This document shows positions 1-64,000 of a stretch of DNA of 64,000 bases, one piece after another. This DNA is from an uncultured Gammaproteobacteria bacterium (GTDB lineage: Bacteria; Patescibacteriota; Patescibacteriia; CAZGFX01). The notes beneath the pieces are model-generated. The model was not told the DNA's origin, searched no databases, and was given only the letters and a program-made list of their open reading frames with translations. Within the stretch, counting starts at the first letter, position 1, and every line of letters begins with the position of its first letter. The DNA is taken from contig CAZGFX010000002.1 in NCBI GenBank assembly GCA_964524845.1, positions 157,422-221,421 of the forward strand, written 5' to 3'. The position numbers and the translations under genes are program-made.

Positions 1-879
1 AAACAATCTTTCTGGTCTAGCAAGGTCAGTTAAAAGCCAAAATGTCGTAGAATAAGCAACCAAACGACTCATTATAGGAGCTTCCCATGTATTATTACTA
101 TAAACAGCTAATGGTTGATAACTCTTTTTATGAGGTTCTTTTTGACTCAAAAAAACATATGTGAGACGTGAAAAATATTCTTTATGAGCTACTGTATCAA
201 CGTCAAAGGAGCTAACAATAACGTTTTCATAACTTATGGATCGTTCGTCTAAATATGTTTTAAATTGTTTGCCGGCATAATGAACATTTGATCCTTTTCC
301 AACAACTTCGTCTGGTAGATCAGCCGGATGAATTGTTATTATAAAATCAGCGAAGAAGTGCCCAAACTCTTTTTTTGCACGAACAGCGATCTCATTAAAA
401 TGTTCCTTTTTTCTTTCTTCTCCAGCAAGAACAACGTACATTGAGCGAGAAGGATAATTTGCTTCCAAAAGCGCCCTAATCGTAGCCGCAACAATCTCAT
501 ATGGTTCGTGTACCATTGGAAGAAAAACGACATGTTTAATCTCTTTCCATCGCTCAGGATATTCTCTTATAAGTTCTTCGAACCAGTTTTTTTCAACAGT
601 CTTCTTATATTGTATCCATGAATTAATCATGTAAACAGAAAGATATATTATTCGTATGAACCAATACATATCAAAAACGATTATAAAATAGATCGCGAAT
701 AAAGGAGCAAAAAAAGAAACAAGAAGAGCTGTTACGAGAACCGTCCATATAAAAGCCATTGGAATAATTTCCAAAATACGATAAAGTTGGTAATCGGATA
801 AAAACAAAAAGTTTTTTCTATCATTAACAAAAACCACATCACTTGGTGCCGTGCATTTTCTGTTTTTGTCGTATGACAT
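1..879 (-). CDS. glycosyltransferase family 2-like membrane protein (C-terminal part cut by window edge; start codon at 879)
   Basis: Minus-strand frame is open from ATG (complement of 877-879) to base 1 with no stop; it is absent from the ORF track only because it runs off the edge. Translation MSYDKNRKCTAPSDVVFV...IIPMAFIWTVLVTALLVSFFAPLFAIYFIIVF (TM helices) then VVFLPMVHEPYEIVAATIRALLEANYPSRSMYVVLAGEE...SSFDVDTVAHKEYF (GT-A-like, DxD-like DVD). Stop of the upstream gene at 886 gives a 4-nt operon junction. Confidence 0.5.
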   Translation of the reverse strand, partial: MSYDKNRKCTAPSDVVFVNDRKNFLFLSDYQLYRILEIIPMAFIWTVLVTALLVSFFAPLFAIYFIIVFDMYWFIRIIYLSVYMINSWIQYKKTVEKNWFEELIREYPERWKEIKHVVFLPMVHEPYEIVAATIRALLEANYPSRSMYVVLAGEERKKEHFNEIAVRAKKEFGHFFADFIITIHPADLPDEVVGKGSNVHYAGKQFKTYLDERSISYENVIVSSFDVDTVAHKEYFSRLTYVFLSQKEPHKKSYQPLAVYSNNTWEAPIMSRLVAYSTTFWLLTDLARPERLF

Positions 880-885
880 ACAATA

Positions 886-2028
886 TTATTTTTTCTTATA
901 ATAAATAAAGTTATCAAATCTGAGATCTATATATTTTATACTTCCTAGCTGATCCATAAATTTTGGCCAGGCCTCAGTCAAATTCTCAACTTGATCATCC
1001 AAACTAATCATAGGGTCACAAATAATCTCTAAACCATTATCAAGAATAATTCGCACAACAGTATTTTTTTCCGCAATAGAACGAATTATATATTCTTTTA
1101 TTGAGGTGTTCACAGCTACTGGCACGAGATCATTAAGTCTTGTAATTGCTTTCACTGTAGTATCAGCAAACAACGCATCTCCAATCATTATAAGAGGATT
1201 CTTTGGTATAAAAACATAAGTACCATTTCCGTCTTTTACCACATTTGGAAGAGGAACATCTAGAAGATCTGTAGAAACGTTTTTATTATTTGATTTAGTA
1301 TTCTGTATCGCACTTGCTGTTTCAACTGTTTTTATGTCTGCAAAAAACTTAATAAGTTCTTGTTTTTCTATTTCTGTAAGATATGTACTCATAAGTTCCT
1401 GATCTTCTGCGAGTTTTTCAAGCGGTATCGGATCAAACGCTACAACGACTCGAGGCAATCCGTTTTTTTTATCCTTATTCATATCATTGACAGGAATACT
1501 GATTGTCCCGTTCATACTCACAAAATATTCTTCTTTCCCATTTACCAAAACAAGTTTTGTCGTTCCTTCGTCAATTTGAACCTCAATTAAATTCGGGTAG
1601 TGTTTTTTAACTGTAGCACTTGCGAGATTAAACTTTGAAACAAGTTTATTAGAAAGTACATTTGTGTCAGCAAACCAATATTGGCGATGTGAAAAAACAC
1701 GAAAAGCTTTTTCTGATAAAAAACGTTCTACTTCATCTGAAAAATCGGCTTTTGGTATCATGTTATATCCAGATATAACCACCGTGTCTATTTTCAAATG
1801 TGGTGTCGTTACAAAAAATATACACGCATATGCTATAACAAAAGCTATTAGTGTATATATTATCTTATTTTTAGTTATTTTCTGATCTTTTTTTCTTGCT
1901 TCAAAATGCTTCCAACCAGGCATTGATTGGCGCTTATGATTAAACGTCCCACGATACATCATAGAACGAGGACGCACCGACTGTGATCTTTTTCCAAACA
2001 TTAGTGTGATACAATATTTTGAATCCAA
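886..2028 (-). CDS. membrane-anchored FtsQ/DivIB-like (POTRA-type) protein; true start probably near 1962 (MMYRGTF)
   Basis: 380-aa ORF with basic N-terminal tail, one TM helix (IIYTLIAFVIAYACIFFVTT) and an extracytoplasmic domain VVISGYNMIPKADFSDEVERFL...ATVKKHYPNLIEVQIDEGTTKLVL resembling the FtsQ POTRA pattern. The 5' 28 nt overlap the upstream hydrolase gene. Confidence 0.4.
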   Translation of the reverse strand: MDSKYCITLMFGKRSQSVRPRSMMYRGTFNHKRQSMPGWKHFEARKKDQKITKNKIIYTLIAFVIAYACIFFVTTPHLKIDTVVISGYNMIPKADFSDEVERFLSEKAFRVFSHRQYWFADTNVLSNKLVSKFNLASATVKKHYPNLIEVQIDEGTTKLVLVNGKEEYFVSMNGTISIPVNDMNKDKKNGLPRVVVAFDPIPLEKLAEDQELMSTYLTEIEKQELIKFFADIKTVETASAIQNTKSNNKNVSTDLLDVPLPNVVKDGNGTYVFIPKNPLIMIGDALFADTTVKAITRLNDLVPVAVNTSIKEYIIRSIAEKNTVVRIILDNGLEIICDPMISLDDQVENLTEAWPKFMDQLGSIKYIDLRFDNFIYYKKK

Positions 2029-2696
2029 TGAACAAGACTAGGATATGATATGTCCGGCTGTTCAAAAAACGGAAAGTGTCTACAATTAGGAATAATACAC
2101 ACATCTGTTTTTTCTGTGTTGTTTCCAACGTGTCTGATCGCATTTTTTGTCGCATGAGACACTCCGTCCTCTCCAACCATAATCAGTGTTGGTATACAAT
2201 CAAGTTTTTTAAAATCATTAATAGTACAATACGAGCACCACATCATATGGGTCGAAACATCTTTCTTTTTAAAAAACTTTTTACAATGATCGAAGAACAT
2301 TTTGAACATAGGGTACTTCGTTATTATAAATCTAGGAGCCACTAAAACTATGTTTTCAAGCCATTGCACACCCTGCTCAGCAAGCGCCATACCAACAACA
2401 GCTCCCATGCCATGCCCGATAATGGTGACATTTTTTATCCCCAGTGCTTGCGCAGATACATGAACATCGTTTGCTAGTCCTAGAAGTTCTTCTGGTGAAA
2501 GTATTTTTTTATCAATGGAATATCGTATATCTATAGCAACGCCACGATACCCTTCCATCTGATTGATAATGTCTGTCCACAACTCTTTACTATTTCCAAT
2601 ATCATGAAGAAAAAGAAGCACCGGGCCATCCCCACGATAGTCGTTATCAATATATTCGACCAAGTGATCATGCGCGATAATGTCTCCTTGTTTCAT
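2001..2696 (-). CDS. alpha/beta-hydrolase fold protein with the nucleophile-elbow Ser replaced by Gly (G-H-G-M-G)
   Basis: 231 aa; LLFLHDIGNSKELW (oxyanion region) then IIGHGMGAVVGMALAEQG in the canonical GxSxG position. I re-read the DNA at about 2380-2420: GGG CAT GGC ATG GGA gives GHGMG. A C-terminal HF motif is present. Confidence 0.7.
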   Translation of the reverse strand: MKQGDIIAHDHLVEYIDNDYRGDGPVLLFLHDIGNSKELWTDIINQMEGYRGVAIDIRYSIDKKILSPEELLGLANDVHVSAQALGIKNVTIIGHGMGAVVGMALAEQGVQWLENIVLVAPRFIITKYPMFKMFFDHCKKFFKKKDVSTHMMWCSYCTINDFKKLDCIPTLIMVGEDGVSHATKNAIRHVGNNTEKTDVCIIPNCRHFPFFEQPDISYPSLVHWIQNIVSH

Positions 2697-2701
2697 TTGT
2701 A

Positions 2702-3967
2702 TTATTTTGTAATTTTTTTCTTACCCATATAAGGAACTAGCGCTTTCGGAATAGTTATTGACCCATCTTCATTCTGATAATGCTCGATGAGAGAAATGAG
2801 AAATCTTGGGGTTGCAAGAGCTGTATTATTTAATGAATAACACATTACAATAGACCCATCATCATTTCGATATCTTATATTCATGCGTCTACACTGGAAA
2901 TCAAGCATATTAGAAACCGAATGTGTTTCTCCATATCCACCACGAGAATACATCCAACATTCAATATCTTTTGTATCATATTTTCCAAGAGACATGTCAC
3001 CTCCGCATAATTGCAGAACTCTGTGTGGAATCTCAAGTTCACGCACAATTTCAAGTGCGTTCTCAAAAATAAAATTATACATCCGAACAGACTCATCAAG
3101 ATCGGCTGGCATAATTACCACTTGTTCGACCTTATTAAACTGGTGAATACGATATAATCCTTTTATATCCTTACCATATGATCCTGCCTCTCTTCGAAAA
3201 CACGTGGAATATCCCGCATACAGAAGTGGTAATTTGTCTTTATCAATAATTTCATCTTTATGATACGCCATAATAGGAATTTCAGATGTTGCAATAAGAT
3301 ACTTATCATCCTTTTCACAATAAAACGCATCATCTTCTCCTCCTGGAAAATATCCGGTTCCTTTGAAACAATCCGGATTCACAATATAAGGTGTACTCAA
3401 TGGAACAAATCCTTTTTTTACAATATGATCAAGTGCAAACCGAAGTAGCGCCTGTTCTAATAACATTCCATCTCCTTTCAAGAAATATCCGCGCGCGCCC
3501 GCGACTTTAACACCACGATCAACATCCAACATGTCGAGATCTTGCATTATAGAAACATGATCTTTCGGCTCAAAATCAAATTTTCGTACATCTCCCCATT
3601 TCAGAACCTCAACATTATCATTACTATCAACACCATCGGGAATATGCGAAGCAACAATATTAGGAACAGAAAGAAGAAGTTTTGATAACATTTCTTCATT
3701 CTCGCGGGCGCGCGAGTTAAGTTCTTCCTCTTGATCACCAATCTCCTTCATTTTCTTTATAACGTCTTCTCTTTCTTTGCCTGATAAAGAAGGAATTTCC
3801 TTTGACGCGGTGTTTTTCTGGGCACGAATATCATCGAGTTTTTTTTGAAGCTCTTTACGCTCATCATCGAGTTTTATAATTTTATCAATATCAATATCCT
3901 TGCGCTTTTTTTTGGCCGCATTAATAACTTCATCTGTATGTTCTCTGATAAACTTTATATCCAACAT
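2702..3967 (-). CDS. serS: seryl-tRNA synthetase
   Basis: 421 aa; N-terminal coiled-coil arm (MLDIKFIREHTDEVINAAKKKRKDIDIDKIIKLDDERKELQKKLDDIRAQKN) and a class II catalytic core (motif 2/3 regions, GYSTCFRREAGSYGKD). Confidence 0.92.
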   Translation of the reverse strand: MLDIKFIREHTDEVINAAKKKRKDIDIDKIIKLDDERKELQKKLDDIRAQKNTASKEIPSLSGKEREDVIKKMKEIGDQEEELNSRARENEEMLSKLLLSVPNIVASHIPDGVDSNDNVEVLKWGDVRKFDFEPKDHVSIMQDLDMLDVDRGVKVAGARGYFLKGDGMLLEQALLRFALDHIVKKGFVPLSTPYIVNPDCFKGTGYFPGGEDDAFYCEKDDKYLIATSEIPIMAYHKDEIIDKDKLPLLYAGYSTCFRREAGSYGKDIKGLYRIHQFNKVEQVVIMPADLDESVRMYNFIFENALEIVRELEIPHRVLQLCGGDMSLGKYDTKDIECWMYSRGGYGETHSVSNMLDFQCRRMNIRYRNDDGSIVMCYSLNNTALATPRFLISLIEHYQNEDGSITIPKALVPYMGKKKITK

Positions 3968-3990
3968 AAAATTGTTATATGGATTTCGAA

Positions 3991-4635
3991 TTATTTCAGA
4001 TCGGAAATAGTCAAAGATGATATTATATCTCCTTGTGCTATAGCATTAACAACATTCTGTCCTTCAGTAACTCTGCCAAATATAGTGTGTTTTCCATCAA
4101 GCCATGGCGTCGCTACATGTGTGATAAAAAACTGGCTTCCGTTCGTGTCCGGACCAGAATTCGCCATAGCGAGAACACCTGGACCATCAAATTTAAAATC
4201 TGAAACAAACTCATCTTTAAACTGATATCCGGGACCACCTCGTCCCGTACCTTCTGGATCACCGCCTTGAATCATAAAATCCTGTATCACTCGATGGAAC
4301 GTAAGTCCATTATAAAATCCTTTTTGTGCAAGAGTTATAAAATTTGCAACAGTATGAGGAACTTTTTTTGCATATAATTGCACGACGATCTTTCCTTTTG
4401 ATGTTTCAAAAGTAGCTATCATATCATTAGCATATGACGCGGCATCAATTATTCCTCCCATCTCTTTTGCATCAATACTGACCTTGTTTTGTGTATTCAT
4501 ATTTGTGTTTTCGGCAGATGAGGGTGTCTCTGATGTTTTTAATGGGATTGTATTGTTCGAATAATTATTTGAAGCACAACCCGTATTCAATACAAAAACA
4601 AAAGTCAGAAAAAACACCACTATTCTCATTTGCAT
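3991..4635 (-). CDS. ppiB: cyclophilin-type peptidyl-prolyl cis-trans isomerase, probable lipoprotein
   Basis: 214 aa; signal peptide with lipobox-like LNTGC; [30 protein letters not shown] and [12 protein letters not shown] cyclophilin signatures. Confidence 0.9.
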
Positions 4636-4721
4636 ATAAAATAATAAAAATATCTAATTATAGCCAAATAATACCACTTTTTTATAATAAAAACAACAAT
4701 TTTGCACACCTTCTAAATTTA

Positions 4722-4750
4722 TTGACAAAAATAATATATGGTTGTAATAT
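4722..4750 (+). promoter_or_regulatory. sigma70-like promoter: TTGACA (4722-4727), 17-nt spacer, TAATAT (4745-4750), upstream of the Cys-rich ORF
   Basis: Consensus -35 and near-consensus -10 with optimal 17-nt spacing inside the AT-rich divergent spacer between ppiB and the 4806 ORF. GGAGG at 4817-4821 precedes an in-frame ATG at 4827. Confidence 0.5.
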
Positions 4751-4805
4751 CATTTTGGTAAAAATAACTTAAAAAAACAAAGAAACAACTAAAAGCCCTC
4801 TTTAT

Positions 4806-5294
4806 GTGGGGGCATGGAGGTGTGCGATGTGTAAAACGTGCGAAACAAAAGAACATAAAACAACAACAGATTTCGGTTCTAGGTGGGAACTTTTCGGAAC
4901 TTGTATGAAGTGCGGACTAAAAATCAACGTTCTGCAAGAAATATCTAGATATGGAAACAGGGTGTGCAAACAGTGCGGAGGAGCGTGGTATGAAAACAAT
5001 TGTATTATATGCAAAGGACCAATCGACTCCAGATACGAAGACACTCGCAAAAGATGTGTAACATGCAATTGGTTTATTTGCCCTCAGTGCGGAGGATGTT
5101 TTTGTACCGCCCAAGAAAGGCTATATCCCGATAAATTAGCAGAATTGCTTAGAAAATACGGCGATCCTTCTCTTGTAATTATTGATGATGATCCAACAAA
5201 TCCATATGGAAATGGATATTGCGCGTATTGCGGAATGGAAATAGACGGAATCATACACCCAGATGATGACTGTCCAAATTTTCCTGATCCATAA
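4806..5294 (+). CDS. cysteine-rich multi-CxxC (zinc-ribbon-like) hypothetical protein
   Basis: 162 aa with about 9 CxxC pairs (CAMC, CETKEH..., CMKC, CKQC, CIIC, CVTC, CPQC, CFC, CAYC). Only plus-strand gene in this stretch; own promoter and SD. Confidence 0.6.
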   Translation: MGAWRCAMCKTCETKEHKTTTDFGSRWELFGTCMKCGLKINVLQEISRYGNRVCKQCGGAWYENNCIICKGPIDSRYEDTRKRCVTCNWFICPQCGGCFCTAQERLYPDKLAELLRKYGDPSLVIIDDDPTNPYGNGYCAYCGMEIDGIIHPDDDCPNFPDP

Positions 5295-5373
5295 TTATGA
5301 GACGATAATTAACATTTTTAAACACAAATCCTGTTCACAACGAACAGGATTTTTTTTTGTAAGAAATTATTTT

Positions 5374-6918
5374 CTACTTCACCAAAGGAAACCAGACCAC
5401 TTCCTTGATGTTTTCTGTACCAGTTATAAGTGCGATAAATCGCTCAATCCCTATTCCTACTCCTGATATTGGTGGAAATCCGTGTTCCATTGCACGAACA
5501 TACTCATCATCCTTGCAATGAGCATCCTTATCTCCACATTCTTTTGCCTTAGCTTGGGCATTAAATCTTTCTGCTTGATCAATAGGATCAACCAGCTCCG
5601 AATAACCATTTACGACCTCCCACCCATTTACTACCAACTGAAATCGATCAACAATATTTTGATCCTCATCGTTTTTTCGAGCAAGAGGAGAAAGATCAAC
5701 AGGATGTTTAATTAAGAAAACCGGACCAAGCATTTTTGGACGCGAAACCTTCTTATAAAGAGAATCTATGAGATTTCCTCTTCCTAATACATCAATATCA
5801 TCAATATCTATTTTTCTCTTCTTTATCTCAGCTCGAAGATCAGAAGCTGTTTTATATGAATTTATATCAATTCCGCAATCATTTTTTATTAAATCAACAA
5901 ATGTAATTTCCTCCCACCTCTTCCCTCCAAAATCAACGTCTTGTACAACTCCATCATGACCTTTTATTGGAATCACGAGATTCCCTTTTGTTTCTTTCAA
6001 TACATGTTGGATCAGTTCTCTAGTAAACGTCATATTGTCTCTAAAATTCCAATATGCCGCATAATGCTCACACATCATAAACTCTTGCAAATGCGATGGA
6101 TCAATTCCTTCGTTTCGAAACACCTGTCCTATTTCAAATGTTTTTTCAAAACCAGCTCCAATGAGTTCTTTTTGATGTATTTCAAGAGCTATACGAAGAT
6201 AAAAATCGCGATCAAGCGCATTGTGATGCGTTACAAACGGCTGAGCCAAAGCTCCGGACGGAGCGTGTTGAAATACTGGGGTTTGCACCTCGAGAAAACC
6301 ATTTTTGTAATAAAACTCTCTCATTGCACGTATAAAATTCGCACGAGTAAGAAGAATATCCTTCACTTCTGGATTGGAAAGAATATCCAAATATCTTTGC
6401 TGATATCGAGTCTCAACATCTTTCAATCCGTGATATTTCTCAGGCATTGGACGAAGTGTTTTTGAAAGAAGTGTGTATTCACGCACAAAAACAGTCGGCT
6501 CTCCTCTCTTTGTAACAGCAATTTCTCCTTCAACTCCTATAAAATCACCGGCATCAATTAATTTAAGATTTTTGAAAGAATTTTCTCCTAAAGCATTTTT
6601 AGTTAAAGCTATTTGTATCTGTCCTGTCTCATCACGAAGTTGTGCAAATACGAGATTTCCATGCTCTCTCCATAACATAATACGACCACGAATTTTTTCT
6701 TTCTTGGTTTTTTTCTTTCCTTCAAGCTCATCCATATGAGGGAGCTTTTTGATATTTTTATCTCCGTACTCTTTAAGATCTGAAATTGTTATCGTCGCAT
6801 CATACTTGTCAGCATAAGACTGTATTCCGATTTCACGAAGTTGTCTGAGCTTCTCAATACGCATCATATACTCATCTCCCGTATCTATGTCGTTGTTTTG
6901 TGGTTTAAAATCAGTCAT
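5374..6918 (-). CDS. lysS: lysyl-tRNA synthetase, class II
   Basis: 514 aa; N-terminal OB anticodon-binding domain (GRIMLWREHGNLVFAQLRDETGQIQIAL) and class II core (FLEVQTPVF, GIGIERFIALITG). Confidence 0.92.
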   Translation of the reverse strand: MTDFKPQNNDIDTGDEYMMRIEKLRQLREIGIQSYADKYDATITISDLKEYGDKNIKKLPHMDELEGKKKTKKEKIRGRIMLWREHGNLVFAQLRDETGQIQIALTKNALGENSFKNLKLIDAGDFIGVEGEIAVTKRGEPTVFVREYTLLSKTLRPMPEKYHGLKDVETRYQQRYLDILSNPEVKDILLTRANFIRAMREFYYKNGFLEVQTPVFQHAPSGALAQPFVTHHNALDRDFYLRIALEIHQKELIGAGFEKTFEIGQVFRNEGIDPSHLQEFMMCEHYAAYWNFRDNMTFTRELIQHVLKETKGNLVIPIKGHDGVVQDVDFGGKRWEEITFVDLIKNDCGIDINSYKTASDLRAEIKKRKIDIDDIDVLGRGNLIDSLYKKVSRPKMLGPVFLIKHPVDLSPLARKNDEDQNIVDRFQLVVNGWEVVNGYSELVDPIDQAERFNAQAKAKECGDKDAHCKDDEYVRAMEHGFPPISGVGIGIERFIALITGTENIKEVVWFPLVK

Positions 6919-7022
6919 ATATTTAAATCTTGTTTAATTTTAGCGAAAAAACCACACGATGTCAAAAATAAAAAATCAAGAGCGAAAAAACGTCTCTTGA
7001 TATTTATGTGTTGGAAATTAAC

Positions 7023-7631
7023 TTATAACCTCGTTATTTTCCAAACTATAACCGACGTATACACTGTACTGCAAACAGCGAACAAAACAAGAACCCCTAT
7101 TATTGTGTTCGGAATAAACAATGATTGAAAAAACGGATAAAATGGAATGGCAATAAGAGAGAGTGCTATGGTCGTTGCAGTAAAAATAAGAGAGTTTTTG
7201 AGATACTTGTATGAACTTTCTTTATCATTTAACAAGCGAATAAAATAGTCTTCCTTCTCCTTAAGCAGTCTTTTAAAATGTTCTGGATGGTTCATGATTA
7301 AAGAAGGTGAAATATCTATAATATCACTTAGGTGCGCAACGAAATCAATATATTCCGGACTTCCTTCTTTGTATTTTTTGAGATCAAGTTTGTGTAACCA
7401 ACCAGAAAACCAAGCAAGCACCTCTCGATACTTTGTTCCAATAAGATCGTGTGGATTATCATCTTCTTGTAACTCGTATACAAATAACGCCTTAACCTCC
7501 TGTGTAAGTGTGTGTAGCTGATAATTTATACGAGTAAGTTTATATACTACAAATGTCGATGCAAGCGCGATAATTGCGGCAAGTGTCTGAGATATCGTAC
7601 TAAGCGTGAAAAACCAAAAATTCGAGTCCAT
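7023..7631 (-). CDS. hypothetical membrane protein
   Basis: 202 aa; hydrophobic N-terminal segment and two C-terminal TM helices (LIFTATTIALSLIAIPFYPFF, IIGVLVLFAVCSTVYTSVIVW). Confidence 0.5.
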   Translation of the reverse strand: MDSNFWFFTLSTISQTLAAIIALASTFVVYKLTRINYQLHTLTQEVKALFVYELQEDDNPHDLIGTKYREVLAWFSGWLHKLDLKKYKEGSPEYIDFVAHLSDIIDISPSLIMNHPEHFKRLLKEKEDYFIRLLNDKESSYKYLKNSLIFTATTIALSLIAIPFYPFFQSLFIPNTIIGVLVLFAVCSTVYTSVIVWKITRL

Positions 7632-7701
7632 AAAATAATATTTAAACTATCTTTATATAGTATACACGAAAATGTAAAATAATTGAATTTTTGTTAATTT
7701 T

Positions 7702-8127
7702 CTATTCTTTAATTTTTGAAATATTATCAACGGTCATCCATGCAACCCCCGAACCAAATCCTTTTTTATTAATAAAAAATGGTTCCCTTATAATTTGTGG
7801 GTCTCGAAGAAATATTAAAATACAATATTTTGGTAATTTATCCCATTTAGTAACATCCTTCTTAATCAAGCAAATTTTATCACCATATTCTTTTATAATT
7901 GAGTTCGCGTCAATGACGTTATTGATTGTAAATTGAATAACCCTTGATACTATCGCTTTAGCAATAACTGGCCCTCCTGAGTCTTTAAAAAAAACAACAT
8001 CATTTTCTTGTATTCTATTCCATGGTGCACGTTTTGTCTGATACCATCGCGATTCTATGGTTTTTTCTCCTGAAATAATTTTTGGAATAAGTTTCCAAGA
8101 CTTATTCATAATCGCGATATGATACAT
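7702..8127 (-). CDS. ASCH (PUA-like) domain protein
   Basis: 141 aa; MNKSWKLIPKIISGEKTIESRW resembles the ASCH N-terminal beta-barrel signature. Confidence 0.4.
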   Translation of the reverse strand: MYHIAIMNKSWKLIPKIISGEKTIESRWYQTKRAPWNRIQENDVVFFKDSGGPVIAKAIVSRVIQFTINNVIDANSIIKEYGDKICLIKKDVTKWDKLPKYCILIFLRDPQIIREPFFINKKGFGSGVAWMTVDNISKIKE

Positions 8128-8131
8128 GTTA

Positions 8132-8632
8132 TTAAATTATAATCAAAATTTTATTATCTAACCTAGCACTTAGTTTTTCGGCCAATGCCTTGCCTTCTTG
8201 ACTAAACGGCCATGCAAATAATTTAACATCTTTTGTGTGCGGTATATCTTTAATCGCTTCTTTAAACATCTCTACTGCATAACCCTTTCGTCTGTATTCT
8301 GGTATGGTAAACGCGGCACAAAGATATAATGCTTCATATTCATCCTGTGATTTGGTCAAATCAAGTAATTCTCGTTCGTTAATCTCTCTCTTTAAGAATT
8401 TCTCCATCAGTTCTGTTTGTGTCGGCAACACAACCACCCAGCTAATCGGTTCTCCGTTATCCAATCTATATACTACAGTTTTCGGATGCAACTGCTGTAA
8501 TTTGTAAAACGACTCCCGCGTTATTGGCATTTGATTAGGATCACTCGCGGTTCCGAAAAATCGCTCCGCAATATTTAACATTTTATCTAACACTTTTTCA
8601 TCCATATTTTTGTTTCTTACGCACCATAACAT
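8132..8632 (-). CDS. GNAT-family N-acetyltransferase
   Basis: 166 aa; LCAAFTIPEYRRKGYAVEMFKEAIKD matches the GNAT motif A (R-x-x-G-x-A) context. Confidence 0.5.
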   Translation of the reverse strand: MLWCVRNKNMDEKVLDKMLNIAERFFGTASDPNQMPITRESFYKLQQLHPKTVVYRLDNGEPISWVVVLPTQTELMEKFLKREINERELLDLTKSQDEYEALYLCAAFTIPEYRRKGYAVEMFKEAIKDIPHTKDVKLFAWPFSQEGKALAEKLSARLDNKILIII

Positions 8633-8675
8633 CTTTATTCCTCCTTCGCTAAATCCATTGAAGGATTGCTAGATG

Positions 8676-11432
8676 TCACTTCCCGTGACAATGTTTATAT
8701 TTAACAGGTGTTCCATCGGGTTTTTTTGCTCCACATGGACATGGTTCGTTGCGACCTATTTTTTCAACGTGTTCCGGTGTCAAAGAAGTGTTGGATTCGT
8801 TTTTCTTTTCCATTGTTTCAGAGGCTCCTGTGAGAACAAGTTTTTGTTCTTGTGGTTTTTGCACCAAAACAGCCGGATCGTGTGATACTTTCGTAAACTT
8901 GAATATATTATAAACAAACTCATTCTGAATACTATCAAGAAGTCGCATAAACATCTGATATCCTTCTCGTTTATACTCAACAAGCGGATCTTGTTGCGCA
9001 TATCCCTTTAAACGAATACTATCTTTCAGATGGGCCATATATGACAAGTGGTTTGACCAAAGCCTATCAAGAGATTCTAGATAAAGTCCCATTTCAAGAT
9101 TCGTCATCATATCATCGCCATACGAAGCAATGACAGCACTCTCAAGTGTTTTATATTTCTCACGAGCCAAATTCGCAATATATCCAAACAAGGCACTACG
9201 AGCAACCATATCCTGCATAGAATTACCAGCTTGTGCTCTTATTTTTTCAATCTCTGCAACAAAAGTGTTTTTATCTACGTCAAATATAGTATTAACGGTT
9301 TCATATACCTCTTCCGTGTTCCATTGTTTCTCATTGTTTTCAACTGTGTAAAACGAGACAACCTGCTCTATTTCTCCGTCAATAAGATCAATAGCCCAAT
9401 CGCGCGTATTAACAATTGCGCGCTTACCATCAAGCGACGGTGGAGCGATGGCTTCGTTTCTGTTTACAACCTGAGTATCGTGAATATGGAACAGTTCGTT
9501 ACGACGTCCATAAATTGTAGCTCGTTGTTTATTTAGTACATCATCATACTCAACAACGTGTTTACGAGCATCAAAATGATGTCCCTCAACACGTTTTTGA
9601 GATTGTTCAATTGCTTTGGTAATAATTTTGTTTTCAATTGCTTCATCTTCACGAACCCCAAGTCGCTGTACCATATTCTTCATACGGTCAGAACCGAATA
9701 TTCTCATTAAATCATCTTCGAGTGACACAAAAAATGTCGACATACCAGGATCTCCCCATCGTCCAGTACGTCCACGAAGCTGATTATCAATACGCCTTGA
9801 TTCGTGTCTCTCTGTTCCAATAACATATAATCCACCAAGTCCCTTCACTTTTTCAGCTTCTGCAATTTCAGCATTATCACCACCTAGTTTTATATCAACT
9901 CCGCGACCAGCCATATTTGTTGCTATTGTTACCGAACCAACTTTTCCGGCTTGTGCAATAATATCAGCTTCTTTCAAGTGATTTTTTGCGTTAAGAAGTG
10001 CATGTGGTATACCAGCTTTCGAAAGCATTTCGGAAAGCTCTTCGTTTCGCTCAATTGAAATAGTACCAACGAGCACTGGCTGGCCTCTTTTGTGCGATTC
10101 TGCAATTTCACGTACAATTGCTTTCATTTTCCCATTGTGAGTTGAGTATATTCTGTCATTAAAATCTTTTCTTCCAACAGGTTTAAAAGGAGGAATTGGT
10201 ATTACCTCAAGAGAATATATATTAATAAATTCTTCTTCCTCTGTTTTTGCCGTACCCGTCATACCAGCAATCTTTTTATACAAACGGAAATAATTCTGAA
10301 AAGTAATTGTGGCAAGTGTCTTTGATTCTTGTTTTACTTCAACACCTTCTTTTGCCTCAATCGCTTGGTGAATACCATCTGAATAACGACGACCCTCGAG
10401 CATACGACCTGTAAACTCGTCAATAATTTTAATTTCCCCATCTTGTACTATATAATCCTTGTCTTTTGAAAATAAAAACTGTGCTTTAAGAGCCGCTTCA
10501 AGATTGTGTACCATTGCTATTCCAGACTGATACAAATTATCAATTCCAAGTATTTTTTCGACTCTCATTACACCGCTTGTTGTCAAAGTAACCGCGCGCA
10601 TCTTTTCATCAATATTAAAATCTTCATTAACAGTAAGCTGACGAGCAATCGTCGCAAAACGCACATAAAGATCATTACTATCCTCTGCTGGAGCCGAAAT
10701 AATGAGCGGTGTACGAGCTTCATCAATCAAAATACTATCAACCTCATCGATAATCGCATATGCTAATCCGCGCTGACTTTTGTATTTTATTGATTGAGCC
10801 ATGTTATCGCGCAAATAATCAAATCCATATTCATTGTTTGTTCCATATGTAATATCAGCTTCGTATGCCTCGCGGCGCGATGCGGGACGCAAGTGTCTTA
10901 GGCGCTCATCATGCTGTCCTTCATCAACATAAGTTGGATCATATAAAAAAGTCGCGTGTCCAATAATAACACCCGTCGTAAGACCAAGAAAATGATAAAT
11001 CTGCGCCATCCACCCCGCATCGCGCCGCGCCAAGTAATCATTAACCGTCACAACATGCACACCCTCTCCTTTTAATGCATTTAGCACGACAGGAAGAGTA
11101 CAAACAAGTGTTTTTCCTTCTCCAGTAAGCATCTCTGCGATTTGTCCTCTGTGCATAACAATGCCTCCCATAAGCTGTACATTACGATGAGAAAAACCGA
11201 GTGTACGTTGCGCCACTTCTTTTACAATTGCAAAGACTTCATTAAGTACATCGTTCGTATTAGATTCACCAGTACGCACTCGTTCTCGAATAGACGCAAA
11301 CTCATCCTGAAGTTGAGCATCAGGCATTTGTCGATATTTCGATTCTAATGATTCGATTTCAGCAACGTATACAGCCAATTTTTTGACATACTTCACATCC
11401 GGATCACCAAATATTTTTTTCCACAGATTCAT
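8676..11432 (-). CDS. secA: preprotein translocase ATPase SecA (start taken at MNLWKKIFGD, 18 codons inside the longer frame)
   Basis: About 918 aa; DEAD-like motor (MAQIYHFLGLTTGVI, LTGEGKTLV), preprotein cross-linking and helical scaffold regions, and a C-terminal Zn-finger tail CPCGAKKPDGTPVKYKHCHGK. Confidence 0.95.
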   Translation of the reverse strand: MNLWKKIFGDPDVKYVKKLAVYVAEIESLESKYRQMPDAQLQDEFASIRERVRTGESNTNDVLNEVFAIVKEVAQRTLGFSHRNVQLMGGIVMHRGQIAEMLTGEGKTLVCTLPVVLNALKGEGVHVVTVNDYLARRDAGWMAQIYHFLGLTTGVIIGHATFLYDPTYVDEGQHDERLRHLRPASRREAYEADITYGTNNEYGFDYLRDNMAQSIKYKSQRGLAYAIIDEVDSILIDEARTPLIISAPAEDSNDLYVRFATIARQLTVNEDFNIDEKMRAVTLTTSGVMRVEKILGIDNLYQSGIAMVHNLEAALKAQFLFSKDKDYIVQDGEIKIIDEFTGRMLEGRRYSDGIHQAIEAKEGVEVKQESKTLATITFQNYFRLYKKIAGMTGTAKTEEEEFINIYSLEVIPIPPFKPVGRKDFNDRIYSTHNGKMKAIVREIAESHKRGQPVLVGTISIERNEELSEMLSKAGIPHALLNAKNHLKEADIIAQAGKVGSVTIATNMAGRGVDIKLGGDNAEIAEAEKVKGLGGLYVIGTERHESRRIDNQLRGRTGRWGDPGMSTFFVSLEDDLMRIFGSDRMKNMVQRLGVREDEAIENKIITKAIEQSQKRVEGHHFDARKHVVEYDDVLNKQRATIYGRRNELFHIHDTQVVNRNEAIAPPSLDGKRAIVNTRDWAIDLIDGEIEQVVSFYTVENNEKQWNTEEVYETVNTIFDVDKNTFVAEIEKIRAQAGNSMQDMVARSALFGYIANLAREKYKTLESAVIASYGDDMMTNLEMGLYLESLDRLWSNHLSYMAHLKDSIRLKGYAQQDPLVEYKREGYQMFMRLLDSIQNEFVYNIFKFTKVSHDPAVLVQKPQEQKLVLTGASETMEKKNESNTSLTPEHVEKIGRNEPCPCGAKKPDGTPVKYKHCHGK

Positions 11433-11483
11433 AAAACTACTTATACTAAAGCTTATAAAATTCCTTTTGCATTGTAGCACGCA

Positions 11484-11518
11484 CAAAAAATAAATGAAGG
11501 CCGCCTTTCGGCGGCCTT
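11484..11518 (-). terminator. intrinsic terminator after hpf (GGCCGCC-TTTC-GGCGGCC hairpin plus U-tract on minus strand)
   Basis: Perfect 7-bp GC stem at 11499-11516; on the minus strand it is followed by TTCATTTATTTTTT. Confidence 0.7.
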
Positions 11519-11529
11519 TTCTTCTTATC

Positions 11530-11847
11530 TTAGGCTTTTATTTTGTGGTCTGTTTTTCTCTCATGATCTTTTTCAAGTATATTTTTCAATATTTCGTGCA
11601 TTTCGTCAAAGGCTGCATAAAAATCTCCTGCGCTTCTCTCTACCTTATGGCTAATGCCATGTGGTATTTCAACAATAACATCGACAGTAAATACTTCTCC
11701 CTTATTATGATGGTGGTCTCTTTTTACAACAATATGAGCAAGCTCCATCTTATGGTCAAATTTTGTAAGTTTGCCCATTTTTTCATTTATATATTCCTTA
11801 ATTGTAGGTGTAAGCTCAAAATCCTTTGATGTTATGTTAATTTTCAT
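11530..11847 (-). CDS. hpf: ribosome hibernation-promoting factor / RaiA family
   Basis: 105 aa; MKINITSKDFELTPTIKEYINEKMGKL...VDVIVEIPHG is the S30AE/HPF fold signature. Confidence 0.8.
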   Translation of the reverse strand: MKINITSKDFELTPTIKEYINEKMGKLTKFDHKMELAHIVVKRDHHHNKGEVFTVDVIVEIPHGISHKVERSAGDFYAAFDEMHEILKNILEKDHERKTDHKIKA

Positions 11848-11966
11848 ACCGGATTACATATAAAAGGGTTATTCCCCTACCTATATTGTAACCTGATTGA
11901 ATAAAAAAATAAAATGTTTTTCTAAAAAACAAGTTATTCTATTTTTATCTACAATAAAAAGTTTTT

Positions 11967-12944
11967 TCAAAAACCGACATATGAAACCTCTTCTTGAAGC
12001 TGGATTCCGTACTTGTCTCTAATCTGCTGTTTAACAAAACTTATAAGCATCACAACATCATCTGATTTTCCACTTCCATTATTTATAAAAAAATTAGGAT
12101 TCTTTTCGGACACCGTAATTCCTCCTATTGTTTTTCCCTTGAAACCAGCATAATCAATTATAAAACCAGCTGAAACATGCCCTTGGATACGGAGTTTTTC
12201 TATGTCGATCGATTTCTGAATCATATTAGCAATTGTTTTCCCATCAAAAGCACTTTCAAGCTCATTGAAAGTAATGTGTCGAAACACAAAACCGCAACTT
12301 GGTGAATCCGTTGGTTGAATTAAATTTTTTCCTTTTTTATACTGATCCATTCTCGCTTTAATTTCGTCTTTTTTTCCTTTTTCCAATTTAAGTCGCACTT
12401 TTAGTATGGTGTATTTCGAATGTTTAAAAATACTATCGCGATATCCAAACTTACACATTTCACGAGATAGTGTTAATTCATTTCCTTCTTCATCTAGACA
12501 CACGATGTGTTCCACAAAATCTTTTATTTCTTTGTTGTATGCGTGGGCATTAGTACACACAGCACCACCAATCGTACCACAAATCCCAGTCAAATATTCA
12601 AGTCCTGTATATTCATTATTTATTGTGTGTGCGATACAATCACCGAGCAACACTCCTGCGCATATATCAAAAACACCATCGCTACTCGATTCAATTCGTC
12701 CTCCGTTTGTTTTAACAACAAGTCCTTTTACTCCTTGGCTTGACACAAGAATGTTTGATCCTCCACCAAACACAGTAACGGGAATAGATGCTTTTTTTGC
12801 CATACGAACAACCCCCTCTAATTCATCCGCGGTATGCGCAACAAAAAAATACTCAGCCGGACCACCAATTTTATAATATGTGTGTGGAGCCAATAATTCG
12901 TTAACTTGAATCGAATCCGCATACTTTCCAAATATAATATTCAT
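11967..12944 (-). CDS. murB: UDP-N-acetylenolpyruvoylglucosamine reductase
   Basis: 325 aa; FAD-binding N-terminal domain (YYKIGGPAEYF...IPVTVFGGGSNIL) and MurB C-terminal domain. Confidence 0.88.
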   Translation of the reverse strand: MNIIFGKYADSIQVNELLAPHTYYKIGGPAEYFFVAHTADELEGVVRMAKKASIPVTVFGGGSNILVSSQGVKGLVVKTNGGRIESSSDGVFDICAGVLLGDCIAHTINNEYTGLEYLTGICGTIGGAVCTNAHAYNKEIKDFVEHIVCLDEEGNELTLSREMCKFGYRDSIFKHSKYTILKVRLKLEKGKKDEIKARMDQYKKGKNLIQPTDSPSCGFVFRHITFNELESAFDGKTIANMIQKSIDIEKLRIQGHVSAGFIIDYAGFKGKTIGGITVSEKNPNFFINNGSGKSDDVVMLISFVKQQIRDKYGIQLQEEVSYVGF

Positions 12945-12989
12945 GGTCAGATAATATATATAAGAAACTGATATATATAGTGTACCACT

Positions 12990-13032
12990 AATTAAAATGA
13001 AAACGCCATGCTGTTCACTAACAACATGGCGT
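12990..13032 (-). terminator. intrinsic terminator downstream of the OM-barrel gene
   Basis: ACGCCATG...CATGGCGT 8-bp stem (13003-13032); minus-strand U-tract TTTTCATTTTAATT follows. Confidence 0.55.
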
Positions 13033-13046
13033 ATTTTAATAATTTC

Positions 13047-14117
13047 TTAATATCGCACCCCTATGCTGAGTTGCAAGGGATTTGCGGTCATTTCAGTCTT
13101 TGTGAACCCGCCGACATAGTATCCGGCGGAAAAGTCCATCCTTTCGTTGATGGTAAAACCCATCCCGAAAGTTAAGCGTGTTCTACCTCCTGCGGCTTCT
13201 GTCTCCGTATAGAGTCCTATACGAGTGCTAAACACCCTTTCTTCTCCATACAGGGTTTCAAAGCCTATGCTATGTCCGGTATACCGCAATGGCTTTTTCG
13301 TATGAGGCTTGAGTAGTAAAAGCGATACATCGTAATGCATACGAGTCATCGTATTTTCACTCTCAAATATAGGCATAATACCTCCAATATGCGCGGTCAC
13401 AGGAAGCGCATCATGAACACCTTTTTGGTAGGACAATCCTTTACCAAAATACATGTTCATAACACTTGCGCCGACTGCGTACCGGCCCTCATCAAAAACA
13501 CCGATAAGGCCGACATCAAACGCGAATGCGTCAGATGGTCCAACGCCTCGAAACTCATCGCCTCGAGTATCAGAAACTTTTTTAGAGAAAAGCTCAGAAT
13601 ATAGATACTTGGCTCCTAGGCCAAATGACCAATACTCATTAAACTTGATCCCAGCTGTCGTATGAAATATCATTTCATACTGTCGCCAAGTTCCAAGTTC
13701 GTCTCCGGCTTCGTTCAATATGTCGCTCTCACCAAGATCGAGATATTGAAAGCCATATCCAATGGAAATAGGATAAGCCATGTTTTGAGGAGTCCATGTA
13801 CCGTAAACACTCCCCATCCACATATCAAATCCCATTGCAGGATTAATACGCGAATAATTGAGATCGGCAGTGTTAAAAAAATCGCCTCTCTCAGTCGTAC
13901 GAAAAGCGTTTGCACCGAAGTGAGCTGGATTGAAATAAAATCCAGCACTTCTAGCATCGCTGTAAGCAACACCACCCATGCCCATACTTGAAACACGCGG
14001 GTCGGGAATGAGTTGCAGTACGGGCGCCGATGCAACACTTTGCGCAGACAAAACAGACACAAAGGTGCAATTTAAAAAAATTGCAGAAATTGTAAAAAGA
14101 ACAAAAAACATTTTCAT
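13047..14117 (-). CDS. FadL/OmpP1/PorV-family outer-membrane beta-barrel protein
   Basis: 356 aa; signal peptide; mature N-terminus PVLQLIPDPRVSSMGMGGVAYSDARSAGFYFNPAHF parallels the FadL hatch (FQLNE..SGLGRAYSGEGAIADDA..NPAL, NPA motif); alternating amphipathic strands; C-terminal beta-signal ...LQLSIGVRY ending in an aromatic residue. GC is about 45-50% against about 34% in neighbours. Confidence 0.7.
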   Translation of the reverse strand: MKMFFVLFTISAIFLNCTFVSVLSAQSVASAPVLQLIPDPRVSSMGMGGVAYSDARSAGFYFNPAHFGANAFRTTERGDFFNTADLNYSRINPAMGFDMWMGSVYGTWTPQNMAYPISIGYGFQYLDLGESDILNEAGDELGTWRQYEMIFHTTAGIKFNEYWSFGLGAKYLYSELFSKKVSDTRGDEFRGVGPSDAFAFDVGLIGVFDEGRYAVGASVMNMYFGKGLSYQKGVHDALPVTAHIGGIMPIFESENTMTRMHYDVSLLLLKPHTKKPLRYTGHSIGFETLYGEERVFSTRIGLYTETEAAGGRTRLTFGMGFTINERMDFSAGYYVGGFTKTEMTANPLQLSIGVRY

Positions 14118-14240
14118 TTTTTCATCTCCTTGCCATGCAAAATGCAGTGGCTTTTTAATTTGTTTGATTTATTTTTTAATTTGTTTATCATCACATCTTA
14201 AAACAAAATAATGATTTTGTCAACAAACTGTGCATAACCA

Positions 14241-14288
14241 AAAATACAACAAAAAAACCACGTTTTCAAGCCAAAAACATGGTTTTTT
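14241..14288 (-). terminator. hairpin plus U-tract terminator downstream of the acidic-protein gene
   Basis: AAAAAACCACG / CATGGTTTTTT arms (one mismatch), followed on the minus strand by TTTTTTTGTTGTATTTTT. Confidence 0.4.
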
Positions 14289-14305
14289 ATAATTCAAGTT
14301 TAAAT

Positions 14306-14692
14306 TTAAATATCCTCCTCTTCTAAATCTTTTGATTCTTTTGAAATTGATATCTTTTCAACAGATGTGATTCTTTCATCGATATATCCTAACGCTTGTT
14401 CTATCTCTTTTTCCAATCCATGCGGAAAAGCATCGTGCTGATAAAGATGATTCACCGCTTCCCACGCGACAATAGGAGCTGGTTTTTCAGCCACATTCAC
14501 ATTCTCAGTAACCCAATCTAGAAGTTCCTCTGCGTTCGACTCAATGTTTCTGCTCGTATAAAAACTATCCCAATCATAATTTTCTATCACCTGATTTACA
14601 AATTCGGCAATATCCTCTTCTTCGTCATACGGCGGAATGGAGCTAAGATCTTTTATATCAAACTCTTCTTGAACATCTTCGTCTAACATCAT
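14306..14692 (-). CDS. acidic hypothetical protein (128 aa)
   Basis: ORF with strong acidic bias (EEFDIKD...DEEEDIAEF); no recognisable family. Confidence 0.45.
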   Translation of the reverse strand: MMLDEDVQEEFDIKDLSSIPPYDEEEDIAEFVNQVIENYDWDSFYTSRNIESNAEELLDWVTENVNVAEKPAPIVAWEAVNHLYQHDAFPHGLEKEIEQALGYIDERITSVEKISISKESKDLEEEDI

Positions 14693-14806
14693 ATGGGTAA
14701 TATTTATTTTTTATGTATGCGCACATAATAAATAAAAAAGTAACTTATTTCAACAAAAAAATCTTATTTATAAACAATTGACAAAACCCGCTTTTCGTCT
14801 CAAAAA

Positions 14807-16543
14807 TTATTCACTAGCAAGCCCAAGTTCCTTATTTAAAATATTCAAATATTTTTTGTCTTTTTCTTTTTTATCAGCGTGCTCTGCTTCGACGGTGTTC
14901 ATATATTTAAAATCATATTCTGCTCCAACCAAATCTATACGAGTTTTAATATGTGTTCCAACATATTCTGAGAGCATCATATCAATATCTTCTTTCGCTT
15001 TTATTATCGATGCTCTGTCTTTATGAATTTTGCTTTTCGTAACACAAACCAAACAATTTTCTTCAACATGATCCGGATGAATATGAAGTAGTATAATAGC
15101 AAGAGCCGGACTTTTTTCTTTTACCAAATTATTGAAAACAACCCAATCTCGAACAAGTGAACAAATATCAATATTAATAGAATTTTCGGTTTGTTTTGGT
15201 TTTGTATTTTCCAACAATATATCTTCTTCCGCTATTTGTATAACTGGCAATTCAGGTTCTTTTTCTTTTTGTGCATCCGGTTTCTTTCCGTTTACAATAT
15301 TATTTGTTTTTTTCTCCTGCAAGATTTTTCCAGTTTCGTGTGTTTCGTTCTGTTTTTTTACAAAATTACTTGCAGAATAATTATTCTGGGATGTTTTTTG
15401 GTTTGTTTGATTAGAACTTTCACGCGCCACTCCCGATGCGCTTCCAGCACCACCTCCTCCAAATGTATCTGTTTTATCTTCAAGTATTTCAAGCACGAAA
15501 AGTTCCAAAGGAAGCGTCGGGAGTGGCGCGTACGCATACATTTCAGATGTACGAAGCAAAATTGTCAGAATTTTAAAAAATCCACACACCAACGGAAGAC
15601 GCGATGCAAGCACGCTGCTGTTTTCTGAATCAAACAAAACTTCTTTTCCGATAACCTTTTGGGAATATAATGAGAGAAGCCTAATATACTCGATCATATC
15701 AGTATGAAGTCGACGAAGATTAACTCCTTCTCGATGCCACTCGCCAATCATATTAAGTGCTTGTGATATATTTCGATCTGCAATGAAAAAAAGCATGGCG
15801 CTACATTTATCGTAATATACATGTGGAAGAACAGGAGCAACTCGATCAAGTGTTACTCTTTCGCCTCCTGAGAGGGTTATGCATTGTTCTAGGAGCACTA
15901 TCGCATCACGTCCGTATCCATCAGCATGATGAACGATCCTATCAAGAACATCTTCATCATACGAAACACATTCTCCACCACATATATGAATCAAGAGTTG
16001 TTTCATGTCTTTATCGGAAATTCTCCTAAAATCAAATCTTTGGCATCTAGACAAAATCGTAGCTGGTATCTGTTGTATCTCTGTTGTAGCAAGCACGAAC
16101 ACGACGCGCTCTGGTGGCTCCTCAAGTGTCTTAAGAAGCGCGTTAAAAGCAGGTGCTGTAAGCATGTGCACCTCATCTATAATAACGACAAACTGCCCTT
16201 TTGACTGACGTGCGACTCGCACAATATCTCGAAGCTCTCTTATATCATCAATTCCTCTGTTCGAAGCAGCATCAATTTCCAAGAGTTTCATTGATCGCCC
16301 TGATAAAAGCGATGTGCATTCTGTGCACTCATTACAAGGCTCACTTCCTTTTGGTTGTTCGCAATTAAGCAGTTTTGAGATTATTCGTGCTGTTGTTGTC
16401 TTCCCTACGCCACGAGGACCACAAAAAAGATATGCGTGCCCAAAAGTACCCATTTCAAATTGTTTTTGAAGCGTTGCTACAATGTGTGCCTGATCGACCA
16501 GATCAGCAAATGTCTGAGGTCGGTATTTTCTATAAAGACTCAT
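14807..16543 (-). CDS. dnaX: DNA polymerase III subunit gamma/tau (start at MSLYRKYRP)
   Basis: MSLYRKYRPQTFADLVDQAHIVATLQKQ...YLFCGPRGVGKTTTARIISKLLNCE is the clamp-loader AAA+ Walker A with Zn module CEQPKGSEPCNECTEC; also VVIIDEVHML and SRC. Confidence 0.92.
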   Translation of the reverse strand: MSLYRKYRPQTFADLVDQAHIVATLQKQFEMGTFGHAYLFCGPRGVGKTTTARIISKLLNCEQPKGSEPCNECTECTSLLSGRSMKLLEIDAASNRGIDDIRELRDIVRVARQSKGQFVVIIDEVHMLTAPAFNALLKTLEEPPERVVFVLATTEIQQIPATILSRCQRFDFRRISDKDMKQLLIHICGGECVSYDEDVLDRIVHHADGYGRDAIVLLEQCITLSGGERVTLDRVAPVLPHVYYDKCSAMLFFIADRNISQALNMIGEWHREGVNLRRLHTDMIEYIRLLSLYSQKVIGKEVLFDSENSSVLASRLPLVCGFFKILTILLRTSEMYAYAPLPTLPLELFVLEILEDKTDTFGGGGAGSASGVARESSNQTNQKTSQNNYSASNFVKKQNETHETGKILQEKKTNNIVNGKKPDAQKEKEPELPVIQIAEEDILLENTKPKQTENSINIDICSLVRDWVVFNNLVKEKSPALAIILLHIHPDHVEENCLVCVTKSKIHKDRASIIKAKEDIDMMLSEYVGTHIKTRIDLVGAEYDFKYMNTVEAEHADKKEKDKKYLNILNKELGLASE

Positions 16544-16666
16544 GGGCCAATTATACAAAAAAAATAACAAAAACACACTGTGTACAAAAAACCCGCCAAG
16601 GAAAGAATCTGTGACGAGTTTTTGTTTTAGTTCAAGGAAAGCTCTTCTAAATTATATGGGAAATAA

Positions 16667-17290
16667 TTACGAATTATCTCCATCTTCAGCAAAATCAGGA
16701 GGAGTAATTTTATCTACTGAACCCATCGGGGAACGTGGTCCAAGCTCGCTCATGATATTTTCAACCGCTCCGTGCATGCTCTGACCGTCTTTTGGAATAG
16801 ATACTGTAATTTTATCACCTTCTTCTCCTCTGAAATACGTTACAGAGGCTGTAATAAGCTTATAAATATGTCCATCTGGTGTGACAGCCTGCCACTCATT
16901 CGTTTCAGGAACGCGCGTAAGAATACCCTCGATAACCGACCTTTCAACAGGACCAATTTGTTTGTAAATAAACGTCCCATCAGGTTTTATATTAAGTTTG
17001 AGTATATCTCCTTCAACAAGTTTAGATTTTGACGCATAGTTTGCGGGCACCGAATACTTCTTTCCATCAGCACCGATCATCGTCGTGCCATCAAATACGC
17101 CCTCAACGATACGCCCTTCCGGGCTCTCTATACTTGTCAGATTCATAGCCTTCATCATGTGTGGAGATGATGTTTGCGTAACATCTCCTGTTAACTGTCC
17201 GACAAGCACTTGCAGTGTTTCAAGGTCCGCCGAGAGCTTTTTTATAACTTTCTGAAGCTGTTCAGCGACTTTTTTTACTTCGTTTTCCAT
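16667..17290 (-). CDS. hypothetical protein (207 aa), N-terminal coiled coil; GC-elevated (about 44%)
   Basis: ORF only; no recognised motif. Confidence 0.4.
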   Translation of the reverse strand: MENEVKKVAEQLQKVIKKLSADLETLQVLVGQLTGDVTQTSSPHMMKAMNLTSIESPEGRIVEGVFDGTTMIGADGKKYSVPANYASKSKLVEGDILKLNIKPDGTFIYKQIGPVERSVIEGILTRVPETNEWQAVTPDGHIYKLITASVTYFRGEEGDKITVSIPKDGQSMHGAVENIMSELGPRSPMGSVDKITPPDFAEDGDNS

Positions 17291-17439
17291 ATTTTTATTT
17301 TTACTTAAGATAGGCCCGGTTTATTCCGGTTGCGTAGATTATGACACGAAACCAAAATAAAATAAAGTATTTACCCACAGATAACCCACACTGCAAAAAC
17401 GTTATTTATAGTCAATTATCTTTGTTTTGAGAGTTTTGA

Positions 17440-17469
17440 AATAAAAAAATCCCAGAGACTTGCTCTGGG
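17440..17469 (-). terminator. intrinsic terminator (CCCAGAG-ACTTG-CTCTGGG) after the 17513-17827 gene
   Basis: 7-bp perfect stem at 17451-17469; minus-strand tail ATTTTTTTATTTC. Confidence 0.6.
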
Positions 17470-17512
17470 AAAAATTTAGATATTACTTTATTTAACGAAC
17501 AAATTAGAAACC

Positions 17513-17827
17513 TTAATCTGTTATGGTGCTAATTTGAGTTACGGTTCCGAAATCTTTTCTATCCGTTACCATTTTTCTAATTTTTCCAGCCAATTTAATT
17601 TTTATGAGACCGGTATCAAATCTGATACTTTTTTCCTTCATCCAATTATGAAGCCGCGGGTCTTCAACTGGAAGATTGCAAAAAAATTTACTTTCTTCTT
17701 CTGTAATTTTTATAACATTATTATCTTCTTTTTCATTTTTTTCACGAAGATCTATCACATTCCCCGCCAACATTTGTTTTTCCAAAAAGAGCCAAGCCGA
17801 TTTCAGAAATTTCAACATTTTTAACAT
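17513..17827 (-). CDS. small hypothetical protein (104 aa)
   Basis: ORF followed by a terminator; no recognisable family. Confidence 0.35.
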   Translation of the reverse strand: MLKMLKFLKSAWLFLEKQMLAGNVIDLREKNEKEDNNVIKITEEESKFFCNLPVEDPRLHNWMKEKSIRFDTGLIKIKLAGKIRKMVTDRKDFGTVTQISTITD

Positions 17828-18019
17828 AAGTCACTCCTCTTTTTTTGTTGTTTTCGGCCAAAGACCGATCAGCTTCGTCCCGTTCGCGGAATTTTAGCTG
17901 ATTGTTTATATTGTTTATCGTTAAATCATATCAAATATTAAACAATACATCAATGTGCTTTTTCGCAAACACAAAAAAGACTAAAAAGTCTTTTTTAAAC
18001 ACATAATTCACTTAAATTA

Positions 18020-20590
18020 CTATATCGAAAAACCTAATCTATCAGCCACCTCATGATCAACAATTTCTTTCGGCCTACCATATTTGAAACGAGAAAGTTC
18101 TCGGAGAGCTTTTACAAGTTCAGGATTACCACTTTGTGGAGGATAAATTATCATATTAAAAGGATTTGTTGGAACACTATTTATAAGTGTTTTTATATTA
18201 ATTGTATAAGCATCAGGATTCATCAGGTCATATGCAGTAAATATAGGATCGAATTCTTTTGCAATTTCTTCAGCATCCTCGACTCCAATACGATACACAC
18301 CCATCGTACCAACGTTTCCGAAAACAGCATCTTTTATCTTCGTGTCATTGCCTTTTATAAGCTGGGCTAAATATTGATGCGCAATAATTAATCCTAGCTT
18401 GTATTTTCTAGCTTCTGACAAAATAACACCTATACTATCTGTAACGAAATTTTGAAATTCATCCATATAAAGATAAAAATCTTTTCGCTCGCTTTCAGAC
18501 ATACTCGCACGAGATAGTGCAACCATTTGCAACTTACTTACCAATATCAAACCAAGAAGTGCCATATTAGCATCTCCTATCTTTCCTTTTGAAAGAGATA
18601 CGAGAAGAATTTTCTTTTCATTCATTATTTGTTCAAAATTAAAAGAACTTTTGCGCTGGCCAATTACATTGCGCATAATTTTGTTTGTAACGAAAGGCCC
18701 AAACTTCGAACTGAAGTATGGAATCATTTCTTGTTTTTCTCTATCTCCTGTCTGTGCATACTCGTTCTCCCAAAAATCCCTTACAGCAGGATTTTTAACA
18801 TTTTTTGTGTGTTCTTCCGTAAATTTTGGATCAGTGAAAAGACGCGGAATATCAATAAGCGTAGCTCCATATTCAGGATTTTCCATAAGAGTCAAGCATC
18901 CGTTTCGAAAATAATGTTGTAAACGAGGTGAGAATATTTCTTCTCCAAAAATTTTAATGAATATCTGTGTTGCTTCAAGCGCCGCCATATCAGCTTCGGC
19001 AGGAGAATTAATATCAAGCAAATTCAAAGACATCGGTCTATCTAGATCAGCTGGATCGAATACTATTACATCATCTGCTCTTTCTTTTGGAATATTTGCC
19101 AGAATACCATCAATAAGATCTCCGTGCGGGTCAACAACACAAACACCATTTCCGTTTCTTATATCTTGTATGACAAGGTTCTGCAAAAGAACAGACTTTC
19201 CTGTGCCTGATTTTCCTATAAAATACATGTGTCGCATTCTATCTTTATTATCTATGCGTATTGGAATGTCTTTACCCTGATATTCAACATGCCCCAACAA
19301 AATACCTTCGTTTGGAATATTTGAAGGTGGTGGTGGTTTTTTACCTTGCATCCACTCTATTGCAGGAACATCGTTGTTTGGAAGAGGAAAATGAAACAAT
19401 GTTGCCATCTCTTCAACATTTACAATTAATTTAAAATGTTCATCAAATCTGCGATGAATAAAATCAGACACGAACTGTCTTGACGACCCCATTGTAATCG
19501 CCTGAAACATATTTCCATACTGATAAATCGCATATTGGGAAAACGCATTAATAATATTCTGAAGATGAGCATCAACACTTCCCTCCGCAGTACCCGAAAC
19601 GACCACGCGAACATTGAGATCAAGTCCTGCTTTTGATGATTTTTCTTGTATATTTTTCGCCATCTCTTGTTCTTGTTGCGACAGGCTTATGGATTTCTGT
19701 CCTTCAAGTTGTGGAGAAAGAGACGAAGGAGTAAGAACATCCCCGAGTTTTCCGGTAATTTTTACGAACGAATCAACTCCCGTCTTACCGATTCCCGCAT
19801 CACGCATCGCCTGATCAATTCTTTTCCCCTGACTCATCTCACGTGCTACCTTATCACCTGAATTATGCCAAGATTTATGAGCAGAACGCATTATAAACTG
19901 AATTGCAGCTCCTTCGTTTTTTGGATTAAGTCTCGCAATTCCACTAACAATCGTCGTAAGAGGATCAGCCTCCATCTTCTTGTAAGACTTTATTGGAAAT
20001 ATATATGACTGTGAAAGTTTAAGATAAGCGCCTTTCACGATTGAGTCCGGACGAAATATATTATAATCAGTTACATCTTCAACGCGCGCATCAGGATATG
20101 TCGCATGAATATTTTCTTCTATATATGACTTCAAATTTGCCGGAACTACAAAATAAAAATTAATTCGCCCGTGATTCATAACAATTTCACACGCAACCGT
20201 ATCCTCACGACCAAAAAACCTTGATTTCCAACTGATCTTTGGTTTAAGTCCTCCTATACTTAAAAACAACATTTCTGCATAAGCGATGGAATCCTGCATA
20301 AATTGAGCACTATCCTGATTTTGCGCTTCAGAATATTTTTGCAGAGTTATTTTCATCACAATATTCGTCATGCCATATTTCTTTTTGTATTTACGACGAA
20401 CAATTATTTGAACAATGATTATCAAAATCATGATGACAATCAATAATCCAATTCCTATAAGTACCCACATAATCATTGGGTTATTTGCCCAATACCAAAA
20501 CAATCCTGACTCATCAGCATAAACACCGCTTGATAAAGATGGTGTCGTTGGTTTACCTAATGGAGTAATTGCAAAAATAGTCCAAAACAT
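18020..20590 (-). CDS. membrane-anchored VirD4/TraG/TraD-like (type IV coupling protein / HerA-FtsK-like) P-loop ATPase
   Basis: 856 aa; N-terminal TM (MIMWVLIGIGLLIVIMILIIIVQIIV), Walker A YFIGKSGTGKSVLLQNLVIQD, Walker B-like FYLYMDEFQNF, arginine-finger-like region toward the C-terminus. Confidence 0.55.
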   Translation of the reverse strand: MFWTIFAITPLGKPTTPSLSSGVYADESGLFWYWANNPMIMWVLIGIGLLIVIMILIIIVQIIVRRKYKKKYGMTNIVMKITLQKYSEAQNQDSAQFMQDSIAYAEMLFLSIGGLKPKISWKSRFFGREDTVACEIVMNHGRINFYFVVPANLKSYIEENIHATYPDARVEDVTDYNIFRPDSIVKGAYLKLSQSYIFPIKSYKKMEADPLTTIVSGIARLNPKNEGAAIQFIMRSAHKSWHNSGDKVAREMSQGKRIDQAMRDAGIGKTGVDSFVKITGKLGDVLTPSSLSPQLEGQKSISLSQQEQEMAKNIQEKSSKAGLDLNVRVVVSGTAEGSVDAHLQNIINAFSQYAIYQYGNMFQAITMGSSRQFVSDFIHRRFDEHFKLIVNVEEMATLFHFPLPNNDVPAIEWMQGKKPPPPSNIPNEGILLGHVEYQGKDIPIRIDNKDRMRHMYFIGKSGTGKSVLLQNLVIQDIRNGNGVCVVDPHGDLIDGILANIPKERADDVIVFDPADLDRPMSLNLLDINSPAEADMAALEATQIFIKIFGEEIFSPRLQHYFRNGCLTLMENPEYGATLIDIPRLFTDPKFTEEHTKNVKNPAVRDFWENEYAQTGDREKQEMIPYFSSKFGPFVTNKIMRNVIGQRKSSFNFEQIMNEKKILLVSLSKGKIGDANMALLGLILVSKLQMVALSRASMSESERKDFYLYMDEFQNFVTDSIGVILSEARKYKLGLIIAHQYLAQLIKGNDTKIKDAVFGNVGTMGVYRIGVEDAEEIAKEFDPIFTAYDLMNPDAYTINIKTLINSVPTNPFNMIIYPPQSGNPELVKALRELSRFKYGRPKEIVDHEVADRLGFSI

Positions 20591-20595
20591 AAATA

Positions 20596-20901
20596 TTACT
20601 TATTGTTTTTTAATCGCATAATTTTATCCGCTTTTATTTTTGCTTCTTGTTCCAAATAAAAAGGACTTGCATGAGGAATAATATCAAGCCATTCTTTAAT
20701 ATGTTGCGCAATCTGTATAATTTTGTTTTTCTTTGACAAAAAAAGCTTTTCAATAACTCGAGTTGTTTTTGTACCATACTCAACAAAACGTCTTTGGAGC
20801 TTCGGTGGCATGGTGGCATAATATTCGCCGATGCCATCTTCAAGAATTTTCTCTATAGAGAGAAATAATTCTGATTTTTCAATCTGTTTTTTTGATGACA
20901 T
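20596..20901 (-). CDS. small hypothetical protein (101 aa) immediately upstream of, and co-oriented with, the ATPase (5-nt gap)
   Basis: ORF; tight coupling to 18020-20590. Confidence 0.4.
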   Translation of the reverse strand: MSSKKQIEKSELFLSIEKILEDGIGEYYATMPPKLQRRFVEYGTKTTRVIEKLFLSKKNKIIQIAQHIKEWLDIIPHASPFYLEQEAKIKADKIMRLKNNK

Positions 20902-20996
20902 GGAAGTATTTTGACAGAGTTTTATAATTTCGGAGTAATTGTATCATATATTGGGTATAAGTGCCACATAATGCTACAATGCTTATATATTATAAT

Positions 20997-21344
20997 ATGA
21001 TAAAAGGATATAAGAAAAAACACTCCGTAATTGGAGAAGGGTCTCGAAAAAATAGTCTTGTATCTACGATTATTGAGATTCTGCTTAAACAATGTCCTAG
21101 TATAAACAAGGTTATATCTGGTCCGATTGACGCGACATTTGGAAATAATTTTCGTGGAATACGCATACGTCCTCATGTCCGCGAACAATTGCGTATGGTA
21201 TACTACAGCAACTCCGGAAAACAGACTTTTTTTATCTTTTTAAAAGGTGGTCATGATACCGCCATAAAAGAGATGGAAATTGCTAGGGTTTTAGTTGAAA
21301 AACATCTTGGTGAAAACGAGCATTTTATTATTGATACCAAATAA
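20997..21344 (+). CDS. RelE/ParE-fold toxin-like protein (orphan; start at MIKGYKK)
   Basis: FRGIRIRPHVREQLRMVYYSNSGKQTFFIFLKGGHD matches the RelE/ParE core pattern (R-I-R, R-[IV]-[IV]-Y, hydrophobic strand, GH). Stop at 21342-21344 sits 2 nt before the cysS ATG. Confidence 0.35.
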   Translation: MIKGYKKKHSVIGEGSRKNSLVSTIIEILLKQCPSINKVISGPIDATFGNNFRGIRIRPHVREQLRMVYYSNSGKQTFFIFLKGGHDTAIKEMEIARVLVEKHLGENEHFIIDTK

Positions 21345-21345
21345 T

Positions 21346-22776
21346 ATGAAATCTTTATATCTATTCAATACACTTTCTAGAACAAAAGAAGAATTTAAAT
21401 CGATAGAACCAGGAAAGATTAGAATGTATTCGTGCGGTCCTACGGTGTATAGTCGAGCACATATCGGAAATATGCGCGCGTATATTTTTGTCGATCTATT
21501 AAAGCGTATTCTTATGACACATGGATACGAGATATTTCATGTTATGAACATCACTGATGTTGGGCACCTTACAAGTGATTCTGACGAAGGAGCTGACAAG
21601 ATGGAGAAGGCGGCGCGCGAAACGAAAGAAACTGTTTGGGATATCGCTAAAAAATATACTGATCTATTCATTGCTGATACGAACAAGCTTCATATTCTTC
21701 CACCAACAAAAACAACAAAGGCAACTGAGTATATTCAAGAACAAATCGAACTCGTACAAACACTTGAGAAAAAAGGATTTACTTATCGAACATCAGACGG
21801 TATTTATTTTGATACTAGCAAATTCCCTTCTTACCCTGATTTCGCGCGCCTCAATATAAAAGGACTCGAACAAGGAGCTCGTGTTGAAACAAATCCTGAG
21901 AAGAAAAACCCAACAGATTTCGCCTTGTGGAAATTTTCAAAAACAGAAGAAAAAAGACAAATGGAGTGGGAAAGTCCTTGGGGAGTTGGATTTCCTGGAT
22001 GGCACATAGAGTGTTCGGCCATGAGTATGAAACTACTTGGAGACCACTTCGATATTCACACAGGAGGAGTTGATCATATACCAGTACATCATACGAATGA
22101 AATTGCTCAATCAGAATGTGCGACTGGACACAAAACTGTAAATTACTGGCTTCATAATGAGTTTATTCTTTTCAATAATGAGAAGATAGCAAAATCGGTC
22201 GGAAACGTTTATACACTCGATGATCTTGAAAATATGGGAATTGAGCCAATTATATACAAGTTTTTTGTACTTCAAACTCATTATAGAAAAAAAGTTAATT
22301 TCATCACCGAAGCTGTATTAGCAAGCAAAGAAGGATATAATAAAATTATAGAATGTATTAATCGTGTTTATTCTTTACCTGAATTATCAAAAACACATTC
22401 TGATAACACAATAATAAATACTTATAAAGAAAATGCTCTGTCAGCAGCAGCAGATGATTTAAACAGTCCTGAAATTATCGCATCTCTGTTTGATCTTATA
22501 AAAGAAATAAACTCAAATATCGATAAGGATGTTTCTGTTGATAAAAAAGAGATTTTATCATTATTTGATTTCTATGATGCGCTTCTCGGACTTGATTTCA
22601 AAGGACATGCGACAATCGATATTCCAAACGATATACGTAAACTTATAGAAAATAGAAAAAAAGCAAAAGAAGATAAAAGATGGGAAGACGCTGATAAAAT
22701 ACGCTTGGAAATAGAATTAAAAGGTTTTTCCATAAAAGACGGAAGAGATGGAATACAAACAATTCAAAAGAAATAA
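21346..22776 (+). CDS. cysS: cysteinyl-tRNA synthetase (start MKSLYLFNTLSR)
   Basis: HIGN (AHIGNMRAY) and KMSKS-like KIAKSVGN class I motifs; Zn-binding CGPT...C; about 476 aa. Confidence 0.92.
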   Translation: MKSLYLFNTLSRTKEEFKSIEPGKIRMYSCGPTVYSRAHIGNMRAYIFVDLLKRILMTHGYEIFHVMNITDVGHLTSDSDEGADKMEKAARETKETVWDIAKKYTDLFIADTNKLHILPPTKTTKATEYIQEQIELVQTLEKKGFTYRTSDGIYFDTSKFPSYPDFARLNIKGLEQGARVETNPEKKNPTDFALWKFSKTEEKRQMEWESPWGVGFPGWHIECSAMSMKLLGDHFDIHTGGVDHIPVHHTNEIAQSECATGHKTVNYWLHNEFILFNNEKIAKSVGNVYTLDDLENMGIEPIIYKFFVLQTHYRKKVNFITEAVLASKEGYNKIIECINRVYSLPELSKTHSDNTIINTYKENALSAAADDLNSPEIIASLFDLIKEINSNIDKDVSVDKKEILSLFDFYDALLGLDFKGHATIDIPNDIRKLIENRKKAKEDKRWEDADKIRLEIELKGFSIKDGRDGIQTIQKK

Positions 22777-22836
22777 GAATAAATTATCATTTTTTTTAAA
22801 AAAGCCACTGGTTTTTAGCCAATGACTTTTTTGATT

Positions 22837-23283
22837 TTAGTTTTGTAATGCTTTTAATCTTTCGTGCTCATCATAAGAGTATTGCCGCAAAAAAGACGAA
22901 AGACGCTTACACACCGATTGGAACTGGTTGAGATCAAACTTATTTTGTTTCCATCCAAGCCCTGATACGAATATTGTTTTTTCAAATCCGTTGATTATGA
23001 CAGAAACAATAACATTCGATATTGAAATCGTTTTTGATTTCTTGTCACATAATCCAATTGCAATCCCATATTCACCGGAAACCAAAAATGGCTCTGCACA
23101 AAGAATTTTTGTTGGTTTGCTTTCTGTTCCGACACATTGTGTTTTTAAATACTTATTTGACCGTGTTGCTTTCTTTATTTTCCGGAGAATCTGTGGTCCA
23201 AGTCTTTTTTGTATTTCCACGCCTTCTTTTAAACGATTTTGTGTCGTATCATATGCATGCGAAGGAGATTGAGAACAATTCAT
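22837..23283 (-). CDS. hypothetical protein (148 aa)
   Basis: ORF convergent with cysS; no recognised motif. Confidence 0.35.
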   Translation of the reverse strand: MNCSQSPSHAYDTTQNRLKEGVEIQKRLGPQILRKIKKATRSNKYLKTQCVGTESKPTKILCAEPFLVSGEYGIAIGLCDKKSKTISISNVIVSVIINGFEKTIFVSGLGWKQNKFDLNQFQSVCKRLSSFLRQYSYDEHERLKALQN

Positions 23284-23425
23284 AAAACATCCTTTTTTAA
23301 ATAAATTTTATATATAATTTTATTATTACTATTATTATATTAATCATTTTAAAAGTCAATGACCAAAAACGGAGTAATTATTGAGGCGTTTTTTTATTTA
23401 TGATAGGATCTGTATCGCTATACAT

Positions 23426-24523
23426 ATGAGTAATTTTTGGAAAGATCTTAAAAAAGCCGGCAAACCAATAATGGCGCTCGCGCCAATGGCGGGCGTAACC
23501 GACATGTCATTTCGCGGTATATGCAAAGAATACGGTGCAGATGTTATATATACCGAGTTCGCATCAGTTAACGCGCTTTTTTATGATAGCAAAAAAACAC
23601 TCGCTACGCTTAAGTTTCAGGAGCGCGAGCGCCCCATTGTTGTACAAATATTCGGAAAAGATCCAACATTGTTTGCTGATGCCGCAAAAAAACTTGAGAA
23701 GATAGGTTTTGACGGAATTGATATAAATTTCGGATGTCCGGCAAAAAAAGTATTCTCATCAGGTGGCGGAGTATCACTTATGAGAAACCTACCTTTGTGC
23801 AGAGACATTGTAATGGCAACACTTGAAGCAACTCGCCTTCCTGTTTCCATAAAAATAAGGTCATCTATAAAAAGAATACCAACAAAAGAAGAGATAATAT
23901 TTGACCCATCGTGTGAAAAAAACTCCTGTAATAAAAATATTTCAAATAAAACAAATAAAGAAAAAATTACCGCCGAAGACCTTGTTGTCACTCTTATTGA
24001 TCTTCCTTTATCGGCTATTATGATTCATGCAAGAAGTTATGAAACTCCTTTCGATGGAGAACCAGATTTACCTATGGTCAAAACAATTCGTGGATTGTAC
24101 GAAGGAGTTCTTCTGGCAAACGGAGGAGTCCGAGCTCCGGAAGACGCTAAGAAAATGATTAGTGAGACAGGTGCCGATGGTATCGGTATCGCTCGTGGTG
24201 CTTATGGAAATCCATGGATATTCAAACAATGTGAAGAATATATTAATAATGGGACATATCATGAATATACTTTTGATGAAAAAATAAACATTATTATTCG
24301 ACATGCCACGCTCGCAGAAGAAGCAAAAGGCCCTCATGGCCTTATAGAAATGAGAAAACATCTCGCATGGTATGTAAAAGGACTCCCAGGAGCATCTGTT
24401 CTTCGATCAAAACTTGTAAGAACATCAACAATTCAAGAAATAAAAGATATTTTAACACAATATACATTTGAACGACAAAACCTTCCTGATATAAACGAAA
24501 AACAATTAAGCGATATCAATTGA
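23426..24523 (+). CDS. dus: tRNA-dihydrouridine synthase
   Basis: MALAPMAGVTDMSFRGICKEYGADVIYTEF...VQIFGKDP...IDINFGCPAKKV is the Dus TIM-barrel FMN signature; start chosen at the ATG at 23426 (MSNFWKD). Confidence 0.85.
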   Translation: MSNFWKDLKKAGKPIMALAPMAGVTDMSFRGICKEYGADVIYTEFASVNALFYDSKKTLATLKFQERERPIVVQIFGKDPTLFADAAKKLEKIGFDGIDINFGCPAKKVFSSGGGVSLMRNLPLCRDIVMATLEATRLPVSIKIRSSIKRIPTKEEIIFDPSCEKNSCNKNISNKTNKEKITAEDLVVTLIDLPLSAIMIHARSYETPFDGEPDLPMVKTIRGLYEGVLLANGGVRAPEDAKKMISETGADGIGIARGAYGNPWIFKQCEEYINNGTYHEYTFDEKINIIIRHATLAEEAKGPHGLIEMRKHLAWYVKGLPGASVLRSKLVRTSTIQEIKDILTQYTFERQNLPDINEKQLSDIN

Positions 24524-24618
24524 CAAACATATCTACTATGGTATTTTATAAATAAGAAAAATAAAATAAATAACATATTTTAAATTAAACCAAAAATATA
24601 TCATGCAAGGAGGTTTTC

Positions 24619-25167
24619 ATGGCTTTGAATACCGCTTGTCTATCACAAACAACTTCTGAAAGTCCTGTAAAAATCGAGATTACAGACAAATGGATATATC
24701 AATGGAGAGAGTTGTTTGGAACATTAACTCCAATAGAAGCTATTATTCTAACTTGGCACATAATGGTGCCTGACAAGGTGTGGACACATGATAAATTAAA
24801 AGAAATTGTGTTCAAAATTAAAATAAACAGAAGACTTCCGACAGGATTTTCAAATGATTTTCTACATCAAAAAGAACATTATAAAATAACGGAACATCAT
24901 ATTATTCCACGTTCACGCGGAGGAAGTAATTATCATAGTAATATAGTTGGCCTTGATAAGCTTTTTCATCATTTATGGCACATTGTATTTATTAATATGA
25001 CACCGGAAGAAGCAATGCGATATATTAGAGCAAACAGAACAATAATAGCTAATTACACTTTTAAAAAACATTGTGAAGAAACGACAGAGGAGTTTCCTGA
25101 AAAATATCTAAAAAAATCTCATTTACAAATCATTCATACTGGGAAACATGGTCATTCTGAAAAATAA
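24619..25167 (+). CDS. HNH endonuclease-domain protein
   Basis: AAGGAGG SD 6 nt upstream; HHIIPRSRGGSNYHSNIVGLDKLFHHLWH matches HNH (H-H...N...H...H). Confidence 0.55.
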   Translation: MALNTACLSQTTSESPVKIEITDKWIYQWRELFGTLTPIEAIILTWHIMVPDKVWTHDKLKEIVFKIKINRRLPTGFSNDFLHQKEHYKITEHHIIPRSRGGSNYHSNIVGLDKLFHHLWHIVFINMTPEEAMRYIRANRTIIANYTFKKHCEETTEEFPEKYLKKSHLQIIHTGKHGHSEK

Positions 25168-25180
25168 GCACATACAAAAA

Positions 25181-25216
25181 AGCCGTTGGCAAAAACCAAT
25201 GGCTTTTATTTTTATT
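25181..25216 (+). terminator. intrinsic terminator after the HNH gene
   Basis: AGCCGTTGG-caaaaa-CCAATGGCT hairpin (one G-U) followed by TTTATTTTTATT. Confidence 0.65.
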
Positions 25217-25227
25217 AAGTACAAATA

Positions 25228-25872
25228 TTATTGCTCTTCTCCACCAGACTTTTTCTTAGTAAAAACCATGGCCAATATAGGACCCATAATCCACCAAAAA
25301 AGCGCTGTATCACCTGTAAAAACTTGTTTTGTGAACGGAGCCAAAGAATTGATCGATTCTTTCGGTAAAAATGAAAGTACGATGGCGATAAGCAATCCGA
25401 CATGTAATATAGAAAATATCATCACCTGCCACCACGATCCTTTTTGTTCGTTGTTTCCAACAATCGTATTAAGCAATGCCGAACGAGAAATTATGAAAAA
25501 TAGAATAACAAATATCCCTATAAATGAAGATATTTTTATAACAAAAAGATTTTCTATTCCGAAGTTTGTCTCGATTGGATTTTTTATAAACGGCGCGTAA
25601 TTCATAACAGCCAAAGACATATAAATACTCACGAGAATTGTCACTATGCGATCACGCCCGAGCGACATACCATAAAGAAGTGCCGCGACCACGAAAAATA
25701 ATATAATAAACAAATCCCATGATGGATTAGACCAATCAATAGATGTCATTGCATTCTGTGTGTGCACAATCGCTTGATTTGCTGTATCAGTAACAACCGG
25801 CGGAACTTGTATTGTTTGAACGACTTCTTCTACTCCTTGTGCATATGCACTCTGAATCAGAGAAAAAAACAT
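25228..25872 (-). CDS. hypothetical polytopic membrane protein (214 aa)
   Basis: Five or six predicted TM helices; no named motif. Confidence 0.5.
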   Translation of the reverse strand: MFFSLIQSAYAQGVEEVVQTIQVPPVVTDTANQAIVHTQNAMTSIDWSNPSWDLFIILFFVVAALLYGMSLGRDRIVTILVSIYMSLAVMNYAPFIKNPIETNFGIENLFVIKISSFIGIFVILFFIISRSALLNTIVGNNEQKGSWWQVMIFSILHVGLLIAIVLSFLPKESINSLAPFTKQVFTGDTALFWWIMGPILAMVFTKKKSGGEEQ

Positions 25873-25953
25873 GTTTATAAAACTAAAAATAAGCGCTTAT
25901 ATTATACCATATACACCACACAATGTTAAAGAACGTATCAACAGATCAAAAAA

Positions 25954-26775
25954 CTACTCGTTCGATATTCCAAATAGTCTTAATGTGTTTTTGTATGTCA
26001 GCTCTGATATTTCGGACACTGATAATCCTTTTATTTCCGCTATTTTTTCTATGATGCTTGTTATATACAAAGGATTATTTCTGCTACCCCTATAAGGAAC
26101 GGGCGCCAAAAAAGGCGCGTCAGTTTCAACAAGAATATTATCTTTTGATATATTTTTTACAATCTCGGAAAGCATACCAGTTTTATCAAATGTTATAATT
26201 CCGGTAATACCAATACCGAAACCCAGATCTTCAAAAGCTTTGGCTTGCAGAGCAGTACCACCAAAACAATGCATTGACCCTCCGCACAGGTCTTTTTTAT
26301 ACTCTTTAAGAATTGTATAAACATCATCATAAGCATCCCGCAAACAATTTTCTTTTTTCCCTGATCTAGCGTGTATTACTAAGGCTTTTTTGTGTGAAAT
26401 TGCAAACTCAATATGCGAACGAAATAATTGTTTTTGTTTTCCAATCAAATTATCATCTTCTATACCCTCTCCTTCTTGTATCCAATAATAATCGAGTCCG
26501 GTTTCTCCTACTGCGACTACACGAGAAGATGATTTAATTAATTTTTCAAACATTGTTTGATCAAAAAATTTCTTTCCTGCAAATTCTGGATGAATACCAA
26601 TCGATGCGTAAGAATTATTGTATTTTTCAGCAAGTGATACGGCTAATTCACTATCAACAAAATCGGTTCCTATATTAATAACAAGAACCCCTTCTGTAAG
26701 AAGTTTCGAATATATTTCATCGCGATCAACATCAAATTGCGACGCATTAAGATGTGTATGAGAATCAAAAAGCAT
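25954..26775 (-). CDS. tatD: TatD-family metal-dependent hydrolase / DNase
   Basis: MLFDSHTHLN...GIHPE...GETGLDYY...HIEFA..HKKALVIHAR TatD signatures. Confidence 0.85.
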   Translation of the reverse strand: MLFDSHTHLNASQFDVDRDEIYSKLLTEGVLVINIGTDFVDSELAVSLAEKYNNSYASIGIHPEFAGKKFFDQTMFEKLIKSSSRVVAVGETGLDYYWIQEGEGIEDDNLIGKQKQLFRSHIEFAISHKKALVIHARSGKKENCLRDAYDDVYTILKEYKKDLCGGSMHCFGGTALQAKAFEDLGFGIGITGIITFDKTGMLSEIVKNISKDNILVETDAPFLAPVPYRGSRNNPLYITSIIEKIAEIKGLSVSEISELTYKNTLRLFGISNE

Positions 26776-26777
26776 GT

Positions 26778-27347
26778 TTACTCAATATAGCTCTGTAAAT
26801 CCGTAAAATTACTTGGGAGAAGAATGTGAAATATTCCAGAAAGTTCGTTTACAATACCAATAAGATACGAATTATTTAACATAGAAATGACACTTGGAGG
26901 AAGATTTAAGCGCGATATAAAAAAGAAAAATGCGGCAATAAAAAATATACTATATACAGCCCCTAGAAAAGCTCCTAAAATTTTATTTAAAAGCGAAATA
27001 CCTGGAATAACACTAATAATATTAAGTGCCTTAAGAACAATTGAAAAAAGAAAAGAAAATATTCCATTAACAATGGCAAAAATCACTATAAAGGCAACAA
27101 CATATCCTGTTACTCCACTAAGATATGGAATTGACGAAAAAAGTCCGGCAACACCCAAAAAGAAGTGTCCGGCTACAATAATACCGATAATGGCCCCGAT
27201 AATGTTTCCAATCATGGCTACCAAACCTGTTTTGAGCCCACGTATAGCTCCAATAAGCACCACAAAAACAATTACGAAATCAATAATGCTCGTCGTAAAG
27301 AAGCCCTGTATAACACCTGTTATTGCGTCTTGATTCATATGCATCAA
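26778..27347 (-). CDS. CvpA-family membrane protein
   Basis: 189 aa, four TM helices with the small-residue-rich pattern typical of CvpA; family assignment is tentative. Confidence 0.4.
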   Translation of the reverse strand: MMHMNQDAITGVIQGFFTTSIIDFVIVFVVLIGAIRGLKTGLVAMIGNIIGAIIGIIVAGHFFLGVAGLFSSIPYLSGVTGYVVAFIVIFAIVNGIFSFLFSIVLKALNIISVIPGISLLNKILGAFLGAVYSIFFIAAFFFFISRLNLPPSVISMLNNSYLIGIVNELSGIFHILLPSNFTDLQSYIE

Positions 27348-27371
27348 TTATAACATTTTATATAAAAAAAC

Positions 27372-28853
27372 TCAAGCTAATTTTGGGAACAAAATATCTC
27401 CTGTTTCTAATGTGTTTCCTGTAAACAGTTTTTTAATCTTAATAGCAGAATCGGGAACAACTGGTTCTATATATTTAGTAATGATCTCGAGAGTATAAAC
27501 CAAATTACTTAATACCTGATCGAGTTTTTCAGTATCGTTTTTCTTCGCCAATTCCCACGGTTTTTCCATTTCAATATACTTATTTGCTTCCTCAACCATG
27601 TTCCATACCTCATCTATGTATTCTCGAATAACAAAGCGATCGAGTTTCGCATTAAGCGAAGTAATTAGTTCTTGTTCATTTTTTGCACCAATTAAAACAA
27701 TCTTACCTTCCGTATACTTTTTCGGAAGTGCTTCCGGATAGTATTTTTGAACCATAACCGTAATGCGCGAAACCAAATTACCAAGCTTGTTCGCAAGTTC
27801 GTTGTATCTGTAATCCATTCTATCATAAGAAAAATCACCATCTTGAAATTCTGGTATCTCACGAAGAAAGAAATATCTTGTGGCATCAGATCCATACTTT
27901 TTCACAACCTCTCTTGGATCAATAACATTTCCTATGCTTTTCGACATTTTTTCTCCATTAATTGTAACGTAATCGTGTACAAAAATCGTATTAGGAAGGG
28001 GGACTCCTGCCGACAAAAGCATTGCTGGCCAATATACTGCATGAAAACGAATAATTCCTTTTCCAATGACATGGGTCTTCTCTCCTTCTCCACACCAGAA
28101 TTTTTTATATTGGTCACTATCATCAGCAAATCCAAGTGCGTTGATATAATTTGACAGAGCATCATACCATACATACATGACATGATTTGGATCATCTGGA
28201 ACTTGTATGCCCCACCCATGAGCGCGTTTCATTGAACGAGATATCGAAAAATCTTCAAGACCACTACGCACGAAACTAAGTACTTCGTTCTTTCTATGAT
28301 CAGGAACTATACGAATAATATCTCTTGAAATAAGATCGTCTAATTGTTGCTGATATTTAGATAATCTGAAAAAATAATTTTCTTCTTCTACTTCTTCTGG
28401 AGCAATCTTGTGATCTGGACACTTCCCATCGATAAGATCTGATTCTTTATAAAACTGTTCGCACTCAACACAATAAAGTCCTTTGTATGTTTTTTTGTAT
28501 ATATCTTCCTTTTTTGTCATGGACCAAAGTTTTTGAGCACCAAGAACATGTCTCTCATCTCTTGTTCTTATAAAATCAGACAGCTCTATATTTAAAACTT
28601 CGCACGTGTCTCTAAAATATTTTGCATTTATAGCAACATATTCTTCAACCGGTATCTGTGCCCTCTCGGCCGCAAGTACATTCTTTAAAGAGTTATCATC
28701 TGTACCTGACAAAAAAAACACATCCGCGCCTCGTAAACGCCAGCATCTAGAAAAAAAATCAGCCTCGACAAACTCCAGAGCGTGTCCTACATGAGGCAAA
28801 CTATTAACATAAGGAATAGCCGTACTTATAAAAATTGGTTTTTTGTAATCCAT
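27372..28853 (-). CDS. metG: methionyl-tRNA synthetase (short form, no C-terminal EMAP domain)
   Basis: PYVNSLPHVGHALEFV (HIGH-type), KMSKSIGN, and Zn knuckles CVECEQF...CPDH. Confidence 0.92.
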   Translation of the reverse strand: MDYKKPIFISTAIPYVNSLPHVGHALEFVEADFFSRCWRLRGADVFFLSGTDDNSLKNVLAAERAQIPVEEYVAINAKYFRDTCEVLNIELSDFIRTRDERHVLGAQKLWSMTKKEDIYKKTYKGLYCVECEQFYKESDLIDGKCPDHKIAPEEVEEENYFFRLSKYQQQLDDLISRDIIRIVPDHRKNEVLSFVRSGLEDFSISRSMKRAHGWGIQVPDDPNHVMYVWYDALSNYINALGFADDSDQYKKFWCGEGEKTHVIGKGIIRFHAVYWPAMLLSAGVPLPNTIFVHDYVTINGEKMSKSIGNVIDPREVVKKYGSDATRYFFLREIPEFQDGDFSYDRMDYRYNELANKLGNLVSRITVMVQKYYPEALPKKYTEGKIVLIGAKNEQELITSLNAKLDRFVIREYIDEVWNMVEEANKYIEMEKPWELAKKNDTEKLDQVLSNLVYTLEIITKYIEPVVPDSAIKIKKLFTGNTLETGDILFPKLA

Positions 28854-28906
28854 AAATTACTTCACTGATATATACTACTAGTATTAAATAAAAAAATCCA
28901 TCATAT

Positions 28907-29599
28907 TTATCTTCCAATAACAATAACATACTCTCCTTTAATCGGATCGTCATAAACCTGTTTTCGAACACCTCCAACAGATCCTCTGTATATATTTTCA
29001 AACTTTTTCGTAAGTTCTCTTCCAACAACAATATAAGAATTTGTTCCTTTTGTTTCCATCAAAATCTTCTCATACTCATCAAGAAGTTTCGTGATTCGGT
29101 GACATGATTCAAAAAAAACAATCGGAACATGAGCTACCGCGACCTCTTTCAAAAACGTCTGTCGTCCTTTCTTATGAGGAATAAATCCTTTAAAAACGAA
29201 CTCCTGCACATTCATCCCGGCAACCGATAAAAGAGCTGTAAGCGCTGACGGGCCCGGAATCGGAACAATTGAAATTGACTTGGCATGATCCGCAATATAT
29301 CTTACAAACATACCACCCGGATCAGATATATTTGGAGTGCCCGCATCAGTTATAAGTATTGCGTTTCCGACAGTTTCAATTTCTTTAACAAATTTCTCAA
29401 ATTTATTAACGTCAGTATGGTGATGAAGTGAAACAAATTTCTTGTTTTTTGTATCAATAGTAAGTAAATTAAAAAGTTTTTTACTTATTCTCGTATCCTC
29501 CGCGAACACAATTTTTGCATCTTTCAAAACAGAAAGCGCACGAAGTGTAATATCATCTAGATTTCCTATTGGTGTTGCAACAACATACAAAATACCCAT
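28907..29599 (-). CDS. rsmI: 16S rRNA (cytidine1402-2'-O)-methyltransferase
   Basis: MGILYVVATPIGNLDDITLRALSVLKDAKIVFAEDTR tetrapyrrole-methylase-fold RsmI N-terminus. Confidence 0.85.
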   Translation of the reverse strand: MGILYVVATPIGNLDDITLRALSVLKDAKIVFAEDTRISKKLFNLLTIDTKNKKFVSLHHHTDVNKFEKFVKEIETVGNAILITDAGTPNISDPGGMFVRYIADHAKSISIVPIPGPSALTALLSVAGMNVQEFVFKGFIPHKKGRQTFLKEVAVAHVPIVFFESCHRITKLLDEYEKILMETKGTNSYIVVGRELTKKFENIYRGSVGGVRKQVYDDPIKGEYVIVIGR

Positions 29600-29637
29600 G
29601 ATTTTTGTATTAGATGACGACTAAATAATTATCCTTG

Positions 29638-31041
29638 TTAAAAACCCAACTTATTTTTTAGATATTCTGGAATTTCCTTTATAGCGATACGCTCTTGTGC
29701 CATCGTATCACGATCTCTTATGGTTACAGCGGAATCTGTAAGTGAATCAAAGTCAAATGTTATACAATATGGCGTTCCGATTTCATCTTGTCTGCGATAT
29801 CTCTTTCCAATGCTTCCTGTTTCATCGTACGCCGATGAATATGTTTTTTGGAGCGACATGAAAAGATCATACGCAGGTCCAGAAAGCTCTTCTTTTTTTG
29901 AAAGAGGAAGTACCGCCACCTTATACGGAGCAATTCTAGGATGAAATCGAAGAACAACTTCAACTTCTTTCACCGCTTCAGTAGTTGTACTTCTACCTCC
30001 TTCTATTTCTGTATAAGCATCACATAAAAACGCCAACATCGCTCTATCAGCACCGGCAGATGTTTCTACAATCCACGGAGTAAAACGCTCTCCGGTTGTT
30101 TGCTCAAAATATTGCAAGTCCTTACCTGAAAACTTCATGTGTTGAGAAAGATCCCAATCACCTCTATTATGAATACCTTCAAGCTCTTTCCATCCTATTG
30201 GAAAATAAAACTCTATATCATGTGCGGCACGCGCGTAATGAGCCAACTCATGTTCTCCATGCGCTCTATATCGCAAATGATCTGGATTAATACCATGATC
30301 GATATACCACTGACGACGAATCTCTTTCCACTCCCCGAAATATCTATCCGCCTCATCAGGACGAACGAAATATTGTTGTTCCATTTGTTCAAACTCTCTC
30401 GTACGAAATATGAAATTACCCGGAGTAATCTCGTTTCTAAACGCCTTACCAACCTGTGCGATTCCAAAAGGAATTTTCATGCGCGAGCTTTCTCTTACAT
30501 TTTCATAGTTTACATAAATACCCTGAGCCGTCTCCGGACGAAGATACACATTCGATGTATCTGTTTCAACGGCTCCCATTTGGGTTTTGAACATAAGATT
30601 AAACTGACGAACTTCAGAAAGCTCTCCTCCGCAATCAGGACACACTATCTCGCTCGCCATTCGAACTCCTGGTGTAAAATTTGGCTTAAGTCCCTTCGCT
30701 TCTAGCAAGTGATCGGCGCGCCATCTTTTTTTGCACTCTTTACAATCAACTAATGGATCATGAAATCCATCAATATGTCCGGATGCCTTCCATATCATCG
30801 GATGCATAAATATAGAAGAATCAAGAGGAACAACATCGTCACGAAGTTGTGTCATAGATCTCATCCACGCTTGTTTAATATTGTTTTTCATTAGTGTTCC
30901 AAGCGGACCATAATCATAACAAGAATTAAGACCACCATATATTTCTGATGATTGAAATATAAAGCCACGGCGCTTCGCGAGACTTACTATCTTGTCCATC
31001 GTCATATTTGGCTTTTCGTCTTCTATTTTATTTTCTTTCAT
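29638..31041 (-). CDS. glyQS: glycyl-tRNA synthetase, alpha2 (eukaryote/archaeal-like) type
   Basis: 467 aa; class II motifs, characteristic GlyRS insertion and C-terminal anticodon-binding domain ([14 protein letters not shown]..., [13 protein letters not shown]). Confidence 0.9.
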
Positions 31042-31230
31042 ATTAAAATATATTACTTATTCACGTACTGGATTATGGCTTATTTTACAATAAAAGTGAA
31101 GTCCTGATTCTTTTTTTTCCATATATTTATACACTTTAAATTAATATGAAAAACAAAACAATCAAAAAAAGCGAATAAAAGCCAAAAAGATGAGGATTTT
31201 TAAGTTTTCCACACATAATAAACAATAGAC

Positions 31231-31259
31231 TTGACTTTTTAGGAAGGATGATGTATGCT
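31231..31259 (+). promoter_or_regulatory. near-consensus sigma70-type promoter TTGACT-17-TATGCT
   Basis: TTGACT at 31231-31236, exact 17-nt spacer, TATGCT at 31254-31259; predicted TSS about 31266. No protein gene lies downstream on this strand. Confidence 0.5.
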
Positions 31260-31341
31260 GTTAACACTTGCTTAATGCGAGATTAAATAACTGAAACAAG
31301 AACAATTAGAAATCCGTTGTAAACGGAGAAGGAGCACGCAA

Positions 31342-31398
31342 ATGGCAAGAGCATCCCCGCTCAATAAAATGAGCAGAACGTCCTTTGAAGAGAAGTAA
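31342..31398 (+). CDS. micro-ORF MARASPLNKMSRTSFEEK (18 aa) with GAAGGAG SD, 7-nt spacer
   Basis: gaGAAGGAGcacgcaaATG; codons verified to TAA at 31396-31398. Confidence 0.25.
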   Translation: MARASPLNKMSRTSFEEK

Positions 31399-31823
31399 CC
31401 CGGCCCGCGACCGCACGCCAGCCATAACCCGAAAAACTCGGTCGGCTGTCTGAGCAGCGGTCAAATCGGGAACGCGCCCGCAATCCAATTTGTATAATGA
31501 AAAAATTGGGCGCACTCCCGGCTCGAAAAAAAATCCGCAAAACAATGATCGCGGAACAAAAAGTCCGGAAAAACTCCGGCACGATGAAAAACAACAAGAA
31601 AAACGGGGATTCAGAAATGAAATTAGATCACGGCTAGATTTAGGGGCAAAAGAAAAGCCCCGAAAAAAGCTTCGAAAAGAGGCATAAACCGGAGATTATT
31701 TTAAAAAAACAACACAAACCTCTCCGGGAAAAAAATCCGGCAAACCGGCAATCATATGCGGCACCAAAAACCATGGAGGCTACAGTGAAAATGAGATACG
31801 GTTGAATGCAATAAATTACATAT

Positions 31824-31862
31824 AAGTCCTTGTTATAATGACAAGGACTTTTCCGTTTTTTT
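31824..31862 (+). terminator. strong intrinsic terminator (AAGTCCTTGT-tataatg-ACAAGGACTT plus TTCCGTTTTTTT)
   Basis: 10-bp perfect stem at 31824-31850, U-rich tail 31851-31862. Confidence 0.8.
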
Positions 31863-31982
31863 AATAACAAACATTGATATTTTTATATTTTTATATACAA
31901 TTAACACAGCCTGCTTGACAGGTACAAATAACCTAAATAACCGAACAAGAGCAGTCTTTGATGACTGTAAGGAGCGTGTATC

Positions 31983-32033
31983 ATGGTTAAGATCAGAGGT
32001 CAGACGTCTTATCTTAAGATGTCGAAAGCGTGA
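31983..32033 (+). CDS. micro-ORF MVKIRGQTSYLKMSKA (16 aa), TAAGGAG SD, 8-nt spacer
   Basis: gtAAGGAGcgtgtatcATG; stop TGA at 32031-32033. Confidence 0.25.
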   Translation: MVKIRGQTSYLKMSKA

Positions 32034-32122
32034 AAGCGAAAAGAAAAAGGCCGCTGTTTCTCCTCGTTTATCAGCATGATTTTGCTGAAACCACGGAAAA
32101 AAAACATGGAAGGAGGTTCATT

Positions 32123-32170
32123 ATGAACCGCATCCGTGCCCAAAACAACCTGCATCAAAAAATGATGTAA
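32123..32170 (+). CDS. micro-ORF MNRIRAQNNLHQKMM (15 aa), GGAAGGAGGT SD, 5-nt spacer
   Basis: catgGAAGGAGGttcattATG; stop TAA at 32168-32170. N-terminus M-x-[KR]-I-R-[GA]-Q is shared with the previous micro-ORF. Confidence 0.25.
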   Translation: MNRIRAQNNLHQKMM

Positions 32171-32293
32171 GCGCCAAAAAAGCAAGGTCTCACCCAAGAA
32201 GTACTGGTCACTCCATTTATCGCAACAAATTAAGCGCGGTATAGAAGCGTGCCAAGAAAAACTTGGAAATAAAAACATGAAAGGAGTTTCAAA

Positions 32294-32314
32294 ATGAAAC
32301 GAAATTATGGCTAA
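32294..32314 (+). CDS. micro-ORF MKRNYG (6 aa), AAAGGAG SD, 7-nt spacer
   Basis: catgAAAGGAGtttcaaaATG; the upstream context aaaaacatgRAAGGAG repeats that of the previous micro-ORF. Confidence 0.15.
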   Translation: MKRNYG

Positions 32315-32380
32315 CCCTTCTCACAAAGACAAAAGGTTTTGTCAAAACTCGAGAGCGAGAACGATATAATAATTATAAGA

Positions 32381-32411
32381 CCCCACCCGAAGAGGTGGGG
32401 CATTTTTTATT
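32381..32411 (+). terminator. intrinsic terminator (CCCCACC-cgaaga-GGTGGGG plus CATTTTTTATT)
   Basis: 7-bp all-GC stem at 32381-32400 with U-tract. Confidence 0.75.
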
Positions 32412-32565
32412 GAAAAATAAACAATATTAAAAAATAATTTAAAATAGCATTTTTAAATCGATAAATATTGCACCAAACCCATATTGACAAATACATCATC
32501 AAGTCGAAACAAATTAACAATACTCACACAAACATAAATATTATTCATTCGTTTCTCATTTCAAT

Positions 32566-32592
32566 AAAAAATGCCCCGGTTTTTAACCGAGG
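32566..32592 (-). terminator. terminator downstream of the subtilisin gene
   Basis: Minus strand GCCTCGGTT-aaaa-AACCGGGGC (8/9 bp) followed by ATTTTTTATT. Confidence 0.5.
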
Positions 32593-32611
32593 CAATAATA
32601 GTCTACGCATT

Positions 32612-34096
32612 TCATTTTACGATTGTGAGTTTTTTTGAGACAGGTTTCATGTGTTCAGACTGAAGTCTATATATATATATTCCTGAACTGACCGCATGAC
32701 CATCATCGTTTCTACCATCCCATGTGATGAAGTGTCTTCCCGGATACTGATATGCATCAAAAAAAGTTCTGACCTTCTGTCCGAGTGTATTATATAGAAT
32801 TACAGTGGTACGACCAGGTCGACTGATTACATACTCGATCGTAGTTGATACATTGAACGGATTAGGATAGTTCTGATTGAGTTCCACAGATGGTTTTTGA
32901 AATGATCCCCTCTCTGGAAATATCGCTTCAAAAATTTTTGGCAATGACACAGCATTCTGGCTACCACCATCTTTATCAAGCGCAATGTTTCCGTTTTCTC
33001 TTATAATGTTTTTTATATCAATATTCTTTCCTGTCATAATCATAAGAGCAACGATTCCTGCAACTTGCGGGGCGGCATAACTCGTACCATCAACCCTGTG
33101 ATATCTAGAACCACACCATGTGGTCAGTACCTTGTTTCCAGGAGCAAACGCATCAACACTACCGAAATTAGACCAGTAAGAAACAGTTCCTACGGAATCG
33201 AGACTTCCTACTGATATGACGGATTTGTATCCGTTCGTTGAAATACGACCAAAATTCGTATAATGAGCTGGAAATACGGACATGTTCCATCCTTCGTTTC
33301 CGGAAGAGCACACGAAATAAATCTGAATTCCTGCAGAATCCGCTTTTTGTTCAGCGGTACGAATTAATTCTTCCCACGCCATAAGATCAAATTTTAAACC
33401 AAGACTCCAATTGATAACAAGATTTTTCTTGTTTTGAACAGCCCACAGAATTCGATCGTTTGCGGCAATAAGGATTGTACTTACATATCCATATCCATTG
33501 TCTTCGAGCACTCGCACCGCATACACATCTCCACAAGAAATACCGAATACTCCTTTTTTATTGTTCGCAGTAGCGCCGACAATGCCGGCTATTTCCGTAC
33601 CATGAACAAAAACCTCTTTCGGAACATACTCCATGGAATCTCCGTGTAGAACAGTATAGTTTTTCCCAAGTTTTATATTCTGAAGATCTTGATGTTCAAT
33701 TACCCACTTATCAGATCGTCGAACAAGTTCAATTCCGGAGTCATGAATATCAATCACAGTGTTTGACGGATCCAAAAGGTCGCCGTACTTTTGAAATACT
33801 GAAAAGAGTTCCATGTATTCAATAGCCCAGCTTCGCAATGGATCATTCGGATCAAACCGATATTGAGTTTTGTTTGACCCATATGCGGTCACCAAAGCAT
33901 CTTCTTCAATAACCTCAACTGAAGTGGTTTTTAAAAAAGATTTTGTCTCAACCTTGTACCAACTTCCAAACACATGCACCGCATTATTTGGAATATCTTT
34001 TTCGTTTTTCATCTTTATCAGATATCCTTGAGAATATCCTGAAAAAGAAATCAAAAAAGAAAAAGCAATCGTAATAATTACTTGAAATGTTCTCAT
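32612..34096 (-). CDS. secreted subtilisin-like (S8) serine protease with type IX secretion system C-terminal sorting domain
   Basis: Signal peptide; HGTEIAGIVGA (His box), GTSYAAPQVAGIVALM (Ser box); C-terminal 85 aa LNQNYPNPFNVSTTIEYVISRPGRTTVILYNTLGQKVRTFFDAY...ITWDGRNDDGHAVSSGIYIYRLQSEHMKPVSKKLTIVK is the Por_Secre_tail/T9SS type-A CTD pattern (NYPNPFN...G-Y-Y-L...KK-L-K). Confidence 0.85.
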   Translation of the reverse strand: MRTFQVIITIAFSFLISFSGYSQGYLIKMKNEKDIPNNAVHVFGSWYKVETKSFLKTTSVEVIEEDALVTAYGSNKTQYRFDPNDPLRSWAIEYMELFSVFQKYGDLLDPSNTVIDIHDSGIELVRRSDKWVIEHQDLQNIKLGKNYTVLHGDSMEYVPKEVFVHGTEIAGIVGATANNKKGVFGISCGDVYAVRVLEDNGYGYVSTILIAANDRILWAVQNKKNLVINWSLGLKFDLMAWEELIRTAEQKADSAGIQIYFVCSSGNEGWNMSVFPAHYTNFGRISTNGYKSVISVGSLDSVGTVSYWSNFGSVDAFAPGNKVLTTWCGSRYHRVDGTSYAAPQVAGIVALMIMTGKNIDIKNIIRENGNIALDKDGGSQNAVSLPKIFEAIFPERGSFQKPSVELNQNYPNPFNVSTTIEYVISRPGRTTVILYNTLGQKVRTFFDAYQYPGRHFITWDGRNDDGHAVSSGIYIYRLQSEHMKPVSKKLTIVK

Positions 34097-34285
34097 TTTT
34101 TCCTCCTTTTTTTCAGTCAGATTCGTCTATTTTCTTTTTAGAGAAAATGGCTCTTGGCTGAATTTTTTAATATTTTGTTTATTAATTCTATATTAACACA
34201 CAAATATCAAAATGTCAAACAAAATTGCTTGAATTCTACCATGAAATACAGTATAGGAGTTCTAAAAAAAACCATTTTAAAAACC

Positions 34286-35449
34286 TTATAATATACCGCT
34301 TTTAATACCGTTTCGTATTTGTTCCATTAATTTCAAATAAAACTCAATATTATTAAGTGTTGCGAGAGTAAGTGCCAACGGATCTCCGATTTTAAATAAG
34401 TGATGCAAATATGCTTTCGAGTATTTTTTCAACAAATTAACGTTTGATGTCTTCGAAATAGGAGAAAAATCTTGTGAAAATTTTTCGTTCGTTATTGTTT
34501 CTTCAATATAAAAATCTCTAGACAAGAATGAGTCCACTGCTTCAACAAATGAGTATAGTCTCGCATGGCGCGCCTCTCTACTTGGTATTACACAATCAAA
34601 CATGTCGACACCGCGCCTGACCGCCTCTACAATATTTTCTGGTTTTCCAACGCCCATAAGATATCTAGGTTTGTTTTTCGGCAACAAAGGACACACAACA
34701 TCAAGCATCTCATACATCTCTTCATGTGTCTCCCCAACGGCGAGTCCACCGATCGCAAATCCATCAAAATCAATCGCTGTTAATTCTTTCGCTGATCGTG
34801 CACGCAAATCTTCATATATCGATCCTTGCACTATAGCGAACAACTTTTGATCGTGCTTATATAATTTATTTGTGTTTTTATAATGAGCATATGATCTCTC
34901 TGCCCACTGTGTGGTCCTATCAACTGCGCTCTGCGCTATTTCATATGATGCTGGATTTTCAACACATTCATCAAGCACCATCATAATATCGCTTCCAATT
35001 ACTCGTTGAATATCAACGACTTTTTCCGGAGTAAACTTATGTGCGCTCCCGTCATATACGGATTGAAACTCGACTCCATCGGCGGTCAGGCGCGGTTTTT
35101 TTATTTTTGATAAAGATTCTGCTTGTTCATCACCAATCTGTTGTCTTCTTCCAAGCGAAAACGCTTGAAATCCTCCGCTGTCGGTAAGTATTGGGCCTGT
35201 CCACCTCATAAACGAGTGAAGTCCTCCTGCTTTTTGTAATATATCAAGCCCTGGTTTCAAATATAAATGATAAGTGTTTGAGAGTAAAATATTTGAATTT
35301 AGAGACGCAAAACGTTCAATATCAACAGATTTAATAACGCCTTTTGTCGCTATTGGCATGAAAAAAGGTGTTTCAATATCGCCATGATCAGTATGAAGCA
35401 AACCAAGACGTCCCGAATTATTTTTTGATGTCTGTTTTAATGTAAACAT
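34286..35449 (-). CDS. tgt: queuine tRNA-ribosyltransferase
   Basis: LLHTDHGDIETPFFMPIATKG...SGGFQ...Zn site CVCPLL..., about 387 aa. Confidence 0.9.
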   Translation of the reverse strand: MFTLKQTSKNNSGRLGLLHTDHGDIETPFFMPIATKGVIKSVDIERFASLNSNILLSNTYHLYLKPGLDILQKAGGLHSFMRWTGPILTDSGGFQAFSLGRRQQIGDEQAESLSKIKKPRLTADGVEFQSVYDGSAHKFTPEKVVDIQRVIGSDIMMVLDECVENPASYEIAQSAVDRTTQWAERSYAHYKNTNKLYKHDQKLFAIVQGSIYEDLRARSAKELTAIDFDGFAIGGLAVGETHEEMYEMLDVVCPLLPKNKPRYLMGVGKPENIVEAVRRGVDMFDCVIPSREARHARLYSFVEAVDSFLSRDFYIEETITNEKFSQDFSPISKTSNVNLLKKYSKAYLHHLFKIGDPLALTLATLNNIEFYLKLMEQIRNGIKSGIL

Positions 35450-35502
35450 GCTTTATATATAACAAAAAAACATAATCTCTGCAAACATTTTTATAAAAAA
35501 AC

Positions 35503-35530
35503 TCCTCGAACTTACGCTCGAGGTGACAAT
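35503..35530 (-). terminator. hairpin CCTCGA-acttacgc-TCGAGG with minus-strand U7 tail
   Basis: Minus-strand sequence after the hairpin is GAGTTTTTTTATAAAAATG. About 260 nt downstream of the 680-aa gene and overlapping the tgt 5' region, so attribution is unclear. Confidence 0.35.
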
Positions 35531-35573
35531 GTTCAGTCAAATTTACAATATTAGCCAAGTTGGCAATCCGTTC

Positions 35574-35754
35574 ACCCTGTGAAATAAGATTTGAGCCTTC
35601 TTTTAATAAACATCTTACCATAAAAAGTCTTTAAATACTTTTCTCTTCGTGTGGCATCCTGTTGATTAAGACAAGCCTCAAAATAAATAAGTTTTAAAGG
35701 TCTTCTCTTTTTTGTTGATGATATTAACCCTTTATTATGTCGCTCAAATCTTAT
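35574..35754. repeat. 23-bp perfect inverted repeat (ACCCTGTGAAATAAGATTTGAGC / GCTCAAATCTTATTTCACAGGGT) enclosing 135 nt; MITE-like or long-stem RNA element
   Basis: Arms at 35574-35596 and 35732-35754 are exact reverse complements (checked base by base); AATCCG occurs just outside both arms. Confidence 0.6.
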
Positions 35755-35789
35755 TTCACAGGGTAAATCCGCAATTCGTAATTATATTA

Positions 35790-37832
35790 TTATTCCTTCA
35801 CAATACCCTGCCCTATTATCTTTGGATCTTTTATAAGATTTGTTGAGAGAAGAGCACTTGTTATTGATACCGCCTTTTTCTCTATCATGTCTTCTGCATT
35901 AAGACGTGTAGTTTGCACAAGTGCGAGGCTTTTTCCTACCTCTGTCTCCGCTGGAATAACAGCCACATTAAAACGAGCTTCGTATATTTTTCCATCACCG
36001 GATACTGATCCGACCGCCCAACGAACCTCATGGGTCTGGTCATTATAACTCAAAGAATCTCCAGAAATTACAGAACCCTTCCATAATACATAAGCTGGTA
36101 ATTCAGCATAGACTACCGTTTTTTCAAGTTGATTTGGTTGAGATGATAATTTCCAAACTATCTGATAACCAGTTTCTTGCCCAACAGTAGGTGGAAGCGG
36201 TCCTCCTAATATTGGTTTCTTTTCCGCATTATTATATAACACGTACGAATCAAGAAGTATTTGATTTCCGATTCTGTGCGTAATCATATCACTCGACCGA
36301 ATTGTTATCTCCTCTGGTGTCTCTGTGGTTTTGTTTTCTTCTGTTTCTTTTTGTTGTTTTGATATAGTTGAAATCATTATTGGAAACTTAAGATCCTCAG
36401 ACTTAAAAGAAGACATATCCGATGGTTTTGGTATTATTTTTAATGACCATTGTACCTGAATAACATCATCTGTTTTCATTTCAGCAAGCGCTGGAATTTC
36501 TTTTTGTGACCAGGAAACAGTGCGTTTTTCCTTATCAATAGAGGGCAAAATATCTGATTTAAAAGAAGAAATATCAAATGATTTAGAAATCACCGGTATC
36601 GTTACCAAAACATCCTTTAGAACATTTTGACTCGTGTTTTTTATCACGGCCTTGTATTCTATTATGTCTTCCCAGTCTGTTGTTTGAATATCATCTTCTG
36701 ATCCATTACCTGACAACGTAATCTCAATTGGTGGTTTCACTACAAACAATGTCTTTTTTACTCTTGTGACAATTCTTTCTGTATCTTCTTCCGGTATTGA
36801 TACTAGAATGACAAAATCAACGGCATTAACATTTGTTTGACTTAATGCTCCATTGTAATCTATTTTCATCTCCTCTTCTTGAACAAGTTCGTTAATAATC
36901 CACGAGGAAAGTGCTTCATCATACGAAATACGAGGGTTTTTCGGATCTTTTGAATTTGGTTTCGCAATGGTAAAACCAAATGGTTTTTCGAGTATTACTT
37001 TAACATTTGAAAGCTTTGAGTTTGATGTATTACGAAGTGTAAATGAATAATTGTTTTCTTGTTGAATTACTATTTTGTTGTCCATAACCACATCTACTTT
37101 AACGAGCGCATCTGAAACCTTGATTGTTTTTTCGTTTTTTATTTGAAATTCCGTATTGAAAGCAACTGGTTTATATCCTGTTTGCACACCGAAAACAACA
37201 TCATCACCAACATCTCCGAGAACGATTCCGGACACGATTATTTCTTTTGACGAGCCAACATTAATCTGATCATCCTTAAACGCGAGACGTTTTTTTGTAA
37301 CATCATCAACCGAAGGATCTGTATTTTTTACAATGAAATTATCCGGAACAAACAACTCAGTAAGAACATTGCCTATCTCAACCGATTCTTGGTTTCGAAC
37401 TTTTATTGTAATGGTTACCTCTTTTCCACTAATAACTTCGTCTGGACCGGAAATCGAAAGTTCGACTTTGTTGCCATGCTTAACCTCTGGTGTAAATATA
37501 AAAAATCCTGCCGCAGCTACAATCAAAAGCAAAAAAAGCGCTGTAATCGCAATTGTAAGAAAATCATTAAGTTTGTTTTTCCGACGCGTCATAAGTGTCG
37601 TATAGTCACGAGAAGCACTCCCGTTTTTTTCTTTATATTCATCAATGAACTCGCTCATAAACTCTCCGTTTTGTAACTGAGTGTCTTTTGTTTTTTTCTT
37701 AAATTGTTCGTTTTGTTTCTTTTCTGTGTGTTCTGTTTGTTGCTGTACTGTTTTTTCAGCCGAGGTCCCGCGAACGGGATAAGACTGATTATTTTTTTGT
37801 TGATGTGAAGCTTTTTTTATTATGTCTGACAT
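35790..37832 (-). CDS. large membrane-anchored extracytoplasmic hypothetical protein (680 aa)
   Basis: Basic N-terminal tail, single TM (FLTIAITALFLLLIVAAAGFFIF), long beta-rich ectodomain; 13-nt overlap with recO. Confidence 0.5.
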   Translation of the reverse strand: MSDIIKKASHQQKNNQSYPVRGTSAEKTVQQQTEHTEKKQNEQFKKKTKDTQLQNGEFMSEFIDEYKEKNGSASRDYTTLMTRRKNKLNDFLTIAITALFLLLIVAAAGFFIFTPEVKHGNKVELSISGPDEVISGKEVTITIKVRNQESVEIGNVLTELFVPDNFIVKNTDPSVDDVTKKRLAFKDDQINVGSSKEIIVSGIVLGDVGDDVVFGVQTGYKPVAFNTEFQIKNEKTIKVSDALVKVDVVMDNKIVIQQENNYSFTLRNTSNSKLSNVKVILEKPFGFTIAKPNSKDPKNPRISYDEALSSWIINELVQEEEMKIDYNGALSQTNVNAVDFVILVSIPEEDTERIVTRVKKTLFVVKPPIEITLSGNGSEDDIQTTDWEDIIEYKAVIKNTSQNVLKDVLVTIPVISKSFDISSFKSDILPSIDKEKRTVSWSQKEIPALAEMKTDDVIQVQWSLKIIPKPSDMSSFKSEDLKFPIMISTISKQQKETEENKTTETPEEITIRSSDMITHRIGNQILLDSYVLYNNAEKKPILGGPLPPTVGQETGYQIVWKLSSQPNQLEKTVVYAELPAYVLWKGSVISGDSLSYNDQTHEVRWAVGSVSGDGKIYEARFNVAVIPAETEVGKSLALVQTTRLNAEDMIEKKAVSITSALLSTNLIKDPKIIGQGIVKE

Positions 37833-38596
37833 ACTAATTGAATCATTTCTCTTGTACGCACAGGCCTCTCAAGCCTAAATTGCCAGTATTCTGACAAAAT
37901 ATGATATAAACTCTCCTGCTCTTTATTAGTATACACTAAATTAGCAAAATCCGATAGGTTGGAGTTTTCAGCGATCTTACGTAAATTTTGTATTTCAATT
38001 AGAAGATTTTCTTCCAATATGTATCTCGTATGATGCGATAAACGAATACATTCTGCATGAACGACTCCGCCGTGTGAAGGATGAAACTCGCACATCGATA
38101 CAATCGGTTCGTGACAAACACAACAAAACTCCGTTTCTGGTCGTATACCAAGTATATGAAGTGTCTTAAGATAACACATATTCAGAATTATAAATCCGTC
38201 TCTTATGGGATCAAAAGATGGATTGTCTAATGCTAAAAAAGCATCCTTCATTATATTATATATTTGTTTAGAATGAGTATTATCCTCGTGCATATGAAGA
38301 ACGTTTTCCATAATGTGATATGCCAAATATGTACGCGCAACGCTTGAAACAATATTTTTATACAAACACTTCGTTGATACAGAAACGAGTCTTTCCGATC
38401 CTTTTCCACGAGCAATCATAATATCAACCTCTCGAAATGGTTCGAGAAATGGTCGAAGTTTACTCTTGATGTTTCGAGTTGATTTACTAATAAGCGATTG
38501 AAGTCCTTTTGTTGGACCATATATATGAACAATCGCGTCTTTTTCTCCTACATCGAATCTTCTCAAAACAAATGCATGTGTTCTGTATGTGGACAT
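37820..38596 (-). CDS. recO: DNA repair protein RecO (ATG start at MSTYRTHAF)
   Basis: N-terminal OB fold MSTYRTHAFVLRRFDVGEKDAIVHIYGPTKGL; C-terminal Zn-finger CCVCHEPIV...HAEC. Confidence 0.65.
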   Translation of the reverse strand: MSTYRTHAFVLRRFDVGEKDAIVHIYGPTKGLQSLISKSTRNIKSKLRPFLEPFREVDIMIARGKGSERLVSVSTKCLYKNIVSSVARTYLAYHIMENVLHMHEDNTHSKQIYNIMKDAFLALDNPSFDPIRDGFIILNMCYLKTLHILGIRPETEFCCVCHEPIVSMCEFHPSHGGVVHAECIRLSHHTRYILEENLLIEIQNLRKIAENSNLSDFANLVYTNKEQESLYHILSEYWQFRLERPVRTREMIQLVCQT

Positions 38597-38602
38597 GGGA
38601 AT

Positions 38603-38708
38603 AAAAGTCAAAAGTTAAAAGTCAAAAGTCAAAAGCTTGTACTGAGCGAAGCGAACGTATTAAAGGTTAGAAGTCAAAAGGCAAAAGTCAGAAGTCATAA
38701 GTCAAAAA
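38603..38708. repeat. two blocks of tandem heptanucleotide [A/G][A/T]AAGTC repeats (about 10 units) filling the ileS-recO spacer and abutting the recO ATG
   Basis: AAAAGTCAAAAGTTAAAAGTCAAAAGTCAAAAGC (38603-38636), 32-nt spacer, AGAAGTCAAAAGGCAAAAGTCAGAAGTCATAAGTCAAAAA (38669-38708). On the recO coding strand this reads as iterated TTGACTT (-35-like hexamers). Confidence 0.7.
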
Positions 38709-38724
38709 CAAGAATAACAAAAGA

Positions 38725-41655
38725 TTATGTTTTTTTCACTCTGACAGTACAAACCTCTCCGTTTATATCAAGATCCGATGGATTATCCCCTTCTTCGCCA
38801 AACACAAGAGTTCTCGAACGCGTATCAACCGATAACTCTTTGTTATAAGTTTCTAGTGCTTTCTTTATGTCTTCAGATTTTGTCGAATAATAAATATCAA
38901 CAACATCATGAATTGTAAGGCCTAGTTGTTTTCTATAATCGTTTATTTTGCGTGTTATTTCTCTTGAAATTCCTTTTATTTTAAGCTCTTGTGTAATTTC
39001 AATATCAAGACCAACAATTGTGTTTCCTTCTTGTTTTACGACAACTCCATCTTTCTCTTTAATTGATTCGGCAAAAACAACCCCTTCTACATTAAGTTCA
39101 TCTGCTATTATGTTTCTATACTCATCTGATATTTCTTTTTGCACAAACAATTTAGACAGCGGTTGTCTGATCTTAATTCCGGCATCATTGCGCAAAGCAA
39201 GACCGAGCTCAATTATTCTACGAGCTTCATCCATTGTTTTCTCAACATCTTTTGTTCCTGAAACAACAATTTGAGTTGGCCAAGATTGCATATGAACCGA
39301 CTCAGTATATCCGAGTCTTCGATACATATATTCAGAAACAAAAGGAACGAAAGGTGCCGCGACTTTCGCGAGTTCCGTTAAAATATGTCGAAGTGTTGCA
39401 GAAAATGCTTTCTGATCATCATCCATTATCTTATTACGATCACGTGATCGTCTTATATACCAAGTAGACAAACCGTCCACAAAATCCATTAATGCACGCG
39501 ACGCCTTAAAAATATCATAGGATTCCATATTTACACGAACATCTTCTATCAGGTTGTTTAGTTTAGCAACTATCCATATATCAAGTGGATTTTTCGTACC
39601 GGCAACAACTCCTCCATCTGATTTGTATGTTTCGTAATACACTATTACGTTGAGCCAAAGTAGAAACATTTTCTTTACTATCAAATCAACTCCTTTCTCG
39701 TCAAAATTTTTTGCATCTCCAGGCTGATTCATCGTAAACATATAAAGACGCGTAGCATCAGCTCCGTATTTTTCAAATATTGTCTCCGGATCAATGATAT
39801 TTCCTTTTGATTTTGACATCTTCTTACCGTGTTTATCATTGATGTGTCCGAGACAAATTACATTTTTATATGGACTAGGAAGCCCTAGGAGTGTCGAGAT
39901 GGCTAGAAGAGTATAAAACCAACCACGAGTCTGATCTATGGCCTCACATATATATTCAGCTGGGTATTCTTTTATTTCTTTGCTTTCACCAAATACGTGA
40001 TGATGTTGGGCATATGGCATACCTCCGGAATCAAACCAACAATCCATGACCTCGGGCACACGATGAGCTTCTTTTCCACACGTGTCACATTTAATAATAA
40101 CATCATCAACAAATGGTTTATGAAGATCAAGCGAATCAGAAACAGAAGTCAGTGATTTTTCTTTCAGTGTTTTAACTGAACCCATAACATTAATATGCTT
40201 ATCTTCGCATTCCCACACAGGCAATGGTGTTCCCCAATATCGTTCTCTAGATATTGCCCAATCCTTTACACCCTCTAACCACTCGCCGAATCGACCTTCT
40301 TTTATGTGTTCAGGAATCCAGTTTATTTTTGTGTTTTGTTTAACAAGTTCTCCTGATAACTCGCTCATACGAATAAACCACGATGGTTTCGCATAATAAA
40401 TGAGTGGCGTACCACATCTCCAACAATAAGGATATGTGTGTTTATATGCTTCGTGTTTTAAAAGAAGTCCTCGTGATTCCAAATTGGTTATAAATTCTTT
40501 TTCCAAACCGTCTTCTTTCACAAACCTCTTGTTTATTTGATTAATAAAATCCTTCTGATCATCAGAATCAAATAATTTCAAATCAAAATTTCCTGCTGTA
40601 TCAACAGTGTGATATTCGGGAAGCCCAAACTGTTTTCCAAGTTGATAATCATCTTCTCCATAAACAACAGCCGTATGAACGATGCCTGTTCCATCTGTCG
40701 TAGTAACAAAAGACGCAGGAAGAACAACATAAGACTGTTCGGATCCTTTACAATCAACCGTCTTATACAAAGGATCGTACTTTATTCCGAGTAGATCTTT
40801 TCCACTAAATTCCGACAACACTTCGTATTCCTCGTCTTTTAAAATTGTTTCTATTAAATTTTTTGCAAAAATTAAATTATCGCCATTTTTTAACTGGATT
40901 TTTACATATGTAACATCCTCTCCGACAGCAAGTGCAACATTTCCAGGAAGTGTCCACGGAGTTGTCGTCCATGCGAGTAAAAAGTCTCCCTGTTTAACTT
41001 CGGGTGACAAGCTTGAAAGCACCTTAAACTTCACATAAACTGCCTCATCAAAAACATCTTTATATCCTTGTGCGACCTCATGTGATGAAAGCGTTACCTG
41101 ATCCTTAGGACAATAAGGAACGACTTTGAATCCTTTGTATAAATATCCTTTTTTATTAATTTCAGAAACAATGCTCCACAATGATTCTATATATTCATTC
41201 TCATATGTAATATATGGATGTTCCATATCCACCCAGTATCCCATTCGTTCAGTCATCACTTCCCAATCAGATTTGAACTTCCATACAGATTCTTTACAAA
41301 GTTGATTGAACTTCGCAATGCTTGCACTTTTGTCTCCGAGAACTAGGTTTTCAATATCTTTCTTTCCTGAGATACCAAGTTCTTTCTCAACTGCTATTTC
41401 AACCGGGAGTCCGTGCGTATCCCATCCGGCTTTGCGAATAACTCTATATCCTTGCATCGTCTTGAAACGAAGCATCACATCTTTAAATGCACGAGCAAGC
41501 ACATGATGAATACCAGGTTTACCATTCGCGGTCGGTGGTCCGTCATAAAAAACAAACTCTCCTCGTGGAGAATCTTTCTGATCTGTTTTCTCCAAAGTTT
41601 TCTCTTCCTTCCATATTTTGAGAATGTCTTTTTCTACATCTGAAAATCGTATCAT
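38725..41655 (-). CDS. ileS: isoleucyl-tRNA synthetase
   Basis: 976 aa; HIGH-type PTANGKPGIHHVLARAFKD, KMSKS (GKKMSKSKGN), CP1 editing domain; no C-terminal Zn finger. Confidence 0.93.
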   Translation of the reverse strand: MIRFSDVEKDILKIWKEEKTLEKTDQKDSPRGEFVFYDGPPTANGKPGIHHVLARAFKDVMLRFKTMQGYRVIRKAGWDTHGLPVEIAVEKELGISGKKDIENLVLGDKSASIAKFNQLCKESVWKFKSDWEVMTERMGYWVDMEHPYITYENEYIESLWSIVSEINKKGYLYKGFKVVPYCPKDQVTLSSHEVAQGYKDVFDEAVYVKFKVLSSLSPEVKQGDFLLAWTTTPWTLPGNVALAVGEDVTYVKIQLKNGDNLIFAKNLIETILKDEEYEVLSEFSGKDLLGIKYDPLYKTVDCKGSEQSYVVLPASFVTTTDGTGIVHTAVVYGEDDYQLGKQFGLPEYHTVDTAGNFDLKLFDSDDQKDFINQINKRFVKEDGLEKEFITNLESRGLLLKHEAYKHTYPYCWRCGTPLIYYAKPSWFIRMSELSGELVKQNTKINWIPEHIKEGRFGEWLEGVKDWAISRERYWGTPLPVWECEDKHINVMGSVKTLKEKSLTSVSDSLDLHKPFVDDVIIKCDTCGKEAHRVPEVMDCWFDSGGMPYAQHHHVFGESKEIKEYPAEYICEAIDQTRGWFYTLLAISTLLGLPSPYKNVICLGHINDKHGKKMSKSKGNIIDPETIFEKYGADATRLYMFTMNQPGDAKNFDEKGVDLIVKKMFLLWLNVIVYYETYKSDGGVVAGTKNPLDIWIVAKLNNLIEDVRVNMESYDIFKASRALMDFVDGLSTWYIRRSRDRNKIMDDDQKAFSATLRHILTELAKVAAPFVPFVSEYMYRRLGYTESVHMQSWPTQIVVSGTKDVEKTMDEARRIIELGLALRNDAGIKIRQPLSKLFVQKEISDEYRNIIADELNVEGVVFAESIKEKDGVVVKQEGNTIVGLDIEITQELKIKGISREITRKINDYRKQLGLTIHDVVDIYYSTKSEDIKKALETYNKELSVDTRSRTLVFGEEGDNPSDLDINGEVCTVRVKKT

Positions 41656-41750
41656 AGTGGTTTCAATAACTTTTGTTACGGTAATTATATTACATAAAAA
41701 AAATCATACTGTCACCTCTCTGAACACTTAAAATGACTTATTTTAGCGTT

Positions 41751-44700
41751 TTATTGGTTTTCTACCATACTTACATCTGTTCCCGTTTCGCTCGTAGGAG
41801 TTGTTTCGCCTGATGATGTTGTGGTCACAGGAGTTGAAACAGGTTGATCAACAATAACTGGAGAAGCTGGGGTTTCCGGAATAGGCTCACTTGTTTCTAT
41901 TATCTCCGCAAGCGAATCTGTTGGTGGTGTTGGATTGTTTATATATATTGGTACGTTTGGATTTATCGTATCGCGATTAATCTGATCTGTACCCACTTCG
42001 AATGCGAGCCATGTCACATCAACAAACTTCGCACAACCAGGTTCAGTCGCGACATCACACACGGGCTCTGACATCTCTATATCAAAACCTTCTTCGGTTT
42101 GATTACTTACCCATACGCGTCCTTTCCACGATCTAGCAGTATCAGGATCTTCAAACTTCGGCGTCAATGAAACAAGAACCTCATTTTTTTTCGGTGCGAC
42201 AAATGCAATATGTTGTGTTATTTGATTATATGAAAATCTAACAGACCCTGCCACATCTTTTGAAACAACCGAGAGACCACCTTTCAATTCAAGATTCTTT
42301 TCAAGTGTTACTGCATCCCGTACGACAAGTGTTCCTTGTATTTCAACATTTCCTTTCACGACAAGATCTTTTTCAAATACCGCTTTTTCTTTCACAACAA
42401 GAGCACCCGTCAAAGACATTATTGCAACATCAATTTGTAAACCATCTCCCAAAGACCATTTATTGTATTGAGGATTAATGTCTTCAACAATATTTTGTAC
42501 GTTAGGATCTGGTGTTTGCTGAACATCGCTTGGATCAATATAGACTCCTTGTATATCTCCTGCGCTAGGCTGTACCTGAACATCATCATCGCCTTCGACT
42601 ACTTCTTCGTCATCAAAAACAAGACTTAAACCATATAATTCATCAGTCGTGGCCATTCCAATCCAATATTGCGGTTGAACAAAAACAATAACTGAATTAG
42701 TACTTGGTTCAATACCCGAACTCCATCCGCTCATCGCCTGTCCGACAACGAATCCAGGACCGGTTGCTTTGATAGCATATCCTGGCATATCAGGAGATGA
42801 AGATAGATAATCACCAGTCACAATATCAGCAGAATGATTTATATCAATCTTCACAGGTACTCGACCGACAAGCACGACAAGTTTTGAAGACTGATCGTCA
42901 GAAGTTGTTTCAAGTGTTGTGTTTGGATGTTCCGTAACAACTCCGATAACACTCTTACCAGATGTACGAGTTGCTTTAACAACCGACTCCGAATCAGACG
43001 GATCAATTGAAACCAAATCTCCTTGTTCTATTGATAAATCACCAACTTGATAATACTTAGCGAGATCAAATACTTGTCTATTAAGTTCATTTAAAGCACC
43101 GACAATTGATGTTGATGTGAATGTCCCATCAAGTTTCGTATTTGTATCATCCGCAAGCGCGATTGGTGATTCTGTGTGTGAATCAGCAAGTCCGTTTCCT
43201 ACATTTACGGTATCAGTCACTACTATATTTTTCGCAGTGAGTGTTCCTGCTCCGTTTGTTGAAATCAGCCCTCCGTCTGATGAGAATGATCCGATGGTAA
43301 GCGTACCACCAGAAATTCCGCTAGTTACAGCTAAATTATTGACCGATAGTGTTCCTAGTCCGTTTGATGTAATAAGACCATTATCAGATGAAAATGAGTT
43401 TGTTTTTATTGTGCCTGTTGTAATATTTCCCAAACCATCTGATTGTATTACTCCTCCGTCAGACGAAATTTTTGGCAATGAAAGCGCAAGCGTTCCGTTC
43501 ATAAGAGGATCGAGAATATTTGTTTTTGTTTTTTGCATCTCTTTGAGAAGCAACACGGATAGAATTTCATAATGAACGGAATCTGGGCGACCCTGATTAT
43601 CGAAAAACACAAGCTGAGGAAGAACTTCCGCTGCTTCTTCCGCAATCAAACCAAATGTCCTATTCTCTGGTAGATCAGGAAGCTCGTTTGGCGTATAACT
43701 TACTGGTCTCAAATCAAATATTTTCGATGTATCAGTTTCTATATCTGTAATACTCTTTTTATATCGTCGTGATGATGTATATTTAAATAATTGATTACTA
43801 CCATTTATATGAATAGCAGTACCTGCCGTACCACTCGAAGGAAGTCCATCAAAAGCAACTGTACTACTAGCATAAAAAGATCCTTCTATTTCTGTATAAC
43901 CCAAAAACGAATCTCCATTAACAAAAAAATCATTATCAGCTTCCAATCTTCCACCATAAAAATAGGCATCCCCATCTGAGGTAATAGAAAATCTGTTCAC
44001 ACTGTTTGTTTCTATATTAAAATCATTTGGGCCTGAGTTGGAATAAACTAAAACATTAGTATCGGAAAAAGCTATCTGTGGATCCTCGCTAGTAAGAAAA
44101 AGACTTCTATTCATATCTATGGAAGATCCGATTGTTATATTACTATCATCCGGGTCACCTAATATTAATTCGCGACCACTATATGAGACTGTAAGTGCCG
44201 TACCAGTCCAAGCACCACCATCACCTGACATAGACATTTTAAACTTACTAATATTAGGTGCAGAAGTATCAATACCCATAGAAACAGTATCATCGCCTGA
44301 TTTAAACATTAAAGTAGCATCCCCGGTACCCATTTGTTCTATTTTCAACATTGGTGTTGTTTCGGTACTGTTTTCATATATATGAAAATTTGCACTTGGT
44401 GCATTTGTGCCTAATCCAAATCTAATACTCGTTCCATTATAACCAGTATATCTAATATAAGAGTCTTCAAAATATCCTAATTTCATCTCTAAAGAATCAT
44501 CGTAAATTCCAGATAAATTTACCGATCCATCGCTAGGCATTACTCTAAAAAAACCATAAGAATTATCAAAAGTTGGCGGGTAAGATCCATCATTAAAACC
44601 TATAACAAAATCGTCATAAGATGTCGAACTATCAATACCCATTACATAATGTCCTGATGAAGACGATGTGTCAGAAACAAATCCAATTGCCGGATCTCCT

Positions 44701-47700
44701 GTACCAGCTTGTTGCAACATAAGCATAGGAGTTGTCTGTGTAGAGTTTTCATACAAGTGAAGATTCGTACTTGGAGTAGCAAAACCAAGTCCTATATTTC
44801 CACTCGAATCAATAACAAACCTATCACTTGTTCCAAGTCCTGTCGTGCTTATTTTAAACTTATCACTATCAGAATCATCTACGCCCATGGTAAATGAATT
44901 CGTTCCTTCAGCAAGTTGAAACCCAATCGCAGTATCATAATCACCTGCATTTGTGTTTACAACAAAAACATTTGTGTTTATAGCAGATGAAGATGCTACA
45001 TCAAGCATTGCATCTGGCGACGTATCACCTATACCCATATATCCATTACTGTTTATACGCATTCTTTCATAAAGATCACCATTAAGTGATGTTTGCAATG
45101 AAAAATAACTGTCTCGTGTCGAAGCGGTATCGTTCCACGCACCCTCAGTCCCAACGATAATTCGCGCCGACCCATCAACTCCTGGATCATCCACGGATCC
45201 TGAAAACCACTGATTAAACAAAACTCCTGTCTGTGTATTAGAAGAAGCTTGTCTTGTGTTCGTTATCTCAATAAAATCTGTAAGACCTCCATCAGTTCCC
45301 GTTTGTTCTATATCAAGAAGTGACGATGGTGGATATAATGGATTAGAAAAAGCTCCTACTCCAACAAGTCCGCCACTTGTTACAGATAAACGACGTGTTC
45401 CTGCTGTCGTGAGATCAATGGTATCTGCTCCAGATGAGTATACACCAGTATTTGTATCTCCAACAAAAGATATTGAAGGATTTCCTACTGCACCCAGAGG
45501 ATGATAAGCGTATCCACTTGAATTAACTTGAAACAAATCCCCACTACCGACTGTGAAGAGTGACGCAGGAGACGAATCTCCTATACCAACATATCCTGCA
45601 TTATCAACACGCATAGCTTCAATCATGCTTCCTGTATTTCTTACATTAAAACGCATCGACGAGACACCAGAATTAACACCCGCACTCTCCCAAACAGTAT
45701 CTATACTTCCGGCTTCAAGTCCCATACCATCATTATCCTCAAGATATGTGACAATTCCAGACCCAAGTCCTGTATTATCCATTGATGGACGAGTTACGTT
45801 CATAGTCAGTGTATCAATCACAGTGGCTGTGGTATTTGCTTTTGACAAATGAAGAATACTAGAAGGAGTATTCGTTCCTATTCCTATATTTCCACTCGAA
45901 TCAATTACAAACCTATCGTTTGTACCAAGCGCTGTTGTAGATATTTTAAACTTATCAGAATCAGAATCATCAATACCCATAGTAAAAGTATTTGTTCCAT
46001 CAGCGAGTTCAAAACCTATTTGAGAATCGTAATTTCCTGCATTCGTATTTGAAATTGTAAACTGAGTATTTGCTGCACCTGATGACATAATTTCAAGAAG
46101 TTGATCTGGTGTTATGTCTCCTACACCAACGTTTCCTCCATAAAGAAGTGTCATAACAGTGTTTGAAAGCGTCTGCCCATTAGTTGTGCCAGAAGAAAAA
46201 GCCAGATCGTTTGTATTCTGTTTGTGTATTGTCCAATCACCATATCCTCCTCCTTGATTATCAAATGTCAACCAGTTATATACACTTGAGTTTGCTTGAT
46301 TACTAGAAATAGTAAACTTACTATAAGATGTTGCCGTAGTACCAACACTTATGTTTCCAGAAGAATTAATCGTCATACGATTTGTTCCTCCTGTAGCAAA
46401 ATCTAGGGCATCTGCTCCTGATGAGTATATACCAGTGTTCGGATCACTGACAAAAGACACCGACGGTGTTCCTACTGCTCCGAGAGGATAAAGCGCATAT
46501 CCACTTGAATTAACCTGAAACAAATCTCCATTTCCGACTGTGAGAAGTGATGCTGGTGTCGCATCACCAATACCAACATTTGCGCTTAATATGTTCACAT
46601 AATCTGTCGCTTGATCATCGAATGCTATTCGTCCGGCAATTGATCCAAGACCCAACCAATCATCGTCTGCATTCGCATCAGAAAAAGCATCACCAGAAGT
46701 CATAGAACCAACAGATGTTACATCACCTGTTCCAGCAGATACCCATGTTAAATTTCCACTTCCATCGTTTCGAAGAACTGTATTTGATGAACCCTGAGAA
46801 CCAGGCCACGAGTATGTTACATTATTAACTTTTACGATGTTTCCGGATGAGTTGACTTGAAACAAATCACCATCTCCAACAGTAAATAAAGACGCTGGCG
46901 TTGCGTCACCAACACCAAGGTTTGCGCTCATTATATTTACATAATCGGTGGCCTGATCATCAAACGCAACTCGTCCAGCACTTGCTCCAAGTCCGAGCCA
47001 ATCATCATCAGCATTCGCATCCATAAAAACATCCCCTCCTGTCATAGAACCGACTGTTGTAATATCTCCTGTTCCTGAACCCGTAACCCATGTGAGTGTT
47101 CCGCTTCCATTATTGCTTAATACAGTACCTGCACCTCCTTGTGCTGACGGCCACGAGTATGTAACATTATTAACTTTTACGAGGTTTCCTGATGAGTTTA
47201 CTTGAAATGTATCTCCGCTACCTACTGTAAGAAGAGATGCTGGTGTCGTCTCTCCAATACCGACGTTCGCACTCAAAATATTTACATAATCGGTAGCCTG
47301 ATCATCAAAAGTAATACGTCCAGCAGCTGCTCCAAGTCCAAGCCAATCATCATCAGCATTCGCATCCATAAAAACATCTCCCGATGTCATAGAACCAACC
47401 GTAGTTATATCACCAGTTCCTGAAACGGTAACCCAGGTAAGATTACCACTTCCATCGTTTCTTAAGTATGTGTTTGATGCTCCCTGAGAAGCTGGCCACG
47501 AATATGAAACATTATTTACTTTTACAAGATTACCGTATGAGTTAACTTGAAATAAGTCTCCGTTTCCAACTGTGAAAAGAGATGTCGGTGAAGAATCTCC
47601 TATACCAATATATCCTTCATAACTAATTCTAAAAGCCTCTGACATTGAGCTGTTATTCATGTGATTAAATATTACAGAGGCTTTTTCTCTTGTTTCACGA

Positions 47701-50700
47701 GGATCCTCCCACACGACATCAATTCCAGCCGCCTGAGACAAACCATCTTGATCGTTTTCCAAATAAAATCCAATGCTGGCACCGAGTCCTTGAGCACCAG
47801 AACTATCATAATTTATTCTCTCTATACGTAACGCCTCCATAATATCAGACGCATCATTCTGAGAAAGAACCGAGAGTGTAGAAGCCGGAGTACTTGTACC
47901 AACACCAAGCCTATTATTTGTATCATCCCAGAATAGATTTGAATTATCTTGAGTGTACACACCACTTCCCCCAGCAAATACAAGTGAGCCCGATGTAAAT
48001 TGAGTACCGGTTCCTGTACCGCCTCTTGTAACATTTAAATATTGTTCTGATGTTAATGAGTTTGTTCCATTCCAATACGCTATATATCCGTTTGTTCCTG
48101 TTCCTGTTGCAACAGTTCCTGATGTTGGAAGCGTAATACTTGTAGCTCCTGATGTTGTAAAAAATAGCGTGTTCCCTGCAGTACCAAGAGGAACAACACC
48201 GGTATTATCTTGAAAAGTTATCGTCTTATCAGATACTGTTGGATCTGTTATAGCAAATGTTGTTTCGTATGTGTTGTCTGTTGCTCCTTCAAAAACCAGA
48301 GGAGAGGCACCTTGAATAACACCTCCGAGAGTCAGTGCATTAGAAGCGTTTCCGATCGATACAGCACCAGTTGATGTCCCTGTGTTTATATTTGTAGTAA
48401 AGTTTGAACTTGCATTTATAGAAGACGTTGCTCCTGACACAGTAAGTCCTCCTGTTCCTTGTATAACTCCTGTTGTTGAGTTAACACCAACAAAAGATGC
48501 TGCACCAGCACCTGAAACAGACCATTGTCCATCTGTAATAACAACATTTGCTGATGCATTTCCTATTGTAACCGTCCCCGTTGATGTACCGGTGTTTATG
48601 TTTGTAGCAAAATTTGAACCATGATTAATATATACAGTGTTTCCTGAAGTTACAAAAGAACCAGTGTTTGTAATACCCCGAACAGAAACTATTGCACCAG
48701 ATGAATTTACTTGAAACAAGTCTCCATTTCCTACAGTAAACAAAGAATCCGGAGATGAATCACCCACACCAACGTTTCCTCCATTAAAAACAGCAGAATA
48801 TGTGTTGTCACGACTATTTGCAGTATCAGTATCAACATATAAACCTGTAATTGTGTTTCTATATCCTCCAAAATCATCGTCTATGTTTATATGCATACCA
48901 TACACGGTGTCCACATAATCCTCGTTTTGTGGATTGTTTGAAATATTTAATTTATATCCATATAGTGTAGCAATATCACTTGGATTCATTGTTACATTAT
49001 GAGAAATACTTGAGGAAGCATCGGTTTGTAGATCTAAAGAGGTCAAACTAAGAACGGGATTTGTTACATCGCTTGACGAAATAGATATTGTATCATCTGT
49101 AATAGATGGCGAAAGGTTTGTTCCTGATCTGGTCCAATATCCCAGCGTTCCTGTTGATGGTGGTGTTGTAGTAAGATACCCTGAAGAATCAGTATATACA
49201 CCACTTTCCGTACCGAGCGAATTAAATAAAATATTTCCTGATGATGCTAAACCAGTGAGACCTGATGCGACACCGGCTGACGACACGTCCCACGATGATG
49301 TGTTTATAGCGAGCGTGTTTGATCCACCACCGATTGATACGGCGCCGGTTGATGTTCCTGTATTTATGTTTGTCGCGAAATTAGAACTTGCGTTCAATGA
49401 TACTGCTCCACCCGAGCTTGTCACTGCTCCAGTGTTTGTAATTCCTTGAACAGATGCTATTGCGCCAGATGAGTTGACTTGAAAAAGATCTCCGTTCCCT
49501 ACTGTGAAAAGAGATGCAGGAGTTGTATCTCCGATACCAATATTTCCTGCAGGAGTGATATTTAAAAATTCGTTCGTTCCTTCTAGAATACGCAAATTAC
49601 CTTCGCTTGACCCATCTGTTTCTTGTATACCGATTTTCCAATCGCGAGCAGTCGTTGTTTCGGCTGCGGTTGAATATACATGAAGCGATGATGGTCCTAA
49701 ATATAAATCTCTCCAACGCAAAGAAGACGATCCGAGATCATAAGAATCATCACTGTTTGGTCCAACTGATCCGGCAACTTGTAATTTAAATGTCGATGGT
49801 GCACTTGTGCCAACACCAACGTTTCCACTACTATTAACATATAAACTATTTACAGATGCGCCATCCTCAATTACAAAAACATTGATACTACCTCCTGTCG
49901 TATCTTGAATTCTAAAATCATCGTTTGCATTCACACCCATTTTCCATTGCCTAGCATCATTAATAAAATCAAAATCAGCAGCTCCATTAAGACCTGTATT
50001 TTCTATTCTTCCTGCAATATAACTTCCGGCCGCTGATCCAGAAACATGCAATCTTTGTTGAGGACTAGCAGTCCCGATCCCAAGCCTATTATTCGTATCA
50101 TCCCAAAAAAGGTTTGTATTATCTTGTGAGTACACTCCGCTTCCTCCAGCAAACACTAGTGATCCTGAAGTAAACTCAGTACCTGTACCGGTACCACCAC
50201 GTCCAACAGAAAGGTATTGTTCTGATGTTAATGAGTTTGTTCCATTCCAATACGCGACGTATCCATTTGTACCAGTTCCTGTTGCCATGGTTCCTGATGT
50301 TGGAAGAGTTATGCTTGTTGCTCCTGATGTTGTAAAAAATAGTGTGTTCCCTGCAGTGCCAAGAGGAACAACACCGGTATTATCTTGAAATGTTATTGTC
50401 TTATCAGATGCAGTGGTATCAGTGATTGAAAATGTAGTCTCATAAGTATCGTCTGTAGCTCCTTCAAACACAAGAGGAGAAGCACCCTGAATAATACCTC
50501 CTAGAGTTAATGCATTAGAAGAGTTTCCAATTGATACAGCTCCTGTTGATGTGCCTGTGTTTATATTTGTCGCAAAATTAGAATTTTCGTTGATAGATGA
50601 CGAGGCACCAGACACAGTAAGTCCTCCTGTTCCTTGTATAAGTCCTGTGGTTGAATTAACACCGACAAACGAAGCTGCACCAGCACCTGAAACAGACCAT

Positions 50701-52025
50701 TGTCCATCTGTAATAGCAACATTTGCTGATGCGTTTCCTATTGTAACGGTACCGGTTGATGTTCCTGTGTTTATATTCGTTGCAAAGTTTGAATTTGCAT
50801 TTAAAGAGATGACCGCACCACTTGCTGTGGTTGTTCCTGTAACAGTAAGGCCGGTTAAGCCTGATGCGACACCGGCTGATGACACATCCCACGATGATGT
50901 ATTTATTGCTAGTGTATTTGAATTTCCACCTATTGATACAGCACCCGTTGATGTTCCTGTATTGATGTTTGTCGCGAAATTAGAACTTGCATTCAGAGAT
51001 GCTATTCCGCCACTGGTTGTAGTTGCTCCCGTAACAGTAAGGCCGGTAAGACCTGATGCGACACCGGCTGACGACACGTCCCACGATGATGTATTTATTG
51101 CTAGTGTATTTGAATTTCCACCGATTGATACGGCGCCGGTTGATGTTCCTGTGTTTATGTTTGTAGCAAAATTAGAACTTGCGTTCAAAGATATTGCTGC
51201 GCCCGAGCTTGTGACTGCTCCAGTGTTTGTAATTCCTGTCATGTATGATGTTCCGTCCACTTCGAGATCATTCTGAATATATAAATCACCAAGTCCATCG
51301 GCGTTGTTTGCTGTACCAGCTGAACCAGTACGGATAAGTCCTCCATCTAGAACCCGAAGAGCGGATGTGCCATTGTCCTGTACATCGAGAATACCTCCTG
51401 TTCCTTGTTGATTGATGACGATCGCTGATCCACTTGATGTATTTACGGTCACAGATGTATTTGCTTGAAATGTGTATGATCCTGTTATTGTTTCGTTTTC
51501 TGATGTGTCTGCAAATTCTTCTTCTGATTTACCATCAAGAGCGTCTGTGTTAAATGCATAAGGAGATGCGGTCATTCTTTTTCTTGGCAAAAAAACTTCT
51601 TCGTACGATCCATTGTTATCAGCATCAAGACGAACCTCGAGATATAAGTTATCAGTATTGAAATCAAGAGAACCAGGAAGAGATGTATGAGTTCCTATAT
51701 CAACTGAGAATATTCCATCAGTAAGTGAAACTTGAGATGTTCCTGAATTCCACGTCTCTGTATAAGCGGCCGATCCTCCTGTGCTAACTGTAAAAAATGC
51801 AAACTGCATATTGTAACTGCTGTTTGCAATATTAATACCATTTGATGCTGTGATCTTGGCTTGATAAGAAAGTTTTTTGTTTATACCTGCGGCACCATAA
51901 ACAATCGGCACCCACGTAAAAAACAAACACGCTAAAACAAGCGCGGTAAGAAGCTTCCTTAAGACTGAAAATCGTATTAAAACAAGCATGGTAATTTTTA
52001 CGAAAACCTTTTCAGTTAGCGCCAA
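41751..52025 (-). CDS. giant (3424 aa) membrane-anchored, repeat-rich fibre-like surface protein with an internal phage tail-fibre S74-type intramolecular-chaperone-like module
   Basis: N-terminal TM/signal; Gly/Ser/Thr/Asn-rich beta-repeats; recurring motif [IV]G[IV]GDxxPxSL[FL]TVGxGDxFQVNSSG (tail-fibre-like NVGIGT..P class); about 64-aa and about 113-aa tandem repeat families; a large block duplicated 2160 nt apart. About 679 aa from the C-terminus lies SSRRYKKSITDIETDTSKIFDLRPVSYTPNEL...GLIAEEAAEVLPQLVFFDNQG...YEILSVLLLKEMQ (pattern of the peptidase-S74 chaperone domain), then a Pro/Thr-rich C-terminus. Confidence 0.85.
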   Translation of the reverse strand: MALTEKVFVKITMLVLIRFSVLRKLLTALVLACLFFTWVPIVYGAAGINKKLSYQAKITASNGINIANSSYNMQFAFFTVSTGGSAAYTETWNSGTSQVSLTDGIFSVDIGTHTSLPGSLDFNTDNLYLEVRLDADNNGSYEEVFLPRKRMTASPYAFNTDALDGKSEEEFADTSENETITGSYTFQANTSVTVNTSSGSAIVINQQGTGGILDVQDNGTSALRVLDGGLIRTGSAGTANNADGLGDLYIQNDLEVDGTSYMTGITNTGAVTSSGAAISLNASSNFATNINTGTSTGAVSIGGNSNTLAINTSSWDVSSAGVASGLTGLTVTGATTTSGGIASLNASSNFATNINTGTSTGAVSIGGNSNTLAINTSSWDVSSAGVASGLTGLTVTGTTTASGAVISLNANSNFATNINTGTSTGTVTIGNASANVAITDGQWSVSGAGAASFVGVNSTTGLIQGTGGLTVSGASSSINENSNFATNINTGTSTGAVSIGNSSNALTLGGIIQGASPLVFEGATDDTYETTFSITDTTASDKTITFQDNTGVVPLGTAGNTLFFTTSGATSITLPTSGTMATGTGTNGYVAYWNGTNSLTSEQYLSVGRGGTGTGTEFTSGSLVFAGGSGVYSQDNTNLFWDDTNNRLGIGTASPQQRLHVSGSAAGSYIAGRIENTGLNGAADFDFINDARQWKMGVNANDDFRIQDTTGGSINVFVIEDGASVNSLYVNSSGNVGVGTSAPSTFKLQVAGSVGPNSDDSYDLGSSSLRWRDLYLGPSSLHVYSTAAETTTARDWKIGIQETDGSSEGNLRILEGTNEFLNITPAGNIGIGDTTPASLFTVGNGDLFQVNSSGAIASVQGITNTGAVTSSGGAVSLNASSNFATNINTGTSTGAVSIGGGSNTLAINTSSWDVSSAGVASGLTGLASSGNILFNSLGTESGVYTDSSGYLTTTPPSTGTLGYWTRSGTNLSPSITDDTISISSSDVTNPVLSLTSLDLQTDASSSISHNVTMNPSDIATLYGYKLNISNNPQNEDYVDTVYGMHINIDDDFGGYRNTITGLYVDTDTANSRDNTYSAVFNGGNVGVGDSSPDSLFTVGNGDLFQVNSSGAIVSVRGITNTGSFVTSGNTVYINHGSNFATNINTGTSTGTVTIGNASANVVITDGQWSVSGAGAASFVGVNSTTGVIQGTGGLTVSGATSSINASSNFTTNINTGTSTGAVSIGNASNALTLGGVIQGASPLVFEGATDNTYETTFAITDPTVSDKTITFQDNTGVVPLGTAGNTLFFTTSGATSITLPTSGTVATGTGTNGYIAYWNGTNSLTSEQYLNVTRGGTGTGTQFTSGSLVFAGGSGVYTQDNSNLFWDDTNNRLGVGTSTPASTLSVLSQNDASDIMEALRIERINYDSSGAQGLGASIGFYLENDQDGLSQAAGIDVVWEDPRETREKASVIFNHMNNSSMSEAFRISYEGYIGIGDSSPTSLFTVGNGDLFQVNSYGNLVKVNNVSYSWPASQGASNTYLRNDGSGNLTWVTVSGTGDITTVGSMTSGDVFMDANADDDWLGLGAAAGRITFDDQATDYVNILSANVGIGETTPASLLTVGSGDTFQVNSSGNLVKVNNVTYSWPSAQGGAGTVLSNNGSGTLTWVTGSGTGDITTVGSMTGGDVFMDANADDDWLGLGASAGRVAFDDQATDYVNIMSANLGVGDATPASLFTVGDGDLFQVNSSGNIVKVNNVTYSWPGSQGSSNTVLRNDGSGNLTWVSAGTGDVTSVGSMTSGDAFSDANADDDWLGLGSIAGRIAFDDQATDYVNILSANVGIGDATPASLLTVGNGDLFQVNSSGYALYPLGAVGTPSVSFVSDPNTGIYSSGADALDFATGGTNRMTINSSGNISVGTTATSYSKFTISSNQANSSVYNWLTFDNQGGGYGDWTIHKQNTNDLAFSSGTTNGQTLSNTVMTLLYGGNVGVGDITPDQLLEIMSSGAANTQFTISNTNAGNYDSQIGFELADGTNTFTMGIDDSDSDKFKISTTALGTNDRFVIDSSGNIGIGTNTPSSILHLSKANTTATVIDTLTMNVTRPSMDNTGLGSGIVTYLEDNDGMGLEAGSIDTVWESAGVNSGVSSMRFNVRNTGSMIEAMRVDNAGYVGIGDSSPASLFTVGSGDLFQVNSSGYAYHPLGAVGNPSISFVGDTNTGVYSSGADTIDLTTAGTRRLSVTSGGLVGVGAFSNPLYPPSSLLDIEQTGTDGGLTDFIEITNTRQASSNTQTGVLFNQWFSGSVDDPGVDGSARIIVGTEGAWNDTASTRDSYFSLQTSLNGDLYERMRINSNGYMGIGDTSPDAMLDVASSSAINTNVFVVNTNAGDYDTAIGFQLAEGTNSFTMGVDDSDSDKFKISTTGLGTSDRFVIDSSGNIGLGFATPSTNLHLYENSTQTTPMLMLQQAGTGDPAIGFVSDTSSSSGHYVMGIDSSTSYDDFVIGFNDGSYPPTFDNSYGFFRVMPSDGSVNLSGIYDDSLEMKLGYFEDSYIRYTGYNGTSIRFGLGTNAPSANFHIYENSTETTPMLKIEQMGTGDATLMFKSGDDTVSMGIDTSAPNISKFKMSMSGDGGAWTGTALTVSYSGRELILGDPDDSNITIGSSIDMNRSLFLTSEDPQIAFSDTNVLVYSNSGPNDFNIETNSVNRFSITSDGDAYFYGGRLEADNDFFVNGDSFLGYTEIEGSFYASSTVAFDGLPSSGTAGTAIHINGSNQLFKYTSSRRYKKSITDIETDTSKIFDLRPVSYTPNELPDLPENRTFGLIAEEAAEVLPQLVFFDNQGRPDSVHYEILSVLLLKEMQKTKTNILDPLMNGTLALSLPKISSDGGVIQSDGLGNITTGTIKTNSFSSDNGLITSNGLGTLSVNNLAVTSGISGGTLTIGSFSSDGGLISTNGAGTLTAKNIVVTDTVNVGNGLADSHTESPIALADDTNTKLDGTFTSTSIVGALNELNRQVFDLAKYYQVGDLSIEQGDLVSIDPSDSESVVKATRTSGKSVIGVVTEHPNTTLETTSDDQSSKLVVLVGRVPVKIDINHSADIVTGDYLSSSPDMPGYAIKATGPGFVVGQAMSGWSSGIEPSTNSVIVFVQPQYWIGMATTDELYGLSLVFDDEEVVEGDDDVQVQPSAGDIQGVYIDPSDVQQTPDPNVQNIVEDINPQYNKWSLGDGLQIDVAIMSLTGALVVKEKAVFEKDLVVKGNVEIQGTLVVRDAVTLEKNLELKGGLSVVSKDVAGSVRFSYNQITQHIAFVAPKKNEVLVSLTPKFEDPDTARSWKGRVWVSNQTEEGFDIEMSEPVCDVATEPGCAKFVDVTWLAFEVGTDQINRDTINPNVPIYINNPTPPTDSLAEIIETSEPIPETPASPVIVDQPVSTPVTTTSSGETTPTSETGTDVSMVENQ
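46480..47560. repeat. three tandem copies of an about 339-nt (113-aa) unit inside the giant gene (VNNVTYSWP..QG...DANADDDWLGLG..AGRIAFDDQATDYVNILSANVGIGDATPASLLTVG)
   Basis: Near-identical DNA blocks starting near 46520, 46861 and 47200. Confidence 0.7.
50540..51290. repeat. intragenic tandem repeats of about 192 nt (64 aa: ASSNFATNINTGTSTGAVSIGGNSNTLAINTSSWDVSSAGVASGLTGLTVTG...) inside the giant gene; further copies near 48380-48620 and 49255-49450
   Basis: Repeated peptide strings visible on both the coding strand and antisense ORFs (50551-51276, 48382-48624, 49255-49449). Confidence 0.7.
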
Positions 52026-52103
52026 TTACTACTTAAAGTATAGCATAATTCACTTGTTCTTAACAGGTTTTACACAGATTATTAAACTGATTGTAATAAA
52101 ATA

Positions 52104-52138
52104 TAATAATAAAATAAAAATGGCTCTAATAAGCCATT
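52104..52138 (-). terminator. AATGGCT-ctaata-AGCCATT hairpin with minus-strand U-tract, downstream of the 52240 gene
   Basis: 7-bp stem; minus strand continues TTTTATTTTATTATTATAT. Confidence 0.45.
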
Positions 52139-52239
52139 ATTTTCACATTCTTTCTTCTGTTGACCATCTTGTTTGATTCGTTTTGTGTATAAGTTATATT
52201 AAAAATTGAATTATTGATTAATTATGATTATTCCGACTA

Positions 52240-53628
52240 TTATTTTATATATTCTTTATTAAGGATTTCTCGTGTTTTCGGACCGACATAGCCTGTCACT
52301 GAAATTCCTCTTGCACGCTGGAAATCTGCCACGGCATCTACTGTGACTTTTCCATAAATTGCACTTGGATTTGTGTTTGCTGGAAAAAATCCGATTTTTT
52401 GCAAGAATGTTTGAAGTAAACGAACCTCTTCATCGATAGATCCTTCTGTAAGAAACTTAGTAAACACAATTTTTGAATCAGTAGGAACCGGTTTTTGTTC
52501 AAAATTATCTGAAACAGAAGAACTTGTTGGCATTGAATTCTCGACTAGAATTGTATTTAAATCTGATGTAGTTATTCCTAAACTCAAAAACCTCATTATA
52601 GAATAAGCCGCGCTTCCGTCTTTCATGTAATACCTTTTTTGATCAGCTGGATTTATATACCACGCCTCTCCTCTAGATTCTACTTGAAGCAAAATTCTTC
52701 CGCTCAAACGATTAATTAATTTCGTATCATAAATTAAAGATCCACTTCCTATTGGATTTGTGTTTTTTATCAACGCCTCGTCTCCATCACTTATGCCATC
52801 TCCGTCCGTATCTTTCTGAGTAGGCGATGTTTTCAAAGCCTCCTCTAATTTATCAGATAAGCCATCATTATCCGTGTCAGCGTCTTTAAAACGATTTTCT
52901 GTTCCAATAGGTATCTTTGATAAATCAGAATTTGTAATTCCTAATCCGAAATTACGAAGCGCTTCATAAGCCACTGGACCATCTTTTAAATAAAAACGTT
53001 TTTTTGTAACAGGATACACATACCAAGCCTCACCCTTTGATTCTACTTGAAGAAGTATTTTTCCTGATACTCTATCCAACAAACTCCCACTGGTTATATT
53101 TTTATTAACCGAATTCGTGTCAGAAGAACCACCAACAACTAGCGACGGAAGTCCTTTAATAATGTTTGTTCCTTTTCCGTCGTTTGCTAGAATCGCCCCT
53201 GATATAAACTTCCATTCCGCAAATCCCTTCTTTTTTACAGTAAAATTAACAGTCATCACAAGACCCTTGTCTCCTTTAAATCCGGGATTGAATAAAACAC
53301 CTTCAAATTGAATCGCGTTCGTATTTTTTACAACGGGGGTTGTAAGCCAGAGCTGAACGATTGAATCGTTCGTAATAATCGAATCAACAGTAATATAATC
53401 CGATGAAAAAGACATCTCTCCAGAAACCGCGTTAATTGATTCTGAGTCGGAAGACGTTGTTATTTGTAAGGATCCTTTTTCCCCAATTGAATAATCTGAT
53501 TTGTTTGTTGTAATCGAAAAACTAGCAATTCCAATGGCATGTGTTTCCTTTTCGCACTGAAAAAAAAGTGCGCCTACAATAATTGCGACGAGGATGAAAA
53601 AATTAATTGTATAAAAAAATGTTTTCAT
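52240..53628 (-). CDS. secreted/anchored protein: cohesin-like beta domain, duplicated about 55-aa module, thrombospondin-type-3-like Ca-binding repeats, C-terminal peptidoglycan-binding (PG_binding_1-like) domain
   Basis: Start at MKTFFYTINFFILVAIIVGALF (4-nt ATGA overlap with the upstream gene); DADTDNDGLSDKLEEAL / DTDGDGISDGDEAL; duplicated SG[KR]ILLQVES[KR]GEAWY..P...KR[FY]Y[LM]KDG..AY; C-terminal EEVRLLQTFLQKIGFF...GKVTVDAVADFQRARGISVTGYVGPKTREIL. Confidence 0.6.
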   Translation of the reverse strand: MKTFFYTINFFILVAIIVGALFFQCEKETHAIGIASFSITTNKSDYSIGEKGSLQITTSSDSESINAVSGEMSFSSDYITVDSIITNDSIVQLWLTTPVVKNTNAIQFEGVLFNPGFKGDKGLVMTVNFTVKKKGFAEWKFISGAILANDGKGTNIIKGLPSLVVGGSSDTNSVNKNITSGSLLDRVSGKILLQVESKGEAWYVYPVTKKRFYLKDGPVAYEALRNFGLGITNSDLSKIPIGTENRFKDADTDNDGLSDKLEEALKTSPTQKDTDGDGISDGDEALIKNTNPIGSGSLIYDTKLINRLSGRILLQVESRGEAWYINPADQKRYYMKDGSAAYSIMRFLSLGITTSDLNTILVENSMPTSSSVSDNFEQKPVPTDSKIVFTKFLTEGSIDEEVRLLQTFLQKIGFFPANTNPSAIYGKVTVDAVADFQRARGISVTGYVGPKTREILNKEYIK

Positions 53629-54554
53629 GATGTTTTTTTGAGCTTGTATTTTAGAATCAGTTTTATAAGCAGACCAAGAAGCAGGATTCCACCAACCAAA
53701 TACCATACGTAATATATTATACTTATAGACTCAAATATGTTTCTTGGAGGAATTGTTATAATTCGCGCATTTCCATAATTATCAACTGCTTTTATTAATA
53801 TGGTGCTTCTTAACCGCTGGTCTGATAGAATAAAAGGACTTTCTGCTTTTTTCCAAACAACAGAATTGTAATCTCCATTAAAATTTTGAATCTCTGCTAT
53901 AAAATATTCTTTTATCCCGCTTTCTTTGTCTTGTGTATGAAAAATCAAAGAATTTTTTCCATCAAAAAGATTTTTATCTTGCCCGATTATAGGAGAAAAT
54001 ATTTCTGGTGGCATCTCGTCTTTTTCTAAATTTTTTGTTTTTATGCCATCATTAGAAACAGGTGCGTCAGTTTTTTTTATGCTTATTTGTATTACTGGTT
54101 TTGAAACAGATAATAAACTTCCAAGACCATCGTTTTTGAGAACAACAACATCTTGAAACAGAGCATTCCACACGCCATTATCAACTGCTTTGCATTTCAA
54201 TTTAAAAATATTTCCATTTGATGATGAATAACCTCCCGGAATAACTCCTGAAAAATCAATTATTCCCTTCTCGTCTATGATTGGTTTTTTTATCCACAAA
54301 GAAACAAAAGAGGTTCCTGTGTTTATACTATTACACGATAAAACCGAAGATTGAATTGATAACCTTCCTTCAATGGCGTTTAATGATTCTTTTTCAGTAT
54401 CTATTAAAACATCAATATCTAATACATCCCCTACTTTTTTATCATTATATATTGGCTCTATAAAAATACGTGCAGCATTTGAAAAAGAAGGAAATAAAAA
54501 AATAGAAAGGACTGCAACAAAAAATAATAATTTATATCTATTTATGATACTCAT
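53625..54554 (-). CDS. signal-peptide protein with cohesin-like domain and C-terminal TM anchor
   Basis: 309 aa; MSIINRYKLLFFVAVLSIFLFPSFSNA signal; beta-sandwich-like region VGDVLDIDVLIDTEKESLNAIEGRLSIQSSVL...GNIFKLKCKAVDNG; C-terminal YYVWYLVGGILLLGLLIKLILKYKLKK anchor. Cohesin call is tentative. Confidence 0.45.
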   Translation of the reverse strand: MSIINRYKLLFFVAVLSIFLFPSFSNAARIFIEPIYNDKKVGDVLDIDVLIDTEKESLNAIEGRLSIQSSVLSCNSINTGTSFVSLWIKKPIIDEKGIIDFSGVIPGGYSSSNGNIFKLKCKAVDNGVWNALFQDVVVLKNDGLGSLLSVSKPVIQISIKKTDAPVSNDGIKTKNLEKDEMPPEIFSPIIGQDKNLFDGKNSLIFHTQDKESGIKEYFIAEIQNFNGDYNSVVWKKAESPFILSDQRLRSTILIKAVDNYGNARIITIPPRNIFESISIIYYVWYLVGGILLLGLLIKLILKYKLKKTS

Positions 54555-54557
54555 ATA

Positions 54558-55634
54558 TTATCCTGTCCAATGATAAATCAATATACTAAAATCAACCAAG
54601 GTTATCTTTCCGTCCTTATTTAAATCCATATTATTCGGATATCCGCTTCTACCATACCAATACATCATTATGGAAAAATCAACCAAGTTGATTTTTCCAT
54701 CAGTATTAAAATCAACTCCTTTTACAACCAAAAGAGGCTCTGATTTGATTGTTTTATCACTTACATCAAAAACACTCAAAACACTCTCGTTGCTTTTTCT
54801 ACTATTTTTCATCGCCTGAACAAGAAATGAATATTCTCCCTTTTTTAGGTTTTCGGTACTAATATTGATTACATACGCACCACTCCTACCACTTTTGCTA
54901 TTTATATTTATTTGTTTCTCGCCACCGTTAAGACTTGTTGTTATATCACTATAAGGCATAGTATATCCAGAAACAATTAACGAATCTCCTTGTTTCACTT
55001 CCTTAGAATCTGTATATACTGTTGGGGAAATAAAAATATCATTAAACGAAACCGTTGTTCCTTTTTCTACTTTTACGGGAATTGACACGAATCCTGATCG
55101 AAGCCCAGAAGGATCTGTAACAAATATTGTAAAAGTATATTGACCCGGATTAACATCGTTGATACTAAAATTAAAAACTCCATCACTTCCTATATTAATA
55201 GTTTTGACGGAAACGGAATCTCTCAGTACTGACAAAATGCTATTAGGATATGCGTATCCTGAAAAAAACACATCCGTGGTTGTGATCTGTGAAATAATAG
55301 ATCCTCCTCCACCACCACCGCCTCCTCCACTTCCTCCGCTAGGACAAGAACCACAATCAACGGCACAATTACTACATGTTTCCGTTGGTGTTGTGCATAT
55401 TCCATTACCACAAATAACAGGGTCTGTTTCATCATTATCAAGCGCATCTATACATCCCGGATCTGTTGGAAAATCAATTTTTGTATCACTGTCATTATCA
55501 ATTCCATCACTACACTGTGATGTCGCTGTAATTTCAAGCGTGAATTGAGAAGTTCCTGCACTATATAAAATCATAGGCAGAATAATAAATCCACCGAGAA
55601 TCATTGAGTATATTACTGTTTTTAAAATTTTCAT
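54558..55634 (-). CDS. dockerin (type I)-containing secreted protein with Cys/Asp-rich Ca-binding-like N-terminal module and poly-Gly linker
   Basis: C-terminus DFNTDGKINLVDFSIMMYWY...DLNKDGKITLVDFSILIYHW is two canonical dockerin Ca-binding repeats (D-x-N-x-D-G-K-I-N/T-x-x-D); GGSGGGGGGGGGS linker; N-terminal TM/signal. Confidence 0.7.
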   Translation of the reverse strand: MKILKTVIYSMILGGFIILPMILYSAGTSQFTLEITATSQCSDGIDNDSDTKIDFPTDPGCIDALDNDETDPVICGNGICTTPTETCSNCAVDCGSCPSGGSGGGGGGGGGSIISQITTTDVFFSGYAYPNSILSVLRDSVSVKTINIGSDGVFNFSINDVNPGQYTFTIFVTDPSGLRSGFVSIPVKVEKGTTVSFNDIFISPTVYTDSKEVKQGDSLIVSGYTMPYSDITTSLNGGEKQININSKSGRSGAYVINISTENLKKGEYSFLVQAMKNSRKSNESVLSVFDVSDKTIKSEPLLVVKGVDFNTDGKINLVDFSIMMYWYGRSGYPNNMDLNKDGKITLVDFSILIYHWTG

Positions 55635-55651
55635 GATCTATATATATAATA

Positions 55652-58600
55652 TCAATTTGCGATAACGCTGACCACCATCGGGAGAGAATAACTACCAGCA
55701 CCCTGACTACTTGGGACTGTTTGTGATAATGTTGCTCCGGTTATATCCCAATAACATTCTGTTTGCGATAATGTGTTTGTTGAAAGAAGAGTAATAGAAT
55801 CAGTTACACCTTGATTAAATGCGGATGAGCCACCAACAGAAAGACCTATGCGTGTACATCCTGATTCAGGCGTAATTGTTATTACCGATGGATTGATTGT
55901 TAATTGTCCTCCAACACTATCTACATCTCCTCCGTCTGCGCACCCAACAGGAATACCGTTTGGATCATTAAAATCATATGCACTTCCTCCGGCCTGCCAC
56001 GTTGCTACCGCACCACCTGAAGGAGCTATCGAAAGTGTCCACCGATTGTTTCTGGTTGCATTCGATACACGTATCTTCTCAGCACTTACACCAAGTGTAC
56101 CTGTGGTTGTTTGACATTGAAATTGAGTAGTAAGCGCTGAAAAACCGACTGACGGTGATCCCACGCTTACACCTCCTGCATCAACTATATCAACTGACAA
56201 TATTCCAGCATCTTTTTTTGCCCACCTCACACTCATCATAGCAAAATCCCAATCCCTTGTTCCAGGATTTACAGCAGTACCAGCAGAAGTACGCATGCGC
56301 ATGTTCATATTGTTTGTGGATGTATTCACATTATCATCTGGCGATGTCTGATACTCCGAGTAAACCCAACTATCGCTCCACGAATATGTTGTTGCAGCGT
56401 TAGTGTCTGTACTTGGTGTATTCACCCATCCACTAGTTCCTGCAACTCCACTATAATCACGAATCTGCGGATCCATGGTTTGAGCGGCATTATTTGATCT
56501 ATATTTTGCCGCATAATGAACTCCTGTAATAGACGTATTTGCTCCAACCGACACAGGAAATGACATGTTTTGAGATGCTGCATATTCAGCTCCGGTTCCA
56601 TCTGCATCGTTATCCTGAGGATACCACGTTGTAGGAGTATATTCTGTTACAGCCGTTGCTTGCCAAGTACTTGTTGCTGGCGTTGCTGTTTTTCCTTCCC
56701 TTGTGTCACGAGTATTCACACAATTTGTCGCTGTTCCTGTTCCCCAAGATATTTCACATTGTGATGAGTCTGTATTAACAGATCCGAGCATCATATAAAT
56801 TCGATCAAACTGCATATTATAAACTGTTCCGGGAGAATTGGTTAAAAAACGAATCCAAATCTCACCTGTTCCGGATATATAATCGGAAAGAGTAAATCCC
56901 GGTATGGTAGTGCTATTAAACGCATATCCATACTCAGTATCAGTCGCGCACGCGGATCCAGTTACACTTCCTCCGAGTTGAGTCCATGTTCCGTTTGAAA
57001 ATCTTCTCGCATATACACCGAATGTAAGTGCTGTATTTGAAACACAAATTTCAGGCGAGACCAGAATTGTGTTCATTGTTGAATACGAATTTATATTTTT
57101 AAATATATAATAAAAATCAACAGCTTGTGATATGGCCGGCATAGGAATTGTAATCTTGTTGCCATCACTTGCTGTTAAATTCGTTGAAACAGCTCCAACA
57201 AGATCGGATATGTAATTTGTTGTTGTTCCAGCGCTTGTAATTGTCATGTTTGCCGGTTCATAAACAGGATCGACAGCAACTTCGACTCTTGCAACATCTA
57301 GTCTGTGCTGAACTGTGGATGCGACAGTCGAGTATGTACGAATAAGAACTCTGTTATTACTTCCGGTATTAATAAAATTTGTAAGTAGTGTACTTATTGG
57401 ACTTCCGGGGGTTGTGACGCGTGTTGAAAAATATCCATCATATATTTCATAGTTTCTTGATGTGTCTGCTGTGTTCGTATATGTTGTTTTTCTTGGATGA
57501 AGTGTTCTCCATCCTCCTCCTGTACACTGAGCATCAGCTGCATTATCAACACTTGTTGTTGATGTCCAGTCACATATCTGATGAATATATGCGTTTCCTG
57601 TTGTTATGTTCGTGTCCTCTATTGTTATAATCATCTTGTTCGCACCATATAACTCTACATTATCAAAATAAACCTGTTTATTCAGTCCTCCTGGATTTGC
57701 ACGAGCAGTAGTCCAATATATATCATCCGATCCGAAAGAACCTCTATATGAACGAACATTTGAAACGCTAGATGCGACCTCAGATCCTGTAACAAGCTGG
57801 CCACCTGTAACTGGATACTGAGCGATCAAAGTACGACGATTAGTCTCTTCTATCCATCTCACGCTCATCATTGCAAAATCCCAATCTCTTGTTCCAGGAT
57901 TTGTCGTGGTGCCAGCAGAAGTACGCATACGCATATTCATATTGTTTGTGGATGTATTCACATTATCATCAGGAGATGTCTGATATTCGGCATTCACCCA
58001 ACTATCACTCCAAGAGTATGTTGTTGCGGCGTTAGTGTCGGTACTTGGTGTATTTATCCATCCGCTGGTTCCTGCAATTCCGCTATAATCACGAATCTGT
58101 GGATCCATGGTTTGAGTAGCATTATTTGATCTATATTTTGCCGCATAATGTATTGCCGTCACAGACGTAAGTGGACTTACTGTTATTGGAAATGACTCGT
58201 TTTGAGATGTTGCATATTCAGCTCCAATTCCATCTGCATCGTTATCCTGAGGATACCATGCTGTAGGAGTATATTCTGTTACTGCTGTTGCTTGCCATGT
58301 TGTTGTTGCCGGCGTTGCTGTTTTCCCTTCTCTTGTATCACGAGTATTCACACAATTTGTCGCCGTACCTGTTCCCCAAGATATTTCACATTGTGATGAG
58401 TCTGTATTAACAGATCCGAGCATCATATAAACACGATCAAACTGCATATTGTAAACTGTTCCAGGGGTGTTGGTAGCGAATCTTATCCGTGCTTCTCCAC
58501 TGTTTGATATATGATCAGCAAAATTAAAACTAGGGATCGTAGTACTATTAAAAGCATATCCGTATTCGGTGTCAGTCGCACACACTGATCCGGTTACGCT

Positions 58601-59629
58601 TCCTCCGAGTTGAGTCCATGAACTGGAATTAAAATTATATGCATATATTCCAAAGGTCAGAGCTGCATTTGAAACACAAACCTCCGGAGAAACTAGGATT
58701 GTATTCATTCCTTTGTATGCTTTTATATTTGAAAATGAAAAATATATGTCCGCCGCCTGTGATATAGCCGGCATAGGCACGGTCATCTTCGTATCATCAC
58801 TTGCCGTAAGGTTTGTCGACACGGCCCCAACAAGATCGGATATGTAATTTGTTGTTGTTCCAGCGCTTGTAATTGTCATGTTTGCTGGTTCATATACAGG
58901 ATCGACAGCAACCTCTACTCTTGCTACATCTAAATGATGTTGATAATTAGATGTTATTGTAGAATATACACGAATAAGAATTCTATTATTATTACTTGTG
59001 TTTATGAAGTTTGTTAAGGGTGTACTTATAGGACTTCCGGGAGTTGTGACGCGAGTTGAAAAATATCCGTCATATATTTCATAATTTCTTGATGTATCCG
59101 CTGTATTCGTATATGTGGTTTTTCTTGGATGAAGTGTTCTCCACCCTCCTCCTGTACACTGTGTGTCGGCTATATTATCAACTCCTGTAGTAGAAACCCA
59201 ATCACACACTTGATGTGTATATGAAGCAGCTGATATCCTGTCTTCTATTGTTATAATCATCTTGTTCGCACCATATAGCTCTACATTATCAAAATAAACT
59301 TGTTTATCTGTTCCTCCTGGATTTGTTCGTGTGGTTGACCATAATATATCATCCGAACCAAAAGCACCACGATACGAACGAACATTTGTCGCACTTGATG
59401 CATTCTCTGTTCCAACAACAAGCTGGCCACCTGTAGGAGTAAACTCATATATCGCCTTTGCACTAGGAACTCCGTCATTATTTAAAATATTAGAATAAGT
59501 ATTATTATAAAAATTATTATCAAAAGACTTTGGAATAATATTACTTCCATTCAATAAAAATACTCCCGCAAGCACGAATATTGCGATAATGCGTCTAAAA
59601 AACAAAATATATTTTGTGTTTATTTTCAT
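55652..59629 (-). CDS. large (about 1325 aa) secreted Thr/Asn/Ser-rich surface protein with an about 1.63-kb tandem intragenic duplication and a C-terminal WxL-like domain
   Basis: Start at MKINTKYILFF (signal); two about 544-aa near-identical halves (antisense ORFs 56570-56764 and 58202-58396 are near copies, offset 1632 nt); C-terminal about 200 aa ...NNRWTLSIAPSGG...SQTVPSSQGAGSYSLPMVVSVIAN homologous to the whole 62525-63229 protein. Confidence 0.7.
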   Translation of the reverse strand: MKINTKYILFFRRIIAIFVLAGVFLLNGSNIIPKSFDNNFYNNTYSNILNNDGVPSAKAIYEFTPTGGQLVVGTENASSATNVRSYRGAFGSDDILWSTTRTNPGGTDKQVYFDNVELYGANKMIITIEDRISAASYTHQVCDWVSTTGVDNIADTQCTGGGWRTLHPRKTTYTNTADTSRNYEIYDGYFSTRVTTPGSPISTPLTNFINTSNNNRILIRVYSTITSNYQHHLDVARVEVAVDPVYEPANMTITSAGTTTNYISDLVGAVSTNLTASDDTKMTVPMPAISQAADIYFSFSNIKAYKGMNTILVSPEVCVSNAALTFGIYAYNFNSSSWTQLGGSVTGSVCATDTEYGYAFNSTTIPSFNFADHISNSGEARIRFATNTPGTVYNMQFDRVYMMLGSVNTDSSQCEISWGTGTATNCVNTRDTREGKTATPATTTWQATAVTEYTPTAWYPQDNDADGIGAEYATSQNESFPITVSPLTSVTAIHYAAKYRSNNATQTMDPQIRDYSGIAGTSGWINTPSTDTNAATTYSWSDSWVNAEYQTSPDDNVNTSTNNMNMRMRTSAGTTTNPGTRDWDFAMMSVRWIEETNRRTLIAQYPVTGGQLVTGSEVASSVSNVRSYRGSFGSDDIYWTTARANPGGLNKQVYFDNVELYGANKMIITIEDTNITTGNAYIHQICDWTSTTSVDNAADAQCTGGGWRTLHPRKTTYTNTADTSRNYEIYDGYFSTRVTTPGSPISTLLTNFINTGSNNRVLIRTYSTVASTVQHRLDVARVEVAVDPVYEPANMTITSAGTTTNYISDLVGAVSTNLTASDGNKITIPMPAISQAVDFYYIFKNINSYSTMNTILVSPEICVSNTALTFGVYARRFSNGTWTQLGGSVTGSACATDTEYGYAFNSTTIPGFTLSDYISGTGEIWIRFLTNSPGTVYNMQFDRIYMMLGSVNTDSSQCEISWGTGTATNCVNTRDTREGKTATPATSTWQATAVTEYTPTTWYPQDNDADGTGAEYAASQNMSFPVSVGANTSITGVHYAAKYRSNNAAQTMDPQIRDYSGVAGTSGWVNTPSTDTNAATTYSWSDSWVYSEYQTSPDDNVNTSTNNMNMRMRTSAGTAVNPGTRDWDFAMMSVRWAKKDAGILSVDIVDAGGVSVGSPSVGFSALTTQFQCQTTTGTLGVSAEKIRVSNATRNNRWTLSIAPSGGAVATWQAGGSAYDFNDPNGIPVGCADGGDVDSVGGQLTINPSVITITPESGCTRIGLSVGGSSAFNQGVTDSITLLSTNTLSQTECYWDITGATLSQTVPSSQGAGSYSLPMVVSVIAN

Positions 59630-59657
59630 CTTTTCAGTATGTAAAAAAGTGCAATTT

Positions 59658-61247
59658 TTATTCAATTATCATTTCTTTCTCTATGGTTGGAATTGTTTCA
59701 ATTCTTAATGATTTCTCATCTGTAAAAAACCGATAATCTGTTTCATTGATTGTGAAATTATTTCGTTCGATATCAGATTCGATGGTCTGTGAAATAATTG
59801 TGTTTGTAAGAAAATTAAATACGACAATTGATCCTTTATCGGGGCCTACCCAAAAAAGCATGTCATCAATATTCTGATAAGGTATATCGAAATTCATTGT
59901 TTCTTCATCTGCGACTTTTTGCCATTGTGTCTCATCGGTTTGTGTGTCAGCGCGCCACATCTCTTTTTTTCCTTCTGCAGTTTCAAGTGTGTAAATTTCT
60001 CGTCCATCATCAGTATTTTTTATATCAACAACATTATAAAAAGACATATCTATTCCAGGTGTGATGTCTCCGTCAAATTCTTCATATTCCACATCAATCT
60101 GTATTCCATCAACAACTAGCTCCATCCCGCGCTCAAGTGCTTTATCTGAAATAACAAATGAAACACTTAGTCTTTTCATATCCCAAAATGTTTTCAACGG
60201 AAGAATGAAATCGCTATCAAGAACACCGCCTTTTTCATATACTGGACCAAGCTCTATATCTGTTTTACCATCAAAAGAATAATACAAGAATGCCATTTCC
60301 ATATTTTCTTTTTCCAAAACATCTTCTTCTTTTTTATCTTGATTAAGTTCTAATAATTGATCCGATTCGTTTGGCACAATAATTGACTGTTCTTGATTTT
60401 CTTTATTTACATCAATATTCGGTGTATCAATTATTTCTTCATTCATTACTTGAGATTCGTCTGATTTTGTATTTGGTGTTTCATCGGTTTGTACATCTGA
60501 TTCCACTGCTGGAGCAATGTTTTCTTTTGGTTGTTCATCAAATAAAAGTGGTGTTGCGTTTATATCAGAATCGGCCTGAGTCGGCTCTTCCAAAATAAGT
60601 GTTTCCGATTCTTTGTTTTGGTCATCCACAACAAAAACACCACCATATGATGATTTACCAGCGATCATTTGTTCGCCTTGTTGAGAAATTGGTTCGTTTG
60701 ACTCAGAAACAGGCGGTGTATCTGCCGGTTTTTCAGTCTGATCGACTGATGTGGGTGTTTCTTTCTCATCAACGGTTGGTGCTAACTCTGTTGCTGTAGG
60801 AATATCCGATATTATTTCTGTTTCTTGAACAGGTTCTATTGCGCCTTGTTTTTCTTTTTCAGCTTCTTGTTCTGTTGCATCTGAATTATAAGATTGGTCA
60901 GTGACGTCTTGAATTGTTTTTTCTTCTGTTTCAGAAATTGTTTCAGAGGCGCGAGTTTTCCAATTAATATGCAGAGATGCTTTTTTAATAATTCCTCTTG
61001 GGACAATCCCTGTAAAAGAAGTGCACACTACACGAGATGATGGCACTTCTTTTTTAATTGTAGTATCTTCATCATTGTTATTTTCCTGTCTCAAAACATC
61101 AACATTTTCTTTAATAATATTAACTGTGGAACAAACAAGTGGACGGAACGACGACGTTGTCACATTTTCAGGAACAATATCAAGAGACCCCCACACAGCC
61201 CCACCTATACAAACAAGTAGCACAACAACAATACCGATGAGTTTCAT
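59658..61247 (-). CDS. membrane-anchored highly acidic low-complexity protein (start at MKLIGIVVV)
   Basis: N-terminal TM, then E/D/T/Q-rich disordered region and a C-terminal globular part; no named motif. Confidence 0.45.
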   Translation of the reverse strand: MKLIGIVVVLLVCIGGAVWGSLDIVPENVTTSSFRPLVCSTVNIIKENVDVLRQENNNDEDTTIKKEVPSSRVVCTSFTGIVPRGIIKKASLHINWKTRASETISETEEKTIQDVTDQSYNSDATEQEAEKEKQGAIEPVQETEIISDIPTATELAPTVDEKETPTSVDQTEKPADTPPVSESNEPISQQGEQMIAGKSSYGGVFVVDDQNKESETLILEEPTQADSDINATPLLFDEQPKENIAPAVESDVQTDETPNTKSDESQVMNEEIIDTPNIDVNKENQEQSIIVPNESDQLLELNQDKKEEDVLEKENMEMAFLYYSFDGKTDIELGPVYEKGGVLDSDFILPLKTFWDMKRLSVSFVISDKALERGMELVVDGIQIDVEYEEFDGDITPGIDMSFYNVVDIKNTDDGREIYTLETAEGKKEMWRADTQTDETQWQKVADEETMNFDIPYQNIDDMLFWVGPDKGSIVVFNFLTNTIISQTIESDIERNNFTINETDYRFFTDEKSLRIETIPTIEKEMIIE

Positions 61248-61339
61248 CGTATGAAGAGTAAAAAAATGATAAGCTGAATAATTTCGAGATTTGTAATCTC
61301 TTTTTTGCATTTGTTTTAGATATAATGCTCCATGTCAAC

Positions 61340-62488
61340 TTATGAATGAGGGGGAACTTTAATTTTTGTACCTGACAAAACAGTAAACGGTGGTCTTATA
61401 GAATTAACTTTAGCCAGAAGCCTCCACGAAACATTGTGTTTTTCTGCTATTTTCATGATGTCCTCATTTTCACAAACAATATAATCAACCCATGTTGTGT
61501 TTATCCATTTCTTGCGTTTAAAATACAATACGATAAGCGCAACAAGTACAATAATTAGAACTAGAATAATTAATTCAATAATAAGCGCCGGAAATGTAGG
61601 AAAACTAAAAAACCACTTGGAATCACCATCGATTATCTTCGATGGATTATCTGTTTTTACTCCTATACCAGCCGAATTACTTGAATCATATGCGATTGCG
61701 ACTGAGGTTTTGAAAAGACCTCCCCAAAAAGGCTTTTTGAGTTCAAAATTCCATTCTGATGTTTCTCCTCGAAGTACAGGATAATCTCCGCCGTGTGTCA
61801 TTAATAATGGACCAAAAAAATAACTGGTTGATAAATTTACTGTCGTATCAATTGAAACATTTCCATTGTTTTTTACTTGTGGTTTAAGCAAAAAGCTTCC
61901 ATCATCACGTTTCGTAATTGCAAAACCAACAATCTCAAGAGAACGTTTTATTTCTCCGGGTATTGTAATGGCGACACGAAGTCCTGTTCTAAGAGACAAG
62001 TTCATACCTGGAGTATCGGTGGTATCTTTCTTCTCTTGCATTAAAATACAACCATTATGTTCTCCTACGCTTGCGTTTCCTGGTACTGAGATAACAAATG
62101 GTATAATTTCGTTTGTTTTTGGTTCGAGTGTGACTTCTGTTTTTGAAAGACTGATCCATGCTCCAACGTCTTTCTTTTCTTCAACAAACTGTTTACAAGC
62201 GAACCCTCCTCCGGATGACGGAGTAGAATCAGCCGAGTATACGAGAATGGTTTTCTTTTCAGAGCTATTATTTACTACGACCACGCCTTCGTCTTTAGTT
62301 GAACCTGGCTCCAGTGTATGAATAAAAATATCCTCTGTACGAGAATTGTCTTGGCGCGGATACGCTGGCCGTCCTCCTATTCCGCCGTATTCAACTGCGG
62401 ATACTGGGATAGCCATAAACAGAGCAAGTGCGCACACGATTGTTGCGCACAAGCCCCGTTGTTTCTTAACCGAATTATATATCGACAC
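61340..62488 (-). CDS. cell-surface protein with signal peptide, DUF916/DUF3324-like (CscA-like) ectodomain, C-terminal TM anchor followed by a LysM motif
   Basis: 382 aa; signal MSIYNSVKKQRGLCATIVCALALFMAIPVSA; TM ALIIELIILVLIIVLVALIVLYF then KRKKW; C-terminal YIVCENEDIMKIAEKHNVSWRLLAKVNSI...GTKIKVP LysM-like. Confidence 0.45.
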   Translation of the reverse strand: MSIYNSVKKQRGLCATIVCALALFMAIPVSAVEYGGIGGRPAYPRQDNSRTEDIFIHTLEPGSTKDEGVVVVNNSSEKKTILVYSADSTPSSGGGFACKQFVEEKKDVGAWISLSKTEVTLEPKTNEIIPFVISVPGNASVGEHNGCILMQEKKDTTDTPGMNLSLRTGLRVAITIPGEIKRSLEIVGFAITKRDDGSFLLKPQVKNNGNVSIDTTVNLSTSYFFGPLLMTHGGDYPVLRGETSEWNFELKKPFWGGLFKTSVAIAYDSSNSAGIGVKTDNPSKIIDGDSKWFFSFPTFPALIIELIILVLIIVLVALIVLYFKRKKWINTTWVDYIVCENEDIMKIAEKHNVSWRLLAKVNSIRPPFTVLSGTKIKVPPHS

Positions 62489-62524
62489 AAGAATCTAAAT
62501 TAGAAACCAATTAGAAAATACTGT

Positions 62525-63229
62525 TTATGATGCAACGACGGAGAGTGTCATATTGATATCATAATCAGCAGCCGCTGGCTGTGAACCAGGAATTGTTTGT
62601 GAAACGGCAACTCCTTGAATTGTATAATCAGCAACATCGCTTGCGCTGGCAGCAGCAGTAGCGATTGTAATGCTATCAGTTGAATCTTCAACATAAGCAG
62701 CAGAACTTCCGAGAGTTACATTTGATGTGTTACATCCACCTACACATTGTCCGTTTGCTAGAGTCGCACCAGCTGGATTAACCGTCATTTGTCCACGAAT
62801 AGTGTCAGTATCTACTCCATCAGTACATCCTGATCCAGAAGAGTCATTGAAATCTAAATCGGTACCTGCGCTATCCCACATTGCTGTAGGAGCTGATGCC
62901 GCAAGAGACAATGTCCAACCAGAATCAGCAGCATCAGGATTCGCAACATATATTTGTTGTGTTCCTGTACCGAACGTACCTGTTGAACCAGGTGTCTGAC
63001 ACGCAAATGTAGCACTTACCGCAGAGAAGGCCACAGAAGGACTTCCAACACTTACATAAGATCCATTAACAATATCAGTAGATAATGTTCCTGGATTGAT
63101 CGTAAGTGTAAAATTGGACGTCGCAGAAGCGTATACATATGCTACTGTTCCAAAAGAAAGTGCAATAGCCACAAACATAGCGACACCAATGTTTGTTTTT
63201 TTCAAAATTGAATAAAAAATCTTTGACAT
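62525..63229 (-). CDS. small secreted WxL-like domain protein (CscB-like)
   Basis: 234 aa; signal peptide; SGWTLSLAAS motif; homologous over its whole length to the C-terminus of the 1337-aa protein (SVGSPSV[AG]FSA..., DSIT[IL], SQT[IV]P.SQ...[LM].[LV]SV[VI]A[SN]). Confidence 0.5.
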   Translation of the reverse strand: MSKIFYSILKKTNIGVAMFVAIALSFGTVAYVYASATSNFTLTINPGTLSTDIVNGSYVSVGSPSVAFSAVSATFACQTPGSTGTFGTGTQQIYVANPDAADSGWTLSLAASAPTAMWDSAGTDLDFNDSSGSGCTDGVDTDTIRGQMTVNPAGATLANGQCVGGCNTSNVTLGSSAAYVEDSTDSITIATAAASASDVADYTIQGVAVSQTIPGSQPAAADYDINMTLSVVAS

Positions 63230-63553
63230 ATTTTTATATTATATAACTATATAAACCTCAATATTCTTAAACCTTTTTTATAAACGAGGCTCCTTAATTA
63301 TAAACAATTTTGAAGAAAAGATAAAGAGAAAATAAAAAAAATAAGCCATAAAAATGGCTTATATAGAGGGTTGTTATAATATTTATAAATTTTATCTTCT
63401 TTTCATCGGGATATCTATTGAAATAAGGGATTTTTCATCTATTTGTATTATAATAGATTACCAGGTTTTATAACCGTTTTTTTCAGCTCTTATCGTATAT
63501 TTTCCTTGTTCTGAAGATAAAAAATATATTTTTATCCATCCAAAAACTTTTTT

Positions 63554-63588
63554 ATCAAAAAACCACTATACTTTAGTGGTTTTTTGAT
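63554..63588. terminator. 15-bp perfect-stem bidirectional terminator (ATCAAAAAACCACTA-tactt-TAGTGGTTTTTTGAT)
   Basis: Immediately downstream of the 63598 gene stop; T-runs on both sides. Confidence 0.7.
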
Positions 63589-63597
63589 AATTTTTTT

Positions 63598-64000
63598 CTA
63601 TTTTTGTGATAAAATATTGTTTGCCACCTCTCTCGTTTTTGGTCCAAAAAAACCAGTGCCTTTTTTTAATCCTGATGGAGATAATATTTGCTCAGCATAA
63701 GCCTCTTGGAAACGAATAACAGCGGCTTTAGTCAATATACCGAAAAGATCCGTTTCTAGACCTGGTGACCCAAGACCGCTATCAGCCAATTTGAATCCGT
63801 TTTCATTCAAGAATTTTTGCAATAAAATTATATCCGAATTTCTTTGACTATAACGCAAACTTTTCGTAAACAGAATCTTTTTACTTGAAACTTGTTTTAT
63901 ATCAGTTACTGGTATACTAATCTTCTTTTCTAAATCCAAAACCTGTGGAATATCTTTTATAATCTCTGGTTCGTAATAAATACTATCGCTAACAGTCTTC
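63598..64000 (-). CDS. peptidoglycan-binding-domain protein, N-terminal part beyond window edge
   Basis: Frame stays open upstream of the TTG the ORF track calls the start, through to base 64000 (...KTVSDSIYYEPEIIKDIPQVLDLEKK...); C-terminus LQKFLNENGF...AAVIRFQEAYAEQILSPSGLKKGTGFFGPKTREV resembles the PG-binding module of the 52240 gene. Confidence 0.55.
   Translation of the reverse strand, partial: KTVSDSIYYEPEIIKDIPQVLDLEKKISIPVTDIKQVSSKKILFTKSLRYSQRNSDIILLQKFLNENGFKLADSGLGSPGLETDLFGILTKAAVIRFQEAYAEQILSPSGLKKGTGFFGPKTREVANNILSQK

What the first reader, a model, noticed from the sequence alone, without database searches (positions are those of the whole stretch)
32612..34096. Subtilisin (S8) protease carrying a canonical type IX secretion C-terminal sorting domain
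The last 85 residues (NQNYPNPFN...WDG...SGIYIYRL...KKLTIVK) are a textbook T9SS type-A CTD. This tag is only useful with the Por machinery (PorK/L/M/N, SprA, PorU/PorV), otherwise known from Bacteroidota and allies. The gene has native-looking low GC, so it is not a recent import. Either this lineage has a T9SS-like export route (and an outer membrane) or the CTD has been co-opted.
Basis: partly seen in the sequence, partly recalled or inferred. Interest (0 to 1): 0.55.

Follow-up and report, generated by a model that had tools for sequence, protein, structure and literature searches.

The report
T9SS-tagged protease in probable CPR bacterium
A secreted subtilisin-type protease carries a genuine Bacteroidota-style "type IX secretion" sorting tag, and the same contig also encodes a stripped-down PorV, the outer-membrane carrier that reads such tags, yet the surrounding genes point to a Patescibacteria/CPR bacterium, a group thought to have no outer membrane.

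Summary
ORF 32612-34096 (-) encodes a 494-aa pre-pro-subtilisin (S8; D119/H165/S339) ending in a type-A T9SS C-terminal domain. TIGR04183 scores 32.7 against a cutoff of 23. Pfam PF18962 is just below its gathering score, and FlgD_ig is above. All the motifs are present, and the tail models as a β-sandwich.

New here: 18.5 kb away, 13047-14117 (-) encodes a very divergent PorV/PorQ-family protein (NF033709 114.5 against 90). Its model best matches solved PorV (TM 0.72-0.75). A 91%-identical copy in another metagenome shows signs of purifying selection.

SecA similarity and shared neighbouring genes, with SD-poor leaders and a lack of metabolic genes as supporting signs, place the contig with Patescibacteria (probable, not proven).

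Both T9SS-type genes differ from their neighbours. Each has a strong SD (only 4 of 28 genes do), its own promoter-like site and terminator, and atypical codon usage; PorV-like is the most atypical of 37 genes. Their only relatives carrying a taxon name are FCB-group bacteria. So they look imported or specially expressed, not "native".

About 88 kb contains no other T9SS component and no second CTD. The PorV-like barrel has shortened two loops; one contacts the translocon in Flavobacterium.

Best reading: a reduced CTD-PorV module. The genome-wide T9SS check could not be run.

The parts
32612..34096 (-). Complete ORF of 494 aa plus stop: pre-pro-subtilisin with a C-terminal T9SS type-A sorting domain
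   Evidence: the public gene call P0001 starts at Met29 and cuts off the signal peptide
34028..34096 (-). Sec signal peptide, aa 1-23 (MRTFQVIITIAFSFLISFSGYS|Q); the predicted cleavage would expose an N-terminal Gln
   Evidence: read from the sequence; no signal-peptide predictor was available
33767..34027 (-). N-terminal pro-region, aa 24-110. It begins GYLIKMK and includes VEVIEEDALVTA, resembling an I9-type propeptide. It is poorly modelled and has no Pfam hit.
   Evidence: inference from sequence only
33035..33763 (-). Peptidase S8 catalytic domain, aa 112-354; triad D119, H165, S339; oxyanion N267
32615..32869 (-). Type-A CTD, aa 410-494: NYPNPFN, LGQKV, WDG, SGIYIYRL, and the C-terminal SKKLTIVK with a Lys near the end
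34102..34108 (-). Shine-Dalgarno AAGGAGG, 5 nt before the ATG; rare in this window (4 of 28 genes)
34190..34218 (-). Promoter-like site TTGACA-17-TAATAT with an extended-10 TG
   Evidence: consensus match only
32572..32594 (-). Terminator-like hairpin (10 bp stem) plus T-run, 18 nt after the stop codon
13047..14117 (-). PorV/PorQ-family 14-strand outer-membrane-type β-barrel, 356 aa. It has a signal peptide ending ..LSA|QS and a C-terminal β-signal-like ..LQLSIGVRY. Extracellular loop L5 and periplasmic turn T3 are shortened.
14126..14131 (-). Shine-Dalgarno AAGGAG of the PorV-like gene
14195..14223 (-). Promoter-like site TTGACA-17-TAAGAT upstream of the PorV-like gene, preceded by a terminator-like hairpin at 14252-14288
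13003..13032 (-). Terminator-like hairpin (13 bp stem) directly after the PorV-like stop codon

Best explanation
The gene encodes a working secreted subtilisin. Its signal peptide takes it across the cytoplasmic membrane through Sec. It has a short pro-region, an intact D-H-S catalytic domain and a genuine type-A T9SS C-terminal domain.

The host genome is most probably a Patescibacteria/CPR bacterium of a class that is barely sampled. The same contig carries a second T9SS-type gene, a highly divergent but structurally authentic PorV-family β-barrel. PorV is the carrier that binds type-A CTDs.

Both genes look like imports from T9SS-bearing (FCB-type) bacteria that have been kept. Each is a self-contained unit of promoter, strong SD, gene and terminator with non-native codon usage.

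The mechanism I think most likely is a reduced T9SS-like step. After Sec export, the folded CTD is captured by the loops of the PorV-like barrel, and the protease is held at, or released from, the cell surface. This would happen without the SprA-Skp docking features of Flavobacterium PorV and without an adjacent PorU.

Shown: the domains, the folds, co-residence on one contig, conservation of the PorV-like gene in a second strain, and the atypical gene signals. Inferred: that the two proteins interact, that the barrel sits in an outer-membrane-like layer, and that the host is CPR.
For: CTD identity.

Active-site motifs and Sec signal.

PorV-like family membership: NF033709 114.5 against 90, and PF19572 28.7 against 27.

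PorV-like fold: AF2 pLDDT 81.8 and pTM 0.82. The best PDB matches are the PorV chains 8gl6_F and 6h3i_F (TM 0.72-0.75), against about 0.55 for FadL. All 22 family-invariant residues are kept.

Selection: a 91%-identical copy in JGI metagenome 3300075153 has the same hyp128->PorV order and no indels or stops. Substitutions are concentrated in the signal peptide (9 of 26 positions, against 24 of 330 in the mature protein; Fisher p = 1.7e-4).

CTD-PorV logic: type-A CTD motifs specify a fold that PorV loops wrap around, and a near-C-terminal Lys contacts PorV (PMC10994853, PMC12398890). That Lys is present here (SKKLTIVK).

Reduced form: L5 is 12 aa against a family median of 45 (minimum 19). T3 is 4 aa against 10, and it aligns to FjoPorV 193-199, the SkpA contact. 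There is no PorU, SprA or Gld component and no second CTD in about 88 kb.

Foreign or special status: SD on only 4 of 28 genes, including both of these. PorV-like has the worst codon fit of 37 genes and the protease the 4th worst. Each has its own promoter-like site and terminator.

Host: SecA identities and tree; SerRS/LysRS/SecA neighbourhood shared with Patescibacteria loci; low SD usage similar to those loci; no metabolic genes among about 70 genes.

Not a chimera: the same linkages appear in the NCBI 309,728-bp contig and in the Logan assemblies of SRR12133403 and SRR12133404.
Against: A β-barrel with a BAM-type C-terminal signal needs an outer membrane and an insertion machine. Patescibacteria are proposed to lack an outer membrane (PMC12102498; PMC8871954 notes that few have been examined), and no outer-membrane biogenesis gene is seen in the 88 kb.

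In Flavobacterium, more than half of the buried CTD surface is contributed by SprA rather than PorV (PMC10994853). PorV alone may therefore bind weakly, and the loop most shortened here could be one of those that bind the CTD.

The barrel does not reach the PorV equivalog cutoff (75 against 250). It could be a FadL-like channel unrelated to CTDs.

The two genes are 18.5 kb apart and not in an operon. The protease was not found in the second strain's metagenome.

Atypical codon usage plus a strong SD can also mean high expression rather than transfer.

The CPR assignment rests mainly on one marker, and the comparison set was sampled by shared 8-mers.
Confidence: 0.45

Rival explanations
1. Orphan tag. 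The protease simply leaves the cell through Sec, as in any single-membrane bacterium. The CTD is an inherited passenger, unused or co-opted as a generic Ig-like binding or stability domain. The PorV-like barrel does something unrelated, such as FadL-type uptake of hydrophobic molecules.
For: About 88 kb contains no SprA, PorU, PorQ, PorZ or GldK-N, and no second CTD protein, even among at least 10 large surface proteins. A genuine T9SS organism shows 4-5 CTD proteins in 22 kb and a PorU-PorV-cargo operon. The PorV-like protein fails the PorV equivalog cutoff, has lost loop L5, and is not linked to the protease. The tail scores higher on FlgD_ig than on Pfam Por_Secre_tail.
Against: The CTD is the best-conserved part of the protein relative to its homologs (40-58% identity, against at most 31% for the S8 domain), with every motif and the functional Lys intact. 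An unused tag in a fast-evolving genome should decay. Two rare T9SS-type genes on one contig of a non-FCB genome, both carrying the same unusual expression signals, is an unlikely coincidence. The best structural match is PorV rather than FadL.
Confidence: 0.28
2. Ordinary T9SS in an unrecognised two-membrane bacterium. The contig is not from a CPR bacterium but from a small-genome diderm lineage that carries a complete T9SS and outer-membrane biogenesis genes elsewhere in its genome. The protease would then be routine cargo.
For: The PorV-like protein keeps a signal peptide, a terminal-aromatic β-signal and all family-invariant residues, and is under selection. That is what one expects if an outer membrane and BAM exist. 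SecA places the window only as sister to the sampled Patescibacteria, not inside them. Only about 88 kb of the genome was visible.
Against: SecA is as close to Saccharibacteria as Paceibacterota is, and 10 points closer than to Bacilli or Pirellulales. The SerRS/LysRS/SecA neighbourhood is shared only with Patescibacteria loci. About 70 genes include no outer-membrane, LPS, Lol, Tol or TonB gene and no metabolic gene. Surface proteins carry peptidoglycan-binding modules (PG_binding_1, LysM, WxLIP_PGBD) rather than CTDs. The PorV-like protein is at most 32% identical to anything among 1.84 billion representatives and is the compositional outlier of the window. Neither would be expected for a core native gene.
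Confidence: 0.2
3. Assembly or binning artefact: T9SS genes from a co-occurring FCB bacterium were joined to CPR DNA.
For: Both genes have atypical codon usage and have relatives only in FCB-type bacteria.
Against: Each gene is embedded between housekeeping genes on one contig (Tgt-protease-GlyRS; DnaX-hyp128-PorV-MurB-HPF-SecA). The same junctions recur in independent assemblies: the NCBI 309,728-bp contig, the Logan assemblies of SRR12133403 and SRR12133404, and a JGI contig from a 91%-identical strain. GC differs from the flanks by only 2-7 points, and no donor-like sequence above 32% (PorV) or 31% (S8) identity exists.
Confidence: 0.03

Closest known systems
T9SS type-A CTD cargo proteases of Bacteroidota/FCB bacteria: S8 subtilases with a Por_Secre_tail, e.g. 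mirolase of Tannerella forsythia (recalled from memory, not tested here). More generally, the 'S8 family serine peptidase / T9SS type A sorting domain' proteins found.
   Same: The architecture is the same: signal peptide, pro-region, S8 domain, linker and an ~85-aa type-A CTD. The CTD motifs, the near-C-terminal Lys and the β-sandwich fold all match.
   Different: The catalytic domain is only 27-31% identical to the nearest S8+CTD proteins. The host genome is probably Patescibacteria, not FCB. No SprA, PorU or Gld genes are nearby, and it is the only CTD protein in about 88 kb.
PorV (LptO), the T9SS outer-membrane carrier for type-A cargo; solved in the F. johnsoniae SprA-PorV complexes 6H3I and 8GL6
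   Same: FadL-like 14-strand barrel with an N-terminal plug segment, best structural match TM 0.72-0.75. All family-invariant residues are kept. Six of the seven extracellular loops and four of the six periplasmic turns are within 1-2 residues of the family's typical length.
   Different: It scores 75 bits against the 250-bit PorV equivalog cutoff. It is at most 32% identical to any known protein. Extracellular loop L5 is cut from about 45 to 12 residues. The periplasmic loop that contacts SkpA in Flavobacterium is cut from about 10 to 4 residues (PMC10994853). It is not next to porU, unlike its relative in L062.
FlgD Ig-like domain (PF13860)
   Same: The tail passes this Pfam model (33.9 against 27), and by sequence its best PDB matches are FlgD chains (E about 0.01). 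It has the same β-sandwich and WDG...G.Y core.
   Different: It sits at the extreme C-terminus of a secreted protease, has the NYPNPFN and KK..L.K motifs that FlgD lacks, passes TIGR04183, and its 2,388 relatives are C-terminal tails of diverse secreted proteins. No flagellar genes are present.
FadL/TodX-type hydrophobic-substrate channels, and the PorV-family paralogs of unknown role such as Treponema UPF0164
   Same: Same barrel superfamily; the closest relative, P0123, also weakly hits UPF0164.
   Different: The structural match to FadL is clearly weaker (TM about 0.55), and the sequence profile match is to PorV/PorQ.

Membership tests
T9SS type-A C-terminal sorting domain (TIGR04183 / PF18962) | Score above the curated cutoff of NCBIfam TIGR04183 | tested here: met
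   32.7 bits against a cutoff of 23; aa 410-491 cover profile positions 2-70 of 72
T9SS type-A C-terminal sorting domain (TIGR04183 / PF18962) | Score above the Pfam PF18962 gathering threshold | tested here: not met
   21.8 bits against 27 (E 2.4e-4), full-length match 2-75 of 75. The related FlgD_ig model passes at 33.9 against 27.
T9SS type-A C-terminal sorting domain (TIGR04183 / PF18962) | Located at the extreme C-terminus, about 70-100 aa, with the conserved motifs and the near-invariant C-terminal Lys | tested here: met
   The domain ends at the stop codon. NYPNPFN, G439, V442, G453 and SG.Y.Y are invariant or nearly so in A3. SKKLTIVK contains the Lys described in PMC10994853.
T9SS type-A C-terminal sorting domain (TIGR04183 / PF18962) | Ig-like β-sandwich fold | tested here: met
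   The AF2 model has 6-7 strands over aa 418-492 with pLDDT about 74-90. No separate fold search of the domain was possible.
T9SS type-A C-terminal sorting domain (TIGR04183 / PF18962) | N-terminal Sec signal peptide on the same protein | tested here: met
   MRTFQVIITIAFSFLISFSGYS|Q, preceded by a strong SD. Judged by eye; no predictor was available.
T9SS type-A C-terminal sorting domain (TIGR04183 / PF18962) | Genome encodes the T9SS core (SprA/Sov, GldK/L/M/N, PorU, PorV and others) | tested here: inconclusive
   Only a PorV/PorQ-family gene was found in about 88 kb (window plus L057 plus L064). No other component was found with Pfam, NCBIfam or tblastn with a genuine PorU.
T9SS type-A C-terminal sorting domain (TIGR04183 / PF18962) | Secretion depends on the CTD, and the CTD is removed by PorU | not testable with these tools
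   Needs genetics or proteomics
Peptidase S8 (subtilase) | Pfam PF00082 above its cutoff, and catalytic Asp-His-Ser in that order with the oxyanion Asn | tested here: met
   93.1 bits against 21.8. D119 (HDSG), H165 (HGTE), N267 (SGNEG) and S339 (GTSYA) align to 1dbi and other subtilases.
PorV/PorQ family (NF033709, PF19572) | Score above the curated family cutoffs | tested here: met
   NF033709 114.5 against 90, full length; PF19572 28.7 against 27
PorV proper (NF033710 equivalog) | Score above the equivalog cutoff | tested here: not met
   75.2 bits against 250; PorQ 29.2 against 220
PorV proper (NF033710 equivalog) | 14-strand FadL-like barrel closest to solved PorV | tested here: met
   pLDDT 81.8; 8gl6_F TM 0.75 and 6h3i_F TM 0.72, against about 0.55 for FadL
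PorV proper (NF033710 equivalog) | Long extracellular loops that enter SprA and wrap the CTD, and the periplasmic loop that contacts Skp | tested here: inconclusive
   L1-L4, L6 and L7 are family-length. L5 is 12 aa against a median of 45 (minimum 19). T3 is 4 aa against 10 and aligns to FjoPorV 193-199. The paper does not give residue numbers for the three SprA-entering loops.
PorV proper (NF033710 equivalog) | Genomic association with porU or CTD cargo | tested here: not met
   The gene lies between dnaX/hyp128 and murB as its own transcription unit. The relative P0125 does sit in a PorU-PorV-cargo operon. The only CTD gene is 18.5 kb away.
Patescibacteria / CPR (host lineage) | Housekeeping markers group with Patescibacteria; reduced gene content | tested here: inconclusive
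   SecA motor region is 60.4% identical to Saccharibacteria/Patescibacteria against 50.6% to Bacilli, matching the figures for Paceibacterota (59.2/49.5). The NJ tree places it sister to the sampled clade. The SerRS/LysRS/SecA neighbourhood is shared. No rRNA genes or ribosomal proteins are in the window. The comparison set was limited to genomes sharing 8-mers with the query.

The most novel reading that the evidence does not exclude
A Patescibacteria/CPR lineage maintains under selection an outer-membrane-type β-barrel (a minimal PorV) together with CTD-tagged cargo. That would mean one of two things. Some CPR bacteria may possess an outer-membrane-like layer with a cut-down T9SS-type surface-delivery step. 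Alternatively, an episymbiont may deploy a PorV mimic and a CTD-tagged protease against, or within, the outer membrane of a T9SS-bearing (FCB) host. In the second case the pair would also act as a genomic pointer to the host's identity.
Probability: 0.2. Interest if true: 0.85.

Novelty: new variant of a known kind. Interest (0 to 1): 0.62.

Why it matters
A 2025 review (PMC12398890) describes T9SS cargo tags as limited to the FCB superphylum, and a 2025 study (PMC12102498) treats CPR bacteria as lacking an outer membrane. A library search found no paper linking the two.

If the host assignment holds, this contig shows that both a CTD cargo and the CTD-binding carrier crossed into a CPR genome and were kept. 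That raises a directly testable question: where does a β-barrel go in such a cell? It also offers a naturally minimised PorV, lacking loop L5 and the Skp-contact loop, for asking what PorV can do without SprA.

If the host assignment fails, the result is still a very divergent T9SS branch in a small-genome lineage. That would be of modest interest.

Tried and rejected
- An exact lookup of the 494-aa protein failed because the public gene call starts at Met29.
- The word-indexed homolog search with PorV-like found only the protein itself. The exhaustive search was needed.
- The profile search with A1 was swamped by Bacteroidota PorV.
- The genome contigs and metagenome-contig scans with SecA did not find the source genome. 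The closest relative was 60% identical over a partial match, and no relative has PorV-like or the protease near secA.
- Extending the contig by lookups added about 24 kb with no T9SS or outer-membrane genes. One edge protein could not be looked up.
- P0032 was suspected to be a second CTD protein of this genome, but it belongs to another organism.
- Rfam found nothing in the window or in the 1.57-kb gap. There are no tRNA genes, so no RNA-based taxonomy was possible.
- Solved SecA structures do not discriminate between phyla.
- No LPXTG or sortase signals were found in the surface proteins. No WxL domain was detected in the neighbours of the WxLIP gene, even at E<=1. So there is no positive monoderm marker beyond the peptidoglycan-binding modules.
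- No pseudogene remnants lie in the gaps next to either gene.
- DNA of the second PorV-like copy was unavailable, so dN/dS could not be computed.
- A literature search for the run accession found nothing.
- A contamination or chimera explanation was rejected, as set out under the rival explanations.
Full report
**1. The observation**

The ORF sits at 32612-34096 on the minus strand and encodes 494 aa. The ATG at 34096 has an AAGGAGG Shine-Dalgarno 5 nt upstream. It opens a typical signal peptide, MRTFQVIITIAFSFLISFSGYS|Q. The only database copy, P0001, is 100% identical but was called from Met29, which removes the signal peptide.

- Pfam gives Peptidase_S8 at 93.1 bits over aa 112-354.
- Alignment to solved subtilases identifies D119 (HDSG), H165 (HGTE), N267 (SGNEG) and S339 (GTSYA).
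- The last ~85 residues pass NCBIfam TIGR04183 (32.7 bits, cutoff 23) and Pfam FlgD_ig (33.9 against 27). They fall just short of Pfam Por_Secre_tail (21.8 against 27).
- 2,388 proteins match at E<=0.001, and most of the 120 best listed match only through this tail at 40-58% identity.
- An alignment with 16 S8+CTD proteins shows the NYPNPFN, LGQ.V, WDG and SGIYIYRL positions to be invariant or nearly so.
- The AF2 model gives a 6-7-strand β-sandwich with pLDDT of about 74-90.

**2. Which organism**

The window has no rRNA or tRNA genes. It encodes six aminoacyl-tRNA synthetases, SecA, MurB, DnaX, RecO, Tgt, a VirD4-like coupling protein and a 3,424-aa ORF. It also encodes a cluster of surface proteins with PG_binding_1, LysM, WxLIP_PGBD and dockerin modules. 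There are no metabolic enzymes.

A SecA scan of one genome per GTDB species returned Candidatus Saccharibacteria/Patescibacteria as the best matches (48-52% identity over the best aligned segment, which spans most of the protein), followed by Bacilli (about 44%). Over 441 well-aligned motor-domain columns the identities are:

| Sequence | To Saccharibacteria/Patescibacteria | To Bacilli-like |
|---|---|---|
| Window | 60.4% | 50.6% |
| Bona fide Paceibacterota | 59.2% | 49.5% |

Neighbour-joining trees place the window as sister to the sampled Patescibacteria, not inside Saccharibacteria.

Other evidence agrees. SerRS and LysRS lie next to SecA only in the Patescibacteria loci. Shine-Dalgarno usage is low, as in those loci: 6% against 15% for them and 40% for Bacilli, by the same crude measure.

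I rate 'Patescibacteria, unsampled class' at about 0.7. The comparison set was limited to genomes sharing exact 8-mers with the query, and only one marker could be analysed properly. Patescibacteria are proposed to lack an outer membrane (PMC12102498; PMC8871954 stresses how few have been examined).

**3. A second T9SS-type gene**

ORF 13047-14117 (-), 356 aa, passes NCBIfam PorV/PorQ family (114.5 against 90, full length) and Pfam PorV (28.7 against 27). It does not pass the PorV equivalog (75 against 250) or the PorQ equivalog.

- It is extremely divergent. An exhaustive phmmer search of 1.84 billion representatives gave only 220 hits at E<=1e-3, the best at 32% identity.
- Named relatives are PorV from Chitinophagales and a PorV/PorQ protein from Kapabacteria.
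- With a 32-sequence alignment, AF2 gives pLDDT 81.8 and pTM 0.82.
- The best PDB matches are the PorV chains of the Flavobacterium translocon (8gl6_F and 6h3i_F, TM 0.72-0.75), ahead of FadL at about 0.55.
- It keeps a signal peptide, a terminal-aromatic β-signal-like C-terminus (..LQLSIGVRY) and all 22 family-invariant residues.

A 91%-identical copy occurs in JGI metagenome 3300075153 with the same hyp128->PorV order. Its 33 substitutions include no indel or stop, and they are concentrated in the signal peptide: 9 of 26 positions, against 24 of 330 in the mature protein (Fisher p = 1.7e-4). The gene is therefore maintained, not decaying.

**4. The barrel is trimmed**

Taking strand boundaries from the model, six of the seven extracellular loops and four of the six periplasmic turns are within 1-2 residues of the family's typical length. 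The exceptions are:

- Extracellular loop L5: 12 residues, against a median of 45 and a minimum of 19.
- Periplasmic turn T3: 4 residues against 10.

T3 aligns to FjoPorV 193-199, the loop reported to contact SkpA of the extended translocon (PMC10994853). That paper also shows that three extracellular PorV loops enter SprA and wrap around the CTD. It gives no residue numbers, so whether L5 is one of them remains an inference.

**5. Both genes differ from their neighbours**

- Only 4 of 28 genes have a Shine-Dalgarno. Two of those four are the protease and PorV-like. If the four were placed at random, the chance of including both is about 0.016 (my own calculation).
- PorV-like has the highest GC (0.441), the highest GC3 (0.392) and the worst codon-usage fit of 37 genes. 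The protease has the 4th-worst fit.
- Each gene has a TTGACA-containing promoter-like site and a hairpin/T-run directly after its stop. PorV-like also follows a terminator-like hairpin.

The relatives of both genes that carry a taxon name are FCB-type bacteria (Calditrichota, Zixibacteria, KSB1 and Fidelibacterota for the CTD tail; Chitinophagales and Kapabacteria for PorV-like), and the nearest full-length S8+CTD proteins carry no taxon name. Horizontal acquisition is therefore the simplest reading. High expression could produce the same signals, so I do not treat transfer as proven.

**6. What is missing**

I read about 88 kb of this genome: the window plus flanks L057 and L064.

- Pfam and NCBIfam scans of the window's listed ORFs and the larger or unannotated flank proteins found no SprA, PorU, PorQ, PorZ, PorT, PorP or GldK-N. 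They also found no outer-membrane biogenesis gene.
- A genuine PorU used as a tblastn query hit only the protease's CTD.
- A CTD HMM built from 120 tails recovered the controls in a genuine PorU-PorV-cargo operon (L062). In these 88 kb it found only the protease, although at least ten large surface proteins are encoded there.
- For contrast, a genuine T9SS-type genome (L065) has 4-5 CTD proteins in 22 kb.

**7. Artefact excluded**

Both junction sets recur in the NCBI 309,728-bp contig, in two Logan assemblies and, for PorV-like, in the JGI contig.

**8. Interpretation**

The CTD is the best-conserved part of the protease, and the carrier that reads such tags is kept under selection on the same contig. 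I therefore favour a functional, reduced CTD-PorV module (0.45). It is ahead of an unused tag with an unrelated barrel (0.28), an ordinary T9SS in a misjudged diderm lineage (0.20) and an artefact (0.03).

The unresolved difficulty is where a β-barrel resides if the cell has no outer membrane. That conflict is the interesting part of the finding. It can only be settled with the full genome, expression data or imaging.

According to a 2025 review, CTD proteins are limited to the FCB superphylum (PMC12398890). No paper in the library links T9SS to CPR.

Noticed in passing
window 31042-32611: A 1.57-kb stretch between the protease stop and the glyS start has no credible ORF, no Rfam match and no pseudogene remnant. 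It contains two strong GC-rich hairpins: 32572-32594 (the protease terminator) and 32380-32401 (terminator-like on both strands). This is unusually long for such a compact genome.
   Followed up: partly
window, all genes (e.g. 8132-8632, 13047-14117, 24619-25167, 32612-34096): The genome is Shine-Dalgarno-poor. 24 of 28 genes have AT-rich leaders without an SD. The four with a strong SD are a GNAT acetyltransferase, the PorV-like gene, a 182-aa hypothetical with a faint IscB-like hit, and the protease. The GNAT also has atypical codon usage.
   Followed up: partly
window 41751-52025 (-): A giant 3,424-aa ORF with an N-terminal membrane anchor. Its only recognisable domain is a Peptidase_S74 intramolecular chaperone at aa 2751-2806. 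It has no CTD.
   Followed up: no
window 52240-63229 and L064 1-9632: A cluster of large secreted or surface proteins with PG_binding_1+TSP3, dockerin, WxLIP_PGBD+LysM, Calx-beta and cysteine-rich acidic repeats. The proteins at 55652-59665 and 62525-63229 share a C-terminal motif (...SQT[VI]P.SQ...SV[IV]A[NS]) that no library recognises. None has LPXTG or a CTD.
   Followed up: partly
window 18020-20590 (-): An 856-aa VirD4/TraD-like type IV coupling protein with an N-terminal membrane segment. This is consistent with the roughly two T4CP homologs per genome reported for Patescibacteria (PMC12102498).
   Followed up: no
window 3991-4635 (-): A cyclophilin-type PPIase with a lipoprotein-like signal (..FVLNTGC). 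The Flavobacterium SprA translocon contains a PPIase subunit, but here this is probably just an extracytoplasmic foldase.
   Followed up: no
window 34028-34096 and 14040-14117: Both T9SS-type proteins have signal peptides whose likely cleavage would expose an N-terminal Gln (GYS|QG; LSA|QS). This resembles the Bacteroidota 'Q-rule' (recalled from memory). Only 1 of 6 other secreted proteins inspected shows it.
   Followed up: no
window 14306-14692 (-): A 128-aa highly acidic protein immediately upstream of PorV-like. It is conserved in the same position in the JGI strain and has no family match.
   Followed up: no
L062 6169-14238: The closest PorV-like relative with usable context (P0125, 28% identity) sits in a textbook operon: PorU (Peptidase_C25, 1,267 aa), PorV, then a 1,007-aa CTD protein. 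It served as a useful positive control for what a complete arrangement looks like.
   Followed up: yes
P0001 (public gene call for window 32612-34012): The database gene model starts at Met29 and omits the signal peptide. An automated annotation would therefore miss that this protease is secreted.
   Followed up: yes

What the first reader, a model, noticed from the sequence alone, without database searches (positions are those of the whole stretch)
41751..52025. 3424-aa giant surface protein with tail-fibre-like repeats, internal segmental duplications and an S74-type intramolecular-chaperone-like module placed internally
One gene occupies 10.3 kb (16% of the window). It has an N-terminal membrane anchor, hundreds of Gly/Ser/Thr/Asn beta-repeats and the recurrent [IV]G[IV]GD..P.SLFTVGNGDLFQVNSSG motif typical of phage tail-fibre or bacterial fibre proteins. 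At least three repeat families are present: 64-aa units near 50.5-51.3 kb, three 113-aa units at 46.5-47.6 kb, and an about 0.8-1.3-kb block duplicated 2160 nt apart at about 47.9 and 50.1 kb, indicating ongoing recombination. About 679 aa from the end, ...SSRRYKKSITDIE...FDLRPVSYTPNEL...GLIAEEAAEVLPQLV... matches the auto-cleaving C-terminal chaperone of endosialidase and tail-spike proteins. Yet it is followed by about 590 more residues, which is unusual because such chaperone modules are normally terminal and removed. A host- or prey-attachment fibre is a reasonable guess.
Basis: partly seen in the sequence, partly recalled or inferred. Interest (0 to 1): 0.6.

Follow-up and report, generated by a model that had tools for sequence, protein, structure and literature searches.

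The report
Giant fibre protein, two internal autochaperones
A 3424-residue secreted fibre protein of a probable ultra-small (CPR) bacterium carries, well inside its chain, two different phage-type self-folding and self-cutting modules followed by a lectin-like knob; in viruses the second type of module lies at the very end of the protein in every case examined, and the first does so in the one phage gene checked here and in the phage proteins described in the literature.

Summary
One uninterrupted minus-strand ORF (41751-52025, 3424 aa) has an N-terminal signal-like segment, Gly/Ser/Thr/Asn-rich tail-fibre-like repeats and three repeat families. It has a Pfam-significant Peptidase_S74 module at aa 2751-2806, with Ser2751/Lys2756 in place and 618 residues after it.

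The new point is what follows. After a short beta-repeat stalk comes a second autochaperone of another type, the phi29 gp12 D4 / Peptidase_G2 kind (aa 2984-3129). Both a profile-to-PDB match and a predicted-fold match support this. Then come an acidic linker, a short beta-helix, an H-type-lectin-like sandwich and a Pro/Thr-rich tail.

This G2-like module occurs in more than 1600 protein clusters and Pfam mostly misses it. In 81 of 81 viral ORFs it is terminal. In cellular giant fibres about 260-290 residues follow it. Its catalytic D-x-A-E motif is kept in about 95-100% of copies but reads D-L-A-K here.

Two independent metagenome assemblies carry a 30%-identical relative with the same S74, G2-like, lectin order, so the architecture is unlikely to be an assembly artefact.

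The neighbours are housekeeping and cell-envelope genes, not phage genes. The most likely mechanism is a fold-gated S74 cut at Thr2750|Ser2751. This is inferred, not shown. I rate it a new variant of known kinds, of moderate interest.

The parts
41751..52025 (-). Whole ORF, 3424 aa plus stop. The start is TTG at 52025 or ATG at 51989.
   Evidence: The same 3424-aa protein is in the public library as P0010, from one NCBI contig of 309,728 bp.
51882..51995 (-). aa 11-48: the only hydrophobic segment, followed by VYG|AAG. Signal peptide or signal anchor.
   Evidence: Kyte-Doolittle scan. Relatives L121 and L112 have the same hydrophobic segment followed by an AAG junction.
51486..51890 (-). aa 46-180: N-terminal domain conserved in related giant fibres.
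   Evidence: Read directly from the sequence. Similar N-termini occur in L129, L151, L121 and L112. No Pfam hit.
50466..51233 (-). aa 265-520: units of about 64 aa containing NFATNINTGTSTG.
49797..51080 (-). aa 316-743: first copy of the large duplicated block.
   Evidence: (family D6)
47586..48881 (-). aa 1049-1480: second copy of the large duplicated block. 64% aa identity overall; the 300-nt DNA core is 82% identical.
46506..47609 (-). aa 1473-1819: three units of 115 aa, 76-82% identical.
44766..46565 (-). aa 1821-2056 and aa 2150-2420: a further duplicated pair (57% identity). Includes the region matching PHROG tail-fibre family 18345 (aa 2182-2453).
43509..43775 (-). aa 2751-2839: S74-type intramolecular chaperone. 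Pfam core is aa 2751-2806. Candidate scissile bond is Thr2750|Ser2751 (codons 43773-43778). Lys2756 is at 43758-43760.
   Evidence: Ser and Lys are invariant in 17 family copies.
43077..43508 (-). aa 2840-2983: Gly/Ser/Thr beta-repeat stalk between the two chaperone modules. It is also conserved upstream of the G2-like module in some relatives.
   Evidence: Matches start at query residues 32-90. Strands are predicted at low confidence.
42639..43076 (-). aa 2984-3129: phi29 gp12 D4 / Peptidase_G2-like autochaperone (beta-tulip type). The motif D2987-L-A-K2990 lies at 43056-43067.
42384..42638 (-). aa 3130-3214: acidic linker, probably disordered.
   Evidence: Sequence reading. pLDDT below 50.
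42210..42383 (-). aa 3215-3272: short beta-helix-like repeats (VVKGNVEIQGTLVV...).
   Evidence: aligned to tailspike beta-helix ends. P0002 has a weak Bactofilin hit.
41994..42209 (-). aa 3273-3344: H-type-lectin-like beta-sandwich with a Cys3323-Cys3331 loop.
41754..41993 (-). aa 3345-3424: Pro/Thr/Ser/Glu-rich tail. No hydrophobic segment and no LPXTG.

Best explanation
**What it is (well supported).** A chromosomally encoded, Sec-exported giant fibre protein of a probable CPR/Patescibacteria bacterium, presumably trimeric. Roughly its first 2750 residues are built from phage-tail-fibre-like repeats. Its last 674 residues are a composite C-terminal cassette, in this order:
- an S74 intramolecular chaperone with an intact Ser2751/Lys2756 dyad;
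- a short beta stalk;
- a phi29-gp12-type (Peptidase_G2-like, beta-tulip) autochaperone whose catalytic Glu is replaced by Lys;
- a linker;
- a beta-helix;
- an H-type-lectin-like knob;
- a Pro/Thr-rich tail.

**How it most likely works (inferred).**
1. After export, the C-terminal knob and the two chaperone modules bring three chains into register. They nucleate folding of the fibre from the C-terminal side, as the same modules do in phage spikes.
2. Once the segment upstream of S74 has folded, the Ser/Lys dyad cuts Thr2750|Ser2751.
3. This separates a mature fibre of about 2700 residues from the 674-residue cassette.
4. The G2-like module cannot cut here (D-L-A-K). It acts only as a trimerisation and folding module and stays joined to the lectin knob.

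Whether the released cassette is discarded or keeps a role of its own is open.
For: **S74**
- Pfam hit above the gathering score over the full profile.
- Ser and Lys at +5 align with T5 pb1 Ser1264/Lys1269 (mechanism in PMC4690869). They correspond to MYRF S578/K583 (PMC3742443).
- Both are invariant in 17 S74 copies from related fibres.
- An S74 module placed internally does cut in MYRF (PMC3742443).

**G2-like module**
- A profile of 30 relatives hits phi29 gp12 at residues 688-745 (E 1.2e-4).
- The released gp12 fragment 3gqh begins exactly at the aligned DFAE.
- The entry titled 'pre-mature' gp12, 3suc, carries DFAQ at that position.
- The AF2 model has pLDDT above 90 over aa 2984-3124. 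Its best PDB fold match is 3gqh (E 1.7e-4, TM 0.54), followed by beta-tulip decoration proteins.
- gp12 D4 is described as a tandem beta-tulip autochaperone (bioRxiv 10.1101/216911).
- Pfam Peptidase_G2 hits relatives weakly.

**Catalytic motif**
- D-x-[AGS]-E is kept in about 190 of 201 copies among 150 representatives.
- It is kept in 27 of 27 metagenome copies and 81 of 81 viral copies.
- Only this protein has DLAK.
- This conservation in internal copies argues that cutting is selected for in the family.

**Architecture is real**
- L107 and L106 come from two separate assemblies. L107 carries S74, then G2-like, then H-lectin, then an acidic tail in one ORF. L106 holds the identical S74 region before running off the end of its locus.
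- The L107 span is 29.6% identical to the giant's across the S74-to-G2 region.
- Pfam confirms both modules in L107.

**Cellular context**
- Neighbours are IleRS, RecO, Tgt-like, MetRS and GlyRS-like genes plus wall-binding proteins.
- IleRS is closest to Moraniibacteriota MAGs.
Against: - No experiment or trimer model shows cleavage.
- AF2 gave pLDDT below 50 for the S74 segment, so the trimeric chaperone fold is not confirmed structurally.
- If the lectin-like knob is the functional tip, cutting at S74 would detach it from the fibre.
- The conserved end domains and long Pro/Thr tails in relatives look like more than disposable folding aids.
- phi29 needs ATP to release its G2 domain (from my memory of Xiang et al. 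2009, not read here). ATP would not be available outside the cell.
- The Glu-to-Lys change is a single transition, AAG versus GAG. It could be a strain variant or a base-call error.
- The CPR assignment rests on only 45-48% IleRS identity.
Confidence: 0.5

Rival explanations
1. The fibre is not cleaved. Both chaperone-type modules serve only as built-in trimerisation nodes. The protein stays in one piece, anchored or docked by its N-terminus, and the H-type-lectin-like knob at the far end acts as the sugar-binding adhesin tip for host or prey attachment.
For: - The end region resembles receptor-binding ends of tailspikes and of the R1 pyocin fibre. It also resembles H-type lectins (TM about 0.63) (profile hits).
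- The end cassette is conserved in many relatives: 67 of 150 have the end sandwich.
- The G2 catalytic Glu is lost here.
- P0022 strings S74-S74-G2-G2 in one chain. That layout is awkward if every module cuts and dissociates.
Against: - Ser/Lys is invariant in all 17 related S74 copies.
- D-x-A-E is kept in about 95-100% of G2-like copies even when they are internal.
- Such conservation is hard to explain without catalysis.
- The internal S74 of MYRF does cut (PMC3742443).
Confidence: 0.25
2. Self-processing polyprotein with two products. The S74 cut yields a long fibre and, separately, a 674-residue trimeric mini-fibre (S74 base, stalk, inactive G2 module, lectin head). The mini-fibre has its own function, for example as a secreted or wall-bound lectin.
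For: - After the S74 module the cassette contains, in order, a stalk, a trimerisation module, a beta-helix and a knob. I read this as a complete small fibre.
- Loss of the G2 Glu would keep the lectin head attached to the mini-fibre.
- In MYRF both cleavage products persist (PMC3742443).
Against: - There is no evidence that the cassette is stable or functional on its own.
- The relative L107 keeps an intact DYAE, so the switched-off G2 module is not a family feature.
- The Glu-to-Lys change may be a single-base variant.
Confidence: 0.15
3. Artefact or phage gene. Either the ORF is a chimeric join or repeat mis-assembly of a fibre gene ending in S74 with a second gene, or it is a prophage or tailocin tail-fibre gene rather than a cellular surface protein.
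For: - The sequence probably comes from a metagenome-assembled genome. The protein is known from one contig only.
- Fibre and S74 homologues are annotated as phage tail fibres.
- No orthologue was found in 185,579 species-representative genomes with the C-terminal query.
Against: - The frame is continuous and the longest exact repeat is 44 nt.
- The same S74-then-G2 order occurs in one ORF in L107, and L106 from a second assembly holds the identical S74 region.
- The flanks are housekeeping and envelope genes, with no phage genes.
- The protein has a signal sequence.
- The post-S74 cassette has no tblastn match in 50,697 phage records.
Confidence: 0.05

Closest known systems
C-terminal intramolecular chaperone domain of phage K1F endosialidase and T5 L-shaped tail fibre pb1 (Pfam Peptidase_S74, PF13884)
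   Same: - Significant Pfam match.
- Ser with Lys at +5, aligned to pb1 Ser1264/Lys1269.
- Preceded by tail-fibre-like sequence.
- A Streptomyces phage minor tail protein aligns up to 14 residues from its own end.
   Different: - In phages the module ends the protein and is discarded. Here about 585-618 residues follow.
- The protein is cellular and carries a signal sequence.
- The fold is not confirmed (pLDDT below 50).
MYRF / MrfA ICA domain (eukaryotic membrane-bound transcription factors)
   Same: An S74-type module lies inside the chain, and cutting separates an N-terminal part from a C-terminal part (PMC3742443).
   Different: - MYRF has a transmembrane helix after the module. Here no hydrophobic segment exists after aa 48. 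Only 1 of 128 relatives has one after the G2-like module.
- The cut would occur outside the cell, not in the cytoplasm.
phi29 gp12 pre-neck appendage, D4 autochaperone (MEROPS G2, Pfam Peptidase_G2 PF11962; PDB 3gqh, 3suc, 6qz9)
   Same: - Profile match across the cleavage motif and the first half of D4.
- It is the best fold match.
- Position of the motif at the start of the module.
   Different: - No Pfam hit for this protein.
- Motif is D-L-A-K instead of D-x-A-E.
- 295 residues follow the module, whereas it is terminal in gp12 and in 81 of 81 viral ORFs.
H-type lectins (Helix pomatia agglutinin, discoidin II C-domain), and the distal ends of the R1 pyocin fibre and of phage tailspikes
   Same: - Sequence-profile hits to five H-type lectin chains (E about 0.01).
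- Fold similarity TM about 0.63.
- Position at the distal end after a beta-helix.
   Different: - Below the Pfam threshold.
- The model is only moderately confident (mean pLDDT 67).
- Sugar-binding residues not examined.
- Followed by an 80-residue Pro/Thr tail.
Bacterial 'tail fiber domain-containing proteins' with serial chaperone modules, for example MEI6749474.1 (P0022, Bacteroidota MAG)
   Same: Several S74 and G2-like modules inside one cellular protein.
   Different: - P0022 has two of each with intact motifs, followed by an Ig-like end domain.
- It shares no close sequence relationship outside the modules.

Membership tests
Peptidase_S74 intramolecular chaperone | Match to Pfam PF13884 at or above the gathering score | tested here: met
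   32.3 bits against 22, profile positions 1-57 of 58, aa 2751-2806.
Peptidase_S74 intramolecular chaperone | Catalytic Ser with Lys five residues downstream | tested here: met
   Ser2751 and Lys2756. They align to T5 pb1 S1264/K1269 and are invariant in 17 family copies. Codons were read.
Peptidase_S74 intramolecular chaperone | Module is the C-terminal end of the protein | tested here: not met
   618 residues follow the Pfam match. The phage homologue ends 14 residues after the aligned region.
Peptidase_S74 intramolecular chaperone | Trimeric helical and beta-hairpin chaperone fold | tested here: inconclusive
   The AF2 monomer model has pLDDT 36-46 over the module. Only a short helix at aa 2823-2832 was predicted.
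Peptidase_S74 intramolecular chaperone | Autoproteolysis after folding | not testable with these tools
   Needs expression of wild type against S2751A or K2756A.
Peptidase_G2 / phi29 gp12 D4 autochaperone | Match to Pfam PF11962 at or above the gathering score | tested here: not met
   No hit for this protein even at E<=10. Relatives score 18.2 and 23.2 bits against a gathering score of 25. P0215 carries a precomputed PF11962 annotation.
Peptidase_G2 / phi29 gp12 D4 autochaperone | Sequence homology to gp12 D4, including the cleavage motif | tested here: met
   Profile A1 against the PDB: 6qz9_A residues 688-745 at E 1.2e-4, and 3gqh_A from its residue 1.
Peptidase_G2 / phi29 gp12 D4 autochaperone | D4-like (beta-tulip) fold | tested here: met
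   Model pLDDT above 90 over aa 2984-3124. The top Foldseek PDB hit is 3gqh_A (E 1.7e-4, probability 1.00, TM 0.54).
Peptidase_G2 / phi29 gp12 D4 autochaperone | Catalytic Asp-x-x-Glu at the start of the module | tested here: not met
   D2987-L-A-K2990. It is the only DLAK among the roughly 200 copies with residues at the motif. 27 of 27 and 81 of 81 other copies keep the Glu.
Peptidase_G2 / phi29 gp12 D4 autochaperone | Module is the C-terminal end of the protein | tested here: not met
   295 residues follow it. In viral ORFs the median is 3 residues after the module.
H-type lectin domain | Match to Pfam PF09458 at or above the gathering score | tested here: not met
   No hit for this protein. 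Relative P0013 scores 23.6 bits against 24. 2 of 28 relatives hit at E<=1e-3.
H-type lectin domain | H-type lectin beta-sandwich fold | tested here: met
   4q56, 2ccv and 3wmp at TM 0.63-0.64, probability 1.00. The five best profile-to-PDB hits are all H-type lectins, E 0.011-0.021. Model confidence is only moderate.
H-type lectin domain | Conserved GalNAc-binding residues and sugar binding | not tested
   Residue-level comparison is not justified at this model quality.
MYRF-type membrane-tethered self-cleaving protein | Transmembrane segment downstream of the S74 module | tested here: not met
   No hydrophobic 19-mer scoring above 1.6 after aa 48.
Phage or tailocin tail fibre (virion component) | Located among phage structural genes | tested here: not met
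   Neighbours are aminoacyl-tRNA ligases, RecO, a Tgt-like gene and PG-binding, dockerin and WxLIP surface proteins.

The most novel reading that the evidence does not exclude
Cellular (CPR-type) giant fibres as a class have turned the disposable, strictly terminal autochaperones of phage spikes into internal, fold-gated processing nodes that work outside the cell. In this protein the S74 node would split one gene product into a fibre of about 2750 residues and a separate lectin-tipped mini-fibre. The mini-fibre's own G2-type protease has been switched off (Glu to Lys), so it keeps its head. One gene would then give two trimeric surface machines.
Probability: 0.2. Interest if true: 0.7.

Novelty: new variant of a known kind. 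Interest (0 to 1): 0.5.

Why it matters
- **Assembly without helpers.** If the mechanism is right, it shows how ultra-small bacteria with very small genomes could assemble fibres several thousand residues long outside the cell, without ATP or separate chaperones. They would borrow two unrelated phage self-folding and self-cutting modules.
- **Viral versus cellular layout.** The G2-like module is terminal in 81 of 81 viral ORFs. It is internal, with about 260-290 trailing residues, in cellular relatives. This gives a simple sequence rule for separating phage spikes from cellular fibres in metagenomes.
- **An annotation gap.** More than 1600 clusters (at 50% identity) contain this G2-like module. 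Pfam PF11962 detected it in only 1 of the 28 representatives scanned and 1 of the 120 word-index hits listed.
- **A direct experiment.** The single Glu-to-Lys change in an otherwise conserved catalytic motif can be tested by reversion.

Tried and rejected
- **NCBIfam:** no hit for the whole protein.
- **Single-sequence PDB search:** nothing for the whole protein. Only sub-threshold hits for the S74 segment, including T5 pb1 and the S16 fibre.
- **Word-index homologue searches:** with the 725-aa C-terminus, only 9 weak hits. With the S74 segment alone, none.
- **Exact look-up of the protein's contig:** not on record.
- **Related-locus scans with the C-terminal 725 aa:** nothing in species-representative genomes or in metagenomes. 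No close orthologue is known.
- **Synteny:** the nearest genomes by IleRS (Moraniibacteriota MAGs, 45-48% identity) have no such gene next to IleRS.
- **tblastn of the post-S74 cassette against 50,697 phage records:** no match.
- **AF2 of aa 2735-3385:** only the G2-like module came out confident.
- **Readings rejected:**
  - Prophage or tailocin fibre, because of the gene context.
  - A MYRF-like C-terminal membrane tether or a sortase anchor, because there is no hydrophobic segment and no LPXTG.
  - Recent repeat recombination or assembly collapse, because the longest exact repeat is 44 nt.
Full report
**1. The observation**

- The window holds one uninterrupted minus-strand ORF, 41751-52025, of 3424 codons. 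It starts at TTG. An in-frame ATG 12 codons further in (51989) is an equally plausible start.
- The only hydrophobic segment of the whole protein lies at about aa 11-48 and is followed by VYG|AAG. This reads as a Sec signal peptide or signal anchor.
- Ser, Gly, Thr and Asn make up 44% of the residues.
- The motif G[IV]G[DE]..P.SL[FL]TVG.GD.FQVNS is present seven times almost unchanged and eight more times in degenerate form.
  - 192-nt units at 50.7-51.2 kb;
  - 345-nt units x3.1 at 46.5-47.6 kb;
  - a block duplicated 2175 nt apart. Its 300-nt DNA core (47887-48186 versus 50062-50361) is 82% identical. At protein level it spans aa 316-743 versus 1049-1480.
- A fourth duplication covers aa 1821-2056 versus 2150-2420.
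- Copies are only 57-90% identical and the longest exact repeat in the gene is 44 nt. The duplications are therefore old, and collapse or expansion of repeats during assembly is unlikely.

**2. The S74 module**

- Pfam Peptidase_S74 matches aa 2751-2806 over the full profile, at 32.3 bits against a gathering score of 22.
- The sequence T-S-S-R-R-Y-K-K aligns with T-S-G-I-E-Y-K-K of the T5 L-shaped tail fibre. There Ser1264 is the scissile and nucleophilic residue and Lys1269 activates it (PMC4690869). The same pair is S578/K583 in MYRF (PMC3742443).
- In an alignment with 16 S74 copies from related fibres, this Ser and Lys are invariant.
- PHROG tail-fibre families match aa 2182-2453 and aa 2631-2837.
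- tblastn of aa 2150-2840 finds 254 phage records at 25-34% identity, and the rows listed are annotated as tail fibre, minor tail, tail or virion structural proteins.
- In Streptomyces phage Animus the aligned region stops 14 residues before the end of the phage protein. The giant protein continues for about 585 more residues.

**3. What follows S74**

- An exhaustive phmmer search with aa 2830-3424 found 1686 cluster representatives at E<=1e-3. What they share is a core of about 146 residues, aa 2984-3129 in the giant protein.
- The core's signature is [GA]-x-D-[LIV]-A-E-x-[YF] ... GDVVSID ... iGvvSt.PG ... vALaGRVPVKV ... GDyLtsS..pG.AMKAt.
- From memory I suspected the phi29 gp12 autochaperone, and I tested this in two ways.
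  - **Sequence.** A profile of 30 members hits phi29 pre-neck appendage protein at residues 688-745 (E 1.2e-4). The deposited C-terminal fragment 3gqh starts exactly at the aligned D-F-A-E. The entry titled 'pre-mature' gp12, 3suc, carries D-F-A-Q there.
  - **Fold.** The AF2 model is confident only in this module (pLDDT above 90 over aa 2984-3124). Its best PDB match is 3gqh (E 1.7e-4, TM 0.54). Next come phage decoration proteins of the beta-tulip type. gp12 D4 is described as tandem beta-tulips acting as an autochaperone (bioRxiv 10.1101/216911).
- Pfam Peptidase_G2 does not detect the giant protein. It touches relatives just under threshold.
- So the second module is a divergent member of the gp12 D4 kind.

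**4. The end of the protein**

- After an acidic linker come short beta-helix-like repeats and a sandwich of about 70 residues. Iterated local HMM searches find this sandwich in 67 of the 150 relatives.
- A profile of the sandwich gives five best PDB hits, all H-type lectins (discoidin-2, Helix agglutinins), at E 0.011-0.021.
- Two of 28 relatives hit Pfam H_lectin.
- A moderately confident AF2 model (mean pLDDT 67) matches tailspike ends (LKA1 gp49, Sf6, Pam1), H-type lectins at TM about 0.63, and the R1 pyocin fibre end.
- The last 80 residues are 63% Pro/Thr/Ser/Glu. They hold no hydrophobic segment and no LPXTG.

**5. The catalytic motif of the second module**

- In 150 representatives with 224 copies, D-x-[AGS]-E is present in about 190 of the 201 copies that have residues at these positions. 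The giant protein's D-L-A-K is unique.
- All 27 copies in metagenome relatives keep the Glu, as do all 81 copies in viral contigs.
- The Lys codon is AAG, one transition from GAG.
- The 'pre-mature' phi29 structure carries Gln at this position. As I recall, E695Q blocks cleavage, but I could not read the paper. On that basis the giant protein's G2-like module is most likely unable to cut.

**6. Comparison with relatives**

- A metagenome scan with the fibre motif returned 79 loci, many from groundwater and from 0.1-um size fractions.
- Of 46 non-redundant motif-bearing ORFs with a closed 3' end:
  - 17 have the G2-like module only, with 177-543 residues after it;
  - 11 have S74 only, with 67-439 residues after it;
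  - 1 has both;
  - 17 have neither.
- The ORF with both is L107 (2759 aa). It has S74 (SDLRIK), then after about 250 residues a G2-like module with intact DYAE, then the H-lectin-like sandwich, then an acidic tail.
- Pfam confirms S74 (26.9 bits) and Peptidase_G2 (23.2 bits, gathering score 25) in L107.
- L106, from a different assembly, has the identical S74 region.
- The giant protein's aa 2749-3161 aligns with L107 2191-2610 at 29.6% identity. The S74-then-G2 order is therefore conserved across deep divergence and is unlikely to be an assembly chimera.
- L154 has the reverse order.
- P0022 (MEI6749474.1, Bacteroidota MAG) has S74-S74-G2-G2-Ig.
- In L117, L101 and L151, S74 is followed by a coiled coil and the same end sandwich.
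- By contrast, in 81 of 81 IMG/VR viral ORFs the G2-like module ends the protein. The median is 3 residues after it and the maximum 141. None has the end sandwich.
- Internal placement is therefore the rule in cellular giant fibres and the exception, if it occurs at all, in viruses.

**7. Context**

- The flanks encode IleRS, RecO, a Tgt-like enzyme, MetRS, GlyRS-like and TatD-like proteins.
- Upstream lies a run of envelope proteins: PG_binding_1 with TSP3, dockerin with Ig, WxLIP_PGBD with LysM.
- There are no phage genes, no tRNA genes and no Rfam hits.
- IleRS is closest (45-48%) to Candidatus Moraniibacteriota MAGs. Window GC is about 36%. A CPR/Patescibacteria origin is likely but not proven.
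- The protein is known from one NCBI contig of 309,728 bp.

**8. Mechanism**

- *Shown.* The two modules, their order, the state of their catalytic residues, the end domain, the export signal, and the distribution among relatives.
- *Inferred.* After export, the end knob and the chaperone modules register three chains and nucleate folding toward the N-terminus. The S74 dyad then cuts Thr2750|Ser2751, separating a fibre of about 2700 residues from the 674-residue cassette. The G2-like module acts only in folding.
- *For cutting.* The invariance of Ser/Lys, the near-invariance of D-x-A-E in internal copies, and the MYRF precedent for an internal S74 that cuts.
- *Against.* There is no structural confirmation of the S74 fold, and the end of the protein looks functional as a lectin and tailspike-like tip.
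- *Probabilities.*
  - Cut with a mainly assembly role for the cassette: about 0.5.
  - Uncleaved fibre with a lectin tip: 0.25.
  - Two functional products: 0.15.
  - Artefact or phage gene: 0.05.

**9. Novelty and verdict**

- Each module type is known, and bacterial 'tail fiber domain-containing proteins' with S74 are common in databases.
- I did not find the following described in the papers searched:
  - a tandem of the two unrelated autochaperone types inside one cellular giant fibre, capped by an H-type-lectin-like domain;
  - the clean viral-terminal versus cellular-internal split;
  - the size of the G2-like family that Pfam misses;
  - the single-residue loss of the catalytic Glu here.
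- I rate this a new variant of known kinds, with interest 0.5.

Noticed in passing
window 55652-59665 (-), 61340-62488 (-), 62525-63229 (-): The 1337-aa protein contains a tandem duplication (aa 72-607 versus 614-1151, 81.9% identical). Its last ~180 residues are 43% identical to the 234-aa ORF at 62525-63229. Between them lies a WxLIP_PGBD + LysM protein. Together with the PG_binding_1/TSP3 (52240-53706) and dockerin/Ig (54558-55634) proteins, this forms a cell-surface gene cluster directly upstream of the giant gene.
   Followed up: partly
window 31042-32611: A 1.57-kb stretch with no ORF of 90 aa or more, no tRNA and no Rfam match even at E<=0.1. It lies between a GlyRS-like gene and an S8 subtilase gene and is unexplained.
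   Followed up: partly
window 32612-34096 (-): A Peptidase_S8 subtilase with a FlgD_ig domain and a weak Por_Secre_tail (type IX secretion sorting domain) match at its C-terminus. This is odd for a genome whose IleRS is closest to CPR bacteria.
   Followed up: no
L108, L117, L123, L150, L084 (5' ends of the giant ORFs): Several metagenome relatives of the fibre begin with cytoplasmic-type N-termini that look like HTH/MerR or integrase-SAM domains, instead of a signal peptide. One of 28 representatives hits Pfam MerR/HTH_17. These may be DNA-binding domains fused to giant extracellular fibres.
   Followed up: no
L160-L239 (IMG/VR viral contigs) versus L081-L159 (metagenome contigs): The G2-like autochaperone is strictly C-terminal in 81 of 81 viral ORFs (median 3 residues after it), and all 81 keep D-x-A-E. 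Cellular fibre relatives carry 177-543 further residues. Pfam PF11962 misses most of this family of more than 1600 clusters.
   Followed up: yes
P0022 (MEI6749474.1, Bacteroidota MAG, partial): One protein fragment strings two S74 modules (SDSRLK at 162, SDERLK at 337) and two G2-like modules (DLAE at 713 and 950) before an Ig-like end domain. This is a case of four serial autochaperone-type modules.
   Followed up: partly
window 43056-43058 (-): The Lys that replaces the conserved catalytic Glu of the G2-like module is encoded by AAG, one transition away from GAG. It needs checking at read level before weight is put on it.
   Followed up: partly
window 50551-51276 (+): A 241-aa ORF lies antisense to the giant gene within its 64-aa repeat region. 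It is most likely a by-product of the repeat composition, not a gene.
   Followed up: no

Follow-up and report, generated by a model that had tools for sequence, protein, structure and literature searches.

The locus encodes three adjoining proteins on the minus strand. Within the window (the whole stretch of DNA that was analysed, 64 kb), g1, g2, and g3 are three neighboring ORFs, lying where an earlier note on this DNA had placed them. They are the last three genes of a tightly spaced seven-gene block (63229..52240), which has intergenic gaps of -8 to 36 nt and terminator-like hairpins on both sides (Table 1). The block is apparently one operon, with the trio at its 3' end. The g2/g3 junction is an ATGA overlap, the only such overlap in the trio, and the g3 start at this overlap (53628) agrees with the database protein P0174. 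The g1/g2 junction has a 3-nt gap (TAA-TAT-ATG) in the same frame. Thus, the earlier proposal that the genes overlap by 4 nt, and are therefore co-translated, holds for g2/g3 but not for g1/g2.

Table 1. Features of the seven-gene block and its flanks (window coordinates; aa, amino acid positions or lengths)
Feature	Coordinates	Strand	Basis or reading
Terminator-like hairpin upstream of the 234-aa gene	63341..63362	-	Probable transcription-unit boundary
234-aa "small WxL"-type protein, first operon gene: signal peptide and WxL-like domain only	62525..63229	-	Shared domain
382-aa WxLIP_PGBD (DUF916) protein, TM segment(s) and LysM domain	61340..62488	-	Pfam
550-aa exported acidic protein	59658..61310	-	No recognisable domains
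1337-aa exported protein, C-terminal ~185-aa WxL-like domain ("large WxL"-type)	55652..59665	-	Domain shared with 234-aa protein
g1, predicted secreted dockerin-bearing protein, 358 aa	54558..55634	-	Pfam Dockerin_1, Y_Y_Y, Big_6
g1 acidic Cys-rich N-terminal module, aa 38-98	55341..55523	-	Sequence reading, alignment, weak NF033662
g1 G12 hinge, after Cys-rich module	55299-55340	-	Sequence reading
g1 two Ig-like beta-sandwich domains, aa ~116-195 and ~200-296	54747..55289	-	Pfam Big_6, Big_13, Y_Y_Y
g1 dockerin module, aa 306-358, two F-hand Ca-binding repeats	54561..54719	-	Pfam, homolog alignment, match to solved dockerins
g2, predicted type I membrane protein, 309 aa	53625..54554	-	AF2 model, Foldseek, hydropathy, homolog family
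g2 cohesin-fold domain, aa 28-160	54075..54473	-	AF2 model, Foldseek, family profile
g2 FN3/Ig-like domain, aa ~186-270	53745..53999	-	Profile match, model, structural match 2w1n
g2 C-terminal TM helix and basic cytoplasmic tail, aa 273-309	53628..53738	-	Model, hydropathy
g3, putative wall-associated cohesin protein, 462 aa	52240..53628	-	Pfam, g2 similarity, AlphaFold model, structure search
g3 cohesin-fold domain, aa 33-165	53134..53532	-	AlphaFold model, PDB structure matches, ortholog PF00963 matches
g3 composite module, aa ~180-362: ~60-aa domain, TSP3 Ca-binding repeats, second ~60-aa domain	52543..53091	-	TSP3_bac match, module identity
g3 PG_binding_1 domain, aa ~400-456	52261..52431	-	Pfam, PDB sequence matches
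Terminator-like hairpin and T-run between g3 stop and giant gene start	52119..52138	-	Probable operon end

Domain architecture of the encoded proteins

The g1 protein ends in a dockerin. Its signal peptide is followed by acidic Cys-rich repeats (with a weak NCBIfam match to acid_disulf_rpt, NF033662), a poly-Gly hinge, two Ig-like domains, and the C-terminal dockerin. Pfam Dockerin_1 (PF00404), a search proposed in the earlier note, matches residues 308-353 at 30.6 bits (E 4e-7), above the curated cut-off of 22.9 bits. The module has the layout of the dockerin class: two ~22-residue segments in tandem, with a 12-residue F-hand Ca-binding loop and then a helix in each. Members of the class have D/N at loop positions 1, 3, 5, 9, and 12; the g1 loops DFNTDGKINLVD and DLNKDGKITLVD have D, N, or T at these Ca-ligand positions, and the two repeats show near-perfect internal symmetry. 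The g1 family profile also matches solved dockerins (2y3n_B at E 2e-5, as well as 1daq, 2mte, and 5nrm_B). We found at least 976 g1 homologs, the best 120 of which are all full-length g1-type proteins with the dockerin at the extreme C-terminus (120/120). Among these best 120, the Ca-ligand positions are at least 94% conserved, except for the first position of repeat 2, where 82 (68%) have Asp. No other folded part of g1 is as conserved as the dockerin (mean pairwise identity 0.65, versus 0.50 for the Ig domains, and 0.36).

The g1 dockerin differs from canonical type I dockerins at its recognition positions. In canonical type I dockerins, which are specific for type I cohesins, the recognition residues at loop positions 10-11 are a Ser-Thr-type pair. 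In g1, positions 10-11 are Leu-Val in both repeats, and Leu-Val is found at the four recognition positions in at least 66%, mostly at least 87%, of homologs per position. The "bona fide type-I dockerin" of the earlier note is therefore a dockerin, with two intact Ca loops, but its type I assignment is not established; in the name of the Pfam model, "type I" is a generic label.

The g2 protein carries a cohesin fold and a membrane anchor, as had been proposed. A signal peptide precedes the cohesin, a linker, an FN3-like domain, a TM helix, and a basic tail. The AF2 model (pLDDT 90.6) places a nine-strand beta domain at residues 28-160 (pLDDT >90), a second beta domain at 189-268, and a helix at 273-308 that includes a hydrophobic window (273-291) and is followed by the tail KYKLKKTS. 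Foldseek searches of the PDB with this model returned almost only cohesins, with a cohesin+FN3 pair (2w1n) as the best match (E 1e-9); single cohesin modules match with target TM scores of 0.69-0.77 and rmsd of 2.5-3.2 A. The profile of the g2 family (53 homologs) matches R. flavefaciens and C. thermocellum cohesins at E 0.005-0.016, and the FnIII-like domain of chitinase 6bt9 at E 0.002. Pfam gives no match on g2, and Cohesin (PF00963) is absent even at E<=1, although 11 of 51 family members match it (best E 1.8e-5).

The g3 protein combines a second cohesin with predicted wall-binding elements. It consists of a signal/anchor, a cohesin, a ~180-aa terminal-tag module with TSP3 repeats, a Ser-rich linker, and PG_binding_1. 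Its N-terminal domain shares 28% identity with the cohesin of g2 (E 6e-12), and the two cohesins are paralogs. Residues 33-165 are modelled confidently (pLDDT 77-96), and the best 50 PDB structural matches are all cohesins, led by 2vo8 (TM 0.78). PF00963 does not match g3 even at E<=1; g3 orthologs in other loci match it, mostly weakly or below the gathering score. The cohesin identification of the earlier note is thus borne out by fold, since g2 has the nine-stranded jelly-roll beta-sandwich of the class and both proteins superpose on solved cohesins (TM 0.69-0.78), but not by the Pfam model, which missed both. The thrombospondin-type repeats and PG-binding module that it described alongside the second cohesin are also present: TSP3_bac (PF18884) matches two stretches (E 1.4e-12, 47.6 bits, cut-off 25), and PG_binding_1 (PF01471) matches at 57.1 bits (E 2e-15, cut-off 23), with PDB sequence matches to 5tv7, 7rum, and 4lpq in the same region. 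PG_binding_1 and the terminal module indicate that g3 is probably retained in the wall.

Diverse secreted proteins carry terminal modules with 55-72% identity to the ~180-aa module of g3. The ~60-aa domain of this module is unannotated, with no match in Pfam or the PDB, and is present in 3,630 representative protein clusters.

The domain content of the first four operon genes is reminiscent of a WxL/WxLIP cluster for non-covalent wall display. The ~185-aa WxL-like domain is common to the 1337-aa and 234-aa proteins and to genes upstream of g1 in six related loci (L017, L023, L029, L030, L042, and L043). Pfam WxL does not recognise this domain in the window proteins; it has one W-x-L motif and aligns weakly to a WxL protein (hhalign, E 0.08). 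The 382-aa protein matches WxLIP_PGBD at 28.5 bits (Pfam cut-off 27.3) and has TM-like segments; no WxLIP_HBD was detected. Its homologs are found near the trio in 15 loci, usually just upstream of g1.

Conservation across Patescibacteria

The order g1-g2-g3 is invariant. It occurs in each of the ~34 distinct related loci of Patescibacteria whose upstream DNA is retained, among loci found through g2 (L001-L041, 34 of them from the species-representative scan), and in all three loci that an independent g1 search turned up. Among the lineages are Kaiser-, Wolfe-, Taylor-, Falkow-, Portnoy-, and Torokbacteria, together with Ca. Microsyncoccus archaeolyticus. This synteny reinforces the parts list that had been read from the sequence, all of which we recovered: one dockerin, two cohesin folds, a membrane anchor, and a PG-binding module, here with no glycoside hydrolase. 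In most relatives g3 is membrane-anchored, unlike the wall-retained form predicted here. Related loci have two or three cohesin genes and a single dockerin gene; one locus (L027) encodes two further Dockerin_1 proteins (608 and 825 aa) directly upstream of the trio. Nevertheless, across the ~34 loci, no dockerin other than g1 is linked to the cohesins consistently.

Both cohesin paralogs share the conserved motifs NA-EG, GNS..W..P, G.I.FSG, and L.NDG.GT. These fall in strands 3, 5, and 6 and at the end of strand 8. Cohesins bind dockerin on their 8-3-6-5 sheet, and the sheet holding the conserved motifs is presumably the dockerin-binding sheet seen in solved cohesin complexes.

A candidate surface-display cassette and its alternatives

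That the trio recurs across Patescibacteria suggests surface display by a small, non-cellulosomal "plug-and-socket" system. We moderately favor the reading that it is a minimal non-cellulosomal cohesin-dockerin surface-display cassette, with g1 as cargo docked on the cohesin of g2 and/or g3. All three proteins would be exported via Sec signal peptides. The C-terminal helix would hold g2 in the membrane, with its N-terminal cohesin kept off the membrane on an FN3-like stalk, and the paralogous cohesin of g3 would be retained in the wall here by the conserved terminal module and PG_binding_1. As cargo, g1 would plug its dockerin, Ca-dependently, into the g2 cohesin at the membrane and/or the g3 cohesin in the wall; because its two Ca-binding F-hands are symmetric, it may bind in either orientation. 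The two Ig-like domains and the acidic Cys-rich head on its poly-glycine hinge would face outward, and this displayed part is probably an adhesin or envelope component. The simplest candidate cargo is g1 itself. Since the first four operon genes are WxL/WxLIP-like, the role of the whole unit would be to assemble protein complexes at the surface.

Some observations count against a cassette with g1 as cargo. Neither window cohesin is recognised by Pfam Cohesin, and at the sequence level their ties to cohesins are weak. In g2 the FN3-like domain is better conserved (0.46) than the cohesin (0.35), which is unexpected if the cohesin is the key interface. Furthermore, cohesin genes outnumber the dockerin gene two or three to one, and one related locus has two extra dockerin proteins.

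This surplus of cohesins, the additional dockerins at L027, and a dockerin census that here covers 64 kb of the genome would also fit general sockets. The g2 and g3 cohesins might then receive several dockerin-tagged proteins encoded elsewhere as a true mini-scaffold, with g1 as one client or adaptor. We consider this rather unlikely, given that g1 is the sole dockerin tied consistently to the cohesins and the only one within 64 kb, that the best 120 of at least 976 matches in the g1 search are all g1-type, and that many secreted enzymes of these lineages bear the g3-type terminal module, not a dockerin.

Alternatively, the proteins might not bind one another. The cohesin folds would then serve as beta-sandwich spacers of a generic kind or as ligand-binding (adhesive) modules, the dockerin-like EF-hand pair would be a Ca-dependent stabiliser or wall-binding element, and the genes would be neighbors only as co-secreted envelope components. 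For many cohesin-like and dockerin-like modules outside cellulosomes, no binding partner has been demonstrated, and the Pfam misses and only moderate conservation of the cohesins point the same way. Several features nonetheless make this unlikely: the invariant order and tight coupling of the genes, the strong conservation and internal symmetry of the dockerin, the clustering of cohesin motifs on the canonical binding sheet, and the fold search, in which every solved relative is a dockerin-binding or cohesin-family module.

The earlier suggestion that the cassette may dock the neighboring 3424-aa fibre to the cell wall is highly improbable and already largely refuted: the fibre gene adjoins the trio, as do genes for giant proteins weakly similar to its product in L001, L011, L020, L036, and L040, but that product has no cohesin and only a Peptidase_S74 match in Pfam, no dockerin was found in it or in any ORF other than g1 within 64 kb (Pfam and an unfiltered HMM search, E<=10), a 214-nt spacer with a terminator-like hairpin separates its gene from g3, and most related loci lack a giant gene beside the trio.

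The cohesin-dockerin display cassette can be extended to the whole operon, with low probability. The seven-gene unit would itself be a core surface organelle found phylum-wide in Patescibacteria, in which two cohesins, one of them in the membrane, jointly hold the conserved Ig-domain adhesin g1 for host attachment or for organisation of their unusual envelope. In some lineages it would run parallel to a second, undescribed tagging system, based on the ~180-aa terminal module, that keeps many secreted enzymes on the cell surface.

Patescibacteria are abundant episymbionts, most of them uncultured, and little is known of their host attachment and envelope building. The only recognisable logic in this fixed, widely conserved, exported trio is one plug (the dockerin) and two sockets (the cohesins), which gives a concrete and cheaply testable hypothesis of how their cells mount a conserved surface protein. 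Because the cohesin partners have no Pfam match and are invisible to standard annotation, genome surveys log orphan "dockerin" proteins and overlook the system. Experiments are feasible, since Ca. Microsyncoccus archaeolyticus PMX.50 (L025), an archaeal parasite in enrichment culture, also carries the cassette.

Comparison with known systems

The upstream genes share a general plan with the WxL/WxLIP (Csc) clusters of Firmicutes. These clusters are defined by at least one WxLIP protein (PGBD, HBD, and TM helix) within four genes of two WxL proteins (PMC10599100), and their core comprises a WxLIP protein with small and large WxL proteins (PMC10599100; PMC1534035). Common to both are a small domain-only protein, a large protein ending in the same domain, a DUF916/WxLIP_PGBD protein with TM segments, and non-covalent surface display, here predicted. 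Unlike in the Firmicutes, the window's domain is missed by Pfam WxL, no WxLIP_HBD was detected, and a LysM domain is added. Cohesin-dockerin genes like g1-g3 are not among the published Firmicute core components.

A cellulosome combines a multi-cohesin scaffoldin bearing a CBM with dockerin-tagged carbohydrate-active enzymes. We rejected this identity for the trio, which has one cohesin per protein, no CBM or GH domain in g1-g3, and in g1 the sole dockerin in 64 kb. The anchoring scaffoldins OlpA, OlpC, and SdbA of Clostridium thermocellum (type I/II cohesins; 3ul4, 4dh2, and 2bm3) nevertheless resemble it in having the same folds, a surface-anchored cohesin, and a C-terminal duplicated Ca-binding dockerin, whose binding we infer for the trio. 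The trio differs in the absence of SLH domains, CBM, and dockerin-tagged glycoside hydrolases, in having Leu-Val in place of the cellulosomal Ser-Thr at the recognition positions, and in its host, an ultra-small Patescibacterium instead of a cellulolytic Firmicute.

Further close parallels are non-cellulosomal pairs, such as the Clostridium perfringens GH84C/GH33 toxin-complex modules (2w1n, 2vo8, and 2jh2), which include the best structural matches to g2 (2w1n) and g3 (2vo8), and the Archaeoglobus fulgidus cohesin (2xdh). Like the trio, these have one cohesin per protein, often followed by FN3, with neither a many-cohesin scaffoldin nor a cellulose-binding module. The C. perfringens modules are appended to glycoside hydrolases, whereas no enzyme is found among the three proteins here. 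Instead, the trio has cohesins with a TM-helix or PG_binding_1 anchor, in a fixed three-gene cassette conserved across the phylum. The trio would be a variant of non-cellulosomal cohesin-dockerin systems.

Dockerin and cohesin domains of the gene trio

Every gene between 52.2 and 63.2 kb lies on the minus strand. The last three form a trio: g1, a dockerin-bearing protein; g2, a membrane cohesin protein; and g3, a wall-associated cohesin protein. The earlier note had described 4-nt ATGA overlaps between these genes. We find such an overlap at the g2/g3 junction, but g1 and g2 lie 3 nt apart and share a reading frame (TAA-TAT-ATG). TAA-TAT alone (window 54555-54560) parts these two in-frame genes, and read-through of this one stop codon would fuse the g1 dockerin protein to the g2 cohesin protein.

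Features of the window, with positions in window coordinates
Feature	Position	Strand	Description
g1	55634..54558	-	358 aa; signal peptide, acidic Cys-rich stretch, 12 glycines, two Ig-like domains, Dockerin_1
g2	54554..53625	-	309 aa; no match in Pfam and NCBIfam searches
g3	53628..52240	-	462 aa; TSP3_bac (E 1.4e-12), PG_binding_1 (E 2e-15)
Composite module of g3	52543-53091	-	aa ~180-362; ~60-aa domain, TSP3 repeats, second ~60-aa domain
Large WxL-like protein	55652-59665	-	1337 aa
Candidate WxL/WxLIP-like cluster (four genes)	55652-63229	-	
Terminator-like hairpin	63362-63341	-	one side of the gene block
Terminator-like hairpin	52138-52119	-	other side of the block, between g3 and the giant gene
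Giant fibre gene	41751-52025		3424 aa; repetitive
Subtilase	32612-34096		Peptidase_S8, C-terminal FlgD_ig, sub-threshold Por_Secre_tail/CHU_C

Of the folded parts of g1, the dockerin is the best conserved. Its C-terminal Dockerin_1 match scores 30.6 bits against a Pfam cut-off of 22.9, and the expected ligand residues are present in both loops, DFNTDGKINLVD and DLNKDGKITLVD. The two Ig-like domains are Pfam Big_6 and Y_Y_Y matches. Mean pairwise identity reaches 0.65 in the dockerin, as against 0.50 in the Ig domains and 0.36 in the Cys-rich head. At 90% identity, the g1 family resolves into at least 976 clusters, and dockerin conservation was assessed in the best 120 of its at least 976 matches. 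All 120 proteins end in the dockerin. Across this set, conservation is at least 94% at ligand positions 1, 3, 5, 9, and 12 of each repeat; the exception is the first position of repeat 2, where 68% have Asp. Helix residues are near-identical between the two repeats (NLVDFSI-AYW), which gives the g1 dockerin a strong internal symmetry. The family profile also matches solved dockerins (2y3n_B, E 2e-5; 1daq; 2mte; 4fl4_A; and 5nrm_B). The dockerin had been called type I; however, Leu-Val replaces the Ser-Thr of classical type I dockerins, and thus this label has no support beyond the generic name of the Pfam model.

The N-terminal domains of g2 and g3 share 28% identity (E 6e-12) and are, on sequence grounds, paralogs. 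Neither protein was matched in a Pfam Cohesin search, and a phmmer search of PDB sequences with g2 gave no match. The g2 family consists of ~290-320-aa proteins, from Patescibacteria-type sources throughout. Pfam Cohesin touches 11 of 51 family members (best E 1.8e-5), and the family profile has weak matches to cohesins in the PDB (E 0.005-0.016). The same profile matches the second domain of g2 to a chitinase FnIII-like domain of known structure.

Structural comparison clearly identifies both domains as cohesins by fold, despite the Pfam miss. In the AF2 model of g2 (pLDDT 90.6), a flexible linker joins a nine-strand beta domain (residues 28-160) to a second beta domain (189-268), which is followed by a long C-terminal helix (273-308). 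Foldseek matches of this model in the PDB are almost exclusively cohesins, led by 2w1n, a cohesin+FN3 construct, and followed by 4ums, 2vo8, 5m2s, 4dh2, and 6kgd (target TM 0.69-0.77). The g3 model is confident at residues 33-165 only, with pLDDT below 60 outside the cohesin domain, and the fold assigned from it is confined to that domain. Its 50 best matches in the PDB are cohesins without exception, including 2vo8 (TM 0.78, rmsd 2.7 A). The earlier note would have counted its reading as refuted had the cohesin-like domains failed both HMM search and fold prediction; the HMM search did fail, but the fold comparison clearly succeeded.

Within g2, mean pairwise identity is 0.35 for the cohesin and 0.46 for the FN3-like domain. 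In solved complexes, dockerin binding uses the cohesin sheet formed by strands 3, 5, 6, and 8. The motifs common to the two cohesin paralogs map to strands 3, 5, and 6 and to the end of strand 8.

Distribution of the trio

The trio recurs across Patescibacteria. In a scan where each species was represented by one genome, an alignment of close g2 homologs retrieved 34 further loci, labeled Patescibacteria in essentially all cases. Lineages with the trio include Kaiser-, Wolfe-, Taylor-, Doudna-, Falkow-, Portnoy-, and Torokbacteria, Paceibacterota, and Ca. Microsyncoccus archaeolyticus PMX.50. Six trio records (L010, L018, L020, L021, L026, and L032; TPA MAG assemblies) are labeled ‘uncultured Gammaproteobacteria bacterium’. 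Given their content, these labels are probably placeholders or wrong taxonomy.

Gene order was read with HMMs built from the g1, g2, and g3 families. We find the order g1 (body and dockerin), g2 (cohesin and FN3-like domain), g3 (cohesin with or without an FN3-like domain) in all loci that retain upstream DNA. The same arrangement occurs in three of three loci reached independently through g1 homologs on long contigs. Five loci (L001, L027, L036, L037, and L038) have a third cohesin gene after g3. In L027 (L027:1-4321), two additional Dockerin_1 proteins of 608 and 825 aa are encoded directly upstream of the trio.

The locus of Ca. Microsyncoccus archaeolyticus PMX.50 (L025, BTXY01000001.1) carries an intact trio encoding proteins of 352, 290, and 571 aa. 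As an enrichment-cultured archaeal parasite, this organism is a usable experimental system for the trio.

The terminal module of g3

The g3 of the window departs from its orthologs after the cohesin. Elsewhere, the cohesin is followed by FN3/Big_13/Ig-like domains and then by a TM helix with a charged cytoplasmic tail, probably a coiled coil (e.g., L005:10849-12561, L003:10882-12363, and L001:7799-9523). Here, this C-terminal part is swapped for a ~180-aa terminal-tag module followed by PG_binding_1. Proteins P0176-P0178 combine cohesin and module without PG_binding_1.

The ~180-aa module shares 55-72% identity with modules placed at the very N- or C-terminal end of highly diverse secreted Patescibacteria proteins, among them sulfotransferase-like proteins, trypsin-like proteases, subtilases, and CARDB, fn3, and PAP-like proteins. 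Its ~60-aa domain (consensus ‘G.ILLQVE..GEAWY..P...KRYY..DG..AY..(L/M)R..(G/S)LGI’) is present in 3,630 representative clusters, 2,399 of them at E<=1e-30, and nearly always in two copies. Searches of Pfam, NCBIfam, and the PDB found no relative of this domain. The module has the appearance of a lineage-wide tag for surface retention or sorting. Read as a retention tag, it would make the g3 of the window a wall-retained cohesin. The module may be more novel than the cohesin-dockerin cassette itself.

A proposed display cassette and its genomic setting

The most economical reading is that the trio is a self-contained display cassette, where we infer the cohesin-dockerin binding itself. g1 would dock Ca-dependently onto the cohesin of g2 and/or g3, and docked g1 would expose its Ig-domain and Cys-rich head.

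Docking of the neighboring giant fibre, as suggested in the earlier note, is rejected as unsupported. An unfiltered search of the window with the family dockerin HMM returned g1 only. The 3424-aa fibre protein contains neither dockerin nor cohesin, and its sole Pfam match is Peptidase_S74, an intramolecular chaperone (aa 2751-2806). A terminator-like hairpin separates its gene from the trio. Giant genes do adjoin the trio in a few other loci, but most loci have none. Residues ~2950-3135 of the fibre protein show weak similarity (E 1e-12 to 3e-8) to giant trio-flanking proteins of L001, L036, and L040.

The window encodes a subtilase with sub-threshold Por_Secre_tail/CHU_C matches, and a Por_Secre_tail protein also lies close to the trio in L042 and L043. 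Such a sorting-domain signal is odd for a monoderm-like lineage.

Cohesin and dockerin modules outside cellulosomes are well known in themselves. No description of this cassette turned up in literature keyword searches or in a term search within the Ca. Microsyncoccus paper.

Four further exported proteins (234, 382, 550, and 1337 aa) are encoded before the trio, at gaps of -8 to 36 nt, and terminator-like hairpins lie on both sides of the resulting block. In the 1337-aa protein, two long near-identical halves are visible by eye (roughly aa 70-620 and 620-1150; e.g., ‘TGGQLV.G.E.ASS..NVRSYRG.FGSDDI.W.T.R.NPGG..KQVYFDNVELYGANKMIITIED’); self-BLAST of the protein did not report this duplication. 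A ~185-aa WxL-like domain with a GWTL motif occurs in the 234-aa protein and at the C-terminus of the 1337-aa protein; it is also present upstream of g1 in L017, L023, L029, L030, L042, and L043. The Pfam WxL model does not match this domain, its profile retrieved nothing useful from the PDB, and hhalign against a bona fide WxL protein of L003 gave a weak match (E 0.08). The 382-aa protein has an above-threshold WxLIP_PGBD (DUF916) match, LysM, and a TM segment. The seven-gene layout recurs in L029, L030 (partial), L042, and L043. Published WxL clusters combine a WxLIP protein with WxL proteins of two kinds, small and large (PMC10599100). The layout of the four candidate WxL-cluster genes in this Patescibacterium agrees with this arrangement, with the 382-aa DUF916 gene placed between the small and large genes.
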